Position numbers and translations under genes: made by a program
The notes under the pieces: model-generated
Databases searched by the model: none
Told to the model about the DNA's origin: nothing
The model's input: the letters and a program-made list of their open reading frames with translations, nothing else
In this document: positions 1-64,000 of the stretch, piece by piece
Position numbering within the stretch: the stretch's first letter is position 1
How the letters are laid out: every line of letters starts with the position of its first letter
Origin: Camelus ferus
Taxonomy: Eukaryota
DNA length: 64,000 nt
Direction: 5' to 3'
Assembly (NCBI RefSeq): GCF_009834535.1
Contig: NC_045696.1
Span: forward strand, 89,282,001 to 89,346,000

Positions 1-1049
1 TTTATGGCTACTTGTGCAATGAAACACGGGATTTTTATTTTGAAGTCACCTTTGGCATCCAATAAAAGTGTATTTACTTATCAGGGACTTGGATGGCTCT
101 GGTCCCTGTGAGCTGCACAACAGGCCTTCATAGGTTGCCTTTCACGCTAGTAGTAAGAAAATCTGTTGTCATCCTCTGAATACTGCTCCTCATTAAACGC
201 AGATCAGTTTGTCCCGTGCTGCCTAGACTGTCTTTCTGTCTTGTGCATCAGAGTTGTTGAATCCACCACGCGTGTTGTGGTCCTTGTGCACTGATGACCT
301 GGGGTGCAGAGAGAATACGTGTTTTGTTCTCAAGAATGTTGGATCCCTCACATGACGGTTGAACGAGGGGTCGTCACATCCAGGCACAGTTCAGTCTGAT
401 TGTGCCGTTAGGCCTTCCTCATCTGGAGGGAGTGGGTTGTTCCCCAGGAGACTCAGATTTATCACCGGGTCCCCACTGCTTTATTTACATTAATCAGAAA
501 CTCATTGTCTCTCTTCTGTTTTGTAGCTTTCCACCCATAGAAGCAAGGGCAATATGCACTTGTGCGTGGTGCACTGTGGCATGTTGGGCATACTCTGCTA
601 TACTTTGACTGTTATAACTGGAGACTTTTATAAGCATTTGATCATCAAGGTTTATTGTTACATAGTACACCACGAGCTGTACAATACATGGTCTGATGGC
701 CCAGTGGGAAATGCTTCCTGGGAATTCCTAACTTAATGATATCCTTTGTAGTAGATGCAACCTGATAAAAAAGAGCCAGAAGATACCGGAACATTCTAGA
801 GTTCCACTCAGTCATGAACAATTGGTTCAGTTCGCCATTATATCATATGACTAAAATGTCTCCCAGAGCGATACACTCTGGTTTGCAGATTGCCACTTGA
901 CCTTGTGAGATTCCAAAAGCGGAGGTGGTTTTGGCAAACATATGTCTTTAGCCTTTCAGGCATCTGATATAATCGTGCTAAGAAACAATAACTTTCTGTT
1001 GCTCTGAGCCTCTCTAGAGGCAGCAATACCATATCGGATTTCCCTTGTT

Positions 1050-3560
1050 GCATAATTCATTTATTCATTCCTGTATCCCTAGCTACTATTTCTCCTTCTC
1101 TCCATTTGTCATTGATTTTTACCCAAACTTTCCCACTTTTCGAAGGGATGTTAGGTGCAGCCACTGTGCTGGTCCAGATTTCTGGCATCAATTCCAGTCT
1201 AGCGAGTACCTCCCCCTTAGTCCAAACTCTGTTCATACAGAGTGAGGTTACATAGGCACAGAGCTGGTAGGCTACCTCCACCATGGGGCCACACAGTTGC
1301 ATTCACTGTCACTTGTATTTTGTCAAATAGAGTGAAGGCACGATACAGCCCAGTAAGCCCTTAGGAGTTCTGGCATAAAGCTTTCAAAGGTATAGTTACA
1401 ATCTTTTGTTTAAGGATCCCTTCTGCTTCATCCTACTTGCAGGACCCATGGTTGCAGCCCTGGTCCTAGAACCACTGAATCAGTTAGGAAAAAAAGGAAG
1501 TTAAGGTGATGTGGGGAATAATTGTCTAGTAGTACTAGCATCCTCCCCACACCCTCTCCCTCAAAGGAAAAGAAAAGCAGAGGAAATCTATTGAGTGGGG
1601 AGGCCTCCTGGGCCCCCTTCATGTTGAGTGTGAGCACACACTCAGGAAGGTATGTAAACAACCAGGCCTGCATGACTTTATCTCCCCCAGTTTAAAAAAA
1701 CTGGGAGGGGGGTGTGCAGGTAATTAGGTTTATTTATTTATTTATTTTTAATGGAGGTACTGGGGATTGAACCCAGGACCTCGTGTATGCTAAGCATGTA
1801 CTCTACCACTGGGCAATAAATATTTCAATTGCCCCTGCCAATTCTCTATCAAATCACTGCTCTGAGGATGACTGGCAACATGATCCGTCCATTTGATATG
1901 ATATTTCTTTGCCCACTGATGGACTCTACGTGCTGTAAAGTGTGTTCCTTAGTTTGAAGAAATGTAACTCATTTCTTCGTCCAAACCGGAACAGTATCTT
2001 CTGCTCCACTCCTTTTATAGTAGTTTAAGCATTTGCATCTACCACTGGGTATGCAAAGCCCAGTCCAAAGTAAGTGTCTATTTCTGTCAGGACCCATTTA
2101 TAGCTTCCCAGGGCTACTGGCAGCCGTCCAATATAGTCTCCTTGCCAGCTATGCTGGGGGTGTGGGGGGGTCTTCTTCCCCGGAATCTGCCTCCCAGCCA
2201 TCTGTGGTCCCTGTCTTGTTGGCAGACAGGACAGTTCTGGTTGGCATTTTGTGGCTCTGCAGGTGCAAGAGGATGATGTCAACTATCAGCCCATTTCAGC
2301 ATTGCTACAGGCCCCTCCAACCCAGATTCACTCATTTCATGGACCCAGTTGAACACTTTAAGTGAGTGTGTGTACCAGGACATCCAATTGCTGGTTCCAA
2401 TCACCTCTGGATCTGGGAAGGATGTTCTAATGGGCCTTGACATGTCCTATTTAATGCTCCCCTTAAATTCCCATAGTGATTTCCATACATGCCCCATATG
2501 GACATCCACTTAATAAGCCAGTTTTCTATTGCCCATCTGCCTGACCATATGGCCAAGCCATTCGCCACTGCCCAAGAGAAGGAATACGCCCAGACTTTGG
2601 GGCTCTCATTATTGTTCACTTCTCCCACCACTGCGAGGAAAACACATGCAGTCTAGCCTGCTAAGCTGATTTATTCTCAAATTTTTCAATTATAGCTTTT
2701 CCCATTAGTTGGTCACAGTGTACAGCCTTTCAAACAGGTTGCTGCCCATTGACTTTAGAATTGCCATCTATAAACCAAGCAGCTTTGTAGGTTAGCTGAG
2801 AGCTATTCATAAGATACCACCCATGTGTCAATAGGATGCAGTAGCTCCTTAAATGGTTCCAAAGTTGGCCCTAGAGGAAATGAGCCTACCTGCTTGTGAA
2901 TATGTGAAAACCTCTTTGCATTCCTCTAGCAGCACGTTCCTGAATAAACCACTTCCATTTTATTATGGAGCTTTCTGGGCACCAGCTTCCTAATTGGAAT
3001 GTTTCTTCAACATCACCTGAGACATTATGCATGTTTCAGGTTTCAAGATTATTTTATGTCTTTCAGACATAGAGCAGTTTCCATTAATGCTCGATAACTG
3101 CAAGCCAATAATTGCGTCTCAAATGACATATACCATAACGCTGCATCTGAAAACTTTCTCATCCTAAATCCCAGGGGTCACCACTGGGCAGCATTCATGG
3201 GCTGCTGCCATAAGTTCCAGTCTGTGTTGGGTATGAATCGAAGAAACTTCCAAAATCGTATCTGAGTATGAATCATAAGGGCCTGATATGGATTGAGCCA
3301 TGGCTTTTTGCTGTTAAGGCTCCTTCCATTCAAACACAGCATTCTTTCAGGGAGCTTTATGAGTGGAACCAGCAGTCCTCCCAGATCTGGAATCCGCATC
3401 GTCCAAATCCAAACCCCAAGGTGCTGTGCTCCTGCCTTAGTGCCCAGGGCCGGTATGACAGCTGCTTATTTTCAGTTGTCCGTGGAATGTCAGGGGTGGC
3501 TTCTGCCCAGGTTACTTCCAAGAATTTCATCGTTTGGGTGAGCTCTAGAGGAGAATTCTT
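1050..3560 (-). mobile_element. Degenerate ERVL (class III) internal pol remnant: RT, RNase H, integrase fragments
   Basis: Minus-strand fragments WQGDYIGRLP...VLTEIDTYFGLGFAYPV (integrase), SWAVANGLAIWSGRW (RNase H), IPDLGGLLVPLIKL (RT); broken by stops and frameshifts; may extend to position 1. Confidence 0.8.
1704..1815 (-). mobile_element. tRNA-derived SINE (vic-1-like) inserted in the ERVL remnant
   Basis: Reverse complement of ...cagtggtagagtacatgcttagcatacacgaggtcctgggttcaatccccagtacctcc + aaataaat tail. Confidence 0.85.
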
Positions 3561-3569
3561 GCCTCAAGT

Positions 3570-3702
3570 GCAAGTGTGGCCCTTCTGAAGCCTCGATTTT
3601 AAACTTCCAGCCGCTAAAACTGTGAGAGAACACATTTCCATTCTTTGAAGCCCCCATGTTTCTGGTCGTTTGTTGCGCGCAGTCACAGGAAAATAATACA
3701 GC
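3570..3702 (+). mobile_element. MLT1-type (MaLR) LTR 3' fragment
   Basis: gattttaaacttccagcc...aactgtgagagaacacatttcc...aagccccc...gcagtcacaggaaaataataca. Confidence 0.65.
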
Positions 3703-3962
3703 AGGGGTGTGGCCTGGGCCTGGTATGTTTTAATCCTGGGGTGCTTCTAATCTGCGACCAGGGTGGGAAACCCGGGAGTGGGGCATTTCAGAAGCATCTC
3801 CCTAGCAGTTTTCCTCAGCTCAGGGCCTAAATGCTTTTTGTAATATTGTGATGTCTTTTGAATTATGTTTTTATTATCTTTCAGCAGAACAAATATTTAA
3901 TGCATTATGGGAACAGCCAGGGTCTATAAAGTTTACAGCATATAAAAATATATACCCAGGAA

Positions 3963-4132
3963 GGGGGTGGGTAGAGCTCAGTGGTAGAGCACGTGCCTAG
4001 CAAGCATGAGGTCCTGGGTTCAGTCCAAGTACCTCCATTAAAAAAATAAATAAAACCTAATTACTCCCCTTTAGAAAAAATATACAGTGCTGTATGTCAG
4101 TTATATCTCAATAAAACTAGAAAGAAAAAATT
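3963..4132 (+). mobile_element. vic-1-like SINE followed by an L1 3'-end fragment
   Basis: Pol III A/B boxes (agctcagtgg, gggttcagtcc), then tgtatgtcagttatatctcaataaaact + A-rich tail. Confidence 0.8.
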
Positions 4133-4770
4133 TTTATATATACACCATGTACATATATAAAGTACAAGGTATAAAAAGCTTCATGTACAGGTATATAGGT
4201 ATCTGAACCTTAAGTACAAGTCCCTACACCCAGGATTTTGTCCTCTAAGGCCATTTGGGCTGTATCTGCAGCTGTGTTGTTTGCTACTTCTTTGTCTGAT
4301 TTATGAATTTTCCTATTCCTTCCTTCCCCTGCCTTCCTGTCCCACCCCCTGCTGCCTGTCTGTGAACAGTTTCTTCCGGGGCTCATCAGTACCTCTGGAA
4401 AGACTGGCCTGAGGAAGGGAAGGGGCCATGCCAGCTGCCCACCTGCCGCTGCTCTGTCTGTGGGAGGAGATATGGCGTGGGGAGGAGGAGACAGCCTTTG
4501 TGAGGTTCCTGGTGGTTTACCCTGTCTCCATGTCTCTAGACAGGGAGATCCTGCTTCTGATGTACAGTCATCTTTCAGTGTAGACCTTGAGGAAGAAGAT
4601 GCTGGAGAATGTTAGGTGGTACCTGTACTCAGAGAAAGAGACTTCTGTTTACTCTTTTAAAGGAGTGGGGAGTAACTGAACTTATATTCTGAAAGTTTCC
4701 AGGGACTTGGATTCAACACAAATTTGATAGTCTCTGAAGCCTATGTTTTCTCCACCATACCCTGCCTCTT

Positions 4771-4772
<2 letters not shown>

Positions 4773-4808
<36 letters not shown>

Positions 4809-4825
4809 GTATATATATATATATA
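4773..4825. repeat. (CA)n/(TA)n microsatellite
   Basis: Visible dinucleotide runs. Confidence 0.95.
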
Positions 4826-4884
4826 CTCATACTGATATATATTGATATATATGTAAAAACATATATACTGATACTGATCTGTAT

Positions 4885-5215
4885 ACTGACACATTCAACA
4901 GTGTGGATCACCCTCAAAAACATTATGCAAAGTGAAAAAATACAGGCACAAAGACTACATGTTGTATGATTCCATTTATATAAAGTGTCCAGAAAAGGCA
5001 AACCCATAGAATCAGAAAATAGATTCATGGTTGCTTAGGGCTGGAGGTGGGAAAGGGGATTAACTATGAATGGGTAGGAAGGATCTTTTGGGGATGATGG
5101 AAATGTTCTGGTGGATGAAAATGTGAAGGTTGTACAATCTGGTAAATTTACTAAAAATCATGGAATTATACACTTCAAATTATTTTACAGTATGTAAATT
5201 ATACCTCCATAAACT
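4885..5215 (+). mobile_element. Old L1 (L1M) 3' end
   Basis: aacattatgcaaagtgaaaaaa...tgattccatttatataaagtgtccagaaaaggcaaa...aaattatacctccataaa. Confidence 0.8.
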
Positions 5216-5216
5216 T

Positions 5217-5261
5217 GTATATATATATATATATATATATGTATATGTGTATATATATATA

Positions 5262-5310
<49 letters not shown>

Positions 5311-5324
5311 ATATATATATATAT
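5217..5324. repeat. Interrupted (TA)n/(TG) microsatellite
   Basis: About 108-nt run; source of the YIYI... ORFs. Confidence 0.97.
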
Positions 5325-5699
5325 AATGGCTAATGTAACTCTGTGCTATCAGAGTCACACAGTAAATGATTTCATCTTTAGTGCAGCACACTCGGGGCAC
5401 AGCCTCCTTTCCTCGGAGGGGCTAGGGCACCATGCACCTGTCTAATCCTGAAAAGTCAAGAGACCAACATCTGCTAGAGTAATCTGAGGCCCAGGGAGTT
5501 TTGCTCACCAGAACTTCAGGTTAATCCAGGGCCTTTCTCCCACCAGATAGTTTGGAAAAGTGACACTGTTTTGTTTTGTTTTTCCTCATCAGTACCATAC
5601 TGGGATATGTGCAAAGGTTTTATTATTATCATCCAAGGAAAATCATTAAAACCATATTACTACTCTAGACTCTAAGTAGGGTCTTGGTTTTGCTTCCTT

Positions 5700-6035
5700 T
5701 ATCAGGCAGGGTGGACGGAGTTATGCTGCAGTAGTGAAAGACATCCAGGTCCCAGCGGCTTAAAAGAACAGGAGTTTATTACACACTTTTGCTCCATGAC
5801 ATTGAGGGCTGGTGGGGGACTTTGCTCCACGTGGTCCTTACTCAGGGACTCAGGCTGACAAAGCCTCCACCATCTAGATGTTACCAGTGCCATGGCAGGA
5901 GGAAGGAAATATGGAGAATTACATACTGGCTCTTAAATGCTTCTATCCAGAAGTCACAAGCATCTCTTCCACTCACGTTTTTGGACAGAGCAAGTCACAT
6001 AACATCATCTAACTTCAAAGGAGCAGACAGGTAGG
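5700..6035 (-). mobile_element. Old MLT1 LTR
   Basis: agttatgctgcagta...ggcttaaaagaacaggagtttatt...cagggactcaggctgac...aagtcacataacatcatctaacttcaaagga. Confidence 0.6.
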
Positions 6036-7589
6036 ATTCTCTCTCCTGCTAGGAACTAGAGGGGACAGGAGGTGGGGGGACAAAATAATGCTCGTCACAC
6101 CTGCTTTCACCAGAAGACACCGGAGTGGTAGAGGCTTACCAGGCCCTCTGCTGGGGGAGGGTGACCAACTGTCCCCTTTTGCCTGAGGAATGTCCACAAG
6201 TTGGGGGCACTTTCTGCACTAAAACTGGGAGAGTTTGAGGTGGGTTGAGATGGTGGCTCAACAAGGCTGGCTTCTGCCTTAAGTTGCACATCCTGGGCCT
6301 GGAGGAGGAAGGCGTCTCTCTGCCCACATATATCCTTTCAGAAAATCGACCTCAAGCCCTTTTGGACATTAAAAAAAAAGTGAGTTTACTACAGAGTCTG
6401 CCCAAGGAGTTCCCATTGGTCTCTAGCTCTAAGAGGGAACTGGAGCTCTTGTCTCCCCCGACAGGGCCTGGAAACATCCCTTGCTCATTGAAAACCATTG
6501 CAGCGCATTGCAGCGTTGGCCTTCACCACTTGCTTGAAGCTTTGGTTGGTGCCCACTGCAGACCGTGGAGTGAGTCCATCCCTTCCCGAGGGAGCTACCT
6601 ACAGCTGATGAGGCTTGAGCCTCAGAGCTCCTTCCTTGCATGGGGCCCTTAGTGCGTTTCCATGGTCATGGGTTTTTTGTAAAATTTACAGAAGAAGGAT
6701 AGGTTTATATTCTTTTTTCTGAAAGGGGGCTTCCCAAATGACATATTCTTCAGGCCCCACAAAAAGTTCCAGATTGCCTCGGAATGTGACCCCTAAGCTC
6801 CTCAACTCTTCCTCATGCTTCAGATGCGAAAGGGCATGACTTTCCTCAGGAAAACCTTTCCCATCTCCCTGTGTAGCCATTTCCCCCTCTGGTACATTTC
6901 CAGAGCATCATGTACCTCCTATTCGTAGCATCAGAGTTGCAGTTTTAACATAGACTTGTAATGTTGTGTGATTCATGTCTGTCTCCCCTGAGAGTCTGTC
7001 CACTCTGGGAAGGCGGAGCCCACATCTACCTTCATTCATCATGTGTATCTCTGGTGCCGGCCATGGTGCTCGCGACATGGTCAGAGCTCAGTAAATGTTC
7101 CATGAGTAATATCAGTATATTATGTCTCTTGCATGCATAAAAAATTATTTGGGTTAAGTTTATTTTGAAGAATTTGTTGTATCCTTAGAAATAATTGGAG
7201 ACAACTCAAAATTTTGCAAAATTAAGGCTGTCACTGCTCTAGGTTAATATCTAGATATTGTATCTAGATATATCTAGATAATCTAGGATAACACTCATAC
7301 ACTCTAGTGGGATCACCATTTCTACCCGGGGAACTTAAACCTCAGTTAACCGAGAATCTGAAAAGATCTCATGTTTAATGCTCCATTTAGCTCCAGAATT
7401 CCTTGAATATACATAGGAGAAAGCTCAGCAGTTACACAACACCCAGCAAACAATCCTTGTGCGATGTTCACAATAGAATTCAAATTCTAGAGTCATCATG
7501 CAAAATTGTAGCTCCAATCTGGTGCTTCAATTACACCGTCTTTTCAATATTAGTGGTAGGTAACACTTATCGAACACTTGCTTTGTGCC

Positions 7590-7725
7590 AGGCACTGAGC
7601 ACGTTACTTTACGCACACTAGCTAAATCCTAACAATGCTCTTCTTATACTATTATCCTCATTTTACAAAGGATAAAACTGAGGCTCAGTGAGGATAGGTA
7701 ACTTGCCCAAGGTCACAGAGTGGTG
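7590..7725 (-). mobile_element. MIR SINE
   Basis: attatcctcattttacaaagg-aaactgaggctcag...aacttgcccaaggtcacag. Confidence 0.75.
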
Positions 7726-8194
7726 AAACTCAAGGAGGAAAAGAGTCCTGGTTGTCCTAATATTCACTCTGCCCTTCTTCCTTAGTAAACCCTATACATT
7801 TTAGCTGAGCACACGGCTGCCAGGAGAACGTCAGCCCTCTCCAGCCTTCCTGGGGTCGGGCCATGAGACGGAGTTCTCACCCGTGGGAGGCGGGCAGGAT
7901 GCATTCATGCTTATAAAAGGAAGGGGCACGGGCTTCTTTTCTTTCTTCCTTCTCCTCTGGCTGGAAAGCAGAGCCGGCGGTGGAAGTGGGAGAAAGTGTC
8001 CTGATGGTTATGGCCAAACTAATTTGCTGGGATTGGAAGCCAGGTCTGTCTAATGCTAGGGCCTGTGCTAAGCTAGGCTTTCAAAGGCCTTTCAAAGGCA
8101 ACTGTGTTTTTGAAGAATTTAGCAGAACCCAGAGGTCATCGCTCTTGGAAAGAAAAAAGGCTTTGGTGATGAATCTACATGGGGATGGATGTCC

Positions 8195-8395
8195 ACTTCA
8201 ATATTTACTGAGCGACCATGGGTAAGTTTCTTAATCTCTCTGTCCCTCAGTCTCCTCATCTGTAAAATGGGAATGATAATAGTATCTACCCCTTAGGGCA
8301 GATGTGAGGACTAAGCAAGACAATACACATGAAAGAGCTCAGTGCTATTGCCAATTACATTGTAAAGTGCAGTGAACGTTAATGATTATTATTAT
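8195..8395 (+). mobile_element. MIR SINE
   Basis: ttaatctctctgtccctcagtctcctcatctgtaaaatgggaatgataatagta. Confidence 0.8.
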
Positions 8396-10226
8396 TATAG
8401 TTATTCAACTGTATAATCAACTGTATAGTGTTGATAATGTTGATAGTACCAAAGGGGATTTAAGATAATATATTTAAAATGCTTGGCATAATCCTTAGCA
8501 TATAGTAGGCACACCACAAATGGCAGTTACTACCAATACATACATACCCAGAATAGAAAAGGACCCCTCTCCCCACAAAAAAGGCGAATAAATGAATGCG
8601 AATAAAGACATTGCAGTTGAGATGAGATGGTGATAGTAAGTATTTTTCACCATACATTTGCAGAGCAGGGATTTTATAACAGTAGAAACCAAACAAAACT
8701 GCTTTAAACTGAAACCTTATTTCCTTGGACAGGCTTTGCCACGGATATTTGACCTTGAGACCTCACCCAATTTAAAACCCTGTTGAAAAGCCTTTCACTT
8801 GGATGTAACATCAATGACAAAGAAAGAACTGCAGTTGGTGAAATTCATAACAGATGGTAAAAGAACCATAGGGTGTGACCTACTGGTAAGAGACAGATAA
8901 AAGGAAACCATTGTGTCTTTCTAGAGATAAAAATAGAAGAGACTCATTATTTGAAAAACTCAAAATAAACATTGATTTTGAGAACAGAAGACCTGAATTC
9001 TGCTCTTATCATTGTTCTGGTCCTTTTGTTGCCTTTTAACCTCCTAGAATTGATCCTGTAGGACATTGGAGAAGAACTTGGAAAGTAGAGGATAAATAAC
9101 AAATAATTGAAATGGTCATCATTTTAGTTCTTCAAAATAGTTCAAAAGAAATGTATAAAATTTTCTCAGTTACTTTCTGCAGAAGACTTTAAATAATGAA
9201 GCAATTTCAGTGTGATCAGCTCTTTCCATCTTGGTTTCTGGGAGTTCCTTTATTGCTCATTAATATGCACTTCATCACTGATATTAGCTTTTCGTGGTAA
9301 TAGTTTCACCATAATCCAAGGAGAGAAAAAGGGGGTCGCTGATCCTGGGGTCAGCATCCTGGTGGGTGATTCAGTTCAGTTAGATGCATATTTGTGGAGT
9401 GTTACTTAAGTAATAAGGAACCCCTTTTATTGGAATAACACATTACAGTTTTCAGTTTACTATCACATACTTGAACTCATTTGGCTGTGGTTACAGGGTC
9501 ACAGCACAAGGGTTTGAAGATTTGTGATCTTGGCACTCTCAGGCAGGTCACTCTGTGTCTCTCTTTTCCAATCTGTAAAATGGACGTAACACTACTCTCT
9601 TGATCTGCCACACAGAGTTGTCCTGGAGCACAAATGAAAATATGTGTATGGGCAAGTAAACTGTAAAGTTCTGTGTACATAGAAACTATCATTTTAAAAC
9701 AATATTAAAGATGAGGAAACTGAGGCTCTGCAATGTCCCTGCACTTGCTACGGGTGACTGGGCAGGGAAAGGCAGAGCTGGACTCCACCATTCTTCCAAA
9801 AAGAAATACATTGGGAGTGGAGGTCTGTCATTCTTTTTGGCCACCCAGCAGCGGAACCCCCTTGCCTACATTTTAAAGACTCCCTCCTCTCATTATTTAA
9901 ACTCATTACTTAAACTGAAAATGCTGCCCCCTTTCCTGACCTCCCCTCACCTAGGGGGCAGGCTGTGACCTGGGTCCCCAGGGTGCTGTCCTCAGTGAGC
10001 CCACAGTGACTTGGATTTTCTTCCAAATGTTAACATCCCAAATTTGGCTCTCTCGCCCTCCTGGAGGAGAGTCTGGGAACTACTGGTATCTCATAAACCA
10101 GTGCTTCTCAAACTGTAAGGTGCATACAGATCACCAGGAAGTTGTGTTACAGTGTAGAGCTGGGTGGGCCCAAGTTTCTGCATTTCTTATTTTTTAAATT
10201 TATTTCTTATTTTATTTTTTAATTTT

Positions 10227-10348
10227 TTGGGGCGGTAGATAACTAGGTTTACTTATTTATTTATTTTTAATGGAAGTACTAGGCATTGAACCCAGGACCT
10301 TATATATGCTGAGCATGTACGCCTACCACTTGAGCTATACCCTCCCCC
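10227..10348 (-). mobile_element. vic-1-like SINE inserted in a MER5-like DNA transposon (~10098-10415)
   Basis: aatggaagtactaggcattgaacccaggacc...gagctataccctcccc; flanks cagtgcttctcaaact and tctaacaagctcccag. Confidence 0.8.
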
Positions 10349-10956
10349 TGAGACTTAGTTCTAACAAGCTCCCAGATGCTGCTGCTGCTGGCCTGTGGAC
10401 CTCACTTTGTGCAGCAAAATTTTCTAAATTTGTTTTCAGCTTGACTAACACCCTAATACTTACAGATTCTACAATCAAAAGTTGAGGGACAGGGTTTACA
10501 CATAAAACAATGCCAAAACATAAGAAAAGGAAAATTCGGAATTTTTCTGGAATGACAATTATTCTGTTGTCTTCTAGGGGGAAGAAAGAACCAGATGTTG
10601 TTGAATTTTTACAATTAAGGTGAGTTAAGATTGTGCTGAGTGATGTTTTATTGTTCTGCAATAGCCCTAGAGTTAATTGAAGACCCAGGGATATACCATA
10701 AAACTAGATTAGGAAATCAGTCCACAAGGTATTTACATCGTCAGGTGCATGATTAGAATGGGGGTGGAAGGGGTGTAGGAGGCAGGAATGATAACTTCAG
10801 ACTAAGTTCTCTTTCCTGGAATCTCTTCCTCCCACACTCCATGTCTCTTTAAGTAACTGAGACAAACAGACAATGTTCAGCTGGATAAAGGCAAAAGCAG
10901 AGTAGCCCTCGCCAAAATGATGGTAACAGTTGTCGACAATAGAAGCCTAAAGACTA

Positions 10957-11310
10957 GTGTCTATGTCATCTCAAGCTGACATAACAAAATACCACAGCCT
11001 GGGTGGCTTAAACGCAGACATTTCTTTCTCACAGCACTGGAGGCTAGCAGATTTGGTCTTTGGTAAGGGCCCACTTCCTGGCTCACAGATGGCTGCCTTC
11101 TTGCTATTTCTTCACATGATGGAGAGAGAGAGCTCGGTGTCTCTTTTTCTTCTTATATGGACATGAACCTCATTTTGGAGGCCTCACCATCATGACCTCA
11201 TCTAAACCCAATTACCTCCTAGAGGCCGCACCTCCTAATACCATTGCATTGGGGGTCAGACTTCAGTGAATTTGGGAGGTGGTGGGGAAACACACATTCA
11301 GTCCATTACA
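10957..11310 (-). mobile_element. MLT1A-like LTR
   Basis: cataacaaaataccacagcctgggtggcttaaac...catgacctcatctaaacccaattacctcc...cacattcagtccattaca. Confidence 0.8.
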
Positions 11311-13645
11311 ACTGGATAAAGATTCTTCTAGATAAGTGATTTTGCTTCAGTGCTGCGATTCCGTCAGTTCTGGGCGAAGTTCCCTGCTGTCAGGGGTGGT
11401 GTGTTTCGCTGTGATGAATGTCTATCATGGTGAGCAGTGGGCGACACTTCCCTTTCTCTGTGGAACCTGGAGGCTGGCACATTTTGTCAGCTGGAGAAGC
11501 AGGTGCCTAGCAAGCCCCAGGATGCCATGAAAAGTACCTTAAGCGAAGAATTGGATGTCCTTGTTCTAGGAAAAACAAACAATGCAAGTTCAAAGTCGCT
11601 CAGAACTCAAGAGAACGTATCAAGTGGCCTTTAGGAAGAAAAGCAAAAGTTGCGTGAACACATAACTAAAGAATTCCCCTGGCTATTGTCACTACCCAAA
11701 GAGGACCCTATTGTTGCTTACTTGGCTGCACCCACCTTTCCAGGCCTGCACAGAAGACAAGAGTCTACAACACAGAGAAAACAGACACAGAGAGAAAACT
11801 GAGCAATTTTTGCCATATTTAAATCAGAAAATGCCTGGTCTCTGATTCACGGCTTACACAAGCGATTCTAACCCTGATATTGCAGTATTTAAGGAATTCT
11901 CCCTCTAAGATGTCTCCGGGAAACCCTCTCTCTTCAAATCTCTCTCCACTAACACAGTCTCTCCAAAAATTAAAATAAATAAACTTACATTTTTAGTCTA
12001 AAAACATGCATGCCTCAAATTTCATACAGTACATTTAGTATCAAAATGAAATAATTTAAGTAAAGTACTTTATAAACGGAATAGTGCAAAATAAAGAGCA
12101 AAATTTGTTACTAAGATGGATAGACTTTTGAGATATATTTTAGGGTGAAAACAAATTGAGAAACCATGCATATATAATACAGTTTTTGAGGCAAGCACAC
12201 ACACAGTGGTTTTTTTTTGACAATATATCTGAAGATGCTGGGGAAATGGTCTGGAAGGGGCACTTCCAACTGAGTTGAGTAATGACCCCAGCAGAAGGAT
12301 TAAACAATAACCACCACGTACAAAAATCCAAGCACGTACCTTACCTAGAGAGTGTCCCAAGAACAAACAAGCCCTATTTGGGCCTCAGATTTAACCAAAT
12401 GTTTTGGGCAAAATCATACACAAACACATTTAAGTCAAAGGAGAAGGAGCTAGAAAAATGACCACCTTATCCCATTGCCCTCCTCTCTCACTCAAATAAC
12501 GTCTCGGCCTCCGCTCCCTCAGCAAAGAGTGGCCAAAATGAAGTGGCCAAAAACCAAAAGAGTGAACCAAAATGAAGATGAGGAAGTCAGTTCTGGGCCG
12601 GGACATCCTGATCATTTGTGGGACCGTGGGCGAGGGTACAAACAGACGTCCATATGTAATATGTCTAAACATGTAGAAGTTATAAATTGAGCGAACACAC
12701 TGTTAAATGAAATATACTGTGTTTTCCTGCCTTGACAATTATTCCTGTCAAATGACATGGAAGGGCAGGTCAAGCTAGAGTTCTCAGTCCACACTAGTGT
12801 GAGACAGTGTTAGGAGAGCTGGCTCGGGGTCGGTGGGCCTCCCTTCTCACTTTCCATGGCTGGTCCATCTGCACGGCCAGGGGCTCTGTGCTCACGTGTG
12901 GACCACTCAGCTTGCACAAGCAAGCTCCACACACATTCCTTTAATCACTGTGCTCGGCCCTGGTGTGTGTTCTCTAGTGGTAGGTCCCGCTTCTGGAAAG
13001 CTGGACCTGGGGAATGTCCTCTGCAGTCCCTGGAAATGGCCTCAGGAACTATTTGGATAGGGGTGTGGGGTCTCATCTAGAAGTGAGGGTGAGGCACAGG
13101 CTCTGGAAGGGCACATCTCTTGGGCCTCATGGATGCCTCCCTTCCTGGGGCTGTGGCTGGAGGAGGGCCATGGAAGGGTCCTCTGGAGCCAGGGTCCCAG
13201 GGTCCCAGGGTAGGCTCCCTCTTACACTGGCCTAAGGTCAGTGCTGTTCTTGGTTGGGGGATGCCCTGGGCTCAGGTCCTGATGAGTTAAGGGAATGCCA
13301 GGGTCATTCTGACTATGTTATATATAGAACCCAACCAAGTCAGTGAATTAGCCTCACTCTTCCCACTTTGCACAAAACATGGATAGTTGAAAATATGAGC
13401 CACACAGCCAGCAGCAAGACTTTCTTCCCTATGAGAGATATCCAGGGCTGGGTCAGAGACTGACTGATGAAACCAGATCCACCTCTTCATCTCATCATCT
13501 TATTTCACTGGAGTAGCAGGCAGAATTGTTGACACTGCGATTGTTCTCTCTCCCTCTTTTGCAGAGCAAGTAGGGTTGAATTTACCTAAGTTAAAAGTGC
13601 AAATAATGTAATTCCATGGCACAAACTATGGGATCTTATTTCCTT

Positions 13646-13980
13646 TTGTATTAGTTATTTTTTGCTGCATAACAGATTACCCCCAAATTTCACAGCTTAA
13701 AACAACAAATATTTATTATTTCATAGTTTGTATGCGGCAGGAATCTGTAAGTGGCTTAGTTGGCTGATTGTGGCTCAGGGTCTGTCATGACATTGCAGGC
13801 AAGCTGTCCATCAGGGCAACAGGTTTCTGAAAACTCCGGGTTGGGGGAGAGGCAGTTGAAGGATCCACTTCCAAGTCCACTCACATGTTTTTTCAGGCTT
13901 TAGTTGCCCACAGTTCTTCGTGGGCCTCAGTTGCTTGTCATATGAAGCCAAAGGAGAATTTCCAGAAGAGACAAGTGAGA
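13646..13980 (-). mobile_element. MLT1 LTR
   Basis: tgtattagttattttttgctgcataacagattacccccaaatttcacagcttaaaacaacaaatatttattatttcatagtt. Confidence 0.75.
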
Positions 13981-14129
13981 AAATGGCATCTGGCAAAGGG
14001 TACCTCACATCTGGCAGCTGCAAGGTAACTTACCAAACCAGGATCTGCCAATAGGTGCTGCATTGGGCCACCTGGGGAGCTTATAAAAAATATACCAATA
14101 GTATATATATCATTTTAGTTAATACTGAA

Positions 14130-14312
14130 TTGTCTGTTTGAAAGTTGCTAAGAGATTAGATATTAAAAGTTCTCATCACAAGAAAAAAAATGTAACTATG
14201 GTGGTGATGGATGTTAACTAGACTTACTAAGCTGATCATTTCACATATATATCAAATCATTATGTTGTACACCTGAAACTAATAAATATATAGTATATCT
14301 CAATAAAAAAAA
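14130..14312 (+). mobile_element. L1MA-type 3' end
   Basis: ttgaaagttgctaagaga...ttctcatcacaagaaaaaaa...tgtacacctgaaactaat...atctcaataaaaaaa. Confidence 0.85.
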
Positions 14313-14659
14313 ATACCAGTTCCTAGATCCACTTTTTTTTTTTTTTCTTTTGCAAGGAAGCCGAAGTTGAGAAAGTTAAATGACTTGCTCAGATTTCCAT
14401 AGCTAGAAGACGAGCTGGGGTTGGGACACAGGCTCATCTGGAAGCCACAGTTCTTGTGAATAAGTAACACACTAGCCTGGCTCCCCACAAACCCACATGA
14501 ACATGAACCCCAGCTCTCCACTGATGGCTGGGCAGCCCTGTGTAAGTTTGAGTTCCCTAGTTCTATGGAACTCTGTGTGAACCCCAATTAGCTTATATGT
14601 GAAAAGGGTATGTCTACCTTCTGCTATTATTGTGATGATTAAGATAAGTGGTTTTTAAT

Positions 14660-15185
14660 GCTCCCTTGCCAAAGAACACTCGGAATACACCTATAGTTAA
14701 ACAAGTTGACTTTATTGCTCATTGGAGTGAGGGAAATGCACATCATGGTAAATCCTGGGGGTGTGTCAGTGAGAAGGTATCAGAGGATATTAAGAAAGGA
14801 TTTGGGGTTTTGTTAGTTGATTGCGGGATATTATGAAAGGATTTGGGGTTTTGTTAGTTGATTGGGGGAAGGCATAGGAAGGCAGGGGTAATTCTATGAA
14901 TGTGCATCTTCATAAATCTTATCCATAGAAGGGCAGACTAGAGAGAGGCTAAGGCAGTGGTCACTCTAATTGGCCAGGATAGCTGTGTGTCCATCGTGGC
15001 TTGGACAATGTTCATGTTTTGTCTGTGTTCAGACATGATTCAGGAGTAGTCTTGTTTTTGTCTTCATCCATCGTGGTCACAGAGGGGCCTTTTCTGATGA
15101 TATTCTGTGAAGTTATTTGTGTTTATGTTCAACAGAAGAATATTGAGGCCCAGTGATTGTACCAGGCCAGTTCTTCCCTGAATAT
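14660..15185. mobile_element. Probable solo LTR (ERV1/MER type) containing a 41-bp tandem duplication
   Basis: aacaagttgactttattgctcattg...tgtttatgttcaacag...aggccagttc; duplicated unit at 14785-14866. Confidence 0.5.
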
Positions 15186-15659
15186 AAAGTATCTTATCAT
15201 AGTCTTGGACTCAGGGGTGTGCCATCCATGGGGTTGTGACTTTTATTGTAGTCACCCACACTGCCAAGTGCTGGTCCTTTGAGTCATAGTGAGGCAGGTA
15301 GGGGAATTCTCGGGCGGAGACATCTGGAAGCATCTAAAAGACAGATACCCTTTCAAGCTGCAATGATCCATTTTCTTCTGCAGCATCAGGCATACAGGAA
15401 GCCATCGCCCTGAGGTCAAGGGTTTTTCAGCCTGTGGAGTATTTCAGAAAGAGCAAACAGGGGGCTGCAAGTTAGAGGACACATTCTGGACTCTGCCTTT
15501 GCCTCCTTCCTGCAGTAAATGCATACTGAGCACCTACTGTGAGCTAGATCTGGGCTAGATGCTGTGTGACATCCACCACCTCATGGAAAAGACAGACAAG
15601 CAATCAAGTTGAAAAACTGGGTGAAAGAAAACTATACAATGTGGGCCACCAATAGTCTA

Positions 15660-15825
15660 AGCAGTGGCTCTCAAACTTTCTTGAATATTGGAATCACCTG
15701 GGATCTTTAAAAATACTGAATCCCATTGTACTAAGTTAATCGGTCTGGGATGCCACTCAGGGCATGGAGATTTGAAAAACTCCCTGGGTGATTTAATATG
15801 TAGCAAAGTTTGGGAACCACTGGTT
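15660..15825. mobile_element. MER5-like hAT DNA transposon
   Basis: Inverted ends cagtggctctcaaactt ... aagtttgggaaccactg. Confidence 0.8.
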
Positions 15826-15974
15826 TAGTACATCCATCCTTACAGTTTGGGGTGGGGGTGGGGGTGTCACACAGCTGTCTAATCATTTGAAAGCTGTGGT
15901 CCCTCATTCCAGATATTTGTATGTAGATGCAAAATTTGGAAGAGAATTTCAGGGAGCTGATAGATCCTAAGAAG

Positions 15975-17300
15975 CGAATCTGGGAATTCCTTGCGCGGGG
16001 GCGGGGCTAAGGAGGGCCTCGTGAAAAATCCCCAGATACAGAAGGATCCAATCCCAATCAGGGTGACATGAGCTCTCCGTGTCCCCTCCAGAATGGCTCT
16101 GGCCCTTCTCTTTCACAGAAGCCTCGGCGTTAATGTCACCAAACCTAGTTCCCGCAGGGCGGTAAACAACCACCAAGCGGCCGCTGTGCGCACGTGTGCC
16201 AGTGTGCACGCTAGTGTACACGCCAGCGTGCACGCGCGGGGCCGCGGGCGAGCGTGCGTTTCCGTTAGGGAGTCCTGAACGCCTCCGGCAGCCGCTGCAG
16301 CAGCGCGCCCGGCACCCCCTCCCGCCCAGTCCCCTCCCCCGGTGGCTCTTGGTCGCCCTCTTCCCTCCCCCCCGGCAGCGTCGATCGCCTCCGGGTGCGC
16401 GGGGCAGCGCTCTGCACGCGAACCCCTCCTGCAGGCGCCCAGGCGCGAGCCAAGCGCCGATCTCCGGGCGCGTTTGGCGCCCCCTCCCAGCCACCGGGCG
16501 ACGATGAGCGGAGGCGCGGGGGTCGCGGAGAGCAGGTGAGCCCAGCCGCCGGGCTGGGGGCCGGGGGGTTCGGAAAGAGAAAGGGCAGAGTGGGGGTGGG
16601 GGTGGGCCAGCTGGACCCAGCATCGCCGCCTGGGGAAAGGGCTTTGCCCCCTTCAGCACCCTCCACCGAGGGCTCTGCTTTGCCCTTTCTTGGGTGGGGC
16701 GAGGGCTCCACTCCCGCCCTGGCATCCCCGCTCTGGCCGCACAAACAAAGCGCCCTTCCGCGGCGGCGCCTGCCCCGCGCGAGCACGGAGCCTGGGAGGA
16801 GACGCGCCCGCCATCCCTGACTCCGACCCCCTACCCGGGGCGGGGACGGGGCCCAGGCGGCTGCACTTGGGTTTGGTAGGTGGCACCGGGGTCGCGCGCA
16901 GGTGCTGGCGCGGGAGGCGGCGGCGCGCAGCTTGGAGGCCCCGCGCGCCCGGCCCGGAGGCGGGGCTACGGGCGGTGCTGCTGCCCCCTGCCGCCACCGC
17001 CTCCCTGCCGCTGCTCCCGGGCAGCGCGGCGGCGGCGGCTGCAGGTGGGCCCACATCCTCCAGGAAGCAGCTGCGGGCGGCGGGTGGGTGTGGAGGAGGG
17101 CAGGTCGCCCTGCGGCTCCCGCTTTGCTTTCCGCAAATGGACTGGCGCTGTTTCCGCCTCCTCGGTTGACTCCCTGCCCCCAAGGCCCGTCTTCTGCTGT
17201 CCTCGTCTGCCCCCAGCCCTCCAGCTTCAGCCCTCTGGAGCGTCTGCGTCCTCCGCACCTGGAGGATTTGGGAGGTTTCTCTGAACACCATGGGCTCTTT
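15975..17300. promoter_or_regulatory. CpG island, probable promoter of FIIND-DD gene
   Basis: Very high GC and CpG density; GC box (ggggcggggc ~15998-16008), two CCAAT (~16048-16058), GTAAACA (16162-16168), E-box CACGTG (16191-16196). Confidence 0.85.
16504..16535 (+). CDS. FIIND-DD gene, candidate coding exon 1 (MSGGAGVAES)
   Basis: ATG in CpG island with purine at -3 (ACGATGA); donor AG|GTGAGC; ends in phase 2, matching the 26105 exon. Confidence 0.55.
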
Positions 17301-20300
17301 GGCCCCTCTGCTCTCAGGCTGTGTTGAGAGCAGGATTATTTCCCCTCTTTGGCCATGTGTGGAGCCCTCCCCCGCTGCCCGCTGGTCAGCCACTCTACTC
17401 CCCTAAGGGGTTGCTCACGAGATAAACATTGCTTGGAGGGTTTCTGCTATTACTGTAACTGCAGCCAATGCCTCTGTCTTCAGCGCCCCACAGACTTTTA
17501 AAAACAGCTACTTTTTACGTGGGTATGTCTTTTAAGAGCTGGTTTGGGGATGCTCTAACGAGTTTTCCAGAGGTCCCCACTGTCATCTGCAAAAGTAGGC
17601 TTTTAGCATTGGATATAATATTTCAGCCGAAGACACGTGATAGATTGTTTGTGAAATACATCCTTTAGGTAATCCTCTCATTGCGGTAGGTGCTTGCAGG
17701 AAGTCCACCCAGAGCAGTGCGGAAACGCTCAGCAAAGATTTGAGACTCAGCAGAGAACTTACTTATGGGACAGTAACTGCAAAATAAATTTTCCACAGTA
17801 ACAACTAGGGGAAGAAGAGAATGCCGAGGGTTAAAAAGTTCATAATTTTTTTTCGTGAATCATTGAACATTAGGCTCAGCTTCTCTCAGGGAAGAAGAAG
17901 GGTTTTTGTTTGTTTTGTCTTTTTGAGTTTTTTCTTGTCTATTCTTTAAAGCACTGTTGCAGTCAGGAAGACAGCCTAGGAAAGTCTGTTGCAGATAGGT
18001 TTTGCGGTTTAATTTCTTGAAGTTAGAGCATGAATAAAACCACACTAGGACCCCCCACCATGGAATATCAAAAACATTTCTTTAGAGATGGTCACTTAAC
18101 AGCAACACTTGCAAATGACTGTTAAAGAGAACTTCGAATCAAATTATGGCTAAAGTTAAGTTTTGTTCTTCAAAACAAACAACAACAAAAAAGAGGAAGT
18201 GAATTGAAATATAGTGTGTGAAATTAGCAGTTATTTATATAGACAGAGCTAACTAAACTCAGCTGCCCCGCCCCCTGTCCCCAGAACTACCAGCCTTCCT
18301 AGTATTACTCTAAGATATGGCCCCTCCTCACCCCGCGAAAACTCGTTAGTCCACCATCCCAGATCTTTCTGGCCTCTTCAGAGAGCTTGTTGCTAATGTG
18401 TCATTTACACATTTCAGTGTGGCAACAAAGTCCATAGCATTTTGTGTCAAACAACAAAGGAGGTGCAATTCTCAGTAAATTGTAAAGCACCCTACGGATG
18501 TTTGCTACTGTTGCTTGTGATTTCTAGTAGCTGCACAGTATGACACTCTTGATACTTAGCCATTCCCACATTTTTGGCCATTTAAGCTGTTACTACAGGT
18601 TTTTAAGTACTGAGGAAGTCTCTAACTTATATCTAATTATCACATTCTTTCTGTCATTTATTTGTCCAATGAACATTCTTTTCTCCTTGCAAACAGTGCG
18701 TAGATGCTGGGAATGTGGAATCCTTGGCTGCAGGTGCGCGAGTGCACACACACACACACACTCACACACACTCACTCACAGTCCTCTTATTCCTTTAGTT
18801 CCCAGGGGTGACAGGCTTATAAACAAAGCACAGCAGAGAAGTGCAATAAAACCATGAACCTGGATGTATATCTGACACTGCTCACTCAGGGAGGGGAGTA
18901 GAGAAGAGATCCCTTCTACTGGGCTGTCATGGGAATTCTCACCTCCCCCACCCACCATCCCCACCCCAGGCCAGCTCTCCTTCTTGTCCACCCTGGGCAT
19001 TTCCGATTGCTTTCTTGTCCCCCTTCTTCCTCTCCTTCCTCTCCTTCTCCTCCCCTCACTGCTGGAAGTATTCCAGCTGCCTCCTTTCTCCCTTAAACCA
19101 GTTTAGTTCCAGCCCTTTTCCCTCTTGACCCCACTTTCCTCTGGAGTACATCATACAGAGGTTTCATTGGCCGTTAGTTACAAGGAAGAAGGAGGGAGTA
19201 AACCTTGAAACTGTTCCCCCTAATCCCTGCCACCCCACAGCTGCCTTTTGGGCCATAGCCCCCAATGTGGTCACCTCTTCACCTTGCCCCCTACCCCCGA
19301 GGGTCATTCTCCAGTCCCATCCATGGGCTGCAAAGCTAAGGCCCTGGATACTTTTCCTTTCCAAGATGCTGAAAACCCTTCTTTTGTATGTCTATTCAGT
19401 CGTACCGAAAACTTAGCATCTTAAGTATACAGCTTGATGAATTAGTACAAAGTGAGCACATCTGTGTAACCCCGACCCAGGTCAACCAGAAGCCCCCTCG
19501 TAGTCCTCTTACTGTCATGTCTGTCTTCCCCAAAGGAACCAGAAGTTGGTTTTCCTTGTTTGTAAACTTAATAAAAATAGAATCATACAGCATATACCCT
19601 TTTGTGTCTGTCTTCTCTTGTGCCGTTATGCTTGTGAGATTATCATCCCATTATGTTTGTGAGGTTAGCCCTCGTGCTTGCGTGTGAGCAGTTTTTCATT
19701 CTCATGGCCCACAGGGTTCCATTATATGACTATGTCACCTTTTATTCACCCATTCTCCTTTTGATGAGCACAGTAATTGTTTCCAGGTTTTGCCTATTAC
19801 ACATAATGATGCAGTGAATTCTTTGGCCTTTTGGTACCCAAAGACCTACCTGTTTCACCTTTTTTTTTTTTTTTTTAATTAATGGTGTAACTGAAAAAAG
19901 GAACTGAGAGGCCAGCTGAAGGAGTCAGCTGGAGAGCCGGGCTTGTGCATTTTTTATCTTTGTTGGCACTAAGTGTTTCTGAAGCATAGGAGATGGTGCT
20001 CTCATTCAGGGACCTGAACACAGAAGAAAAAAAAGCGGTGGGATGGCTTCCGTCCCGGGCAAGCTGACTGCAGGTGGTGTTCTTTGGGATGCTTAGAACA
20101 AAAGAAACCAGCCTGGCTTGGGAAGTGTCCTCTGGGGGCACTGACACTGGCACTCATGGTGCCCACATCTGTCCTACCCCACCACCTGTTTACACCCCTC
20201 TTCACCTTGCAGAGTCCCTGATCCTCCCCAGGGCCTGAAGTCCTTCTGTCCCAGCCGGTCTGAAAGGGGCTGTGTTGTTTGTTGGCTTTCAGAGCTTGAT

Positions 20301-23300
20301 TCTGAATGAAGGCAGTTTCCTTGGAGTGTGCTTTAAAGTTACCTAGTTCCCTGAGGGGGTTTTGTCATTCAGCACCAGGACTTCTTGGAATTCTTGGTCT
20401 GGCTTTTGTGACCTGGGGCCCTGAGATTCTCTTTAGGAAGATGCTTGGGCCTTTTGGACTCCATGCAGCCAGTGTCCGACCTGTGGCACAGGGTCAGGCA
20501 GTCCCCGTGTAAGAAGTTGAAGACAGCAGATTCTGGGACCCTGCATTGTTGACTTCCTCCTGGGCTCTCAAGCTTCAGATTTCTCCTAAAGTGGAAATAC
20601 AGAGACTACTCAGCGAACTGAGTGATCGCCACTCAGTGTCCCAGGATTGCCGTCATTTTGGTTACAGAGTGAAAGTTTCTCCACCCCCCCCCCCCCCCGT
20701 CTCTCTTCATCTCCTGCCTCTCTTTCCTTGACCACACTTACTTTTCTTCCGTTTCTGGACCTTGATCAACTCCTTCCTGTCTCATACAGAGCTGTGTACC
20801 ACCCCTTACTCCCACCCCCACCTTCATCCTTACTCTCTTGTCCATTCCTGCTTATCCTTTGTGGCTCAGTTTAAATGTCACTTCCCCAGGAAGCCCTCCC
20901 CAATTCCTCAATCTCAGACAAGTGTTCTTGGAGCACTTCCTGTCTCAGATACAAGAAGACGGTCTTCCCAGTTGCTCAAAGGCACAGACCCAGTTGCTTT
21001 GTTCACTCTCGCCTAGCGCATAACCCGTTCATGTTTGGCAAATGAATCAATTGGTAGGTAAACCAAGAGGCCTGAGACAAGTTGTAAAGTTGTCTCTGTA
21101 ACTTGCTGTGTGGTCTTGGATATTTATTAACCTGACTTCTCCTAAAGTCCATATCCCCGTCTGTAAAATAATGCGTCGGGCTGGCAGATCTTGTAGGCTC
21201 CTTTCCGTTTCATTTTTTGCTGAGTCTAGCGGTTAGGTCCTGTTTGAGGGATGGTAGCACTCTTTGAAAGTGCAAGCTGGCCTTAGCTTCATGTCTTAAC
21301 CGGCCTTAGTTTCATGCCTGTGTTCTTAGCGTAAGAGCTCTGTTCTTCCCAGTTCATCACAGCCCGCTGTGGGCTGGAACTTTAGCTTATATTTGCTTTT
21401 ACTTTGCTCTTCCTGCATCATATATGTTTATTTTCTGATCTGTCTCCCCTTCCTTGGAGGCAAGGTTCATGTGTCACATGTTAACTTTTATATCCCCTCT
21501 GCCTAGCACAGCACCTATGAGGTAATTTCAGTTGATGAAAAGAGATCTGTATTAAAGCAAATGTTACTTCCGTTGAGGTTATGCTCTGGGAAGTATAGCT
21601 ACTTCGTGAGTATGCAGAGTAACTCTTGTTTGTGACTGACATAAACTTTTCTACTTTCTTTTACCCATTTAACTTCTGGCCCATTTCCTAGGTTGATAGG
21701 GGCTAAAATAAGTAAAACACTGCTTGGTTTAATTCTGGTGGAAAGTTAAAGGAGGATTTGGGGCTCATTATGGATTTAATTATGCCTAATAACTTCATAT
21801 TAGTTACTGTAAGGCTATAGTTGAGAATACCTTCACAGACGGTAGGAACCTTAGGAAGAGAGACTGGTAAGTAAGGTTTGTCGTTATCTGCTTGGCAGAA
21901 TTTTAGGCTTTTTGTTGTGAAATGGGTTCTGCAGTCCACCCAAGATGGACAAGGTTCTTGGATAAGTTACCCAAGGCCTCTGAGCCTTATTTCCTCATCT
22001 GTGAAATGGGGATAATATTAGTTCAGTGTCAGGTGCTAAAAAGGTTGTTGCAGTGAGCCCACTGATGCACATGAGGCCCTTGGCTTGAGTTCAGCCACAC
22101 AGTAAATATTTAATAAATATTAACTATTATATTGTGGTTTTATTTTTACTTCAACAATTGTTAGATCTTTACCTGGAGAATTATTACTTATAGAGCCAGA
22201 TTTGAGTGAAATCCTCCTGGCACCTACTATCCACCTGTCCTGGCTGCAGTCTGGCTGGGGTACAGAGAGGTGGGAGGGAGAAAGAACCCCTCAGGTCAGA
22301 TTTTACTGCACCAAGATGCGGGGTTTTTCTCCTCCCACTAAGGGAGAGGGGCCTGTAACAGGTGGGGCCTGGGAGCTGATAGGCATGAGGCAGCATTGAA
22401 ATTACACTTAGTCATCCTGGTTGAGTCCAATCAAAATGTAAGGAATTTTAGTTGCCACTAAGTAAGTGTCCATGCCCTTTCCCTACTGATTTTCAGCCCC
22501 TAAGTTACATGGTGAACTTTGGAATGAAGGCCTTCTTCTCCATGGTGGCTGTGGTTTTCCTTGTAACAGACCACATGGGAAAAGCAGAATGGAGGAGGAT
22601 GTGGGGAACTGGCATCCATGCAGTGTGTCAGGCAGGAAGAAAAACTTTCCCTACCTTTCTAGGTTCTTCTGAGTGGTGTAAGAATTAAATTGATGCGAGA
22701 CAGATTAATAAAGGAGAAAATCACACAAAAGTTTAATAACAGGTATACATGGGAGAGACCCAGAAAAACTTGAGTAACTCTCCAAAGTTGCCAAAGCCCT
22801 CACCTTAAATTCCATCCTCAGCTAAAGGCTTTGAGCATGGGAGAGTTAGTGGTGGGAGGTTACCAGGAAGAGCTGGGTAAACTGGTAAGGTTGTTATGCA
22901 GATTGAAGTCACTGCCTTCTCCCCATTGATAAGAGTACAGATTCAGACACCCTTACAAATGGAGATTTCCCTTACAGATGTAAATGCTGTAGGGTACAGA
23001 AGGGTAACTCCTACTTGGTTTTCAGAGCTTTCCCCTTGCCTGCTGTTTCTTAGAAAAAACCAGGATAAAGTAACATGCCAAAGAGATGTATTTTTAGGAT
23101 GGCAAATTCTGCTGTACTACAAGCAGCTAGGGCCCTGTGATTCCCCTGGGGTTGCTCCCTCCACCTGGCTGTAACCCTGCGGCTGCCCTGTGGGTGGACT
23201 TCTCCCCCTCCTCGGATCAAAGCCTCTTCCCCCATAACTGTTCGGAGTTTTGGTACAGAGAGCTGGCCTGCTACCGTGCAGCCTCAGTACATGGAAAAAA

Positions 23301-26300
23301 TAAAGGTTTTCCATGAAGGTTTTCTGGGCTTTAGCAGTTCTGCTATCTAGGCAGATGTACACACATCTGGAAATAAAGATAAGCAGCTGTAGAGAGGGGA
23401 ATACGAAAGGGCCAGTTAAGAGAAAAATGCATTTTTGTCTCAACACAGAAGTGGATTTTTGGCAGACATGTTTTGTATAATAAGAATGGCTAACTCTGAA
23501 TACGTGTTCTCATAATTATTTTAAAATTGAAAGGTGGGACTGCCTTTTAATTTTAAAGAGGTACAAGTCTGGAGAAAAAAGATGCAGTGGTTGGCCAGTT
23601 CTTTTATGCATTTCATTGGGAACCATATTTTAGCCTTTCTTAGTGTCTTGAAACATTTCCTGATTTGGGGTTCACTACCACTCTCTGACCTCTTGAACTG
23701 AAGTTTAGGATTATGAAACAAGAGGATTCAGGTCTGAAAATGAGAATATATGTTTTTTCCTAGAATCATGGAGCTTGGGAAATACCAAATACTTGGGAAT
23801 GGTTTACCAGAAAAAATCTTCAGTCAAGAAGGTCTTCAAAATCTGGAGGCTCTGGACTTACTTGGGTGAAGAAGAGAAAGGAAAGAGCAAGCAGTTGGTC
23901 TCCTGCTTTTGTGCTCTTCTTCCTCAGTTTGCTTTCACTACCAGGTTTGGGATTTGGGGGTGAAGTGATGGAGAGTGAAGGGAGACACAGTACCAGGCAG
24001 CTATGGGGCTTTGAAGTCATAATGGCCTAGAGTCAAGTGTTCCTCTTCTGTTTGTTAGCTGTGTGATCTTGAGGAAGTTAATGAACCTCTCTGAGCCTCA
24101 GTTTGCATTTGTAAAATGGCCTTCATAGGCTTATTGGGTTGATTCAGTGAGAAGATACAGAAAGGTTTTAAATATCCGTAAGTGCAAATAACACCATTGT
24201 TGTTTTCTTCCCGCCTTTTCATTTATTCATCAAAGATTCTGATTCAGAGGGCCCAGAAAAACAGTTTTCAGAAGGCATCCTATGGAATTCTAATGTCCTC
24301 AGTCCATGCCTTGAGAAATGCTGTTCATAAAGGATGACTAGTGGTTTGGGCATCAAGGGAGAGGGCAGGGCTGTCACTTACATGCACACACAACACCAGG
24401 GGGTACCCCAACATCACAGTACATGTGCATGGAGTGCACATGGTTGGAATGCGTGACCTGCAAGTCCACAGGCAGTGACCCTTTTCGGGGGAGGGTTCAG
24501 AGAATAGTGTGTGTGTATGTGTCTATGTGTGTGTGTGATGCAGGGTGTCCTTGGGACACTGAAGAGCTTTCACTCTGGGGAAGCACACAGAGTGGGAAAC
24601 AAGGGAGCCAGGTGGAGGTCGTTGGGTGCCAAGCCAGGGAATTTAGGCTTCAGCCAGGAAGTGGTGAGAAGCCACAAAGGGGTCTCTGCAAAGACATGAC
24701 CAGCTCATGCAAATCAAGGTCACATGAGGGATGAACCGATAAACCAAGAGTAAGATGGTGATTAGGAGAATATAATCAGCCAGCCAGATGAGAGGCAGAG
24801 AGAGCTTGAACTGAAGCAGAAATAGTGGACTTGGAGGAGGGGACAGGTTTGAGAAATGTGTAGGAGAAGGCTTAGGAGGACACGATTGCTGGCTGGGAAA
24901 GAGGAAGCAGGACCTAGTGATGACTTGGAGGTTCTAGTCTGGTGACCTGGTGTTGTGATTCTCTGCAAAGGCAGGTCAGGAGGAGCAGGTTTGCATGGAA
25001 AGGGAGGGCAGTGATTAGTTAAGTGCTGATAGTATTTCATTTAAAGTGTTGACATGACCCCCTCTCCCCACCGTGCCCCCAGGCCTTGGGCACCTGGGAC
25101 TCAGGGAAGAGGCCTGGGAAGGGGGTAAAGATTTAGGACTTGAAGCCTTGACATGAAAAGCAAGCACTGGGGCATCCTGAGGAGGGTGCAGTGAAGTGGT
25201 TCTGGGACACATCCATTGCTGGGAGGCTGAGGCCAATGGGGCACGTGGAGAGGGGAGAGGCTATGGAGACAGGGGAGGGGGTGAGGGGGGAGCAGACCAG
25301 GTGAGAGGGACTGGAAGCCATGGGGGAGCCTGTCACCTGCTTCATCTAAAGAGATAGCGGCCACTAAGGACGGAGAGGGCCCGATGGGTCTGTCGGGCAG
25401 CAGTCCTGGATGGCTCTCGCTCAGTGGTTTTGGTAACGTGAGAGAGCAGAAGCCAGGTGGCTTAGGGTCTGGGAGAGGCTGGGGAGTGGGAAGCCGCGAC
25501 TGTAGGCCCTCCTGTGAGACCAGCATGAGGAGGGCGAAAGGAGGCTAGGTGGTCGGTCGTGAGGATGGAACGTTCCGTAGGCGAGGGGAGGACCGCCCAT
25601 TGAATTGAACGGGAGCTGTGGGAGCCCTTCCTTTCTCAGGCGCGCTGGATCTGGGGGAGGGGCCGCAGGGGCCGGAGGGGCCGGGTGAGAAGACCTGGGA
25701 GCCGGAGGAGGATGCACAGAGGGAGCCGGCTGGAGGGAGGGGCTGGAGGCCCGCGCCGAGTGGGCGACGACGATGGATTGCAGAAGGCGCGGCAGAGCCA
25801 GGCCGCGTGGCGGGGCACGGAGGTGCCACATCGTGAAACTGTGAAAGTGTGTGCTGGCGTTTCCGGGGGTGTGACGGGACAAGAAGGGGTTCAAGTGCAC
25901 GCTTGGTAAGTTCCATCTATCCGGGTGGTTTGGAATCAGGCGGCAGGTGGAGATGAGGGGCAGGCGGAGGATTGAGGAGGGAGAGCGTTGTTTAACGGGT
26001 AACATTTCTGGAGAAACATAGTATGATCATTTTGAAGACTTTCATAATTATTTTGTATAAAATTAGTATCCATTTATAAAACTGTTTTTCTGTTCTTGTT
26101 CTAGTGATGATCACAGTGCCTCTTCAGAAGAAAAAGGTATGGTACTCCAAGTCAGTGCTGAGTCATCCAAAACCTTAACCTGTACTGCGAGAAACATTTG
26201 TGTCTTTAGAAAATGATTTCTTTATTCATTTTATATGTTGGCTGCAATTGCTTTATTGCATTCAGGCATTCACCGACTTATAGAAATGAGTTGAAATAAT

Positions 26301-29300
26301 CAATAGGCTAGGATGATGGAATAATGGCAACTTTTCAGAATTTTCTCTAAGATTATCTTTTCAAGAGGTATTCAAAGTGAAATGTAAAGAATTGGGTGGG
26401 GCCTTTGTAGTTTTTTACAACTTAAGAATAGAAAATAAATGCTCTTACATCTCTCTCCTTTTAAACTCTAGTTCTAATGTTCTTTTTAACTTTATTTTAA
26501 ATTCAGTAAAGTAAGATTAGAGAAGCATTGTCACCTGAATTCAATCAACGTTCCATGCACAGTGACTAGGTCTTTTCTTTAATGCTTGAGTGTGGTAAGT
26601 CTGTAACCGTGTGTAGAGATGGATTTCTTGCTCTGGCTTGTTCTCTTTATCCTGCACTGCATGCACAGCTAGCCCAGTGTCTTACTGGGGGGTGGTTCTG
26701 AGGTCACTTTGGGCATTGACCTGTGTCACTTGGCTGCAGAGTGGCTTAGAAACTCCTCAGCTCGTCTCTGGGCCACTGTCTTACTTTTGCAAGTTTCATA
26801 TCCCTCCTGTGGTTCATTTTTCCAGAGCAGAATAATGACAACCTGCCTAAGAAAAGTATTATGATGAAAATTTAAAAGTTTTTGTAAAGTGTGTCTGGAA
26901 CGTGTGGTGTAAGGGGATGACGTGAATCTGTCACGAATGGGGTTGGATCTGGCGGGCTTTCTGCTTCACGATGCTGACCTAAACCTCCCCCATCCCTCTC
27001 TTTGCTTTTGCCTGTTTCTGTCTGGCTGAGATGCCTCTCCCTTCCCAACATTTAACTTCCAAGTGTGTTTCAGATCAACCAGATTCAAAGACTAGTGCTG
27101 AATCCCTCACATTCAGTGAGTGGTCTCAGCTTCTCTCTTGGACCAGCAAAATATCAGCCTCACTTCATTTTGTATTGTCTTGATTTCTTTCTCTATCTAA
27201 TGCATGGCTACTCCTTGTCCTCACAATCTCATTAACCCATAGACTCTTTGCTGGGGTGTGGATTTTCTCCGAATTTCTACAGAATGCCCACCACACAGTG
27301 GACACTAAGTCAATGTTCATTAAATTGAAGGGACAGTAGTCTCTGACTGTGCCCTGGGGGAATCAGTCAACCAGTAACTAAGCCTCTGTTGTTCACCAGC
27401 CCAGTGGGGGTTGATGGATATTCCAAACAAACAAGTGGAAGAGTGCTAGGTCCAGGTCTAGAGCAGTCTACTTGAGCAGAACATAAATAACAGACAAGGG
27501 GTATGGTAACTGAGGAGCAGTCCATCCCTGCACAGGAATGCCCTTGCTCTATTTAACACTGTTGGTAACCTCTGCGAGTTACCCCTTCTTCTCCTTTATC
27601 TCTAATGTCTCCATTTCCCCGGCACCCACACTGGCCTGGACTCTCACCACTTCATACCTGGATCTCTGCAGTGGCCTCTTAATGCCAGGCTCCCTGAAGT
27701 CTTGTGCATCCTGATCATCAGTAACCCCCAGTGTCCACCAACATCTTGGGGAACACCAAGGCCCACTCCAGCTTGAAGCGCTCATGTAATTCTGTGTCTC
27801 CATGTCATTGCCTGTAGGAGAACCATCCCCCCAGTCCAGCTCTTCCTAATTGCATTCAAGGTCCTCCCTGGTCTGATCCCACCTTATCTGGCCAACTTCA
27901 TGTCCTTACTGTCAACTCATTTGGGTCATTTCACTAAATTGTTGACAGTTGTTTTCCTGAATTGACTGTTGATTGGGGAGGACATGGATTCTTTGGTGTA
28001 GTAATACCACTGTCTGCCTTTCAGTTACAAAATCTAAAACCAGGTTTGTTTTTGTTTTTTTTTTCCCCTTTCTGGTGTCAAGTTACTTAATTGCCAGGGA
28101 TGTTTTTAGGGAGCTGCTGAGTTGATCAAACAAAGAAACAATGCCACTCCTTTGGTACAAAATAGAGACTGCCAGGGACCCAACGAAATGTAATGAAAAG
28201 TTTGTTGGCTTTTCTGTTTGCCTTCTATTGGAAAAGGCTTAAGGTTTCTTTGTCTAAATCTTGTCTCCCCTGAGACTATGGCGTTGTTTCCCATTGCTCA
28301 CGGGGCGTCAGTTTGACATGCAAGACTGCTTTGGGTCTAACGTGGTCGTTGAATGGCACAAAGGGCTTCTGTTATTTGGGACTTAGCTTTTACAAAAATG
28401 AGCATAATCTTCTATTTTATCCTTGTGTTTATCCTATTAAACTTTATTTCTTTCTCAAAATTTAGATTGCCCTAGCCCCAACCTAGATACTTCAGAGGAC
28501 TCTAAATCAGGTAAGGGATATGATTAATATTGATAAATGCCCAAATGAAATTTTTACAAAATAACCAATTCATAGCAAGGTAAATTACAATTTATTTATT
28601 TATTTAGTACTGTTTTACTTCAAACAATCTGAGTGAAAGGTAGGGACTTTCATCTTTCTATTTGAAAGGGCTGAATAAATTTTAAGCTTTCATGATTACC
28701 TAGCTTAGTGAAATCAGTGACTTTAAAAAGTTTGATGATAAACGCGGTACTTAGTGAAACTGAGAATTTATCTTTGGCTGGGGTAGTCCCAGGAGGCTTC
28801 TCTGAGGAGATGATGGCTGGATTGAACTCTGAAAGATGAACTGGGGTCACAGGGCAAAGGCCAGGAGAAGAGTCGTCTCAGTTCAGAAGACTCACAGGTG
28901 TAAAGGGCTGAGTGAGGGAGAGTGTAAGTGCTTGTTCGCAGAGACTGAAGGGCAGATGGCTGGGGTGCGGGAGTGAGGGGAAGGGTGACGGGGCCAGAGT
29001 GCGTCTGCAGGGACAGGCGGGGGCTAGATGATATAGGGTTAAAAAACAGATTCTCCAGAGAAGATGTACAAATGGCCAAAAAACACATGAAAGATGCTCC
29101 GTATATTTCAAGGAAATGCAAACCAAAACCACAGCAAGTTACTACTTCACACCCTCTAGGATGGCTGTAATGAAAAAGGGAGGTGACAACAAGTGCTGAC
29201 AAGGATGTGGAGAAGTTAGAGCCCTCATTCACTGCTGATGAGAACGTAGAATGGCACAGCCCCCTGGCGACACAGTTTGCCAGTCCTCAAGTGGCTACAC

Positions 29301-32300
29301 ATAGTTACCATTTGACCCAGCATTTCCTCTCCTCTTATATACCTCAAAGAAGTGGAAACATATCTCCACACAACCAGAGGGAAGGTGACTTGAAGGGGTT
29401 GCCCCAGCCAGGCTCCATCTCCCAGGGACCTGAGGCAGAGGGTGGGCCTCACCTGGGGCTGGTCCAGGCAGAATTACAGCCCTGCAGAGGTCCCAGACTG
29501 CCAGAGGGAACCGACAGGATAAAGAGGGGCCTTGGTAGGGGCTGCATGGTTCTTTAAAGCTGGGCAAAGCATTCATTCATTCACACTTTCATTCATTCAT
29601 TGAGCATCTGTGTTGGGACGGGTGGCGGAGGGTCAGGTGATGAGACAGTCCTCCCGGGCTCACAGACCAGCAGCTAAAAAAGCTGTTTGGCGGAGGGGTG
29701 AATGGGGCAGGATGGAACACAAAGGAGGCACAGCTAGCCTGACTCGGTGGGGCGGAGGGAGATTGTCAACAGGAGTGACTTTTGGGCTGGCTCTTACTGG
29801 ATACCTAGGAGCTCTGGAGGTGGAGTCTGGGGGAAGGATTTCCAGGCAATGGGATGGCATCTGTAAAGGCATGGAGGAAGGAGTGGGATGATTCTAGTCC
29901 AGGGGTTCTCAACCCTGGCTGTGCTTTTCCGTCATCTGGGGACCTTTAAGAATATACTGCTGTTCAGGTCCCACCCGAGATCAGTTAAATCAAAACTTCC
30001 AAGGAAGGGCCGAGTCCCAGGCAGGGGTGTGTTTAGGAAGCTCCCTAGGTGATATTGGTGTGCAGCCAAGGTTGAGAACACTGCTCTCTGCTTCCAGCCC
30101 TGCAGGACCAAGTCCATGTCTTATTGCCTTTATTTCCCAGCACCTGTTCCTACAGAAGCATGGCCTCGCCCTCCACCCAGGCACTTCTCATGCAGGAACC
30201 TGCCTCCTGCTCCCCCTCTCCCTCCACATCCAGACAGTCACCAGCTCCTGGGCCTGGAATTGCTGAAGTCACAAGAAGCATGTTTGCAAATGTAACAACA
30301 CGGTTAAGCGTGCAAATTCGGGCCAGCCTGCCCAAGTGGAAATCTTAGCCCCAGACTTCCTGGGCAGCGGGTAGTAGGGTGCTGGTGGTCTTGCGTAAGT
30401 AAATTCACTGACCTCAGCTTACCTCACTGGGAAGTCATGAGGGCTAGTGTGTAAATGTATGTAAAGCTCTTACATAAATATATGTGAAGTGTGTATATAT
30501 ATATGTAAAATGAGTAAATAAATGTAAATGAGTGAATACGTGTAAATGAGTAAGTATGTGTACAGCGCCTGGCACAGTGAACACTCAGAGAAAACTGCTA
30601 TTAGCTGCTATATTACTGTTCTCATTTTTATTCTCAAATCCTTTCATTCCTCCATGGAAGTATTGCACGTCCTTGGTTTTGGTCGTCAGCAGTTGTGTGT
30701 AGGGAGGGATGCTGTTAGGATAATACCAATAGCTTTCTGTGTGTTTACTCAGGGAACCCCGGGCCTGGGTGTGGTGAAGCTGGGGGAGCAGTGGCGGCGC
30801 GGGGTGGAGGGTGAACTTGGCCGGGTGGACTACCTGGGCGCGTCTCTGGTCGGCCAGGGCAGGTCCAGGGCGGCCCTGGAGGTGGAAGTCGACGTGCCCC
30901 CCCAGGGCTCTCAAGGTGTTCGTAGTTGGGGGTGCGGGGATGGAGAGGAGCGGAAGGCCCGTGGAGGGCACTTGGAGAGGCAGGAGGAGAACCAGGACAG
31001 ACACCAGGGGAGGGCACCGGCAGGAGGGGATGGTCCGTGTCTTTCCCTGGGGGAGTCATGGGACTCGGGGTTAGCGGGTCTTTGGGGCCATGAAAGAAAG
31101 GATTCCAAATTCTGTGGGAACAGAAGCCTGATTGCAGTGGGTGAAGGTGCTGATGTCGGGGTGTGGGAGGGCAGGGAGCATTCCTGGGGACCACTCTTTC
31201 CAGAAGCAGTTGAACAATATAGACTGTCCTCTGCTTTGGGAAATGGCAGTTACACTGCAGAATTCTGCCCTGTTGTATGATTGAATTTGTGCATGGAATC
31301 TCCTAGATGCACAAGTGCAGGGCAAGATGGGAGCAGCAGGGGGCAGGTCAGGCCTGGTGGGACTTGGGTGACACCCAAATAAAATGATTATTGCAGCCAG
31401 AGTGTGATTTGAGCTCTTATTTAAACAATTAAATTATGTTTTGTTCAGTTCCAAAGAAGGATAAGCCCTCTATGTAAACCAGACTAGATTTGGACTCAGT
31501 GAGAACGGATTATAAGAAGAAGTTAGTTGAGTTTGGATCTGTTTTATTATGTGTATAATTTAAGAAAATAGTTCCCACTTCCTTTTCATTGTGTGCTTCT
31601 CCCGGCATATGCTCTTTTTTAGGCGAGGACAGCTGTTCTGAGAGCAGCTCTGAAAGCGAATCAGGTGAGTTATCTATGTGTGTGTTTCTTTAATTACAGA
31701 ATCCTAGGTAAACATAGAAACCTTTATTTTTATTTTAAAGTAATGGCCACATCGGTTATATTGCTTGAGGACACGTTAATTGCCAGAGTCTTTTGTGTGG
31801 AATACTGAAAAAGTACGTACATGGTAAATAATTTCTGGTTGGCAAGCAAAGTGGCAAAACAGGATGAGCTGAAGAAGAAAGACAGGAAATGGTTGCTATT
31901 GGTGAGGAACAAACATTTTACCTGCTCTCCCATTAGCCTGTGTTTTCTCTTAGTTGTCACATGAATCTGATTTAGACCTTTTTTTTTTTTTTGTAGATAA
32001 TGAGGAGCCAAAACCAAAACAAACAAGTGAGTGTATCCTTCCTTCCTCTGTCATCTTTTGTGTTGTTGAAAGGAAGAAAAAAGGGTAGGCTTTGAGATTT
32101 TTAAGTTGCAAGTTGCTTGTTTCATGATCTTTTTTTTCATGGAAAATTGAGTTAAGCTTTAGGAAACAAATAAGCATTTTGAAAATTTGAGTTCAGTACA
32201 CTCGGGATAAAAGGGGCGTGTTCTTGATCTGCACTGATGCCAAGGTTCTGCATGAGCTGTTCTGCTCTGAGGATTCCCAGAGGAGAAGAGATTGAGAGAT

Positions 32301-35300
32301 GGCCGAAATCTGCAATGTCGCCACGGCCACAGCCTCGGCTTCCTTCCGTAGTGGTCGCCGCTCACAGTTCATCACAGGGTGAACAGTTTGCTGCTGAAAG
32401 TGTTTTACCATTTGTGGTTTAAAGTTTCTGCCTTGCTGTCCTGGCTGTTTGTGAACCACTTGAGTATGAAGCCACCACAGAGACATGGATCCTAAATATA
32501 AATTTGATTCGGGTCTAAAGTTTTGTGAAAAACTTAAAAAAAAGTGAGTGACTAAGCTTATATTTTAACTGAGTTTATTTTACTGTAGGATTCCACCCCT
32601 GCCCCCCACCCAGTTCTTAGAATATGATCTGCCCACGAACACAAATACTATAGCAAGGCAGTCAGAGGGTGCCTTTGTAATATTTTAAAATAAATGAAGT
32701 CTCTTCACTGAGAAGTCTTGTATTTAATTTAATTCTCTGCAGTTTCCCAGTGGGGAACCCGGGAAGGTAATTGTAAGCTCCTTGCAATCATGTTATGTAT
32801 TGATAAGAACCTATAATTATTTCTGTATCACACTCGTGGAGTAGATGTCACATTCTGATAGCCATAAGGGAAAAATGTACACCAGCCCTCCTCCCAGTCC
32901 ACTTTGTACATTAAGGATTAGTTCATCTTGCAAAATGTGATCAGGAGTCCAGCCTCTGTGGATTAGATTGGGATAGAAATTAAATCAGAAAGCTGTGTAT
33001 TGGGATCCAGTCTTTGCTGTTCCTGGTTAACAACTGAGTAAATGGCCATAGGGACACAGAGTCCAGAGGCAGGGCCCTCAGGGTCCTGGAAGCCAGGCCT
33101 GGGCTTCCAGGTCCTCGCCAGGGTAGCACCCAGGTGGAAGGCATTCTGAGTCAGTGAGGCTCAGGACAGGCTCAGCATTGGTGGGAGGCTGGGGTCAGTG
33201 TGGTGAGACAGGGCATGTGCAGGGCAGGGACTTGCTGGGCCTGGCCCTCAGCCGAATTAGGCACCTGGATGTTCTCTGGCAGCGACAGTGAGTAGGCTGA
33301 GCATGCTTGTCCTTGGAGCCCAGGGCATCCAAGGGGCCCTGCCTTCCCCCAGGTTTATTCTCTTTGTTAAAAGACATTTTACCCTCTGTGTTGTGGGTGA
33401 GATCAAAGAGGCACTCCCCATTCACTTCCATCCGCAGGTCTGATAGAAGGACCAGGCAGACCACCCTGGCTCGCTTGCTTCTCTGGGCTGGCTGGTGATG
33501 CAGGCCCACCCGTTGTGCTCATGATTGGATATGCCTTCTACTCATAGGCATGGGCTTGGGGTCACCTCTCTTGTATGGACTAAAGAGAAGCTGTGGTTTA
33601 TGTGTTGGAGAGAACTGTATCGGTCCTTCTGCTGGGAAGACCCGTAGACTCTATCTGCTGGGCGGTTAGGATTCTCTAACCTCTTTCCCTTTCTCTGTTC
33701 CCAAGGCAAAGGGCAAGACATAGAAACATGGGATGTGGATGCAGTGCAATGTGGATGACAGCCATTAAATAATCTAGAATTTTACAGTGCTTTTTAGGAC
33801 AGCGGCTGAGGAAATATGATTGAAGGATTTTGTGGTGTAGGACTTGGGTCAGTATTTCAGAACCTTCGGCTTTATAGTATTCTGAGTCCAGAATTCTGAA
33901 TACTTTTAGTCTCTACTTGCCATTTCATCTTAATGCTGTTTTTTTAAAAGCTGGTTCTCTCTTGCAACCCCTGGTCCCTGTATAATGCCCTAACAGCAGG
34001 CAGCTTGTGTAGCCGGGGCTGGAGCACCATCCTGGGGGAGAGCCTGCACCTTCTGGGTGGTATTGGTGGCCTAGGACCTTCTACATGTGTTGAAGATGCC
34101 TGTCTCAACAACAGGCTGACCCTCCCAAAGGCTGTTCAGATCTTTAACATATAAAACCAAACACTTAACACATTAGGTTTTACCCCATGTGAAGGGTTAT
34201 TGTTTACTTTAGAATTCCTGAATTTTTTAATGAGTCCCACCATCGCCCTAGCAAAATAATATTTCATAACAGTTCGCTAGTACTCACTGAGTGCTTGCTG
34301 AGTGCCAGGCACAATCCTTGCCTGTAATTTAATTTTCTATCTTTCTAGGGGTGGTATTATGCTAATCTCCATTTAATAGATGAGGAAAGTAATGGACAGA
34401 GAGATTTAGTACATAACTAGAGAGCCCAAGCTCATGAGCTAGTGGCCAAGGCAGGTAATAGGAAAATTCATTGCTGTTCTCGTTCATAATTCATTTTGTA
34501 GAATTCTAGTCATTCAGAAAATGAACACTGACTAGGCCCTGGGGTTATAGTCCTCATGAAGCTTACATTCTAATGGGGAGAGAAACAGGAATCAGAAAGA
34601 CTCAGCCAAATAGTGTGTGAGGTTGTGGGGAGTGCCCTGAAGGAAATGAAAGGGGAAGAGAATGTGTCAGGCAGGCCCTGCTGTCAGGAAATCCTCTCTG
34701 ATAAGGTGATCTTTGAGCAGAGACTGCAAGGATGTGAGGGAGTGAGCAACGTGAATATTTGTTGTGAGTATTTGTTTGAGGAGACAGTGCAAAGGCCCTG
34801 AGGCAGGAGCATGTGGAGAATGGCTCAGAGTGACTGGAGGGTTGTAAGTGCAGGGAGATGCAGTAATGAGGAGCCAGCGGAAGGAGTCTACATGTTAAGT
34901 CAGAGATAGTTCTGGTTTAAATGTGCCCAAAACCAGATGTTAATTACTCTCTTAAGTCCAAGCTAATCTCTAACTTGAAAGTCACCTGGGGGGCTGATGC
35001 TGATCAATCACTGTCTTGGGGATAATGACTCCAGCTTAGGTGTCCCAACTCCGGGCCGCCACGAAGGGCTCCTCCTTGGGGGCTGCAGCTGTCCAGATGG
35101 AACGCTGGCCTAGGTGGGGAGTAACCAGTGAAGAGGTTGTTTATGACCACCTGAGCCCTTCTTGTCTTCATAGATGGGGAGCTAGGAGAGTCTTCCACCG
35201 AGGAGGCGTCCACTCAGGGTAAGAGCGAGGCAGTGCCCTTGCCATCTTGTTTTCTCGGATCCATCCTGTTCTCCCTGTGCCTGTGGTGTGGGAGGAGGAT

Positions 35301-38300
35301 GTGAGGATCAGGCTGAAGGATGGTGAGACAGCAGTTGCTTCTACATAAAAAGATCAGCTAAAGACCTATGTGCCAAAATGAGCTGCGTGGAAACTTAAGC
35401 TTGTTTTCATGCCCCACCCAGCCCTACAACAGGACTCACAAATGTGATAACGGGTCATGTGTCTCTAAGTCCAGTGATGGAGATGTTTAAATAAAGTTCC
35501 TGTTGGCTGTGAAGCTGGAGGTGGGGGCTTAGGTGATTTACCCTGTGATTAACTTATGCCAATTCACGAATGATTGTATCTTTCACAGTTGAAGAATGGG
35601 AGGATAAAGGATTGCCCACAAATCATTTTAATTCAGGTATGAACTTAATATATTCCTTTAAATATTGTTGCTAAGGGGCTTGTACCTTTGAATTTTGTAA
35701 TCTGGTCATATCATATATATTTATTAAACATTTTTTGTCTGAAAATGCCAATCACATTCCTATAAGTAAAACTTTTTCTCTGTCATTTAGAATTTAATAA
35801 AATCCAATCTCACTGTGAACACTGTAAAGCTGAAAATGTAAGTCTCTTTTAATTATAAAGTATGATTCTTTAATTTGCTTGATTTAAGGAAACAACATTT
35901 ACTTATATATCATATATGTGCTTTTTCTCCAGAAACACAATGAACCAGTGACCCCCAGGCTCCTTTCCCGGGGACAGTTTTTGTAAGTCATTGTGGATAC
36001 AGAAGACGACATATTGTTCATCCTTTTAATTTTCTATATAAAAATAACCCTGAGTAGGGGAAGCACAAAACAGCATAACTTAACTTCACACATTTTATGT
36101 AATTCCTTGGATTGTTTTCTTTGATACTGATGTTGCTTCAAAATGTTACTGAGTTCTCTTTGTGCTTTTGAATGAAATTAAAAACAAATAATTGCAAGAA
36201 GTCCTCTCCTACCCAAGCAGCAGGACTGAACAGGTGCTCTTATCTGTCCAATGCAGACTGAAGGTGGACACGGAGGGCATTTACCAGTGCACGGAAACTG
36301 GTCTGATATTTGAAGTTAACAGAAAAGTTGACATCAAGTATTGTGTCTTGTCCTGGAGCAAATATGCGGACCTGGTTGTTAAGCCCTGGGTTGTCGGTGG
36401 ACCCTTGTTTGATGTTAAATGTGACCCTACCTGTCTTACCTCCATTCAGTTTCCACATTCCCTCTGCTTGGGTCGTAAGTACTAATTTGCTAACAGTTTA
36501 ATCTGTGCGTGTGTGTGAGAGAGAGAGAGAGAGAATGTGTGCAACCCATACAATGCCTGGAACACTGACGCACCTTCATGTCTTCACAGACTGCGACACC
36601 AACATGATGTTCAAAGTCTTGCATGTTAAAAGTACTGGGGCCTCGTTAGAATACACCGTGGACCACTCTGCAACCCATGTCAAATGGCGCGTGAGCTCTC
36701 TTTCTCCTGTGGGACCTGTTATTCAAAGCGAAGAAACGGTGTTCCACCACGGGGCCGTGATTCTGTACAAAGCCATTGACCATAATCCATCCTTGTCTTT
36801 TCGAGTGTACATAGCAACCAATAATGAGTCCTTCATCAAGGTAAAGCCAATGAAATGAATACTAAATGTTGAATACTTTGTTTTCAGACATGACACGACA
36901 TCTGGGTGGGTCCTGTCCCTGTTGCTTTGTGTCCCCCCTCAGCGGCGGGTCTGATTTGGTGCTCCCACAGAGGTCGTAAAGTCCGTGGCTGGTGTGTGTG
37001 TGCTGAGTCCTCAGATCCAGGGAGTATGATTGTTTGTACATGTAAACAGTGTTGTGAAGATAACAAATGGGGAAAGAGCTCTTCAGAGCTGGGGCTGGCC
37101 CAGGCAAGCAGGCCTGGCCTTGGAGGAGATTGCCTGGTGGACAGCCTAGGCCATCTGTTTTCTACAGCCTTTTTGCTGGGGACCAGGGACCAGGGGCCAG
37201 AGTGGTGACATCAGCAGGGAGCTCGTTACAGTGCCAAGTCTCAGCCCCACCCAGCCCTGCAGACTCAGAGGTGACTGGTGTGCACGTGGAGCTGGAGAAG
37301 CACCGGCCCTGGGATGCACTGGGCATCGAGGGTAGGGTGACCGAAGGTTTCTTCTGGGCCTAAAGCTCCACCAGTAAGATGGGCCTCTCAGGGTAACTCA
37401 CTGCAGAACAATTTTTTGGATAAAAAATTGACCCATTGTTCATGGGTTCAACATTCTGGTTTTTGAAGCAACAAATATTCATGAAGCACCTCATGTGTTT
37501 AAGGCAGCCTGGCCTGAGGGAAAGGGTTTAGATATTCACCATGGAACCAGTTTTCCAGAACACCGAATAAGGCTGTGACGTTCAGCCCATTTTCCAAACA
37601 GTATTGTTTAGAACAAAGGGAACCGAATCTCCTTTCATAGCCCGACTTAGAGGTCGGCTGAAATATAGCAGATAAAGCAGTGACACAAGATTATACTTTC
37701 AGATTCGAAATCAGGGTTTGACAGAAGTTAAATGAGCATTAGAGCTGTAATAAAGTGTGCTAATTTAAGAGTTGTAATTTGAGCTACAGAATCTCTATCA
37801 AACGATCTACTCCCAGTGGTCTTTGGTTGTAGTATTTTCACACTTTAAAAATGTTATACTGATTATAATTAGCCATATGTATTAAAGTATAAAAACTTTA
37901 TTAAGTAATGGGTTTTTAGTTTCTTCCTAAGAAGGTAAAACATGCTTCCTGTAATCTCATTAAGGTAATACTTTCAGTTGGGAAAGTAATCTTCAAAATG
38001 GTATGAGAATAATTTAAAGTATAATTAGCATAGATTTGGAATAAGTACTGTTGTTTAATGAACTTTATATTTTTTTAAGTAAATTCAGTTATTAAAAGGG
38101 GATTACCCCTCTTCCTAGGAAGCTGGGGTGGGGGCTGATTACATCAGCACATGTAGAGACGTTTGCCGCCAGAACAATGGGGAGCGTGGCACTGGTAAGG
38201 CAGGATGTCCTTCCTGGCTGATGTTTTATTTTTACACTTTTCTTCATGGGTTGATTTTTTTTCCCCCTAAGTAGAGAAAGATTTCCTTGAATTCTGCCTC

Positions 38301-41300
38301 AGGAAACCTAAATTTCATGTTCAGCTGTGACAGCTGCTTTACCAAGGGAGCCTGGGCCAACGCTTACTTTAACCTCTTGGGGGCATTTGAACAATACATG
38401 TAAAGTCAGCGCCCCCCGTAGGCCCACGTCAAAGGGGTAGTTGTGAAAATAAGGATGGAAACATATAAAGTGTGGGACAGAGACACACTGAGTAAGCTGG
38501 AACCCTGTAGAGTAAAGTAGCTGCCTTCTGTCCACAGGTGCACTGCTAGTGCTAACTGAACTCACATCCTTCAGGAGCAAATGGTCGGTGCCACACAGGG
38601 TAGAAGGGTTGCTTTTGGCCGTAGTGCTTTTGCAGAAAGATGTTTGGCGATCTGGGAGCCTGAAGTACAGATCAAAGGCGCCTCAAGCCTCTGTGGCCTT
38701 TTTTCCCCCTTGTGAGCACTGTGAAAGCTACTTCAGGGCTGTCACTTTGTAGTCAGAAGTGAAGATAATGCAGGCTGGCACGTGCCCTGCCTATAATCTG
38801 ACATTTCTTACTGTTGTTGCTGATGGATTTCAAAACCAAAACCTGTTTCCACCTTTAGGATATTTCCAAGTCTATAAAGCACTCCTCTAAGAAATTCATG
38901 AAAGTCGACAAGCCTCCTGTTTGCCTGAAGTTGTTGCAGAATGGGAAGAAGTACAGACTGATTAGTGAGCCGGAAGCCGAAATCACCCCAGAGGTAGAGC
39001 TCTTAAAACCACCTCAGAGGGGCAGCGGGGATGTGGATCTCTTAGCTGTGGTGTTTTGCAGATACTACAAATAATGTATTTTGTTCTCATTTTTTTATTT
39101 CCCACCTTCTAAGAAAGCAATTGTGTTTTTCTCATCTTGTAGCTTATTTCAAAGATCCTGTTGAATTTTAGGATGCTGCAGTCATTGGGAAAATAGACTC
39201 CCCAGTCTCTTTCCCTTTCAAAAGGTTTTCCATTTTCTTGAATTTTTAATTAAACTCTTCAAACAGTGTTAGCTTCAAAGGAATACAAACCTTAAGTTTA
39301 ATTTGAAGTCACACAGAGCATTAAAGGTTAATGGAAGGGAGTTGCTAACAAGGGATATTGGGCTTTTCTTACTGGAAGGCATTTGAAAAATAGAGGACAG
39401 ATTGTCATCAAATTTGTCTGTAAACACCATGACATTTGTAAAGTGACTTTGATTTCTCAGAAATGACTTGGTTATTTTGAAAACTTATTTTCACAGTGTG
39501 CTCTGAGCATATATGCCACAGCTTGTCGAGCCTGGACCTCTGTGTGCAAATTCCTTTGTATGCCTCCTTTTGTTTGTCTGTTTATTTTATAGTTTATGAA
39601 AAGCTGAAAACATGTTTTGATTCCATTAAGTTAAGATGGGAGGCAAGAGAGCTAATTGCAGTGGGGTCCATGTTGCATCATTTTATTGTATCATCAAGGC
39701 ACCCAGTGCCCTGTAGAAGCAATCACAAACCCTGATCAAGCTGTCGAGTTGATCAGACAGTCTTCTATTACCTTCCTTTCTGGTTTTAAAGGGTCTCTTC
39801 GCACCCTTTGAATTATTTAAGCCTTACAGCTACATGGCTGAGGAAACTGATGCAGGCGGGCAGTCTGCCCAGGCCACATACCCGGGCAGCGGCAAGTTCG
39901 GCCCAGAGCCCCAGCTGCCTTTGGCTTCTAAAGCCGCCGTCTTCCCACTGGGATCTGAGAGGTTAATTCTTGGCCCTCCCAAGCTGATCAAGCCCTGGCC
40001 GATGGTACAGCAAGACAATCACAAGAAGCAAACTGCAGCCTTGTCTGGGAAGTGGAATTAAATTAGAAGAGTTTGCTTAGAGCAGTGATTCTTGGCCTTT
40101 GCTGCAATGGAATCCCCTGGGGAGCTTTAAAAAAAAATTCTGTGGCCTGGGTCCCACCTCCAGGGACGCTGACTTAATTGGTCTGGGAAAGGCCTGGGCA
40201 TTGGGTTTGTTAAAGCTCCCAGGTGCCTGTAATGTGTTGCCAAGTTAAAGAACCACTAGGAGAGGGAATAATACCTATTGAATAGGTGAATCTGTCCAGG
40301 AAGAGACCAAGGTGGTCCCAGGAGTTCTTTTTCACAAAAGATGTTGATAGCTGGGGGACTTTAAATAATCTGTGTTTTACGACTCACTGTGTGCTCTCTC
40401 TCTCAACCAAATCTCTGGCCTATAAGATGGGAATAATCTCCCAGGTTTTCTGTAAAGATCATACAAAGTGATGGTTTGTGGGTACTCTGAAAATTTTTAA
40501 CACTCTGTGTAACTATAAGGTGTTCTTTTCAGTTTTATACCATTAATGATTTGTTTAACTGACATTGATCAGGAGTGCCTATTACAAGTCAGCCTGGGAT
40601 GAGAGCTAAGAGTTAAAAAAGAAGTAAGTCACAGGCTTTTTTTTTTCCCCGTGGGGGTACTGGGGATTAAACCCAGGACCTGGTGCGTGCTAAGCATATG
40701 CTCTACCACTGAGCTATCCCGCCGCCCCTAGTAAGTCACAGTCTTTTCCCTCAAAGATGCCAGTGTAGTGAGGGAAGTACTCCATTCATGCAAAGAAATA
40801 ATTTTAACGTAATGTGGTATTACTATAGAGATGGGCAGGAGGTACAGTGGGCTTTTCCAGGGAGGCTTTTCACATGGGGGAAGTTTGCCTGGGTTTGCAG
40901 ATGCCTGAGAGGTGACAGGAATGTGCGGCTGGGCTGGAGGCCCCCGGGAGGCTTTGGGGAATGGGAACGTGGAGGACTTTGGGAGGACTGGGGCCAGGGG
41001 AAGGAGTTGTCTCAGCATTATGGACCCTAGTGTGTGACCCCTGGAAGGTTGTGAGGATAATGCTAGTGACTTGGAGCAGAAAGAGAGGGGGGCAGGTTAA
41101 GACCACCGGTTTGGGGGGTGATGCCCAGTGCAGTTCAGTGTTATTTATTAAGAATGTACTTCTCAGCCAGGCTTGCTAGCCAGTCTGGAGAGGAGCAGAG
41201 GAGGTGGGAGGAGGAGGCAGTCCATGTAGAGGTTAAGAGCTCACACTCTGGAGTCAAAAGATGTGGATTCAAATTCTGGTTTCATCACTTCCTGCATGTG

Positions 41301-44300
41301 GACTTGGGCAAGTTCATTTGCTTCTCTGGGATTCTTTATCCATGAAATAGTCATAAAAGGATTTGTCCAATGAGGAACTATGGGTAAAACCCTCCACATA
41401 GTTCTGTGAATGTTGAGTCAGTCGCAGATTGGAGCATGCTCCAAGGAGAGGATGGTGAGGAGTTTAAAAGCACCTGGGAAAGGGTGGCTGATGGGTGAGC
41501 CCACGTTCCATCTGAAGAATCAGGAAAGGGCTGACAGATGGGGCCAAGGGACTAGAAAGGAAGCTTCAGTAAGGTAGAAATGCAGTTTGGAGTAAGAGTG
41601 GGAAGGTCTAGAAGGAAGAGAGTAAGAGGACAAGTGATTGAGTGGTGGGATTTCCAAGGTCACGATTTCAGTGGGGTGGTCCAGCAAGCACTAACCCTTT
41701 TAATGGTCATTATTCTTTATCTGACATTTTATGTTGTTCATTAGTGCAACTTTTAAATGTAAGAATGTCACTTTTTTTTTTTTAAAGGAAATTGAATTTG
41801 TGGATGGTTCACTTTTAAAATTGAAAAGTTATATTGAAGTGTATTTGGAGCAACCGGTGGAGTTTAAGTTACTTTTGGTGGAGATGGATTCCGAGGAAAT
41901 TGTATGGAAAGCAAAACTGAGAGAGTGTGAGTGTTTCATGTTTTGCATCTTGAGTTAAAACTCTGGTTTGGTGGGGTTGGGGCGGGGCGGGGCGGGGCGG
42001 GGTGGGGAGGTGGGCAGGCAGACGGGGCAGTCGTCCATCCCATCACTGGGACGTGACAAACTTCGATTAAAAGAAACGAAGGCCCCAGCCACTGGGACAA
42101 AAGTGCCGGCTCGGGTTCTCAGGCCCTCACCGTCCAAGTCCCCAGAGAGCGGGTGCCTAGAGCCCATATTTGCTCTCACGTCTTTCTCCTCCAGATGCGA
42201 CACCCAGTCAGATCGGTTTGGATTTCTGTCCTAGTCCAAGAAGGAAGCTTTTCTATGGGTGTGATTCTTATTGTCAGTATTAGACCCTTAAATTAGCCTT
42301 TCATCCAAACTACAGTTACTTAGCCGGGAAGAGTCCTAGGCGGGACTCTGCATTGGGGGTTGTATTATTTTTCTCTTGGTATTCATTAATTTGTCAAACA
42401 AGTGAACCTGAAAGATGTTACTTTTTAATCACAGCAAATGCCACAGTAATGAAGGTATTTAACATGTCGCCACCCGAACAACTGATGTTCTTCTAGACTG
42501 AGTCTCTCTCGGGGTAGTTTTAGAGACCACTTTATAAGGCCTCTTTGTAACCTTGTGTAATCACAGTCTGCATGCTAAGGTGGCCCTGGTCTGCATTATC
42601 TGGGGGCTCTATCCTACTGGTTAGCAGCACCTGCTCATCACTTTTCAGGCGCCTTCACTCCAGAGACCTATCAAAGGCCTCCTGAGACGTCGGCACGTCA
42701 GAACGGGGGCTGAATTTCACACACGGCAGGTGCTGTCCAGTCAGAATGAAGTATCCAGAAAGAATTCCCAAAGTACAGGGTTTTCCAAACTACAGAAGGC
42801 TAATATATATGTATGAGATTCTTTTACGTGGAGAAAAATAAACTTAAAATGTTTATTTTTACGGCTTCCTTGTCCACCTGGCACACAATGCCAGTGTTCT
42901 GATCGCAGTAGTTCTAGATTTGAAGAAATGCAGAAGAAATGACATTTCACCTGGCATGTGGGTAGGGCACGTATCATGACGGTGGTTTGCAGATGACTGA
43001 GGTTTGGGAAACACTTGTCTCACAAGACATGTTGGAAGGAGTCCTTGTGATTTATCTCAAGAGTCCAAGCCCAGTGCATTTGCGTACGTACCAAGTTAAA
43101 ACTCCACACTCATATTTGAACTTTAGGGAGATTGCCAAGACCCTAGGGCTTCCGTGTTTTCACAAATCGATTGCTTTAATTCAAATTTCATACCACTTTT
43201 TCCAGTTGATGCTTATGGTACTTTCACAGGTGACTGGATTCAGCAAGATCGGAATCGGAACATTTCGAAAAGCAGCACAAGTGGTGAGTGCTCATAACTG
43301 GACATTAAACTTCTGTTCTTTCCATCCACTAGAATTTTAATTTTGCTGTGCAAATACGGTAACATCAAGGATCTGTTAAGTGTTCCATAACTCTTAAATA
43401 GTCTAAACACCTCTGAATCCATTTTCAATTGGTTTCTATTTGTATGATGATTTTTTTAAATCCATTTTGAAGATGGGTGGATACTAACAACCATAAGGGA
43501 AAGCCAATTTGTTGCTGTTGTTTTTTAAAGGTAACAGGCGTCGAAAAATGAGTAGCAGCTTACCTGATGAAGTGGTCTATGATAAAAGAATGAAGCAGAT
43601 TGACACTTCAGGTTTGTAAAAATGTCATCAGTGGCTCTAAATCATTTTCCCTGGTCTCCCGCCTTGACATTCATCCAGCACATGTGCTTCTCGGGTCAGT
43701 CTTCCTGGAACACATCCCAGATGTGCCTCCCAGATACCTTCTCCCTGTGTCCCAGCTTCTCAGGCCTGGGTAAGGGTCCCCTTTGGTCTGCCCCAGCCTA
43801 CTTTTCCAGCTTGACTGCCCGCTCCTCCCCTTCACTCAGTGGGATGAGAACGGGAGGAGGGGAAGCTCCTGCAGCCCCTAGGGGCAGGACCACGGCCTGG
43901 CCATCTGTGCATTTCCCATAGCACTGAGCGTGCAGCCTTTTATGCAGAAGATAATGAATGTGCATGTGTGCAGTCACCGGTTTCACAGTTATTAGCTACA
44001 TTTAGGGGAGGGAGCCGCCAGCTCAATTATTGGAGACTAGAGTCAACCTAATTTTTTCCAATTAAATGGCAGAGACCAAAGCTCGATAGTTGTGAAAATA
44101 CAATAGAGATTTAGACACGTAACAATGGTGCTCTGAGGAGCCAGAAGATGGAGTATGTGCCTCAGAATTCAAGTCCAGAACTCACAAATTTGAGTTTTAA
44201 AAACCCAAACTCAAATTATATGAGACAAGGTCTCAAGGCTTTGGGAGCCTCATGTAACTCCCCAGATTAAATCTTTTCAACAAAATACCCTTTATTTTAC

Positions 44301-47300
44301 TATTGTAAGAAAGTGTGAATCTCTAAAAGCAGATAAACTCTCTCTATAGACTGAAATAAGATCTTTCACTTCCTAGAGCAGGCGGTGGTGAGGATGACAC
44401 GTGTCTGATTTTACTGCGTGTCACTAGAGACTTTTTTTTTAATTTTTATTAAGTGAACATCAGAATAAGTGAGGCTCTGGAATTATTTTGCCTTAACTTA
44501 ACTTACTTAACAGTTATTTTAACTTAACCAATTTACTTAACCAAATTGGGATATAATATTTTTCCAGTTTTATTGAGATATAATTGACAAATAAAATTGT
44601 ATAGATTTAAAGTATAAAGGTGATGTTTTGATGTATGTATACATCGTGAAATATTTACCAATCAAGTTAATTAGCACATCTACCACCTCACATAGTCACC
44701 TTTTTTTTTTGGTGGTAGTGAGAATGCATAAAACCTACTCTCTGAGCAAGTTTCAAGTATGCAATACAGTATTATTAACTAGAGTCACTGTGCTATAGAT
44801 TAGATCTTCAGGACTTACTCATTTATAACTGAATGGGACACAATTTTGTATTAAATTGATACATAGGAAAAGTTTTCTTTTCTTGAAATTATTTGGCTGT
44901 TTTGAAATTAGCTCCAATAACAAGTAGCTAGAAATAGAATTCAAATGATCAGATGCTACCTAGAAAGATTAAGGATTTCTAACCACTTTAGAGTTGACAA
45001 TATGATGTCAAATAAATTAATAAAGATTTACTTTTGTTTAGGCATTTCTGCAACATGTTTTGAGCTGTTGAGTCTCTATCTTGGTGTATCAGGCTCAGCA
45101 TATCACCATGTTGCTTTTTAAAATATGGTCAGCTCTCTTGGGAAGGGTGTAGCTCAGTGGTGGGGAGGGTGTAGCTCAATGGTAGAGTGCGTGCCTAGCA
45201 TACACAAGGTCCTGGGTTCAATCCTCAGTACGTCTATTAAAATAAATAAATAAATAGTAAAATAAAAACCTAATTACCTCCCCCTTACAAAAAAAAATTT
45301 CCCCTCAAAAAAATAAAATAATATTCAATATCTTGTAATAATCTTTAATGAAAAAGAATATGCAGATGAATATATGTATGTATATGCATGACTGGGACAT
45401 TATGCTGTACACCAGAAGTCAACACATTGTAACTGACCATACTTCAATTAAAAATATTAAAAAGTAAAAAATTTGAAAAATATGGTCAACTCTCAACCTT
45501 AACAGAATCACTTTGAGATCTTGTTAAGTTTAGGTTAAGAGTCTGATGTGGTAGTTTCGGGGACAGCCCAAGGACTGGCCTTGTTAATAGACTCCCTGGG
45601 GAGTTTTCCTGGCAGCAGGCCGAGAGGTGCACTCGTCTAGGCACCGGGAAACCTCTAGAGGGCAGGGGCACCCCTTTAGAACCCATCCTCCAGTCTAGAA
45701 GGCTGGAGAGGAAACTGTGAAGTGGGTTAGGGTCTAATATGTATGTTTGGTTTACATGAATAGACTGTTGGCTGTAGATGAGCGAAAGTGTTGTGGTCAT
45801 GGGAGAGGGGCAGAAGGGACTCTTCCCTCTCTCTGCCTTCCACTGTCACCTCCAAGTGTTTGTAAGACCTTGAGGATCCTTAAAGGAGACTCAGCAGCCA
45901 GTGAGCTTTGCTTCACCATAGCACAAACCAGCTAAAACACGTGAACGTAGAAAATCTGTCTTACCGACAGGGCTAATATTTTTATGGAGCCAATAGTTTG
46001 CACTGGCAAACGTATATCCTTCCAAGATTATGACCCTGTTTCTTAGCAACAGATAGTACAGATACCCTCCTGTGACTTTTCTGTGGATTGTGCTTTTCCC
46101 CCCAATGCCAGGAGATGGCAGAACGGAGACTACAGGTCATCTCCCTTCCTGCCTCTTTAGTGACCACTTAAAGGTAGCATTTTGTATGTGGCTTTAACAC
46201 TTAAAGACACAGAGGTGGGCAAGGGTAACAGCTGTATATTTTTCTTTTTGAGCCACATAAATTATTTTCGGTGTCTTGATTTTTTTTTTTAACTCCAACC
46301 TAATCTGTGCTGCTTTGTAAAACAATTTCATTCCCTGAATTATTGAATTATCATTGTGAGCAAGCACTGTGCCCCAGTTTCATGTTATAGGAAATTGTTC
46401 CCTTCTGTCTTTAAAAATAGTTTGGAAAGCAAGAATTTTTTTGTCACTTAAATATATCTTAAAAGCAGTTATTAAATTTTCAAATTGTGGTTTCTTTTTT
46501 TATATAAAGAGAATGTATTTTCATTGTGAATTCTTCATCTGCTTTTAGATGGGGCAAAGACTAAAGCCTTGTTAACAGACACTCAGCTGATAAGCCTTGC
46601 TGAGAAGCTGGGGCAGGAGTGGGTAAAAATCGCCATTGCCAACCTGAAGTTGAAAATTAGCGATATTGATGCTATCATGGAGAAGAAAGAAGACGTTACA
46701 ATGAATAAGTTTCGGATGCTGAAGAAGTGGCAAGAAAAGGAGCAGAGTAACGCCACAGCTCAGAATTTATGTAACTGCTTGAAAAATGTCGATTCGGTTG
46801 AGGTCCAAGATGTGCTGAGAGGTAAGCAGGAAATTATCTTTAATTAGCCACTTTCTTGGAATCTAGCTATGTCTTTGCAAATAGCATATTTCTACCATAG
46901 AATGTGTTGCTTGCTTATTTATAAGCTTGGGTCCACATAATTCTGCAAATGCAGCAGTAAGCACGTGGGTGACCATAATCTTACTAAAGGTGGTTTGTGC
47001 ATGGAGTCAGGGAGCGTTTAAATCTCATCTCAAGTGCTGGCTAGGTTTGTGACTAAGCAAATTCTTTTTTTTTAATTGAAGAGAAGTTAATGTACAAAAT
47101 TATATAAGTTACAGGTGCACAATATAGTGATTCACAATTTTTACAGGCTATGCTCCATTTATAGTTATAAAGTCTTGGCTATTTTCCCTGTGTTGTACAA
47201 TATATCCATGACTAAGCAAATTCTTTACCTAACTTTAAGCCTCTATGTGCCTATCTGTGAAATGGATGTAAAACCCTCACTGCCCTGTTGTGAGACTGAA

Positions 47301-48551
47301 AAGAGGTAATGCAGGTAAAGTTCCAGGCAGGTAGTGAGACGCAGCAAGGGGTAGATAATGTCCCTAATGGAGACCTAGCCGGTCGCATTGGGCCGTCTGT
47401 GGTGCTGAAGCAATGCTCGGGGAGGCCACAGGGTGGCACTAGTGAACCTTCAGTAGCCAAGAAGGAAAGGGGAAGAGCAGAGCCCCAGAGAGGGCTAGAC
47501 GGAGTTGTTTCTGGTCTCGATCCAGAAAACCGCACGGTTCCTTCCTTTGTTTTTAAGCACTTCTTTTTTTGTGTGGCTTGACTTAGCACATTGTTATACC
47601 CGTGGTCAAACCAATTCACAACTTTGATTATTGTATATTGTTATCACGATTAACAAATGTGGTGTTACTTCTCAGAAGTCTCGGCAAGTCAGAGAGATTT
47701 TTATTTGGAATTCTATTCAGACTTTTTATTCCTTAAAGCACGCAAAAGTGTGTCTGTGCCCTAAAAGGTTATACAAAAAGTACAAGCGTGCGCTGACCTC
47801 TCAGGAGGCTGTCCAGCGTGGTGGGCGAGCTTTCTGAACTCCTACACCAGAGTTTGGGTGCAGAAGCTGCAAGCAAATAGAATAGCCAGTTTCAATATCA
47901 AATTTTTTTTATTCTCTTTCTTAGATGTGTTGAAATTATGTAAATCACTGAGGCCCACATTTGGAAATCTACTGATTTACACACAGGCACATCTGCCTTT
48001 TGACAGCAATGGCTGCTGTGCTGTGATAAAGAATTATCACAGCCTTGTCCGTCAGAGGAAGGCTTGGAGCTCTGACTCCCTCCCAAACCCTGTAGAATGT
48101 ATTGTTATTGTTTTGTTTTGTTTTTATCTGCTCCTGACCTCACCAGACACTTGACATGAAACTGTAAAAGGATTTGCGACTTTGTTTTTAACAGTAAAAA
48201 GGATCATAAAAGTTTAGTATCCCCTAATTAAATAGGAAAAAAAATCTTCTTAGTTAAAAACAAACAAACAAACACCAAAATTTACCAGTGTTTGATGCCC
48301 TCATGTAGCCGAAATATCTGGTTAATTGGCTGAATTTTGTACTTTTATCGGGATGTTTCAGTGTCTTGTAACCACAGCCTTTGAAAACCGCATAGGTATC
48401 TTCAGCTCAGGAAAACCCGGCCACTTCTAGGAGTTCCTTTTTGAAATGGATGAGTAGTTTTCTTTAAAAGCATGAACCTCACCCCCCACCCCCAACAAAG
48501 AATCCCTGAATTTGTTTCTCTGTTTTGTTAGGTTTCTTGCAGGAAACGTGA
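16504..48551 (+). CDS. Unnamed 19-coding-exon gene, predicted 535 aa: acidic disordered N-terminus, CxxC, FIIND (ZU5-UPA, NLRP1/CARD8 type), linker, death domain
   Basis: join(16504..16535,26105..26136,27074..27115,28466..28510,31623..31664,31997..32026,32743..32766,35174..35218,35589..35636,35791..35837,35933..35982,36257..36474,36590..36840,38859..38993,41788..41926,43230..43283,43531..43611,46549..46821,48532..48551). All introns are GT-AG, phases match at every junction, total 1608 nt with one stop (TGA 48549-48551). FIIND and DD motifs recognised by eye. The core (35791-48551) is firm; the first exon and some micro-exons are less certain. Confidence 0.85.
22626..23120. mobile_element. 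Probable ERV1-type solo LTR in intron 1 of FIIND-DD gene
   Basis: TG...CA ends; ttaaattgat..gagacagattaat..aggagaaaa...ggttgttatgcagatt...tcagacacccttacaaatggagatttcc. Confidence 0.55.
24620..25540. mobile_element. L2 LINE remnant
   Basis: gatgacttggaggttctagtctggtgacctgg..., aggagcaggtttg..., G/A-rich plus strand typical of L2. Confidence 0.55.
25540..25910 (+). promoter_or_regulatory. Small intragenic CpG-rich segment, candidate alternative first exon
   Basis: CpG-rich; ATG 25712 is open to donor TG|GTAAGT at 25905/25906 in the phase required by exon 26105. Confidence 0.4.
26105..26136 (+). CDS. FIIND-DD gene exon 2 (DDHSASSEEK)
   Basis: Acceptor ttttctgttcttgttctag, donor G|GTATGG, phase 2->1. 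Confidence 0.7.
27074..27115 (+). CDS. FIIND-DD gene micro-exon 3 (DQPDSKTSAESLTF)
   Basis: Acceptor tgtttcag, donor A|GTGAGT, 42 nt, phase 1-1. Confidence 0.7.
28466..28510 (+). CDS. FIIND-DD gene micro-exon 4 (NCPSPNLDTSEDSKS)
   Basis: Pyrimidine tract + tttag, donor CAG|GTAAGG, 45 nt, phase 1-1. Confidence 0.75.
29045..29372 (+). mobile_element. L1 ORF2 C-terminal fragment
   Basis: RFSREDVQMAKKHMKDA...aggaaatgcaaaccaaaaccaca...aagtgctgacaaggatgtggagaa. Confidence 0.85.
29898..30085. mobile_element. MER5-like DNA transposon
   Basis: Inverted ends caggggttctcaaccctggctg ... cagccaaggttgagaacactg. Confidence 0.8.
30745..31350 (-). mobile_element. L2 LINE remnant
   Basis: Minus strand acccactgcaatcaggcttctgttcccac... 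and tcctggttctcctcctgcctc resemble the L2 ORF2 consensus. Confidence 0.55.
31623..31664 (+). CDS. FIIND-DD gene micro-exon 5 (GEDSCSESSSESES)
   Basis: Acceptor ctcttttttag, donor CAG|GTGAGT, 42 nt, phase 1-1. Confidence 0.8.
31997..32026 (+). CDS. FIIND-DD gene micro-exon 6 (DNEEPKPKQT)
   Basis: Poly-T tract + gtag, donor A|GTGAGT, 30 nt, phase 1-1. Confidence 0.75.
32743..32766 (+). CDS. FIIND-DD gene micro-exon 7 (ISQWGTRE)
   Basis: Acceptor ttctctgcag, donor AAG|GTAATT, 24 nt, phase 1-1. Confidence 0.6.
35174..35218 (+). CDS. FIIND-DD gene micro-exon 8 (DGELGESSTEEASTQ)
   Basis: Acceptor cttcttgtcttcatag, donor G|GTAAGA, 45 nt, phase 1-1. Confidence 0.8.
35589..35636 (+). CDS. FIIND-DD gene micro-exon 9 (VEEWEDKGLPTNHFNS)
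   Basis: Acceptor tctttcacag, donor CAG|GTATGA, 48 nt, phase 1-1. Confidence 0.8.
35791..35837 (+). CDS. FIIND-DD gene exon 10 (EFNKIQSHCEHCKAEN), contains CxxC
   Basis: Acceptor tttttctctgtcatttag, donor |GTAAGT, phase 1->0. Confidence 0.85.
35933..35982 (+). CDS. FIIND-DD gene exon 11 (KHNEPVTPRLLSRGQF), start of ZU5
   Basis: Acceptor ctttttctccag, donor |GTAAGT, phase 0->2. Confidence 0.85.
36257..36474 (+). CDS. FIIND-DD gene exon 12, ZU5 subdomain
   Basis: GIYQCTETGLIFEV...W...PWVVGGPLFDVKCDPTCLTSIQFPHSLCL matches the FIIND pattern (NLRP1, recalled: GSYRWPNTGLCFV...WMVAGPLLDIKAEP...VHLPH); cag acceptor, GTAAGT donor; lies in ORF 36192..36485. Confidence 0.93.
36590..36840 (+). CDS. 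FIIND-DD gene exon 13, ZU5/UPA junction with predicted autoproteolysis site SSL|SPVG
   Basis: FKVLHVKSTGASLEYTVDHSATHVKWRVSSLSPVGP...AVILYK...SFRVYIATNNESFIK aligns without gaps to recalled NLRP1 FQMAHFKEEGMLLE...HIVLENPSFSPLGV; cag acceptor, AAG|GTAAAG donor. Confidence 0.93.
38859..38993 (+). CDS. FIIND-DD gene exon 14, UPA subdomain
   Basis: DISKSIKHSSKKFMKVDKPPVCLKLLQNGKKYRLISEPEAEITPE carries the FxxIxKPP..L..G.xY.......EIxP pattern of FIIND UPA; 135 nt, phase 0-0. Confidence 0.9.
40080..40260. mobile_element. MER5-like DNA transposon
   Basis: agcagtgattcttggcc...gaatcccctggggagctttaaaa...gccaagttaaagaaccact. Confidence 0.75.
40636..40728 (-). mobile_element. Short vic-1-like SINE with target-site duplication
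   Basis: gggtactggggattaaacccaggacc...ctaccactgagctatccc flanked by agtaagtcacag on both sides. Confidence 0.85.
41788..41926 (+). CDS. FIIND-DD gene exon 15, end of UPA
   Basis: EIEFVDGSLLKLKSYIEVYLEQPVEFKLLLVEMDSEEIVWKAKLRE ends in the VWxAxL motif of FIIND; poly-T acceptor, GTGAGT donor. Confidence 0.92.
43230..43283 (+). CDS. FIIND-DD gene exon 16 (CDWIQQDRNRNISKSSTS)
   Basis: Acceptor ctttcacag, donor G|GTGAGT, 54 nt, phase 1-1. Confidence 0.8.
43531..43611 (+). CDS. FIIND-DD gene exon 17, basic linker (GNRRRKMSSSLPDEVVYDKRMKQIDTS)
   Basis: Acceptor ttgttttttaaag, donor CAG|GTTTGT, 81 nt, phase 1-1. Confidence 0.75.
44560..44835 (-). mobile_element. L1MA-type 3' end
   Basis: agttttattgagatataattgacaaataaaattgta...acctcacatagtcacc...attaactagagtcac. 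Confidence 0.85.
45140..45476 (+). mobile_element. vic-1-like SINE plus L1 3' tail inside one target-site duplication
   Basis: SINE 45140-~45300, L1-like tail ~45320-45476; TSD aaaatatggtca(g/a)ctctc at 45120-45137 and 45477-45494. Confidence 0.8.
46549..46821 (+). CDS. FIIND-DD gene exon 18, death domain
   Basis: LTDTQLISLAEKLGQEWVKIAIANLKLKISDIDAI...FRMLKKWQEKEQSNATAQNLCNCLK shows death-domain hallmarks (LAxxLGxEW, DIxxI, MLxxW, ATxxxL); cttttag acceptor, G|GTAAGC donor. Confidence 0.92.
47066..47208 (-). mobile_element. Short L1 3'-end insertion with TSD
   Basis: tttaattgaag...ggctattttccctgtgttgtacaatatatcc flanked by tgactaagcaaattcttt on both sides. Confidence 0.8.
48532..48551 (+). 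CDS. FIIND-DD gene last coding exon (GFLQET*)
   Basis: Acceptor tttgtttctctgttttgttag; phase 1 completes the last DD helix, then TGA. Confidence 0.75.
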
Positions 48552-49971
48552 AGTTTGGAAGACGAGCTGGAGAAGGAAACCTCTGGAACTTTCAACTGCA
48601 AAGACCATTTCTGTGGTAATTGGGTGTAGAGTTGATGGGACCTGGAACTTCACAGCCTGTGGGAGTAGCTCCTTTCACAGGCAGCCGCCCTCAGCTCACA
48701 TTATTCAGGGGCAAAGGGAATGTGGAATATTTTGAAACCTGAAGAAAGAAAAAAAACTCTATAATATCAAGGGTTTTTTTGGGTTTTTTTTGCACCTCCT
48801 GTTCACACATCCCACCTGGCTTCCCCACCCATAAAGGGTGCTTAAAATGACTCAACTCAGTCAGGTGAGAAATGTGGTAATTTTCCTTTTGTAGTCCGTG
48901 AACTATGAAACTCATATCAAGTGTTTGAAATGTTTTTAGCAATTAAGTAGTGGAGTACTTAAATTGCACCAATTTAGTTTAGCTTTTTTCATAACGACAT
49001 AATAACGAGAGAGGTTCCTGTGCTTCTGGCGCCCACGCAGACAGACATTCACGTGCTGCTGGTGCAATATGTCTTTTTATGTGGGATGTGATTTCTGTAT
49101 CTCACAGTACTAACCAGTCTCGCTAGTGGTCTGTTAAACCATGAAACCAATCACGTTACCGAGTCCTAGAGTGATTAGAAAGGAGTGTAATCCTCTCCCC
49201 ATCAGTGTTGGTGCAAACGCTCAGAAGTGATGGCCTCATCTCACTGGGGAAGTTCTGGATCCATCATCAGAGTCCCTGCAAGTTTCATCAGCCTCTGAAA
49301 TCACCGGGCCGGACACTGCATTTTTTGACTTTGACCCTGGATCATTTATTTTGGGGAGGGTGGGGGTGTGGAAATGCCATTCAGAAAGAGCCTTAGCCGG
49401 GACCAAGGGAAAACTGTCATCTCTTCTCAAAGAGGACTTGTCCCAGGGAATAATGGGCCACATTGGCTCTTGTTAATGGGTAAAATTTCTTTTTTTGTGT
49501 ATATATAGACATTGTCACTCTCCCAGAATCATGCATGTGGTGATTAACATCTTGGCTATGTTTTGTTAACTTATTTGAGGAAACTATAAATTACCATTAG
49601 TCTTCTGTAGACATTAGCTGGAGAGTAAATGAAATCTCAATGAATTAATCAGAGAAATGTACTTTATAGCTTCGCCTGTGAAGAACAAATTCACTTTATA
49701 GGGAAGAATGTATTTCTAATTGTCAGGGATACTGTGGAATTCAAATCAGTGTCACTTCATGAGTTTTTTTTTTTTAATAGTTCTATATTTTAGGAAACAG
49801 ACTTTTAACACTCAGAAGTGTAAAATACTTAAAGGACTTTGAATTTTTTAAATGTTTATTATTTTTTATAAGTTGTTTCCCAAAGAAAAGCATAGTTTCA
49901 GAGGTGCTTTGATATAAGCTGGGTTCCTAACAATTTTCAACCTTTTTCCTACTGTAGGTAAAGGGAAGAAC

Positions 49972-49977
49972 AATAAA
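49972..49977 (+). terminator. Candidate proximal polyA signal of FIIND-DD gene
   Basis: AATAAA followed about 25 nt later by a T-rich tract. Confidence 0.45.
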
Positions 49978-51409
49978 TCCGCATCTGTACAGTGCTCATG
50001 TGATTTCTTTTTATTATTATTTACTTACAAATTACTTTTAAAGCATCATATCCTTTGATTGCTCTTACCTTGGCTGTCTGGGCGTGAGTTAGTTTTGCTC
50101 CCAGTCCTCTGGTTCTTGGACTGAGGCCGAGTGCATGTAAACCCGGGCAGACTAACCCGGGAGTTGGCACAGACACAGGGGAACCCTTCTCGCTCTAGGA
50201 ACGATTTAGACTTTCCTCCTGCTGGTTATGGGAAGGTACGTTTTTATTTAAAACCAGATGGATTCGTATTAGTTCCTTCCCCAAAGCATCTCCGTAGCGG
50301 GATTTTCCTGCACGTTTGGGACACATTTTGTTACTGTTTTGAAATGCTTTGGGGGACGAGCTTTCTCCCCTGCTTTGTCATGTGGAAGTGTGTTTTCACT
50401 CCTTTTTATGAAGAGGCCACACTATTTGCTGATTTGCAAGTGTGTCCTCATGAGGACAGTGGTTTTCAGCAGTCGGCCCAGGCTGTCACCGTTGCTGGAA
50501 GTCCCTTCTGGGGAGAAGCAGTGCAGTGCTTGCTGATGGGTGGGATCCCCCCCCGGGTAGCCCGGGTCTCACTGCTGGGATTGCGCCTTTTCCAGCCCAC
50601 GTATCAGGATTTGAGCATTTCTGACAATCACCCTGTGGCTCCTGATATGAAAACAGAGGCCCTGGGGTTGAATTCTGAGTGCAGGCTTCTTCCTGCTTTC
50701 TGACGGGGAGGGCCAGCCTGGAGCTGCCAGTGCATTTAGATCCAGTTTATTCCAATCATGATGTCATTCGTAGTTTGATCTTTAGAAGAGGGGAGGTGAT
50801 CTTTGCCTTTATAGCAAATTGGGAAGTCTAACAGATGGTTTTTTTACTTGTAAAAACTTAAGTTCCGTGGGGCCTCGGGGGAGTTCAGTTTTTTCCCTAA
50901 CTGTGGGAGCCTTTTGTGAAAGGAAATCTCACCTGGAACCTGCACTGGTAGAGCGTTCAGCAGTGGAGCTGCTCTGGTCGGGGGTTTCTGAGGGCTAATG
51001 GGTTATCGGGGCGCCTGCTGGACCCCTGACCTGCTCCTGTCAGGGGCAGTGTGGGAACCAGCAGGTGAAACGACTGCTTGGGTCTCTTGGAGCTACTGTC
51101 CAGGAATTTTCTTCTAGGACATCTGCCCCGGGAAGTAAACCTCTTTCCAGTTCATCAGTGTGGTGCGTTTTGATGGTACAATGCTTCTGAAGGATCACAT
51201 CATCCCAAACCACAAATATGCAAATTGTTTAAGTCAGCAGGCAGGCTTGCGGAGGCCTTGCAGTGCTGCTTGCCCTCTGCAGTGAGGACAGCCAGCTGAC
51301 AGCCGGTGCTCCCTGAGCCTGGCTTCCGGAAGAGGACAGTGACTGCAGAGCCCCCACCTGATCGCAAGGGGCACGTGCCTTGAGCAAGAGATAAATCTTT
51401 GGGAAGACA

Positions 51410-51780
51410 GGCGAAGGGATAAATTAGGAGTCTGGGATGAACAGATACACACTACTATATGTAAAATGGGAGGTGGAGTGGGTATAGCTCAGCAGTAGGG
51501 CGCATGCTTAGCGTGCATGAGGTCCGGGTTCAGTCCCCGGTGCTGCCAGTAAAATAAATAAATATAGAACTTTAATTACCTATCCCCCACAAAAATTTTA
51601 AAAAATAGATAAACAGGGACCTACTGTATAGCACAGGGAACTATATTCAATACCTTGTAATAACCTATAATGGAAAAGAATCTGAAAAAAAAGTATAACT
51701 GAATCACTTTGCTGCACACCTGAAACTAACACAACATTGTAAATCAACTATACTTCAATTTAAAAATTGAAAAAAATAAG
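51410..51780 (+). mobile_element. L1 3' end interrupted by a vic-1-like SINE (~51468-51600)
   Basis: gggataaattaggagtctggga...acactactatatgtaaaat [SINE] agataaac..ggacctactgtatagcacagggaactatattcaata. Confidence 0.85.
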
Positions 51781-52505
51781 GAAATTAACCTTTGTTTTAA
51801 GCCAAAAACCAAACAAAATAGGCTTACGAATTTTGGATTTGCCTCTGTTGTAAGTATGTGTAATTGTTTTTGGCCAAGCAAGTATGTGCATTTTATAGTT
51901 TTTAACTTTTTTTGGTTATTGGGAAAATTTGATCTTTAAATACTAAAGACTTTCTTATTTTTCCTGGAGTAGGAGAAGAAATGAGAAACATGGGAGCCCA
52001 TGAAGATTTGCCTTTCCCTCTCTACCACTTTTGAGTGCCAGGGCCTGAGAACACACGTACACGGGCAACATGGTGTTTCCTATATTTGAGGCTCTCACAA
52101 GGGAGTGTGGGGGAGAGGGGGAGCAGAAAGAACTGTGATGCTGTTTGCAGGGTGATGACGAAAGTGACCCTTGACTCACTGTGACCTTAGCACGAGAGGC
52201 GAAATTGTACCGTGGTTGCGTGCACGGGCCGGAAGCAGGGCACCTGGGTTCAAGTCATCTATCACTTTATTGTGTAAGCTTATACGGTTTCTTGTTTCCT
52301 CTATAAAAAGGGGAAGAGTTGTTGGGAGGATTCTGTGCATTTGTGGTAAACAGTTGTAGAAACGTGCACAGCCCTTGGTAAGCGGGGAGTAAGCATTAGC
52401 TCCTGTCGCGTCTAAAACAGGTTACGTGAGTGTATTATCTTTGATGTTTCATGTCTCAATTTACACTCATAATTTTAATATCATACTCAAAGGTACATGT
52501 GTGTA

Positions 52506-52511
52506 AATAAA
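52506..52511 (+). terminator. Candidate distal polyA signal of FIIND-DD gene
   Basis: AATAAA with TGTA upstream and a GT/T-rich tract at about 52577-52600. Confidence 0.35.
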
Positions 52512-52609
52512 GCTTTTGACCCATTCTTACCAAATACATCGCAACCAAAAAGTTGATACAACTCAATGTTTGAAAATTGTGGTTGGTTTTTTTCCCCTTT
52601 CATTTAAGA

Positions 52610-52970
52610 CAATATTCTTAGCTCCATTTGTGACAACAAAATACCGTGGACTGGCTGCTTAAACAGCAGACGTGGGTCTCTCACAGTTCTGGAGGCTGGG
52701 AAGCCTCAGATCAGGGCGCCGGCGGGTTTGGTGTCTGGTGAGGGCTCTCTTCCTGGTTTGCAGCAGGCCACCTTGTCACTGTGTCCTCACATGGGGGTTG
52801 GGGGAAGATCTCGCCAAATTTCTGCTTATATGAGGCCACTAATCCCATTATGAAGGCTCTACACTTAGGACCTAACCTCCCAAAGGCCCCATCTAATACC
52901 ATCCCACTGGGGATCAGGGCTTCATTCAACACATGCATTTTAGGGGAACACAAACGTTCAGTCTATGACA
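52610..52970 (-). mobile_element. MLT1A-like LTR
   Basis: acaacaaaataccgtggactggctgcttaaac...tctcacagttctggaggctgggaag...caaacgttcagtctatgaca. Confidence 0.8.
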
Positions 52971-53489
52971 ATATTGTAATGCGCTTTACCTTAAATTAGG
53001 AAGCCAAAATTATGCTAGCTAGAACAACTGTCCTCAAACAAGGACAACAACTGCATAGCCCAGGGTGAAATGGCCAAGGGGACTTCCAGCTTCTGCCCGT
53101 GCTGGTCTCAGACAAAGATGGTTTTCTTCCTTTTTATTTCCATGTTTTCTTTCCTCCTTAGGATGTCGGAGGCCCATGTGCATCTCTTGAGTTGTCCAAT
53201 ACCCACCTTTGATGTCTGGTGAGACCACTCCCCAGAACTGGCCTTTTCCCCCAAGCTCTGGGCCCTTAGTGTGGAAACGGTCTGCTGCTTTTCATGTTAG
53301 TTCTCTGATTCAGTCATTCTTAGGTGTGGGAAATACTTTCACTGTTTATTTCCTTTTTTAAAAAGTAATTTGTTATCAAATGCCTCTAGTAGGCTAGCAC
53401 TGGGAGCTATTTTTAGGAGGACCTCAGTCTTACTACTTACTTACTTTGCTCCCACTCTCTGTTCTGTGAAGACAGGACCCTGCCTTTTG

Positions 53490-54128
53490 TTTTTTTAATT
53501 GAAGTCTAGTCAGTTTACAATGTTGTGTCAATTTCTGGTGTACAGCACAATACTTCAGTCATACATATACATGCATATATTTGTTTTCATATTCTTTTTC
53601 ATCATAGGTTACAACAAGATACTGAATATAGTTCCCTGTGCTATACAGTAGAAACTTGTTTATCTATTTTGTGTATAGTAGTTAGTATCTGCAAATCTCG
53701 AACTCCCAATTTATCCCTTCCCACCCCCTTTCCCCTTGGTAACAATAAGTTTGTTTTTTATGTCTGTGAGTCTGTTTCTGTTTTGTAAATAAGTTCATTT
53801 ATGTCTTTTTTTCCCCTTAGATTCCACATATAAGTGGTATCGTATGGTATTTTTCTTTCTCTTTCTGGCTTACTTCACTTAGAATAACAATCTCCATGGT
53901 TTCCCCCAGTCCATCCATGTTGCTGCAAATGGCATTATTGTATTCTTTTTTTTATAGCTAAGTAGTATTCTAGTGTATAAATATACCACAACTTCTTTAT
54001 CCAGTCATCTGTCAATGGACATTAGGTTGCTTCCATGTCTTGGCTATTGTAAATAGTGCGGCTGTGAACATTGGGATGCATGTATCTTTTTGATTCAGAG
54101 CGTCCTCTGGATATATGCCCAGGAGTGT
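53490..54128 (-). mobile_element. Relatively young L1 3' end with TSD
   Basis: ttttaattgaagtctagtcagtttacaatgttg...ggatatatgcccaggagtg flanked by ccctgccttttgt on both sides. Confidence 0.9.
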
Positions 54129-55699
54129 GGGCCCTGCCTTTTGTCATCGTGTCTTGCACCAGATGGCCTCCTCTGCTGAAAACACACAATGTGCTGAGTG
54201 CCATGGAGGGACAGGGCGTCACTGAGGTCTTCAAGCAAACAATATAACAATTAAAAGAAAGTGCTGTTGAGCATTGACTAGATGCCCTGTCATTTAATCC
54301 TCACAACAGCACTGTGAAATAGGGGCTACAGTTTTCTGTATTTCGCAGATAAGAAAATAGCGAAGAACGTTCAACCAATTTGTCCTGGTCACCAAACCCA
54401 AAGGCTAATAATGTTCAAAAACTGCTCACGTTTATCGTGTACATTCTGTGTGTCCAGTGCAATGCTGGTGCTTTGCAGGACTGTTCCATTTAAACTTGTG
54501 CTGATCCTTTGAGACAGGGTCTAATATTATCTTTACCTCTTAGAGGAAGAAACAGGTAGGAAGAGGTCAAAACAAGGTGGTCATGTCACACAAGCTGGAA
54601 ATTGCAGACCCAGGCTGAAAAGAAAAAAATGGAAAACTGACCTTGTAGTGAAGAAAGGGATTGGTTGTGAAGCTGTTTCTTGGGCCAGTCATGTTTTTGC
54701 AGCACATGTCATGGTAATTTCTAGAACCAAAGTGACGCCTGCTTTCCTTTGTATCAACCCAGCCCACAGCCTAGACAGTCGGCTTGCCTCTCCTTGTTGG
54801 GCACAGACAACAGACAAGTGCCATCCACGGGGAGGGGGTGGTGGCAACTCTGCAGCCCAGCCCCATCAAGCCATCAAGCATTTCTCATCCTGAACCTGAT
54901 GCTTCAGGGCAACAGGCTCCTGTCTGAATCACTTGCTGGTCATTCAAGCTTGGGCAGGAATCCCTAAAGAAAAGGAGGAATGTGAGGGGTTCCAGCTTCT
55001 GTCTAATTGTACATCAAGTCAGGTGAGACTGAAAAACTAGGGTTTCCACACGGATGAGGACCTGATCACGTGCACCGCCCCCTACAGGTCACAGAAGGAC
55101 TGAGAGCTGGTGGGAGAGGAGTCACATGAGGAAAGCCGGGGTGGGAAGGAGTCTGAAGAGTTCATTCCTTATGGCCTTTTCGTATTAAGGAGGAATGTGA
55201 TTATCAGTGCGGTAAAATTACATGGCATTCTGTCAGGTGACTCTTAAAATTCATGTGGTTTCAAGAGTTAAAAAGATGGAATTTAATATTTGGGTCATTA
55301 AAAACACATCTCTTAAGCCAAAGCAAGGCAATTATCCAAGTGGTTCACAGAAGTTCTACACAATTTAAAGCAAATAGAGTTTTTCTTATTGTAATTGAGA
55401 AACAACTTCCCCCTGAGGGCCCAAAGGGTCACAAAAATTAGAATAATTTAACTAGAAGGCCTCTTAACGATGTTTTTCCCAGTTGGAAGATTTTACTATT
55501 TGTCTAATGCACAGTATGTTATGGGGCTGTGGTTAATAAGGAAAAACATTTTTATGGATTTTACTTTTAGATTCAGATGTTGAACAAAAATAATAAAGTG
55601 AACTTTCAAAAAATAATTCATTCAGTGGCCTCAGTATTAAGGCAGGTCTAAGTCTTACGAGTCTCCCTTTAAAATATGAGATTGAAGGAACTAGAAAAA

Positions 55700-55856
55700 G
55701 GGTAGGGTATAGCTCAGTGACAGAGCGTGTGCTTAGCATGCACAAGGTCCTGGGTTCAATCCCCAGTATCTCCATTAAGTAAGTAAATAAATAAACCTAA
55801 TTATCTTCCCCCCAAATTAAAAAAAAAAAGAAAAAAAAACTACAATTAAAAAATAA
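55700..55856 (+). mobile_element. vic-1-like SINE with TSD
   Basis: gggtatagctcagtgacagagcgtgtgcttagcatgcacaaggtcctgggttcaatcccc; flanks aaggaactag(a/g)aaa. Confidence 0.88.
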
Positions 55857-56012
55857 AAGGAACTAGGAAACGGGTATGGATATTGCTGCATTCTTTCCAA
55901 GGTGATTCTGTTCAAATTTTATCACTTTTCAGTTTTCCCACAACGTGTATTTTAACACTCAAAGTATTCCAATCACATTAGAAAAATACGAGAATTACTT
56001 TAATTCAGTCGT

Positions 56013-56018
56013 TTTATT
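56013..56018 (-). terminator. IL12A: IL12A polyA signal
   Basis: AATAAA on the minus strand about 510 nt after the stop; ATTAAA follows at ~55999-56004. Confidence 0.75.
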
Positions 56019-56054
56019 TTGAGAACAACATAAGGTATATCTCAAATCCACTTG

Positions 56055-56155
56055 ACAATAAATATTTTAATAAATATGACATAAATAAATATAAGTTAGT
56101 TCACATGCTTTTATGAACACAAAATTATATAAATAAATATTTTAAAATAAATTAT
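56055..56155 (-). promoter_or_regulatory. IL12A: AU-rich element cluster in IL12A 3' UTR
   Basis: Several ATTTA/TTATTTATT motifs on the minus strand (plus strand taaataaat). Confidence 0.7.
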
Positions 56156-56524
56156 GCTTAGAGTGGTTTTTTTCCTACAGACACTTGGGTACTGAAATAG
56201 CTTATAAATTCTTGTTCTTCTATTAAAGGAAAAAAAAGAAAAACATGCCCTTTGAGGACATTTCCCCTCCTTAGTAATTTGCTCATAAAAACTTACCCCT
56301 AGGAAATATGAAATATATTCGGTCAAAGGAATTACGCGGGTAGAACGATCACACCCTTCACATTTGGGATGCTGACCGATGTAGACAAGCATGAGAACTC
56401 CTGCACCAGCCTAAGTGGGACCAGGTCCAGCCACCCCCACCCCAGATCTTAACCCACACCCTTTAGCATTTCTGTGGTTCCGATTTTTATAAAAATGACT
56501 GAGGCTGGGAGAGACCTCCAGTTT

Positions 56525-56680
56525 CTAGGAAGAATTCAGATAGCTCATCATTCTGTCGATGGTCACTGCACGAATTCTGAAGGCATGAAGAAGTATGCAG
56601 AGCTTGATTTTGGTCTTATAAAAATCCGGCTCTTCCAGGGAGGGTTTCTGTGGCACAGTCTCACTGCTGACATTCAGGGC
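56525..56680 (-). CDS. IL12A: IL12A exon 7, coding part
   Basis: ALNVSSETVPQKPSLEEPDFYKTKIKLCILLHAFRIRAVTIDRMMSYLNSS then TAG. Confidence 0.98.
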   Translation of the reverse strand, partial: ALNVSSETVPQKPSLEEPDFYKTKIKLCILLHAFRIRAVTIDRMMSYLNSS

Positions 56681-59668
56681 CTAGGAGGATAAATATTGCA
56701 TGTGACATAGACAGTATTCCGAAATTAAAACGTTCATCCGTAAAAGTGGGTGAAGCCAATACATGTCTCAGAGCCTGCAATCCACTCCCTCATTACATCT
56801 CCTGAACCCAGCACAAATCTACTCCCAGCCAGATGGCCAGGCAGAACCTGAGAGAAGAAATACTCATTATCCAAGCACATGTATCTTCTGCAAGCTCTGA
56901 AAAGACCTTTAGAGCTATTTAGAAAATCATCAGTGGGAGTTGCATTTTAGAAAGGAACGATTCTGTTAAGATGACATCTGCTGTGATATCTAATTAATTT
57001 TTATATGTCACATTAAGAAGCTACGACCTTTTTAGAACAGGAAGGTGATGGATTGCTATTGATTGGAAACTCTGTCAGTATCAGACCTGTTGACTAAAGA
57101 CACCCATTCATGTGACCTGGCAACAAGTCTCCCAGCTTTAGCCCTTTACTTTGATAACACAATGCAAGACCCCACATTTGCACAATGATTAGTACTTCTG
57201 CTTGTTCCTCACAAAAAGCCTAAAAGAAAGGTAGGGCGGAGAAAGTCATTTTAAAGAGGAAGAAATTGAGGGGCAAATGGTCTGGGCATAGTTGTCTGAT
57301 TACTGGTAGAACTGATTCTACTCTCAGTCCTGAAAATGAAATGTCATCTACATCTACAACTCCAGCTGGTGACATTCTTTGATACTTAACATGACGTTCA
57401 CTGCCTTTCAAACAAGATTTGGAGCAACAACAATAAAAAGTGAATGAAATAAAAATAAATTTCTTTTTAGACAGTAATTTTTGACACCAGGTTTTTATCC
57501 CACGCTCTGGCCACTATAGTACTTACTCAGCTCTTCCTTAAGTGACTATTTCTATGTGGTATATTTGCATCATGTGCTATTGTGATTCAGAAAATTACAA
57601 AGCAAGTTCTTGTCTATGAGTAACATCGTGGAGGTGATAGGCCATTCTTTGATTTCATGGACATTTTGGTTCAGGATGGCTCATACCCAGGCACTAGCCC
57701 CGCTTATTTTCTCTAGCAGTATTTGCAGACATGCATGCCAGCCCTTCACATCCACATTTTACAGACTTTAGAGGAGGGTAGTGGAATTCCTTTGATGGGG
57801 GTTTAAATCCTGGCTCCACCACTTACAAGCTATGGGACCTCAGACAAGGGGCTAACCCTCTAAGCATGGGTTTCCTCCTTTGTATAGACCCCATGTGGTT
57901 GCTGCAGGAACCACATAAGGAAATGTATGAAGACCTTTGCTGAGAGCCTGGTGTAGACCACGTGGTCAACCAACAGGAGGCTGCTCTTCTTAATGTGACC
58001 GGCTCATAATGCCCTCTCTCTAGGGGGCGCCCTCAAGTCTGTCTCCCCCAAAGTGGAGCTGGCTTTAGAAGGGGGCATTTCAGGCCTCCCCTACTCCAGG
58101 AAGGGCTGATTGTATACCCCTTCATTGGGGACCCCGCTGGCTGCCTCAGCAGGAAGGCGTTCTCACTGATGGGAAGAGGCCTTACCTGCATCAGCTCAGC
58201 AATGGCTACCAGCATGTTCTGATCCAGAAAGATCTGCCTCTTAGGGTCCATCAGAAGCTTTGCATTCATGGCCTGGAACTCCATATGGTACATCTTCAAG
58301 TCCTCATAGATGCTGCTAAGGCACAGGGTCTGTGTAACATGACAAAATGAGGACAGAACCATTGAGATGGGCCAAAAACATGCCCCACCCCGTCCTTCCC
58401 CCACCATTGCTTTTGAGGAAAGAGTTTTATGTCTTACCGTCATAAAAGGGGTCTTTCCGGAAGCCAGGCAACTCCCATGCTAGAAGAAAGAAATAATTAT
58501 ATATCAATGGCATGAATTCATAATATGAACTGAAACCTATTTAATGTTTTTACTTACAGTTATTAAAGAGGTCTCTCTGGAAGCCAGGCAACTCTCATTC
58601 TAGAGAAAGAAAATCACACATCAAAGACATTAACCCTTAATATAAATTTTTCTGACTTTTCTTCTCAAACATATGTATTTTTTTTTCTCCTGGTAAAAAA
58701 ATACACATAAAATTTACCATCTTAACTATTTTTAAGCGTACAGGTCAGTAGTGTTAAGTATATTCATACTGTTCTGGAAAACCACACCTGTTTTTTAAAT
58801 TAATTTATTTGGGGCGGGTAGGGGAGGTAATTAGGTTTATTTATTTGTTTACTAATGGAGGTACTGGGGATTGAACCCAGGACCTCGTGCATGCTAAGCA
58901 CGTGCTATACCACTGAGCTATACCCTCCCCCCACATCTGTTTTTATACATTTATTTTTTTCAAATCAAACTTCTGCTGTGGGACCTGTTAAAGTCCCATG
59001 ATGATGGACCCCAGAAGCATGCACAGTTTGGGAAGAAGATGAGGTCTGATGCACAGCTCTTAACTGTATTACAAGCTTTGGGAGGAAAATCCTTTATACC
59101 GTGGCTAATTCCAGTGGTAAGCAGGCCTCCACTGTGCTGGTTTTATCTTTGGTGATATCTTCATGGTCAATCTCTTCAGAAGTGCAAGAGTAAAATTCTA
59201 GGGTTTGTCTGGCCTGTGAAACATAAAGAGAAACCCAGTTTATGGTAACAGTTAACATGGCACCCGGCTCCCCATGGTGGGGGGGGGGCGCCAGAGTGCC
59301 CGCTGCCCTTGACTCCATCTCTGACTTGTAGGAAATTCAGGGTTTTCATCAGACAACAGGTCATTTACAGTCTCTCTCCCTCCTTGCCTCTCTCCCTCCT
59401 CTCCTTTTGCTTAGGACATGTTTCTCTGGACGATGTTTTTCCATTATGTAAACACTATAAATCATTTCAACAGGCTGTGCTAACCAGCATCTACACCACG
59501 CTGTGACACTTGCTTCTGGTGAAAACTGTTGTTTTCCTTTTGCCAAAGCGCCTGTGTTTTATGAATACCTTCTTCAAGTATAATTTCTGCAGGGGGACTT
59601 TTAAGGCCACTACTTGATGGATATAACAAACAGGCAACCCTAAAGACAGGTGGAGATTTAATGTGCGG

Positions 59669-59724
<56 letters not shown>

Positions 59725-62700
59725 TAATTGTCTTACAAGCATGTTGGAAAGCATTGTTGAATATAATTAAGAAATTTCTCTTAAGAAGTTGAGGACTTTT
59801 TGACTGAAGATCAAGACCATTTTTCCATTCAAGAAGCCTGATGTGTGCCAGGCACTACGCTGGGTACTAAGGAATGTGACAAGGAAGGAGATGATGTTAT
59901 GCGCCCCCAGGATTCCAAGTTCAGCAGTGGAGACAGCCAAGCGCCCAAGTGACTAGGAGACAAGCTGGCAGGTGAGGGAGGCTGAGAAGGGTCAGAGGGC
60001 TCTGAGAAGGTAGTGGAGAAGGAGGCAAGGGCGTCCCCAGAGATGGGACATCTGCATCCACAGGATTAGAATGTTGACAGGCAGAGGAGGGGGAATTTCA
60101 GGCAGAGGGAAGCCATGAGTCAAGGCTTGAGAGTACAGAACATGCTGGGGAACAAGCGGTCAGATCCCCGTGTGTGGCAGGCGGAACAGCGCCCCCACCA
60201 AAAGACAGCCACCGCCCATCCCTGGAACCTGGGGGTCTGTTACATTACAGGGCAAAGGGGAATTCAGGTTGCTGATGAAATTAAGGTCGCTGACCAGCTG
60301 ACTTTAAAATAAAGAGGTTATCTGGGAGTATCCGGGTGGGTCCAGTGTAATCACTCGGTCCTTATAAGTGGAAGGGGGGGCAGGAGAGTCAAGGTCAGAG
60401 TGATGCAGCACAAGACTCATCTGTTGGCTTTGAAGATGGAAGGGGCCCCCTCTACAAGCTGGAGGAGGCAAGAAAATGAATTGTCCCCTACAGCCTCCAG
60501 AAAGGGATACAGCTCTGCTGACACCTTGATTTTAGCCCAGTGAGACCCATTTTGGATTTTTGGCCTCCAAGGCTGTAAGATAATACATTTGTGTGGTTTA
60601 AAGCCACTTAGTTTGTAGTCACTTGTTACAACAATGATAGAAAATGAATACACTGTTCCTGGAGGGGTTTTAGCAGACTGAGGCAGCCACTATCCTGAGC
60701 AGGTTGTAAAAAGTTAGACTTGGAAATCTGGGCCCGCTGTTATAGTTCTTCAGGTCTTTTCAAGAGAAGCTGGAAAACTGGATTCTTATATGAAAGGTCT
60801 ATTTTTTCAATGGCATCCAACTCAAACATCAAAATGAAATACAAACGACATGGACCAAACTCTACAGATCTGTGGGCTAGATCTGGCCTGCGAATCTCAT
60901 GCATTTGCTACGTCTGTTTTCTGTGCAGCAGCCAGCTGATGTGTTCTGGCACATCTGACACACGAATCATATTTTTAAAAAATCAAATTGAGTTCTGCAA
61001 TCTTTTGACCTTTGGTGCTGCATCTGGGAGTAGAAGAGTGAGCTTTTTCACATAAAGCATCTACGTAAATCGGAGCTGCTAGATTTTATCCATCTTGAAC
61101 CTTTCTTCAGGAATCAAAGCGTTTATCTCTGCAGTTTCCACCTGGTGAGCTGCCTTTTTAATTAAAATTGATAGACCTGAAGAAGCAACTGGCAGCCCAT
61201 TATGAAAGATTAGAAGGGGGAAAAAGAGTTCTTTAAGAAGGACTCATGGCACTGAGCTTACTTTAAGATATTCATAAAGCAACAAGATAGAAGTATTCCA
61301 GAAAGATTTACTAGGGAGCAGGAAGGCAAAAGGACATCTTTTCAAACATCAGTCTTTGGCAATTGCAGCAAAAGCAAGAGATGCTGGAGTGCTTTTAAAA
61401 GGCAAAAAAAATTTTTTTGCATTACAATATGAAAGCTAAAAAAATGGCTGAAGCTGTAAATAAAATTAGAAAACTCTCTCCCTAGAGAATGAAGCCTGGC
61501 CATGCACCGATCACAAGTTTTCTGAAATGTGTTGCTCCAACAACGAACCGAGTCACCAGACTGAAGGCTGGCCAGGAGTGTGAGGGGCAAAGCTAATTCA
61601 TCTCTGTAGCCCCTGAGCACAGAGGCCGCCCCGAATAACAGTTTCCTGGATTGATAAGTGTGTCAGAGAAACAGTGTGGGCCTGACACAATTCCATCTGA
61701 GTTGGCAGGCTACAGGGAACACTGTAAATATCCACTTTCCTCTGTGTAGACACAGCCAAAACGAATGTCATTATAATTTATTACCACCCCTGCCTTCTCT
61801 GGAGACACAATTTCATTGAGACGCTTTAGCTAATAGTTGGACCATTTGTAAAGTTCCCTGTTCCTCTCTTGACAGCTCCTGATTAACTTCCACAATTTGC
61901 CGGCGGTTTCTTCAGGCGACCAGGGGTTCGGAGATGCCCCTTCACCAGAAAGGCTGCAAAGTGGGAGCAAAGATGTTGAAAAGCTCACCTTCTGAAGCGT
62001 GTCGCTGACGGCCCTGAGCAGGTTTTGGGAGTGGCTGAGGCACTGGAACATTCCTGGGCCCGCTGTGGTTGTGGGGAGGCTCCTGGCCAAACTGAGGTGG
62101 TCCAGGTGAATTAGGAAGACCAGGGTGGCCATGAGGAAGAGGCCTGGAAGGGAATCAAGGGGCAGGCTGAACTGGCCTGCCTCTACCTTCCATCTGTTCT
62201 GGCCATTTCCACTCATCCACTTCTGGGCACCAAAATCCCTCCACCCCTTTCCAACCTCCTTCAACATCTGAGAGATGAATCAGGTTCTTGGAGGGCAGCG
62301 CTCTGTTCTAGGAGTGGAAGCCAACTCACTGTGACAGCTTCCTTGTGGGTTCGGACAAGGGTGTTGGACAGAGTTCACCCAGAAAAAAGTCTCCATTTCA
62401 AGAGGTGGGAAACTGAGGCCAGGGGTGAAGCGAATGGCCCAGACTCACCACCCAGTGTTTTGGAAACAGCCTCATTTTGAAGCCGGCTAGGAGCTACCCT
62501 TTTAGAACTGGAGCTGAGGGATCCTGGGCAAGAAAACATCCCAGCAGACCTCAGCTTCTCATCTGTGAAGTGGGCAAAATACTTAACTCACGGCGCAATT
62601 TCAAGATTAAAAGAGACAATGTCCTGTGGAGCGCATGGTGAGCACGCAGTCTTTCCGCGTTTCCTTCTCCTCTGCACGAGATTGCCGACCCTCTTCCAGT

Positions 62701-62812
62701 CTCCGCACAGCCGGCCCCAAGTTTCTGCCTCCTCTTCCCCGCCCCTCCCCACCCGAGCGCCGAGCGCCGAGCGCGAGTCTCGGGCTGGTTACTCACTGCG
62801 CGGTGGGCACAT
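56525..62812 (-). CDS. IL12A: Interleukin-12 subunit alpha (p35), 7 coding exons, 222 aa
   Basis: complement(join(56525..56680,58186..58329,58438..58479,58558..58599,59100..59213,61989..62143,62797..62812)) = 669 nt, GT-AG introns; MCPPRSLFLMATLVFLIHLDHLSLARSLP...CTSEEIDHEDITKDKTSTVEACLPLEL...FYKTKIKLCILLHAFRIRAVTIDRMMSYLNSS*. Confidence 0.99.
58186..58329 (-). CDS. IL12A: IL12A exon 6
   Basis: TLCLSSIYEDLKMYHMEFQAMNAKLLMDPKRQIFLDQNMLVAIAELMQ. Confidence 0.98.
58438..58479 (-). CDS. IL12A: IL12A exon 5
   Basis: HGSCLASGKTPFMT, 42 nt. Confidence 0.97.
58558..58599 (-). CDS. IL12A: IL12A exon 4
   Basis: NESCLASRETSLIT, 42 nt. Confidence 0.97.
58795..58932 (-). mobile_element. vic-1-like SINE in IL12A intron 3
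   Basis: aatggaggtactggggattgaacccaggacc...actgagctataccctcccc; flanks ccaca(c/t)ctgttttt. Confidence 0.88.
59100..59213 (-). CDS. IL12A: IL12A exon 3
   Basis: ARQTLEFYSCTSEEIDHEDITKDKTSTVEACLPLELAT. Confidence 0.98.
59672..59722. repeat. (CA)~25 microsatellite in IL12A intron 2
   Basis: Uninterrupted CA run. Confidence 0.97.
60170..60652 (+). mobile_element. MLT1D-like LTR in IL12A intron 2
   Basis: tgtggcaggcggaac...ggctttgaagatggaagggg...gctgacaccttgattttagcccagtgagaccc...gaaaatgaataca. Confidence 0.85.
61989..62143 (-). CDS. IL12A: IL12A exon 2 (signal peptide and mature N-terminus)
   Basis: LFLMATLVFLIHLDHLSLARSLPTTTAGPGMFQCLSHSQNLLRAVSDTLQK. Confidence 0.98.
62797..62812 (-). CDS. 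IL12A: IL12A coding exon 1 (MCPPR)
   Basis: AGCATGTGCCCACCGCGCA|GTGAGT on the minus strand. Confidence 0.95.
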
Positions 62813-62912
62813 GCTGAGCGGCGCTGCGGGGACACCGAGCTGGCAGTTGGACGAAGACGGATGGACGCCGCAGGTGAGGGCTGTGGTTGGGAGGCTGACC
62901 CAGAGGGTCACA

Positions 62913-62948
62913 TTTTTATAATTGCCTGAGGCGCGGCAGGACTTTCCC
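62913..62948 (-). promoter_or_regulatory. IL12A: IL12A proximal promoter: TATA box and NF-kB-type site
   Basis: Minus strand TATAAAAA (62913-62920) and GGGAAAGTCC (~62938-62948), inside a CpG island at ~62600-63320. Confidence 0.8.
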
Positions 62949-63105
62949 GGGACTCTGGTCTCTTGCTTTCTTTCTGTCTCTCTCTACATCAGCTTCTCGG
63001 TGACACGTGGAGTCTGGCCGCGGGGCTTGCGGCGCTTTCGGATTAACTCTATGGGCGCCCGGCCGCAGTCGTTCCGGGACGGCCCCGCCGCCTCCTGCCT
63101 GGCCC

Positions 63106-63121
63106 AAAACGAAAGTAAAAT
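63106..63121 (+). promoter_or_regulatory. IL12A: IRF/ISRE-like element upstream of IL12A
   Basis: AAAACGAAAGTAAAA, next to a GC-rich Sp1-like segment; same position as the ISRE I recall in the human p35 promoter. Confidence 0.6.
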
Positions 63122-64000
63122 TTCGCGCAAAGTCGCGGCACAGGGTCCCCGGGCAAGCCCGACACTTTGCCCTCCATCCTCGGACGCCCCCCGCCCCCAG
63201 CTATCCCGCCCCGCCGCCTTGCAGCGCCCTCTCCCGACGGAGGGCCGAGCATTGGCGCGCTCTCTCCATCAATATCCAGGATGTGCCCTGATTGTGACTC
63301 CCGCCTCGTTCTGGATGGGGGTGAGGAAATCATTCATTCAGCATTTATTTATTCAGATGATCCACGGTTCGCCAGGCCGACAGTGTGCCAGGTGCTGGGC
63401 ATTCAGCAGTGAACAGGTCACGCTGGGGCACTCCCACACCAAATCTGACTCAGTGTGCTTTGTTCACGGGTACCATCTTAAAGATGAAAAGAGATGAAAC
63501 CAGACTGGCTATGCAGTAACAACTCTTTTAGAGAATCCAGTTTCCTACAGTGTCCAGGAGAGAATCGTTACAATTTAGCGCAATGGATGTCCAGGGTCCT
63601 GGGAGGAGAAGCCAGAGAGAGGACACCTCAGCAGGAGTGATGGGGGTGAGGAAGCAGCAAAGGATCCCAGAAGCAGGGGGACTGCGACCTGAGTGCTAAA
63701 GGGTGAGTAGGCATTAGACTGCTTCCAGTAGGATGGGGTGCGGGTCCTAGGTTGGAGGAACAGAGATCAGAAGCACAGTCAGGGAAGGTAAAGGGGGGTG
63801 GCCATCTATGGGTCATGCTATCCGGGTGTGAGGTGGGAGAGGGTGATGGGGCTGAGCCTTGAGGGGACTGGATTCCATGCTAAGGAGTGTACATTCTGCT
63901 GAGGGTGGTGGGGCTCCTTCTAGGTTTTAGGCAGGAGATATGGTTAGATTTGTATGATAAAGAGATCTTTCAGCAGCAGTATGGAGGATGGATCCCAGGG

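What the first reader, a model, noticed from the sequence alone, without database searches (positions are those of the whole stretch)
26105..35837. Seven consecutive symmetric phase-1 micro-exons build an acidic disordered N-terminus (possible protease tripwire)
Seen: exons of 42, 45, 42, 30, 24, 45 and 48 nt, all multiples of 3 and phase 1-1, across ~8.5 kb, encoding an S/E/D-rich chain; any can be skipped without frameshift. Known: the disordered N-terminus of CARD8 is needed for activation and is cut by viral proteases (HIV-1 protease, picornaviral and coronaviral 3C/3CL). Inference: a modular bait region that can vary by splicing or exon gain/loss; KIQ|S in exon 10 has the Q|S pair cut by 3C/3CL-type proteases, which is speculative.
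Basis: partly seen in the sequence, partly recalled or inferred. Interest (0 to 1): 0.7.

Follow-up and report, generated by a model that had tools for sequence, protein, structure and literature searches.

The report
Five-exon acidic arm, FIIND-death-domain gene
Five of the seven tiny exons are real and build a conserved, splice-adjustable acidic arm on an unstudied, ancient cousin of the immune sensors CARD8 and NLRP1 that ends in a death domain and seems lost in primates and rodents; the arm is likely a degradation handle rather than a virus-protease bait.

Summary
All seven AG..GT, phase 1-1 segments exist, but only five (45, 42, 30, 45, 48 nt) look like real exons: with a first exon at 16504 they give camel RefSeq protein P0121 letter for letter. 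The 42-nt (27074) and 24-nt (32743) segments appear in no orthologue junction and resemble chance pseudo-exons. The gene is not CARD8: it is FIIND + Death domain, tail-to-tail with IL12A, found from coelacanth to camel, with no primate, rodent or afrotherian name among the hits. Modularity holds: annotated isoforms of 14 species differ by exactly one micro-exon. The tripwire does not: the arm is as conserved as the death domain, the Q|S site is absent from 18 of 29 eutherians, and a cut there would mimic inhibitory CARD8-p44. Camel splicing was not read directly. By-product: the songbird 'CARD8' of a 2024 paper is this CARD-less gene. The scan had noted this gene before, on this same DNA.

The parts
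16504..16535 (+). First coding exon (ATG) in a CpG island; 32 coding nt, ends phase 2
   Evidence: Model equals P0121; orthologue N-termini hit here; CpG windows 16001-17250
25712..25907 (+). Alternative first exon of camelid RefSeq isoform X1 (approximate 3' end), in a second CpG-rich patch
   Evidence: 100% match to the P0003 N-terminus; the same N-terminus is in P0002 and P0005
26105..26136 (+). Coding exon 2, 32 nt, phase 2-1 (not symmetric)
26582..26594 (+). Coding part of the alternative first exon of camel RefSeq isoform X3, splicing to 28466
   Evidence: P0122 start located here
27074..27115 (+).
   Evidence: 0 of 146 orthologue rows; weakest donor and acceptor scores, 15.9 equals expected by chance
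28466..28510 (+). Micro-exon, 45 nt, phase 1-1; the most conserved one (p-distance 0.09); replaced in carnivores and pangolins
31623..31664 (+). Micro-exon, 42 nt, phase 1-1, Ser/Glu run; skipped in hedgehog, horse and Rousettus models
31997..32026 (+). Micro-exon, 30 nt, phase 1-1
32743..32766 (+).
   Evidence: absent from orthologue junctions; 0.45 equals expected by chance
35174..35218 (+). Micro-exon, 45 nt, phase 1-1; skipped in sperm whale, deer, buffalo, horse and bat models
35589..35636 (+). Micro-exon, 48 nt, phase 1-1; the most often skipped (whales, hedgehog, mole, pangolin)
35791..35837 (+). Exon, 47 nt, phase 1-0: Q|S pair followed by a CxHC motif (C100 and H102 near-invariant)
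35933..36840 (+). Three exons (35933-35982, 36257-36474, 36590-36840): ZU5 half of the FIIND with H208, E217 and the predicted self-cut L234|S235-P236
   Evidence: Pfam FIIND; alignment to NLRP1/CARD8; residue counts
38859..41926 (+). Two UPA exons (38859-38993, 41788-41926)
43230..43611 (+). Two further symmetric phase 1-1 linker exons (43230-43283; 43531-43611); the second carries a bipartite-NLS-like pattern
46549..46821 (+). Death-domain exon, 273 nt, phase 1-1; closest to the THOC1 death domain
48532..48551 (+). Last coding exon and stop

Best explanation
Five conserved frame-neutral micro-exons encode an acidic, predicted-disordered arm on a FIIND + death-domain protein, and the arm likely works as in CARD8: a sequence-independent degradation handle whose length splicing can adjust. 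Shown: the exon structure, the domain order, retention of the His/Glu/Ser triad at NLRP1 spacing, and single-exon isoform differences in annotations. Inferred steps: (1) the FIIND cuts itself at L234|S235; (2) the freed C-terminal piece starting Ser-Pro is held by DPP8/9; (3) stress-driven proteasomal chewing from the arm through ZU5 releases UPA-linker-DD; (4) this piece oligomerises, may enter the nucleus through the NLS-like linker, and recruits a death-domain adaptor (FADD, RIPK1 or RAIDD type) towards caspase-8 or caspase-2 rather than caspase-1. The run of phase-1 exons is the ordinary gene architecture of a disordered acidic region, not a special bait cassette.
For: 17-exon model = P0121. 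Pfam FIIND, UPA-FIIND and Death. Foldseek best hits are rat NLRP1 FIIND (E 4.5e-19) and DPP9-CARD8 (E 2.5e-11). H208/E217/S235 have the 9 and 27 spacing of NLRP1 H1186/E1195/S1213; His in 205 of 208 and Glu in 208 of 208 stored proteins with the motif. Pro follows Ser as in NLRP1, where P1214R weakens DPP9 binding. CARD8's arm is removed by the 20S proteasome regardless of sequence and can be swapped for an unrelated disordered region. The arm is acidic in all 52 aligned orthologues (15-31% D+E, lowest where long predicted N-terminal extensions dilute it) while its exon content varies, as expected if bulk disorder matters more than a motif. Runs of symmetric exons are generally enriched for disorder (PMC3632108). 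5 of 6 split codons begin with G.
Against: No experiment on this protein was found or done. P1 is Leu in 207 of 208, while the buried Phe is called a defining feature and F296H blocks CARD8 cleavage, so self-cleavage is unproven. The arm is more conserved than a pure length handle needs (first micro-exon p-distance 0.09), which hints at a binding motif or phosphorylation cluster. The death domain is closest to that of THOC1, an mRNA-export complex subunit (function recalled), not to a classic death adaptor. Camel isoforms with micro-exon skipping were not seen among the six-member camel cluster; the one camelid model lacking a micro-exon, P0003, is a lone GenBank-style model. Camel RNA was not read directly.
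Confidence: 0.5

Rival explanations
1. Non-cleaving or slowly cleaving ZU5-UPA-DD scaffold (UNC5/ankyrin/DTHD1-like behaviour) acting in the nucleus; the acidic Ser-rich arm is a phosphorylated regulatory or binding tail that could mask the basic linker.
For: Leu at P1. NLS-like pattern in 52 of 52 aligned orthologues (loose pattern, no shuffle control). 14 S/T-x-x-D/E sites in the camel arm. Net charge -21 in the arm vs +5 in the linker. THOC1-like DD. Very slow FIIND evolution (UPA p-distance 0.07), unlike arms-race sensors.
Against: Near-invariant catalytic His, Glu, Ser and the following Pro across amniotes are hard to explain without cleavage. The closest folds are the self-cleaving FIINDs, ahead of UNC5b and ankyrin.
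Confidence: 0.28
2. One reading: the micro-exons are a modular bait for viral proteases and the Q|S pair is a 3C/3CL-type tripwire.
For: The pair fits the published XX-hydrophobic-Q-[G/A/S] motif. P1' toggles between Ser and Pro among mammals. Exon turnover exists in Ferae. CARD8 precedent, including isoform-restricted protease sites. No second CARD8-type locus was found in this genome besides one other FIIND gene (lower bound).
Against: The site is in the constitutive 47-nt exon, not in a micro-exon; the micro-exons hold no such motif. Present in 11 of 29 eutherians and at this position in none of the 23 non-eutherians; chance 7% by shuffle, 18% by composition. The arm is no more divergent than the death domain. 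With the offset (our 121 = CARD8 178, extrapolated upstream without alignment) the new N-terminus equals about CARD8 155, beyond F150, which gives the inactive, inhibitory p44. No dN/dS could be computed, so site-level selection is not excluded.
Confidence: 0.1
3. All seven segments are used in camelids, the 42- and 24-nt ones as young, minor exons (compatible with any mechanism above).
For: Both are open, in phase, AG..GT; the 24-nt donor and acceptor score within the range of real exons; exonisation of intron 2 seems to have happened in Ferae.
Against: Absent from all camelid models retrieved and from all orthologue junctions; the 42-nt segment scores below every real exon.
Confidence: 0.08

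Closest known systems
CARD8 (disordered N-terminus + FIIND + CARD)
   Same: Disordered acidic arm directly before ZU5-UPA, no NACHT or LRR; triad spacing; splice-variable N-terminus (T47-T60 isoforms, PMC11202080 passages).
   Different: Death domain instead of CARD; Leu at P1 and Pro at P2'; NLS-like linker; strongly conserved arm and FIIND; locus beside IL12A; much lower similarity (45 bits to human CARD8).
NLRP1
   Same: Best sequence and fold match of the FIIND (70 bits rat, 64 human); C-terminal fragment would start Ser-Pro.
   Different: No PYD, NACHT, LRR or CARD.
PIDD1
   Same: ZU5-UPA-DD with a (here predicted) self-cut releasing UPA-DD that signals through death-domain adaptors (PIDD1 biology recalled; domain order also in PMC3210808).
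   Different: One ZU5 of FIIND type, no LRR; DD only weakly like PIDD1's (E 0.008).
THOC1 (p84N5) death domain
   Same: Closest death domain: 52.6 bits vs 32.9 for the next among 17 camel DDs, E 1.2e-7 in PDB sequences.
   Different: Sister grouping only 88/83, not starred; the rest of the protein is unrelated.
Disordered regions encoded by consecutive symmetric exons (PMC3632108)
   Same: Run of same-phase exons encoding disorder, with alternative skipping.
   Different: No sign of tandem duplication: among 45 exon pairs only 2 reached p < 0.05, neither between two of the five real micro-exons.

Membership tests
FIIND (ZU5-UPA) proteins | PF13553 + PF23679 over cut-off | tested here: met
   126 and 83 bits; fold match to NLRP1/CARD8 FIIND
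FIIND (ZU5-UPA) proteins | His/Glu/Ser triad at NLRP1 spacing | tested here: met
   H208, E217, S235
FIIND (ZU5-UPA) proteins | Phe at P1 of the self-cut site | tested here: not met
   Leu in 207 of 208
FIIND (ZU5-UPA) proteins | Actual autoproteolysis and DPP9 binding | not testable with these tools
   needs expression
CARD8 | C-terminal CARD | tested here: not met
   Death PF00531, no PF00619 in camel, echidna, eagle, turtle, dolphin, chicken, platypus
CARD8 | Disordered N-terminal arm before ZU5 | tested here: met
   pLDDT < 50 for 1-107 (prediction)
CARD8 | Orthology (>50% identity, best hit; criterion of PMC10249858) | tested here: not met
   CARD8 ranks below NLRP1 at 45 bits; the family is one starred clade (100; 28 of 83 rows) apart from 55 other FIINDs (named mammalian CARD8 was not a row in that tree)
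NLRP1 | NACHT and LRR | tested here: not met
   513-aa model has none
PIDD1 | LRR + two ZU5 (PF00791-type) + DD | tested here: not met
   only FIIND, UPA-FIIND and Death found
Viral-protease tripwire (CARD8/NLRP1 type) | Rapidly evolving, positively selected bait | tested here: inconclusive
   protein-level divergence not raised; dN/dS not possible without orthologous DNA
Viral-protease tripwire (CARD8/NLRP1 type) | Cut site leaves enough disordered arm to drive degradation | tested here: not met
   by offset to CARD8 the product is p44-like; inference by analogy
Viral-protease tripwire (CARD8/NLRP1 type) | Cleavage activates the C-terminal fragment | not testable with these tools
   needs a cell assay

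The most novel reading that the evidence does not exclude
This is a third, older and far more conserved FIIND sensor of vertebrates: a DPP9-guarded, degradation-triggered protein that signals by a THOC1-like death domain to caspase-8 or -2, possibly in the nucleus. Splicing tunes its trigger by arm length and its location by an NLS exon. It was lost separately in Euarchontoglires and Afrotheria, which is why human and mouse work never met it, and it explains why songbirds keep a 'CARD8' without caspase-1 or ASC.
Probability: 0.3. Interest if true: 0.8.

Novelty: new variant of a known kind. Interest (0 to 1): 0.52.

Why it matters
The micro-exon run alone is ordinary. The gene is not: livestock, bats, carnivores, whales, birds and reptiles carry a FIIND protein with a death domain that databases label CARD8 or NLRP1. 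In the supplement of PMC11258412, six 'CARD8' entries (zebra finch, platypus, dolphin, opossum, alligator, caecilian) and four 'NLRP1' entries (flying fox, chicken, tinamou, coelacanth) are this family. The puzzle of a songbird CARD8 kept without caspase-1 may therefore be a naming artefact pointing to a caspase-1-independent route. If the mechanism holds, DPP8/9 inhibitors and proteotoxic stress would have a cell-death output in these animals that humans and mice lack, testable with standard reagents.

Tried and rejected
A candidate first exon at 23764-23865 (my first model) was dropped: no orthologue matches it and the RefSeq protein starts at 16504. Direct reading of camelid RNA over the micro-exons gave no result (laid nothing). 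Tandem duplication of micro-exons: not seen. Complex prediction of the death domain with the camel death domain I read as FADD's: no answer, score 0.00, neither for nor against. Rfam hits in the window are six low-scoring tRNA-like matches that I read as SINEs (label recalled). Literature: ten searches; those aimed at a FIIND-DD gene found no paper describing it as its own gene. The library lacks most subscription journals, and bioRxiv supplements were not seen. ESM Atlas returned only the protein's own unnamed-type cluster and FIIND relatives.
Full report
Observation. Their status differs. A 17-exon model that starts at 16504 in a CpG island, uses five of them (28466, 31623, 31997, 35174, 35589) and ends at 48551 translates letter for letter to camel RefSeq protein P0121, 513 aa. 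The 42-nt segment at 27074 and the 24-nt segment at 32743 are in none of the camelid models retrieved. Among 393 stored proteins (278 with the N-terminal anchor, 146 eutherian-type, many of them isoforms or near copies), the 42-nt peptide passes in 0 of 146. The 24-nt peptide never exceeds 4 of 7 identities. 117 of 118 and 100 of 114 informative rows have one junction residue where these segments would lie; the rest show other inserts. A crude splice score built from this gene's own donors finds 23 equally good symmetric candidates in the same introns and 13-21 per equal length of control DNA; 15.9 chance equals are expected for the 42-nt and 0.45 for the 24-nt segment. Indirect transcript support comes from proteins recorded on short Logan/ENA contigs, which for a gene of 32 kb implies spliced cDNA (inference). 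P0166 (pig cluster, 173 contigs, longest 4.6 kb), P0179 (horse), P0265 and P0378 (bats) join all five exons and neither extra segment.

Modularity. All 32 skip combinations of the five exons are stop-free. Hand-picked annotated pairs from 14 non-camelid species differ by exactly one micro-exon: the 48-nt one in three baleen whales, hedgehog, mole and pangolin; the second 45-nt one (or its positional equivalent) in sperm whale, deer, buffalo, horse, two bats and echidna; the 42-nt one in hedgehog, horse and Rousettus. In pangolin both forms have a Logan record. Carnivores and pangolins lack the first 45-nt exon and carry another whose first ten codons match camel intron DNA at 26250-26279 (9 of 10 residues with dog), so exon turnover has occurred. 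The run of six phase-1 introns is unlikely against a recalled genome-wide rate (P about 0.006) but not within this gene, where 11 of 16 introns are phase 1 (P = 0.35). Five of the six split codons start with G. Runs of symmetric exons encoding disorder are a known general pattern (PMC3632108, abstract and passages), and CARD8's own arm varies by isoform (PMC11202080, passages).

The gene. Pfam gives FIIND, UPA-FIIND and Death, no CARD. AlphaFold2 (mean pLDDT 61) leaves 1-107 and 375-421 disordered; Foldseek ranks rat NLRP1 FIIND and DPP9-CARD8 first. The gene lies tail-to-tail with an IL12-alpha exon at 58180-58329 and about 100 kb from a DUF4719 gene (the name C3orf80 is recalled). Two searches, each listing the best 120 of 190 and 184 hits, and 30 cluster look-ups name cetartiodactyls, perissodactyls, carnivores, pangolins, bats, insectivores, xenarthrans, marsupials, monotremes, crocodilians, turtles, lizards and birds. 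No primate, rodent, lagomorph or afrotherian appears; because marsupials and birds rank inside those lists, intact copies in these groups should have too, but their genomes were not searched. Caecilian and coelacanth members are in a paper supplement. In a quick FIIND tree the family is one starred clade (100; 28 of 83 rows) on a long branch, a few unnamed members of which carry a CARD instead. The window's genome shows one other FIIND locus (a lower bound), which I read as NLRP1 from recalled sequence, untested.

Mechanism. H208, E217 and S235 keep the spacing of the NLRP1 triad (bioRxiv 2020.08.14.246132, passages), with His in 205 and Glu in 208 of 208 stored proteins bearing the motif; P1 is Leu in 207, whereas PMC3210808 (passages) treats the Phe as a structural anchor. 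The new terminus would be Ser-Pro, the DPP9-inserted end of NLRP1. In CARD8 the 20S proteasome removes the arm regardless of sequence, and an unrelated disordered region can stand in (PMC9213247, passages and section 4). I therefore infer a degradation handle. The death domain is closest to THOC1's (tree support 88/83 only), and the linker has a bipartite-NLS-like pattern in 52 of 52 aligned orthologues on its own symmetric exon, absent from deer and horse models (loose pattern, no control). The partner is unknown.

Tripwire idea. The Q|S pair fits the motif in PMC10249858 (passages and section 13) but sits in the constitutive 47-nt exon, two residues before a CxHC motif; a similar CxxC precedes the ZU5 in most other FIINDs printed. 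It is present in 11 of 29 eutherians, with Pro at P1' in 15 of 25, and a match arises in 7% of shuffles. The micro-exon region has p-distance 0.21 among eutherians, against 0.24 for the death domain, 0.12 for ZU5 and 0.07 for UPA, whereas full-length CARD8 could be aligned only among nine apes and Old World monkeys. Extrapolating the offset, a cut there gives a start near CARD8 residue 155; CARD8 starting at F150 cannot activate and inhibits, while K147 can. Against my reading: Ser/Pro toggling at P1', three of the six camel-alpaca differences past the first exon fall in the arm, and no dN/dS test was possible.

Literature. Five searches aimed at this gene found no description of it as its own gene. 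PMC11258412 (passages, section 9, supplement parts 1-2 and motif look-ups) files ten members under CARD8 or NLRP1. It notes 'only FIIND and DD' for flying fox and 'FIIND, DD' for cow, but 'FIIND and CARD' for platypus and dolphin, whose proteins scan as Death without CARD. Its zebra finch 'CARD8' is plainly this family by sequence; I scanned the Lonchura relative (Death just under cut-off, no CARD), not that sequence. Eagle, chicken and tinamou have separate entries under CARD8 in that table.

Verdict. Observation partly confirmed (five exons, not seven), interpretation partly supported (modular arm yes, protease bait unlikely). The exon run is ordinary; the host gene is a new variant of a known kind and carries the interest.

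Noticed in passing
window 43531-43611: Symmetric 81-nt exon with a bipartite-NLS-like pattern in 52 of 52 orthologues; missing from a deer and a horse model, so splicing may switch localisation.
   Followed up: partly
window 46549-46821; L029: The death domain is closest to THOC1's; the THOC1 exon and the two I read as FADD and RAIDD also start in phase 1, so phase does not point to a donor.
   Followed up: partly
PMC11258412 supplement: Zebra finch, platypus, dolphin, opossum, alligator and caecilian 'CARD8' and flying fox, chicken, tinamou and coelacanth 'NLRP1' are this FIIND-DD family. The same paper reports a PYD/DED-DD adaptor in birds, reptiles, caecilians, coelacanth and marsupials, a candidate partner outside eutherians.
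   Followed up: partly
window 26250-26279: Intron DNA matching the start of an exon used only in carnivores and pangolins (9 of 10 residues with dog).
   Followed up: partly
window 31839-31901: Intron stretch upstream of the 30-nt micro-exon that translates 90% identical to a cat gene model; possibly a conserved splicing element.
   Followed up: no
window 25712-25907 and 26582-26594: Two alternative first exons in camelid RefSeq models; the first lies in a second CpG-rich patch.
   Followed up: partly
window 56000-63300 (minus strand): IL12A, tail-to-tail with the gene; the matching human interval holds the non-coding IL12A-AS1/LINC01100 and autoimmune association signals (recalled, untested) and might keep a decayed copy.
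   Followed up: no
window 35813-35824: CxHC motif just before ZU5; a CxxC at this place is shared by most non-mammalian FIINDs, perhaps a metal or redox site.
   Followed up: no
P0409, P0421: Unnamed members of the family's clade carry a C-terminal CARD instead of the death domain, i.e. output-domain swaps.
   Followed up: no
G000 C1 and C16: Only two FIIND loci were found in this genome; no separate CARD8-like locus (lower bound).
   Followed up: partly

Follow-up and report, generated by a model that had tools for sequence, protein, structure and literature searches.

NLRP1 and CARD8 detect the proteases of pathogens through self-cleavage within the FIIND, followed by "functional degradation". 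Only these two FIIND proteins have been studied, as human and mouse possess no others. In NLRP1, the His, Glu and Ser residues involved were named as a catalytic triad, and the human variant M1184V was described to raise autoproteolysis (PMC9700037). In CARD8, six residues were found by mutagenesis to matter, namely H252, H270, E279, S295, F296 and S297, and the F296H change was reported to abolish cleavage (PMC3210808). The Phe-Ser motif at the cut was called catalytically essential, its Phe being buried in a pocket (PMC8081665). Self-cleavage is also described for PIDD1 (LRR-ZU5-ZU5-UPA-DD), which is cut at HF|S and whose UPA-DD fragment builds the PIDDosome together with RAIDD (PMC3210808, PMC9162469).

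Here, we analysed a stretch of 64,000 nucleotides of the Camelus ferus genome (the window; positions are counted from its first letter, and all features of the gene lie on the plus strand). Between IFT80 and IL12A, it contains a gene coding for a FIIND-UPA-Death protein (LOC106730349 / LOC105066647), with a coding span of 25712..48551 and 17 coding exons (1704 nt including the stop codon, 567 aa). Its product was identified by tblastn as P0008 (accessions XP_010950347.2 and XP_032341266.1), and scripted joining of the 17 exons gave exactly this protein. In the exon chain, exons 2-17 have an AG acceptor and exons 1-16 a GT donor. The camel gene is intact, its reading frame being open across all 17 exons and its splice sites standard. 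Elsewhere in the window, a CpG-rich stretch (16000-17400) gave no Pfam matches, and its 356-aa minus-strand frame had a single weak unnamed match in the homologous protein search.

Nine small exons encode residues 1-178 (25712..35982; exons 25712-25905, 26105-26136, 28466-28510, 31623-31664, 31997-32026, 35174-35218, 35589-35636, 35791-35837 and 35933-35982), that is, an acidic Ser-rich N-terminus and then a conserved C-x-H-C...V-T-P-R motif directly ahead of ZU5. The N-terminus (pI 4.5) is probably disordered, as the predicted structure has pLDDT below 50 over residues 1-153. Mean column conservation is 0.36 for residues 1-150 and 0.78 for residues 151-178, where 26 orthologues all share C154, H156, E165, V167, P169 and R170. 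The first part of ZU5 lies in exon 10 (36257..36474, residues 178-251, FIIND E 2.2e-24). Exon 11 (36590..36840, residues 251-334, AG/GT borders, 100% identical to P0008 in tblastn) completes ZU5, carries the putative scissile bond and leads into UPA; it matches FIIND (E 2.6e-9) and, weakly, UPA-FIIND in Pfam. UPA continues through exon 12 (38859..38993, residues 335-379, UPA-FIIND PF23679 E 9.8e-7) and exon 13 (41788..41926, residues 380-426, PF23679 E 7.6e-4); within exon 13, conservation reaches its maximum for the protein in FVDGSLLKLKSYIEV (0.99 over residues 383-397). Exons 14 and 15 (43230..43611, i.e. 43230-43283 and 43531-43611, residues 426-471) encode a basic linker with NRRRK and KR.MK clusters (pI 10.4; pLDDT below 50 over residues 430-475), exon 16 (46549..46821, residues 471-562, Death PF00531 E 6.4e-11) the Death domain, and exon 17 (48532..48551) the final six codons and the stop codon.

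In the complete protein, the Pfam matches were FIIND PF13553 (E 1.1e-36, 125.8 bits, cut-off 25.8), UPA-FIIND PF23679 (E 3.7e-23, 82.7 bits, cut-off 27) and Death PF00531 (E 9.3e-10), with no CARD match at E <= 0.001. The order is thus acidic disordered N-terminus, short conserved motif, FIIND (ZU5 then UPA), basic linker and Death domain, and it includes the ZU5, UPA, Death succession of the ZU5-UPA-DD module known from PIDD1, UNC5 and ankyrin. NACHT and LRR are absent from the resolved coding sequence, as is a PYD upstream of the FIIND, and none of the three had a Pfam match among the 82 long open frames scanned (of 199 of at least 75 aa in the window). The best sequence match among solved structures was rat NLRP1 (7crw_A, E 1.5e-18, phmmer against PDB chains); for this search the full protein was needed, as the exon alone found no FIIND. 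The predicted structure is of moderate confidence (mean pLDDT 59, UPA about 60), and with it Foldseek placed the FIINDs of rat NLRP1 (7crw_A, E 9.3e-18) and CARD8 (7jn7_B, E 1.3e-11) on top. A complex prediction with two copies of UPA (residues 289-427) gave no answer (score 0.00) and weighs neither way.

Positions 36622-36714 translate to HVKSTGASLEYTVDHSATHVKWRVSSLSPVG. The original prediction had read from this stretch a His, a Glu and a Ser codon with the spacing of NLRP1, and both readings hold. The codons lie in exon 11 and map to His262 (36622..36624), Glu271 (36649..36651, H+9) and Ser289 (36703-36705, TCT, E+18) of the 567 residues. Ser289 is preceded by Leu288 (36700-36702), so that the putative scissile bond, with Leu at P1 and the Ser nucleophile at P1', falls within 36700..36705, directly ahead of Pro290 (36706-36708). 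When P0008 was aligned with PDB chains by phmmer, H262, E271, L288, S289 and P290 fell opposite H1186, E1195, F1212, S1213 and P1214 of human NLRP1 (6x6c_E). The same alignment was obtained for rat NLRP1 (7crw_A, with H942 as the counterpart of H262) and for H270, E279, F296 and S297 of CARD8 (7jkq_B), and the interval from His to Ser was ungapped in all three cases. A bare H-x8-E-x17-S pattern would be common by chance, but chance does not account for the residues here, as they fall at homologous columns within a domain match that is significant. In the alignment, CARD8 H252 corresponds to H245 (codon 36456-36458, exon 10), and thus five of the six residues from the CARD8 mutagenesis are identical in P0008 (H245, H262, E271, S287 and S289) and invariant in 26 orthologues, the sixth, F296, being replaced by Leu. 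Val260 occupies the position of human NLRP1 M1184.

Two details of the original prediction had to be corrected. It had taken Leu for Phe to be the sole change at the site; over P2-P4', however, camel S-L|S-P-V-G differs from NLRP1 S-F|S-P-L-G at P3' as well, and the strand ahead of the cut site is also different (HVKWRVS in camel, HIVLENP in NLRP1). It had also spoken of a variant scissile site, which suggests a local change, whereas Leu at P1 is fixed in a FIIND lineage that is separate and ancient. With Leu288 at P1, P0008 lacks the Phe-Ser motif as defined for its relatives. F296H was the only P1 change found tested in our literature searches, which returned no published test of Phe to Leu. 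Trp283 was considered as a compensating partner of Leu288 and dropped, as Trp is also present there in some representatives of the lineage with Phe at P1 (the Phe lineage).

We then turn to conservation. Alignment of orthologues had been proposed as a check of the original prediction, and the His, Glu and Ser residues came out as expected: all 116 listed homologues that extend over His and Glu have both, and of the 115 extending over the site (mammals, birds, turtles), 112 show the complete H..E..S-L|S-P pattern. Leu stands at P1 in 113 of these 115; the remaining two are an aberrant model and a turtle protein (P0118) with Phe at P1 and an otherwise identical site. The pattern also occurs in caecilian, lizard, shark, sturgeon and teleost representatives. 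Among more distant members of the lineage with Leu at P1 (the Leu lineage), 47 of 54 representatives show it and retain the complete triad, which is also retained by 42 of 53 representatives of the Phe lineage. The latter lineage includes human and rat NLRP1 and CARD8, which are known to cleave. A few paralogues have lost His or Glu (P0178, P0183), suggesting that the fold tolerates such losses; the invariance in orthologues therefore looks like functional constraint. In two representatives (P0182, P0190) the Ser nucleophile is replaced by Cys, an alternative nucleophile. The most conserved part of the protein is UPA, from its would-be new N-terminus SPVGP onwards (76% identity between camel and chicken; mean column conservation over 26 amniotes 0.90, and 0.83 for ZU5).

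In an unrooted FIIND tree of 72 representatives (78 of 150 were excluded for covering less than 80% of FIIND columns), 20 core Leu-lineage tips were split from the 52 others with a support of 1.0. Judged from the tree and alignments, the Leu lineage is an ancient branch of its own, with Leu at P1 fixed. The gene is old and widespread in vertebrates but apparently missing from primates and rodents: among the 108 named matches listed, there were none from primates, rodents, lagomorphs or afrotherians, which would explain why it is unstudied. Fish records name the family si:dkeyp-97b10.3, a name for which no paper was found, and records from mammals and birds call its members "uncharacterized", "CARD8" or "NLRP1". 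Our literature searches found no paper on the family, although it may be mentioned in reviews or bioRxiv supplements. Proteins with V-S-S-L-S-P-V-G-P were filed as CARD8 for platypus, dolphin, opossum, zebra finch and alligator, and as NLRP1 for flying fox, chicken and tinamou (PMC11258412 supplement). The statement that songbirds keep CARD8 may consequently rest on a protein without CARD.

Of the original interpretation, the FIIND, the homology of its His, Glu and Ser to the catalytic residues of NLRP1 and CARD8, and the UPA-Death part downstream are borne out, and from these we infer that self-cleavage is plausible. We put the probability at roughly 60% that P0008 cleaves itself at L288|S289 and that its UPA-Death fragment signals once the N-terminal part is lost. 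Under this model, His262 and Glu271 would activate Ser289, and the bond between L288 and S289 would be cut by the acyl-shift chemistry of NLRP1 and CARD8, with the side chain of Leu288 filling the hydrophobic pocket that takes Phe in those proteins. The products, a 31.6-kDa N-terminal/ZU5 piece and a 32.0-kDa UPA-linker-Death piece, would remain associated. Once the N-terminal piece is lost or degraded, the UPA-Death piece would be freed, by analogy with CARD8, NLRP1 and PIDD1, and would assemble and signal via a death-domain partner instead of CARD and caspase-1. Cleavage has been observed for no member of the Leu lineage, and we found no proteomic or published evidence of it; Leu may be accommodated in the pocket yet fail to produce the strain required for cleavage, and the conservation of His, Glu and Ser could be structural.

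These last two points lead to the alternative that survives best, although we consider it less likely: P0008 would be an uncleaved ZU5-UPA-Death scaffold or adaptor resembling the cytoplasmic part of UNC5B or ankyrins, with His, Glu and Ser stabilising the ZU5/UPA interface and Leu at P1 marking a non-cleaving FIIND lineage. The ZU5 of UNC5b, described as non-cleaving, has Leu exactly where CARD8 has its essential Phe-296 (PMC3210808). Ankyrin-B (ZU5-ZU5-UPA-DD, 4d8o, E 6e-11) and UNC5b (3g5b, E 1.3e-8) are among the fold matches, the best sequence matches of the Death domain among solved structures are THOC1 and ankyrins, and with the above conservation of ZU5 and UPA the FIIND evolves slowly for an arms-race sensor. 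However, the FIINDs of NLRP1 and CARD8 match better than UNC5b and ankyrin in both sequence and fold, and the invariance of five of the six residues on which CARD8 cleavage depends, a triad retention at least equal to that of the Phe lineage and the Ser-to-Cys swaps at the nucleophile position all speak against a purely structural role.

Far less probable is that the gene is the camel orthologue of CARD8 or NLRP1 with a point change at P1. Database names point this way, as 35 of 120 listed homologues are called CARD8 or CARD8-like and 23 NLRP1-like, and further isoforms of this gene in camel carry the names NLRP1a and NLRP1b allele 5. Domain content, locus and tree all contradict this reading: the protein ends in a Death domain instead of a CARD (Death PF00531 in 94 and CARD PF00619 in none of the 120 listed homologues), the coding sequence has neither NACHT nor LRR, a camel NLRP1-type FIIND with the site ENPSF|SPMG resides on a separate contig (C16) and not at the IFT80-IL12A locus, and the core Leu-lineage tips form one well-supported split. 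Finally, that the exon is a pseudogene remnant or gene-prediction artefact is hardly credible, since the apparent absence from primates and rodents and a few fragments of other assemblies with Phe for the nucleophile Ser (P0209, P0223, P0266) are outweighed, for the camel copy, by the open 17-exon frame with standard splice sites and strong conservation from shark to camel.

Beyond self-cleavage itself, a broader scenario can be offered, which we regard as tentative and in its full form somewhat doubtful. P0008 might represent a third self-cleaving FIIND sensor of jawed vertebrates besides NLRP1 and CARD8, using Leu at P1, in which the disordered N-terminus is degraded or cut and UPA-Death is released into a death-domain pathway (PIDDosome-like, FADD-like or NF-kB-type) rather than to caspase-1. 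Such a sensor would have been lost in the primate/rodent lineage and would be the "CARD8" of songbirds, which lack caspase-1. The third lineage is older and far more conserved, and has another output domain and another P1 residue. If P0008 cleaves, the FIIND mechanism does not require Phe at P1, and the tripwire principle reaches death-domain signalling.

Compared with the described systems, P0008 shares with CARD8 a disordered N-terminus, a FIIND (ZU5-UPA) and one death-fold domain, together with the ungapped alignment of the triad and the matches to H252 and S295. It differs in P1 (Phe in CARD8, Leu here), in P2' (Leu in CARD8, Pro here), in ending with a Death domain instead of a CARD, and in belonging to a separate branch of the FIIND tree. 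Its IL12A/IFT80 locus is also different from what we take, from human positions, to be the CARD8 locus. NLRP1 of human and rat is the best match in sequence and fold, with equal H-x8-E-x17-S spacing and, as in human S1213-P1214, Ser-Pro after the scissile bond, but P0008 lacks its PYD, NACHT and LRR, has Leu and not Phe at P1, and has Death and not CARD as output. UNC5B and ankyrin, not known to self-cleave, have the same three-domain order and fold family, and UNC5B shares the Leu at the CARD8 Phe-296 position (PMC3210808), but their similarity to P0008 is much weaker than that of NLRP1 or CARD8. PIDD1 was not among the sequence matches of P0008 in the phmmer search against PDB chains, and it has LRR, two ZU5 instead of one, and H-F|S instead of S-L|S. 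Nevertheless, the order ZU5-UPA-Death is common to both, release of UPA-DD by self-cleavage would be expected in P0008 as well, and in structure the Death domain of P0008 is matched best by that of RAIDD (2o71), with those of ankyrin-G and FADD also among the fold matches.

The stretch carrying the putative autoproteolytic residues (window 36622-36714, plus strand) translates as HVKSTGASLEYTVDHSATHVKWRVSSLSPVG, and the codons lie exactly where the original prediction had placed them: His at 36622-36624, Glu at 36649-36651 and Ser at 36703-36705, with the P1 Leu codon at 36700-36702 and the P2' Pro codon at 36706-36708, all on the plus strand. They fall within a true exon (36590-36840, plus strand) bordered by AG and GT; Pfam FIIND (PF13553) matches both this exon (E 2.6e-9) and the preceding one (E 2.2e-24). 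The camel gene was located by tblastn of the listed homologues against the window. A splice-aware chain yielded 17 exons (25712-48551, plus strand), with AG acceptors for exons 2-17 and GT donors for exons 1-16, and its translation is identical in every letter to P0008, the 567-aa camel product recorded as 'uncharacterized protein LOC106730349 isoform X1 [Camelus ferus]' (LOC105066647 in C. bactrianus). Shorter isoforms from the same gene bear the database names 'NLRP1a' and 'NLRP1b allele 5'.

In P0008, the key residues are H262, E271, L288, S289 and P290, and Pfam detects FIIND (176-298), UPA-FIIND (303-422) and Death (483-561) domains and no CARD. Residues 1-153, encoded by nine small exons, are acidic, Ser-rich and predicted to be disordered. 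Directly before the ZU5 lies a family-specific motif, C-x-H-C...E-x-V-T-P-R (window 35791-35982, residues 146-178), of which C154, H156, E165, V167, P169 and R170 do not vary among 26 orthologues and which is not present in the aligned region of NLRP1 or CARD8. The intron between the two ZU5 exons contains a short (GT)n/(GA)n microsatellite (36506-36534). Two older camel gene models, P0013 and P0018, include an additional 72-aa exon inside the UPA (39789-40004, plus strand); missing from the RefSeq-type model P0008 and from the other species' proteins of the 26-sequence alignment, this exon probably reflects a prediction error or part of a retained intron. The UPA-Death linker is basic over residues 428-476, and its two basic clusters, NRRRK and KR.MK (within residues 426-471; window 43230-43611), some 14 residues apart, look like a bipartite nuclear-localisation signal. 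The best sequence match of the Death domain among solved structures was nuclear THOC1. An AlphaFold2 model of P0008, based on a 26-sequence alignment, had a mean pLDDT of 59 (about 80 in ZU5, 60 in UPA and 85 in Death; below 40 in the N-terminus and linker). Foldseek ranked the rat NLRP1 FIIND first, followed by the CARD8 FIIND, ankyrin-B ZU5-ZU5-UPA-DD and the UNC5b cytoplasmic domain, while the Death domain best matched RAIDD, ankyrin-G and FADD.

The gene is arranged tail-to-tail (i.e. convergently) with IL12A (window 56000-63500), whose minus-strand exons at about 58036-58479 and 61833-62279 match Pfam IL12 (E 7.8e-25 and 2.2e-13). On the same contig and strand, an IFT80-type TPR domain is encoded some 120 kb upstream of the window. 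A sturgeon gene model has an IFT80 TPR piece fused to the FIIND-Death protein, consistent with this neighbourhood being shared by a fish. The possibility that this is the camel NLRP1-type locus was rejected, since the NLRP1-type FIIND sits on contig C16. Both strands of a CpG-rich stretch (window 16000-17400, GC 0.62) contain long open frames, in which Pfam recognised nothing. On the plus strand, in three shifting frames, the stretch is matched by the N-terminal part (residues 44-180) of a badger gene model, P0017; the 356-aa minus-strand frame, used as query, gave a single weak hit. The stretch may belong to the FIIND-Death gene, as an alternative first exon or promoter upstream of it, or else to another gene.

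The Leu at P1 had originally been taken for a variant of the scissile site. With the ZU5 exon as query, a homology search returned 139 of 149 candidates at E <= 0.001; 120 were listed, and 118 of these could be aligned to the exon, the site being covered in 115. The expected invariance was borne out, H, E, S (P2), L (P1), S (P1') and P (P2') being conserved in 112 of these 115, so that S-L|S-P marks a lineage rather than a variant. The exceptions are Dermochelys (P0118) with Phe at P1, a partial bird record with Ala at P2, and an aberrant Columba model (P0104), in which a 6-residue gap is followed by Glu at P1'. The listed homologues come from Laurasiatheria, Xenarthra, marsupials, a monotreme, birds and turtles; among the matches listed, none of the 108 named homologues is from a primate, rodent, lagomorph or afrotherian. 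Because an intact orthologue would have ranked near the top, the gene was probably lost or decayed in these four groups. Three mammal-like family fragments (P0209, P0223 and P0266), in which the nucleophile Ser is replaced by Phe (S-L-F-P) among other changes, may represent degenerating copies that some species carry.

A profile of 26 orthologues, searched against 1.84 billion cluster representatives, gave 919 matches at E <= 0.001 (422 at E <= 1e-10), and the site was analysed in the best 150 of the 919, 107 of which cover it after alignment to the profile. The W-x-V-x-S-L group has Leu at P1 in 54/54 and the full His/Glu/Ser set in 47/54; all other representatives have Phe in 48/53 and the full set in 42/53. 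Among the 78 representatives of at least 300 aa, Pfam detected a Death domain in 14, all of the Leu group, and in 0/46 of the Phe group, which has CARD or PYD instead; a few fish paralogues of the Leu group have a C-terminal CARD. In a FastTree of the FIIND columns (the 72 of 150 sequences covering >= 80% of columns; the other 78 were left out), one split (support 1.0) separates the 20 core Leu-group tips from the rest. Judged by sequence, the camel gene belongs to a FIIND lineage with P1 Leu and a Death domain. With a caecilian, the Komodo dragon, two sharks, a sturgeon and a perch among its named members, the lineage is as old as jawed vertebrates; the entries from sharks and perch take their name from the zebrafish locus si:dkeyp-97b10.3. 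In teleosts the lineage has diversified. Fish paralogues with other layouts are P0177 (two FIINDs and CARD), P0178 (four Death, FIIND and CARD, His and Glu lost) and P0190 (Cys nucleophile with CARD).

A literature search found no paper describing this family; one source remarks generally on 'FIIND-death fold' extensions in other proteins and organisms (PMC8679799). The supplement of PMC11258412 holds nine occurrences of the site motif, at least eight of which are filed either as CARD8 (platypus XP_028925829.1, dolphin XP_019801795.1, opossum XP_007502538.2, zebra finch XP_041574069.1, alligator XP_059587071.1) or as NLRP1 (flying fox XP_023380256.1, chicken XP_046754474.1, tinamou XP_025901006.1). 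The authors of the supplement annotated the flying fox protein as 'only FIIND and DD, different locus than CARD8'. What they list as 'CARD8' in chicken and eagle is another protein, ubiquitin-like-FIIND with an SF|S site. The family has therefore been seen before, and not recognised as separate. It may underlie some of the conclusions drawn about whether birds and other mammals have CARD8 or NLRP1, and its main interest is that it is ancient, highly conserved, unstudied and apparently missing from the usual model species.

The predicted NLRP1 spacing is exact. By phmmer of P0008 against PDB sequences, three solved FIINDs align without a gap between His and Ser: human NLRP1 (6x6c_E; H1186/E1195/F1212/S1213/P1214 opposite H262/E271/L288/S289/P290), rat NLRP1 (7crw_A) and CARD8 (7jkq_B; H270/E279/F296/S297). 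E1195, H1186 and S1213 form the NLRP1 catalytic triad, and F1212|S1213 is the bond cut (PMC9700037). In CARD8, mutagenesis implicated H252, H270, E279, S295 (marginally), F296 and S297 (PMC3210808), corresponding to camel H245, H262, E271, S287, L288 and S289; all but L288 are the same as in CARD8 and invariant in the 26 aligned amniote orthologues. Camel Val260 occupies the position of the human NLRP1 variant M1184V, which increases autoproteolysis (PMC9700037). The only other FIIND locus found in camel, on C16 (matches L001 and L003, NLRP1 type, G000:C16:10862616-10868235), reads ...HFKAEGMLLE...ENPSF|SPMG with spacing equal to that of the IL12A-side gene, by its sequence a classical FIIND site within the same genome; a third, CARD8-type FIIND was not detected, the search giving lower bounds.

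Does the Leu site cleave? Against this, the Phe-Ser motif has been called essential, its Phe buried in a pocket (PMC8081665); CARD8 F296H abolishes the cut, and UNC5b, not known to cleave, has Leu at the P1-equivalent position (PMC3210808). Cleavage is nevertheless favoured, because all other required residues are fixed and the triad is no less well retained than in the lineage of known self-cleavers. Also counted in its favour are the paralogues P0178 and P0183, which have lost His or Glu, so that the fold appears not to demand them, the Ser to Cys replacement in two representatives and the Phe/Leu swap in sea turtles. Moreover, adhesion receptors have a GAIN domain that cuts itself at His-Leu|Thr/Ser, so elsewhere this chemistry does accept a P1 Leu. 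While architecture, catalytic-residue homology, residue invariance and the separate lineage and locus are established, and the in-silico test of the original prediction was passed, self-cleavage at L288|S289 itself is a plausible interpretation of the sequence, to which we assign a probability of roughly 0.6.

If so, the FIIND would cut itself into pieces of 31.6 and 32.0 kDa, which would remain non-covalently associated until degradation of the N-terminal piece set the UPA-Death piece free, and a death-domain partner would carry its output. The release step is proposed because NLRP1B and CARD8 work that way, being released upon N-terminal degradation (bioRxiv 10.1101/317834; PMC9700037); the UPA-DD fragment of PIDD1 acts with RAIDD (PMC9162469).

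Follow-up and report, generated by a model that had tools for sequence, protein, structure and literature searches.

What kind of protein ends in the domain encoded by this stretch of Camelus ferus DNA, and with which partners might that domain act? A preliminary description of the window, as we call the whole 64,000-nucleotide stretch, had read the domain as a death domain (DD) resembling those of RAIDD and PIDD1, on an exon consistent with shuffling onto a gene containing a FIIND, with RAIDD/caspase-2, FADD/caspase-8, or RIPK1 as possible partners. We found the gene to be real and ancient, one that varies the known FIIND sensors by using a DD as its output, and no published study of it was found in the open-access literature (subscription journals largely fall outside that scope).

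Exon 16 encodes a death domain

The peptides quoted in the preliminary description are present in the plus-strand frame at positions 46551 to 46820, and the end of the span that it gave, position 48551, coincides with the end of the TGA in the 20-nt exon 17. In a Pfam profile search, the exon 16 domain matched Death (PF00531) at 42.8 bits (E value of 6e-11; curated cutoff of 22.6 bits), and no CARD, PYRIN, or DED model matched it up to an E value of 10; the classification as a CARD, PYD, or DED that would have spoken against the description was thus tried, and Death came out instead. The AlphaFold model of the domain has six helices (pLDDT of 89.5), and in a structure search of 48,161 PDB representatives, the top 12 rows were all DDs (Z scores of 12.6 to 8.4), followed among non-DD folds by a CARD (8.3), a DED (6.9), and a PYD (6.3). 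The ESM Atlas returned generic invertebrate Death clusters alone (0.88 to 0.91). These results confirmed that exon 16 encodes a true DD and not a CARD, PYD, or DED.

Gene model and protein layout

Mapping of a database protein onto the window placed the gene on the plus strand, in 17 exons from position 16504 to position 48551 (Table 1). Every intron is bounded by GT-AG, and the predicted model forms a single open frame of 513 amino acids, identical from exon 2 on (502 of 502 residues) to Camelus ferus LOC106730349, which, like si:dkeyp-97b10.3 in fish, is an existing database entry of the family. Such entries go by the names "uncharacterized," "CARD8-like," or "NLRP1a/b-like," and the databases already show FIIND, UPA-FIIND, and Death matches on them. 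From the N terminus on, the protein consists of an acidic, Ser-rich region, a CxxC motif, the ZU5 and UPA halves of the FIIND, a basic linker, and the DD, with both the N-terminal region (pLDDT below 50 over residues 1 to 159 of the database model) and the linker predicted to be disordered. Among 42 aligned orthologs, the first Cys of the CxxC motif is kept in 40 and the second in 35, and the motif may form a zinc or redox site; a bipartite basic motif, found by pattern only, occurs in the linker of 39. In shark, coelacanth, and teleost adaptors, the DD likewise follows clusters of basic residues.

Table 1. Features of the FIIND-DD gene and its surroundings (positions in the window)
Feature	Position	Strand	Remark
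Exon 1 with ATG	16504..16535	+	Inside CpG island; same start in hippo, whale, carnivore, and bat models
Alternative first coding exon	25712..25905	+	Used only by camelid database models; second CpG island
Exons 2 to 8, acidic Ser-rich N terminus, predicted disordered	26105..35837	+	First 98 aa: 26 D/E, 22 S
Exon 8	35791-35837	+	CxxC motif closes the N-terminal part, just before ZU5
ZU5 half of FIIND	35933..36702	+	Exons 9, 10, and 5' part of 11
His208	36622-36624	+	ZU5 half of FIIND
Glu217	36649-36651	+	ZU5 half of FIIND
Predicted autoproteolysis site, Leu234/Ser235-Pro236	36700..36708	+	NLRP1 equivalent, Phe/Ser-Pro
UPA half of FIIND	36703..41926	+	3' part of exon 11, exon 12 (38859-38993), exon 13 (41788-41926)
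Linker exons 14 (43230-43283) and 15 (43531-43611)	43230..43611	+	Predicted disordered
Bipartite basic motif, possible nuclear localization signal	43536-43595	+	In linker; pattern match
Exon 16, death domain	46549..46821	+	Phase 1-1, 273 nt, AG/GT ends
Exon 17, final coding bases and TGA	48532..48551	+	20 nt; 48551 is last base of TGA
Candidate polyadenylation signal	49972..49977	+	First AATAAA past the stop; sequence motif
IL12A	about 56525-62812	-	Tail-to-tail with FIIND-DD gene

Skipping of exon 16 would preserve the reading frame and leave a FIIND-only isoform. A DD is lacking from 6 of 125 amniote database entries, but their C termini differ from the product that such skipping would yield. 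No RNA data set was among the matches listed in a search of sequencing runs with the DD exon; two Logan-derived entries (P0012 and P0023), whose contigs of 1 to 2 kb cover the UPA, linker, and DD, hint indirectly at expression of the gene.

Phylogenetic range and origin of the layout

A search with the DD alone yielded 60 proteins, of which all named ones are laurasiatherian or xenarthran. In a search with the FIIND, which weighed at most 1,000 candidates, the best 120 of the 374 matches extended the range to marsupials, echidna, turtles, a crocodilian, lizards, and birds, with identities as low as 68%, and FIIND-DD proteins were also found in a caecilian, sturgeons, bichir, mandarin fish, and sharks; the gene is orthologous from sharks to placentals. 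A DD is present, its core intact, in 119 of the 125 amniote FIIND entries. Between camel and chicken, identity amounts to 61% in the ZU5, 76% in the UPA, 48% in the DD, and 22% in the N terminus. Compared with nine other amniotes, the UPA is the most conserved part of the camel protein (76 to 97% identity), and the N terminus evolves fast (20 to 68%). No named entry from a primate, rodent, lagomorph, or afrotherian was found among the 60 DD matches or the best 120 of the 374 FIIND matches, and the gene was likely lost from these groups, because an intact ortholog ought to outrank those of birds among the matches listed.

As described previously, exon 16 is symmetric, with phase 1 on both sides, and the places at which intron read-through fragments in database records break are the same as its ends. 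Nevertheless, phase is a weak argument for exon shuffling in a gene most of whose introns (11 of 16) are in phase 1 and just over half of whose internal exons (8 of 15) are of the 1-1 type, and a recent shuffle as the origin of the DD was ruled out, because FIIND-DD proteins with the same layout already occur in sharks. The DD module is mobile, given its tandem repetition in cods and in one sturgeon model (flagged as unverified). Equally well, the DD could be ancestral and the CARD of NLRP1 and CARD8 the replacement, since the order ZU5-UPA-DD is also that of UNC5, ankyrins, and PIDD1 (PMC9162469, accessible part).

The FIIND and its predicted cleavage site

That the gene contains a FIIND was borne out by matches to rat NLRP1 (profile E value of 4e-25, the best FIIND match; Foldseek E value of 1e-17) and to CARD8 (9e-15 and 2e-11, respectively), and its ZU5-UPA unit is of the FIIND type, far nearer to NLRP1 and CARD8 than to PIDD1, UNC5, or ankyrins. 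The closest layout is that of CARD8 (disordered N terminus, FIIND, CARD), which likewise lacks NACHT and leucine-rich repeats (LRRs). Besides the homologous FIIND, the two share equally spaced catalytic residues: His208 and Glu217 lie at -27 and -18 from Ser235, exactly as H270 and E279 do from S297 in CARD8. According to the accessible part of PMC3210808, cleavage of CARD8 requires Ser297, with contributions from His270 and Glu279, and Phe296 is important, the F296H mutant being severely defective. Unlike CARD8, the camel gene ends in a DD rather than a CARD, has Leu/Ser-Pro in place of Phe/Ser-Leu at the cleavage site, lies beside IL12A, and carries a basic linker and a CxxC motif. With NLRP1 it shares the Ser-Pro that would form the new N terminus after cleavage, but it has none of the PYD, NACHT, LRR, and CARD of that protein.

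The His, Glu, Ser, and Pro of the site are invariant in all 42 aligned orthologs, from shark to camel, and an ungapped count over all amniote entries found the motif in 115 of 125. Three entries have Val at -27, one of which, from a fruit bat, was inspected and has an extra residue that shifts the His; the motif is absent from seven others, four of them short entries without the region. The residue at P1 is Leu in 41 of the 42 (Ser-Leu/Ser) and Phe in one, a turtle, and the Ser-Phe/Ser motif of FIIND sensors is absent from the camel gene; in UNC5b, too, the counterpart of CARD8 Phe296 is Leu (PMC3210808, accessible part). Because the catalytic residues are invariant while P1 is Leu, as in UNC5b, we consider autoproteolysis between Leu234 and Ser235 likely but not certain. 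It would yield a UPA-DD fragment of 279 amino acids (32 kDa).

Residues of CARD8 in interface I with DPP9 were taken from the accessible part of 10.1101/2021.01.13.426575, which also reports that CARD8 signaling needs UPA-UPA contact. The equivalent of L278 is hydrophobic in 42 of 42 aligned orthologs, and E279 and K272 are kept in 42 and 34, respectively; the positions of V277 and M276 are mostly occupied by Ala, Ser, or Pro.

Relationships of the death domain

The RAIDD motifs given in the preliminary description agree with the 2of5 alignment, and the resemblance that it drew to RAIDD and PIDD1 holds insofar as the domain is of a broad RAIDD/FADD/THOC1/ankyrin/RIPK1 type. A special kinship with RAIDD and PIDD1 was not supported. 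Against PDB, a profile of 23 family sequences scored THOC1 (48.8 bits), ANK3 (46.1), and ANK1 (35.8) ahead of RAIDD (29.7), RIPK1 (29.7), PIDD1 (29.2), and FADD (27.0), and a single-sequence search together with the profiles likewise put the DDs of THOC1 and the ankyrins on top, THOC1 being the best-scoring human DD by sequence. Identity of the camel DD to RAIDD and PIDD1 is 25 to 27% (PIDD1, 27%). By structure, RAIDD (Z of 12.6), THOC1 (12.3), FADD (12.3), and ANK3 (12.1) are tied, and Foldseek ranked ANK3 first. One teleost-type relative scored best against RAIDD (33.6 bits; THOC1, 25.6). The ZU5-UPA-DD order is shared with PIDD1, UNC5, and ankyrins, and PIDD1-CC, itself a self-cleaved UPA-DD, resembles the fragment predicted here; PIDD1 differs in having LRRs, two ZU5 domains, and His-Phe-Ser sites (PMC9162469, accessible part), where the camel gene has a single ZU5 and none of the rest.

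An exhaustive search of 1.84 billion proteins with the DD gave 462 matches, of which the best 150 were listed and 148 of these were scanned with Pfam. By nearest labeled DD, the 150 fall into FIIND-DD (25), a teleost type (62), a PYD-DD group (35), multi-DD proteins (27), and THOC1 (1), so that 122 group with FIIND-DD, PYD-DD, or teleost fusions. Neither a PIDD1 or RIPK1 architecture nor any identified RAIDD or FADD was among them. A PYD is carried by 19, with named sources in shark, coelacanth, caecilian, newt, lizards, snake, alligator, rhea, echidna, and dasyurids, and a further search with PYD-DD added turtles and more marsupials. The teleost-type DDs are fused to FIINDs, CARDs, a caspase (cod), and an NLR (anchovy); the one CARD tested is of the NLRP1/ASC type. 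Overall, then, PYD, CARD, caspase, and NACHT are the fusion partners of the nearest DDs. In proteins of the cod family (P0127, P0134, P0145, P0152, and P0215), the DD occurs as tandem arrays and in fusions with FIIND-CARD or a caspase.

The DD of the PYD-DD adaptor appears to be the sister of that of the FIIND-DD gene. On one and the same family profile, 26 PYD-DD domains scored 52 to 77 bits (median of 63) and THOC1 scored 49 to 53 bits, and in a tree of 38 rows and 92 columns (its rows preselected with the same profile and built without RAIDD, PIDD1, and FADD), FIIND-DD, PYD-DD, and teleost fusions were set apart from THOC1 and the multi-DD proteins with support of 98/96. One row labeled anamniote in the comparison of these DDs (P0137) is from a bat. 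An approximately unbiased (AU) test on this tree did not reject a grouping of THOC1 with the FIIND-type DDs (P value of 0.216), and in pairwise BLAST, THOC1 (52.8 bits) equals or exceeds most PYD-DD domains (40 to 57 bits). The N-terminal domain of the adaptor scores as a PYD, and its overall features resemble those of FADD (0.88, taken as a lead only); the adaptor is frequently auto-named "CRADD protein." Like the FIIND-DD gene, it ranges from sharks to marsupials and birds. Unlike the camel gene, it has no FIIND and was not found in placentals: none was among 18 matches of an insensitive search, in which two of the query rows themselves went undetected, or in the accessible part of the InterPro list of PMC11258412. 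That survey, in its accessible part, reports a PYD/DED-DD adaptor (zgc:174906 type) in birds, reptiles, a caecilian, a coelacanth, and marsupials, gives no partner for it, and draws no connection to any FIIND protein; it is this adaptor whose DD groups with that of FIIND-DD in our tree. Clusters named zgc:174906 are mostly CARD-DD (79% with a CARD), and the adaptors of sharks, coelacanth, and tetrapods have the PYD-DD form; the output domain was likely swapped in teleosts. A complex prediction with three copies each of the dunnart FIIND-DD DD and the dunnart PYD-DD DD, run without alignments or folded controls, scored 0.28, below the mark of 0.34, and speaks neither for nor against binding.

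Annotation in databases and in the literature

The FIIND-DD gene is often misfiled as CARD8 or NLRP1. In the accessible part of a 2024 survey (PMC11258412), ten FASTA entries belong to the family: those of platypus, dolphin, opossum, zebra finch, alligator, and caecilian are filed as CARD8, and those of flying fox, chicken, tinamou, and coelacanth (the last without a DD) are filed as NLRP1. The CARD8 entries of chicken and eagle in the same survey are different proteins and not FIIND-DD. Its authors remark of a flying-fox protein that it has "only FIIND and DD" and speculate on a UPA-CARD from bird CARD8; the zebra finch "CARD8" entry has no CARD. In nearly all of the open-access papers that one literature search listed, we found no occurrence of dkeyp-97b10, FIIND-DD, or PYD-DD as terms; two NLRP1 papers contain "FIIND-death." The accessible parts of PMC11508797 and PMC12436146 contain no FIIND-DD protein. 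Two candidates for prior notice were set aside: the "ded" proteins in an alignment that PMC3210808, as far as accessible, describes as all Ser-Phe-Ser and the FIIND-containing "PYCARD-like" genes of anole and turkey (10.1101/2025.06.19.660630), which we took to be another gene, as their authors place them at the PYCARD locus.

Proposed function and alternatives

FIIND signaling has so far been known from two CARD-bearing proteins, and a conserved FIIND-DD gene would carry the switch of self-cleavage and degradation into DD signaling. We tentatively favor, with rather less than even confidence, a functional-degradation sensor whose released UPA-DD would engage a bipartite DD adaptor, with caspase-8 as the probable effector. 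FIIND-DD, with its acidic N terminus, ZU5-UPA, basic linker, and DD, adds a third type to the FIIND proteins of vertebrates; it would likely cleave itself at Leu/Ser-Pro, probably constitutively, and its UPA-DD would be held back by the ZU5, perhaps together with DPP9. Degradation of the N terminus, predicted to be disordered, would free the fragment, which would cluster via its UPA and capture a two-domain DD adaptor. As a C-terminal DD replaces the CARD, no CARD-CARD contact with caspase-1 is to be expected, and the output would probably be a caspase-8-type protease rather than caspase-1 directly. Outside placentals, the PYD-DD (zgc:174906-type) adaptor would be the best candidate partner; in camel, given that the searches turned up no PYD-DD in placentals, the likeliest stand-ins would be FADD or RIPK1, which overlaps with the partners listed in the preliminary description. 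We infer each of these steps, namely, cleavage, restraint by DPP9, N-terminal degradation, UPA oligomerization, and the partner, and DD kinship in sequence does not by itself show binding. The invariant catalytic His, Glu, and Ser, the Ser-Pro N terminus, the conserved UPA, and the presence of the nearest DDs on signaling fusions are consistent with a sensor. Against it count the Leu at P1, the only partial retention of the DPP9 interface I strand, an intact camel DD in spite of the missing placental PYD-DD, and the high conservation of the FIIND, which bears no arms-race signature.

The bipartite basic motif, too, points to the nucleus rather than to a cytosolic sensor, and one might imagine that UPA-DD, by way of its basic linker, has a stress or scaffold role there, its DD being like that of THOC1, and does not form a cytosolic death platform. 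We regard this as improbable: the motif, though it lies C-terminal to the cleavage site, is a pattern match only, and although THOC1 is the best human DD by sequence, the AU test admits it as a sister, and PIDD1-C reportedly enters the nucleus (PMC9162469, accessible part), THOC1 falls below the median PYD-DD domain on the same profile, and the nearest DDs overall sit on PYD, CARD, caspase, and NACHT proteins. A FIIND that does not cleave or does not signal is also an unlikely explanation, be it as a ZU5-UPA-DD scaffold in the manner of UNC5 and ankyrins or as a decoy that damps NLRP1 or CARD8 by binding DPP9 or their UPA. It would account for the UNC5b-like Leu, for a UPA conserved far above the DD between camel and chicken, and for the few entries without a DD, and an uncleavable CARD8 FIIND does repress CARD8-CT through DPP9 (10.1101/2021.01.13.426575, accessible part); it fits poorly with the invariance of His, Glu, and Ser-Pro from shark to camel, with the intact DD core in nearly all entries, and with the zebra finch, which keeps the gene and for which the accessible part of PMC11258412 gives no other CARD8 or NLRP1 to inhibit. 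As for the lead of the preliminary description, a second PIDDosome-like nucleator whose UPA-DD recruits RAIDD and caspase-2, we hold it to be quite improbable. PIDD1-CC offers a precedent (PMC9162469, accessible part), RAIDD heads the tied structural rows and is the best match of one teleost-type member of the clade, and the sister adaptor is so often named after CRADD; yet in bits, RAIDD and PIDD1 lie behind THOC1 and the ankyrins and level with RIPK1, identity is low, and no PIDD1-like architecture was seen among the best 150 of the 462 DD matches.

ASC and caspase-1 are absent from songbirds, according to the accessible part of PMC11258412, and caspase-8 is duplicated in birds. The zebra finch carries the FIIND-DD gene as well as the PYD-DD adaptor, and because songbirds keep both without ASC or caspase-1, the output there cannot be ASC-caspase-1; caspase-8/-18 is our guess. 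We offer the sensor-adaptor pair as a testable candidate for the processing of IL-1, IL-18, and gasdermin A in songbirds without caspase-1. For the zebra finch, the published "minimal" songbird set of NLRP3 and CARD8 rests on a protein without a CARD. It is doubtful, though we suggest it, that all of this amounts to a hidden third FIIND sensor of jawed vertebrates that, through a private DD clade, would pair with an orphan PYD-DD adaptor and with it drive cell death or cytokine output via caspase-8/-18, independently of ASC and caspase-1, that would be the real identity of songbird "CARD8," that would have been rewired in livestock, carnivores, and bats after loss of the adaptor, and that would never have been studied because it is absent from humans and mice. 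The gene may bear on responses to DPP8/9 inhibitors and viral proteases in camels, pigs, cattle, dogs, bats, and poultry, and knowledge of the misannotation, which affects 10 entries of a single survey, is of use even should the mechanism prove wrong.

Genomic neighborhood

A second CpG island accompanies the camelid-only alternative first exon in the window at positions 25501 to 26000. Within an intron, a GC-rich stretch at positions 30750 to 30900 has frames open on both strands with coding-like third positions, for which no Pfam match was found; in the scan of 150 open reading frames (148 of 168 flanking and 2 intronic), IL12A was the sole match. In a sterlet model, the FIIND-DD gene is fused to a TPR stretch of the IFT80/172 type, and IFT80 lies near IL12A in human, which together suggest an old synteny. 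The human interval 3' of IL12A, which holds long noncoding RNAs and autoimmune association signals, may harbor a remnant of the FIIND-DD gene.
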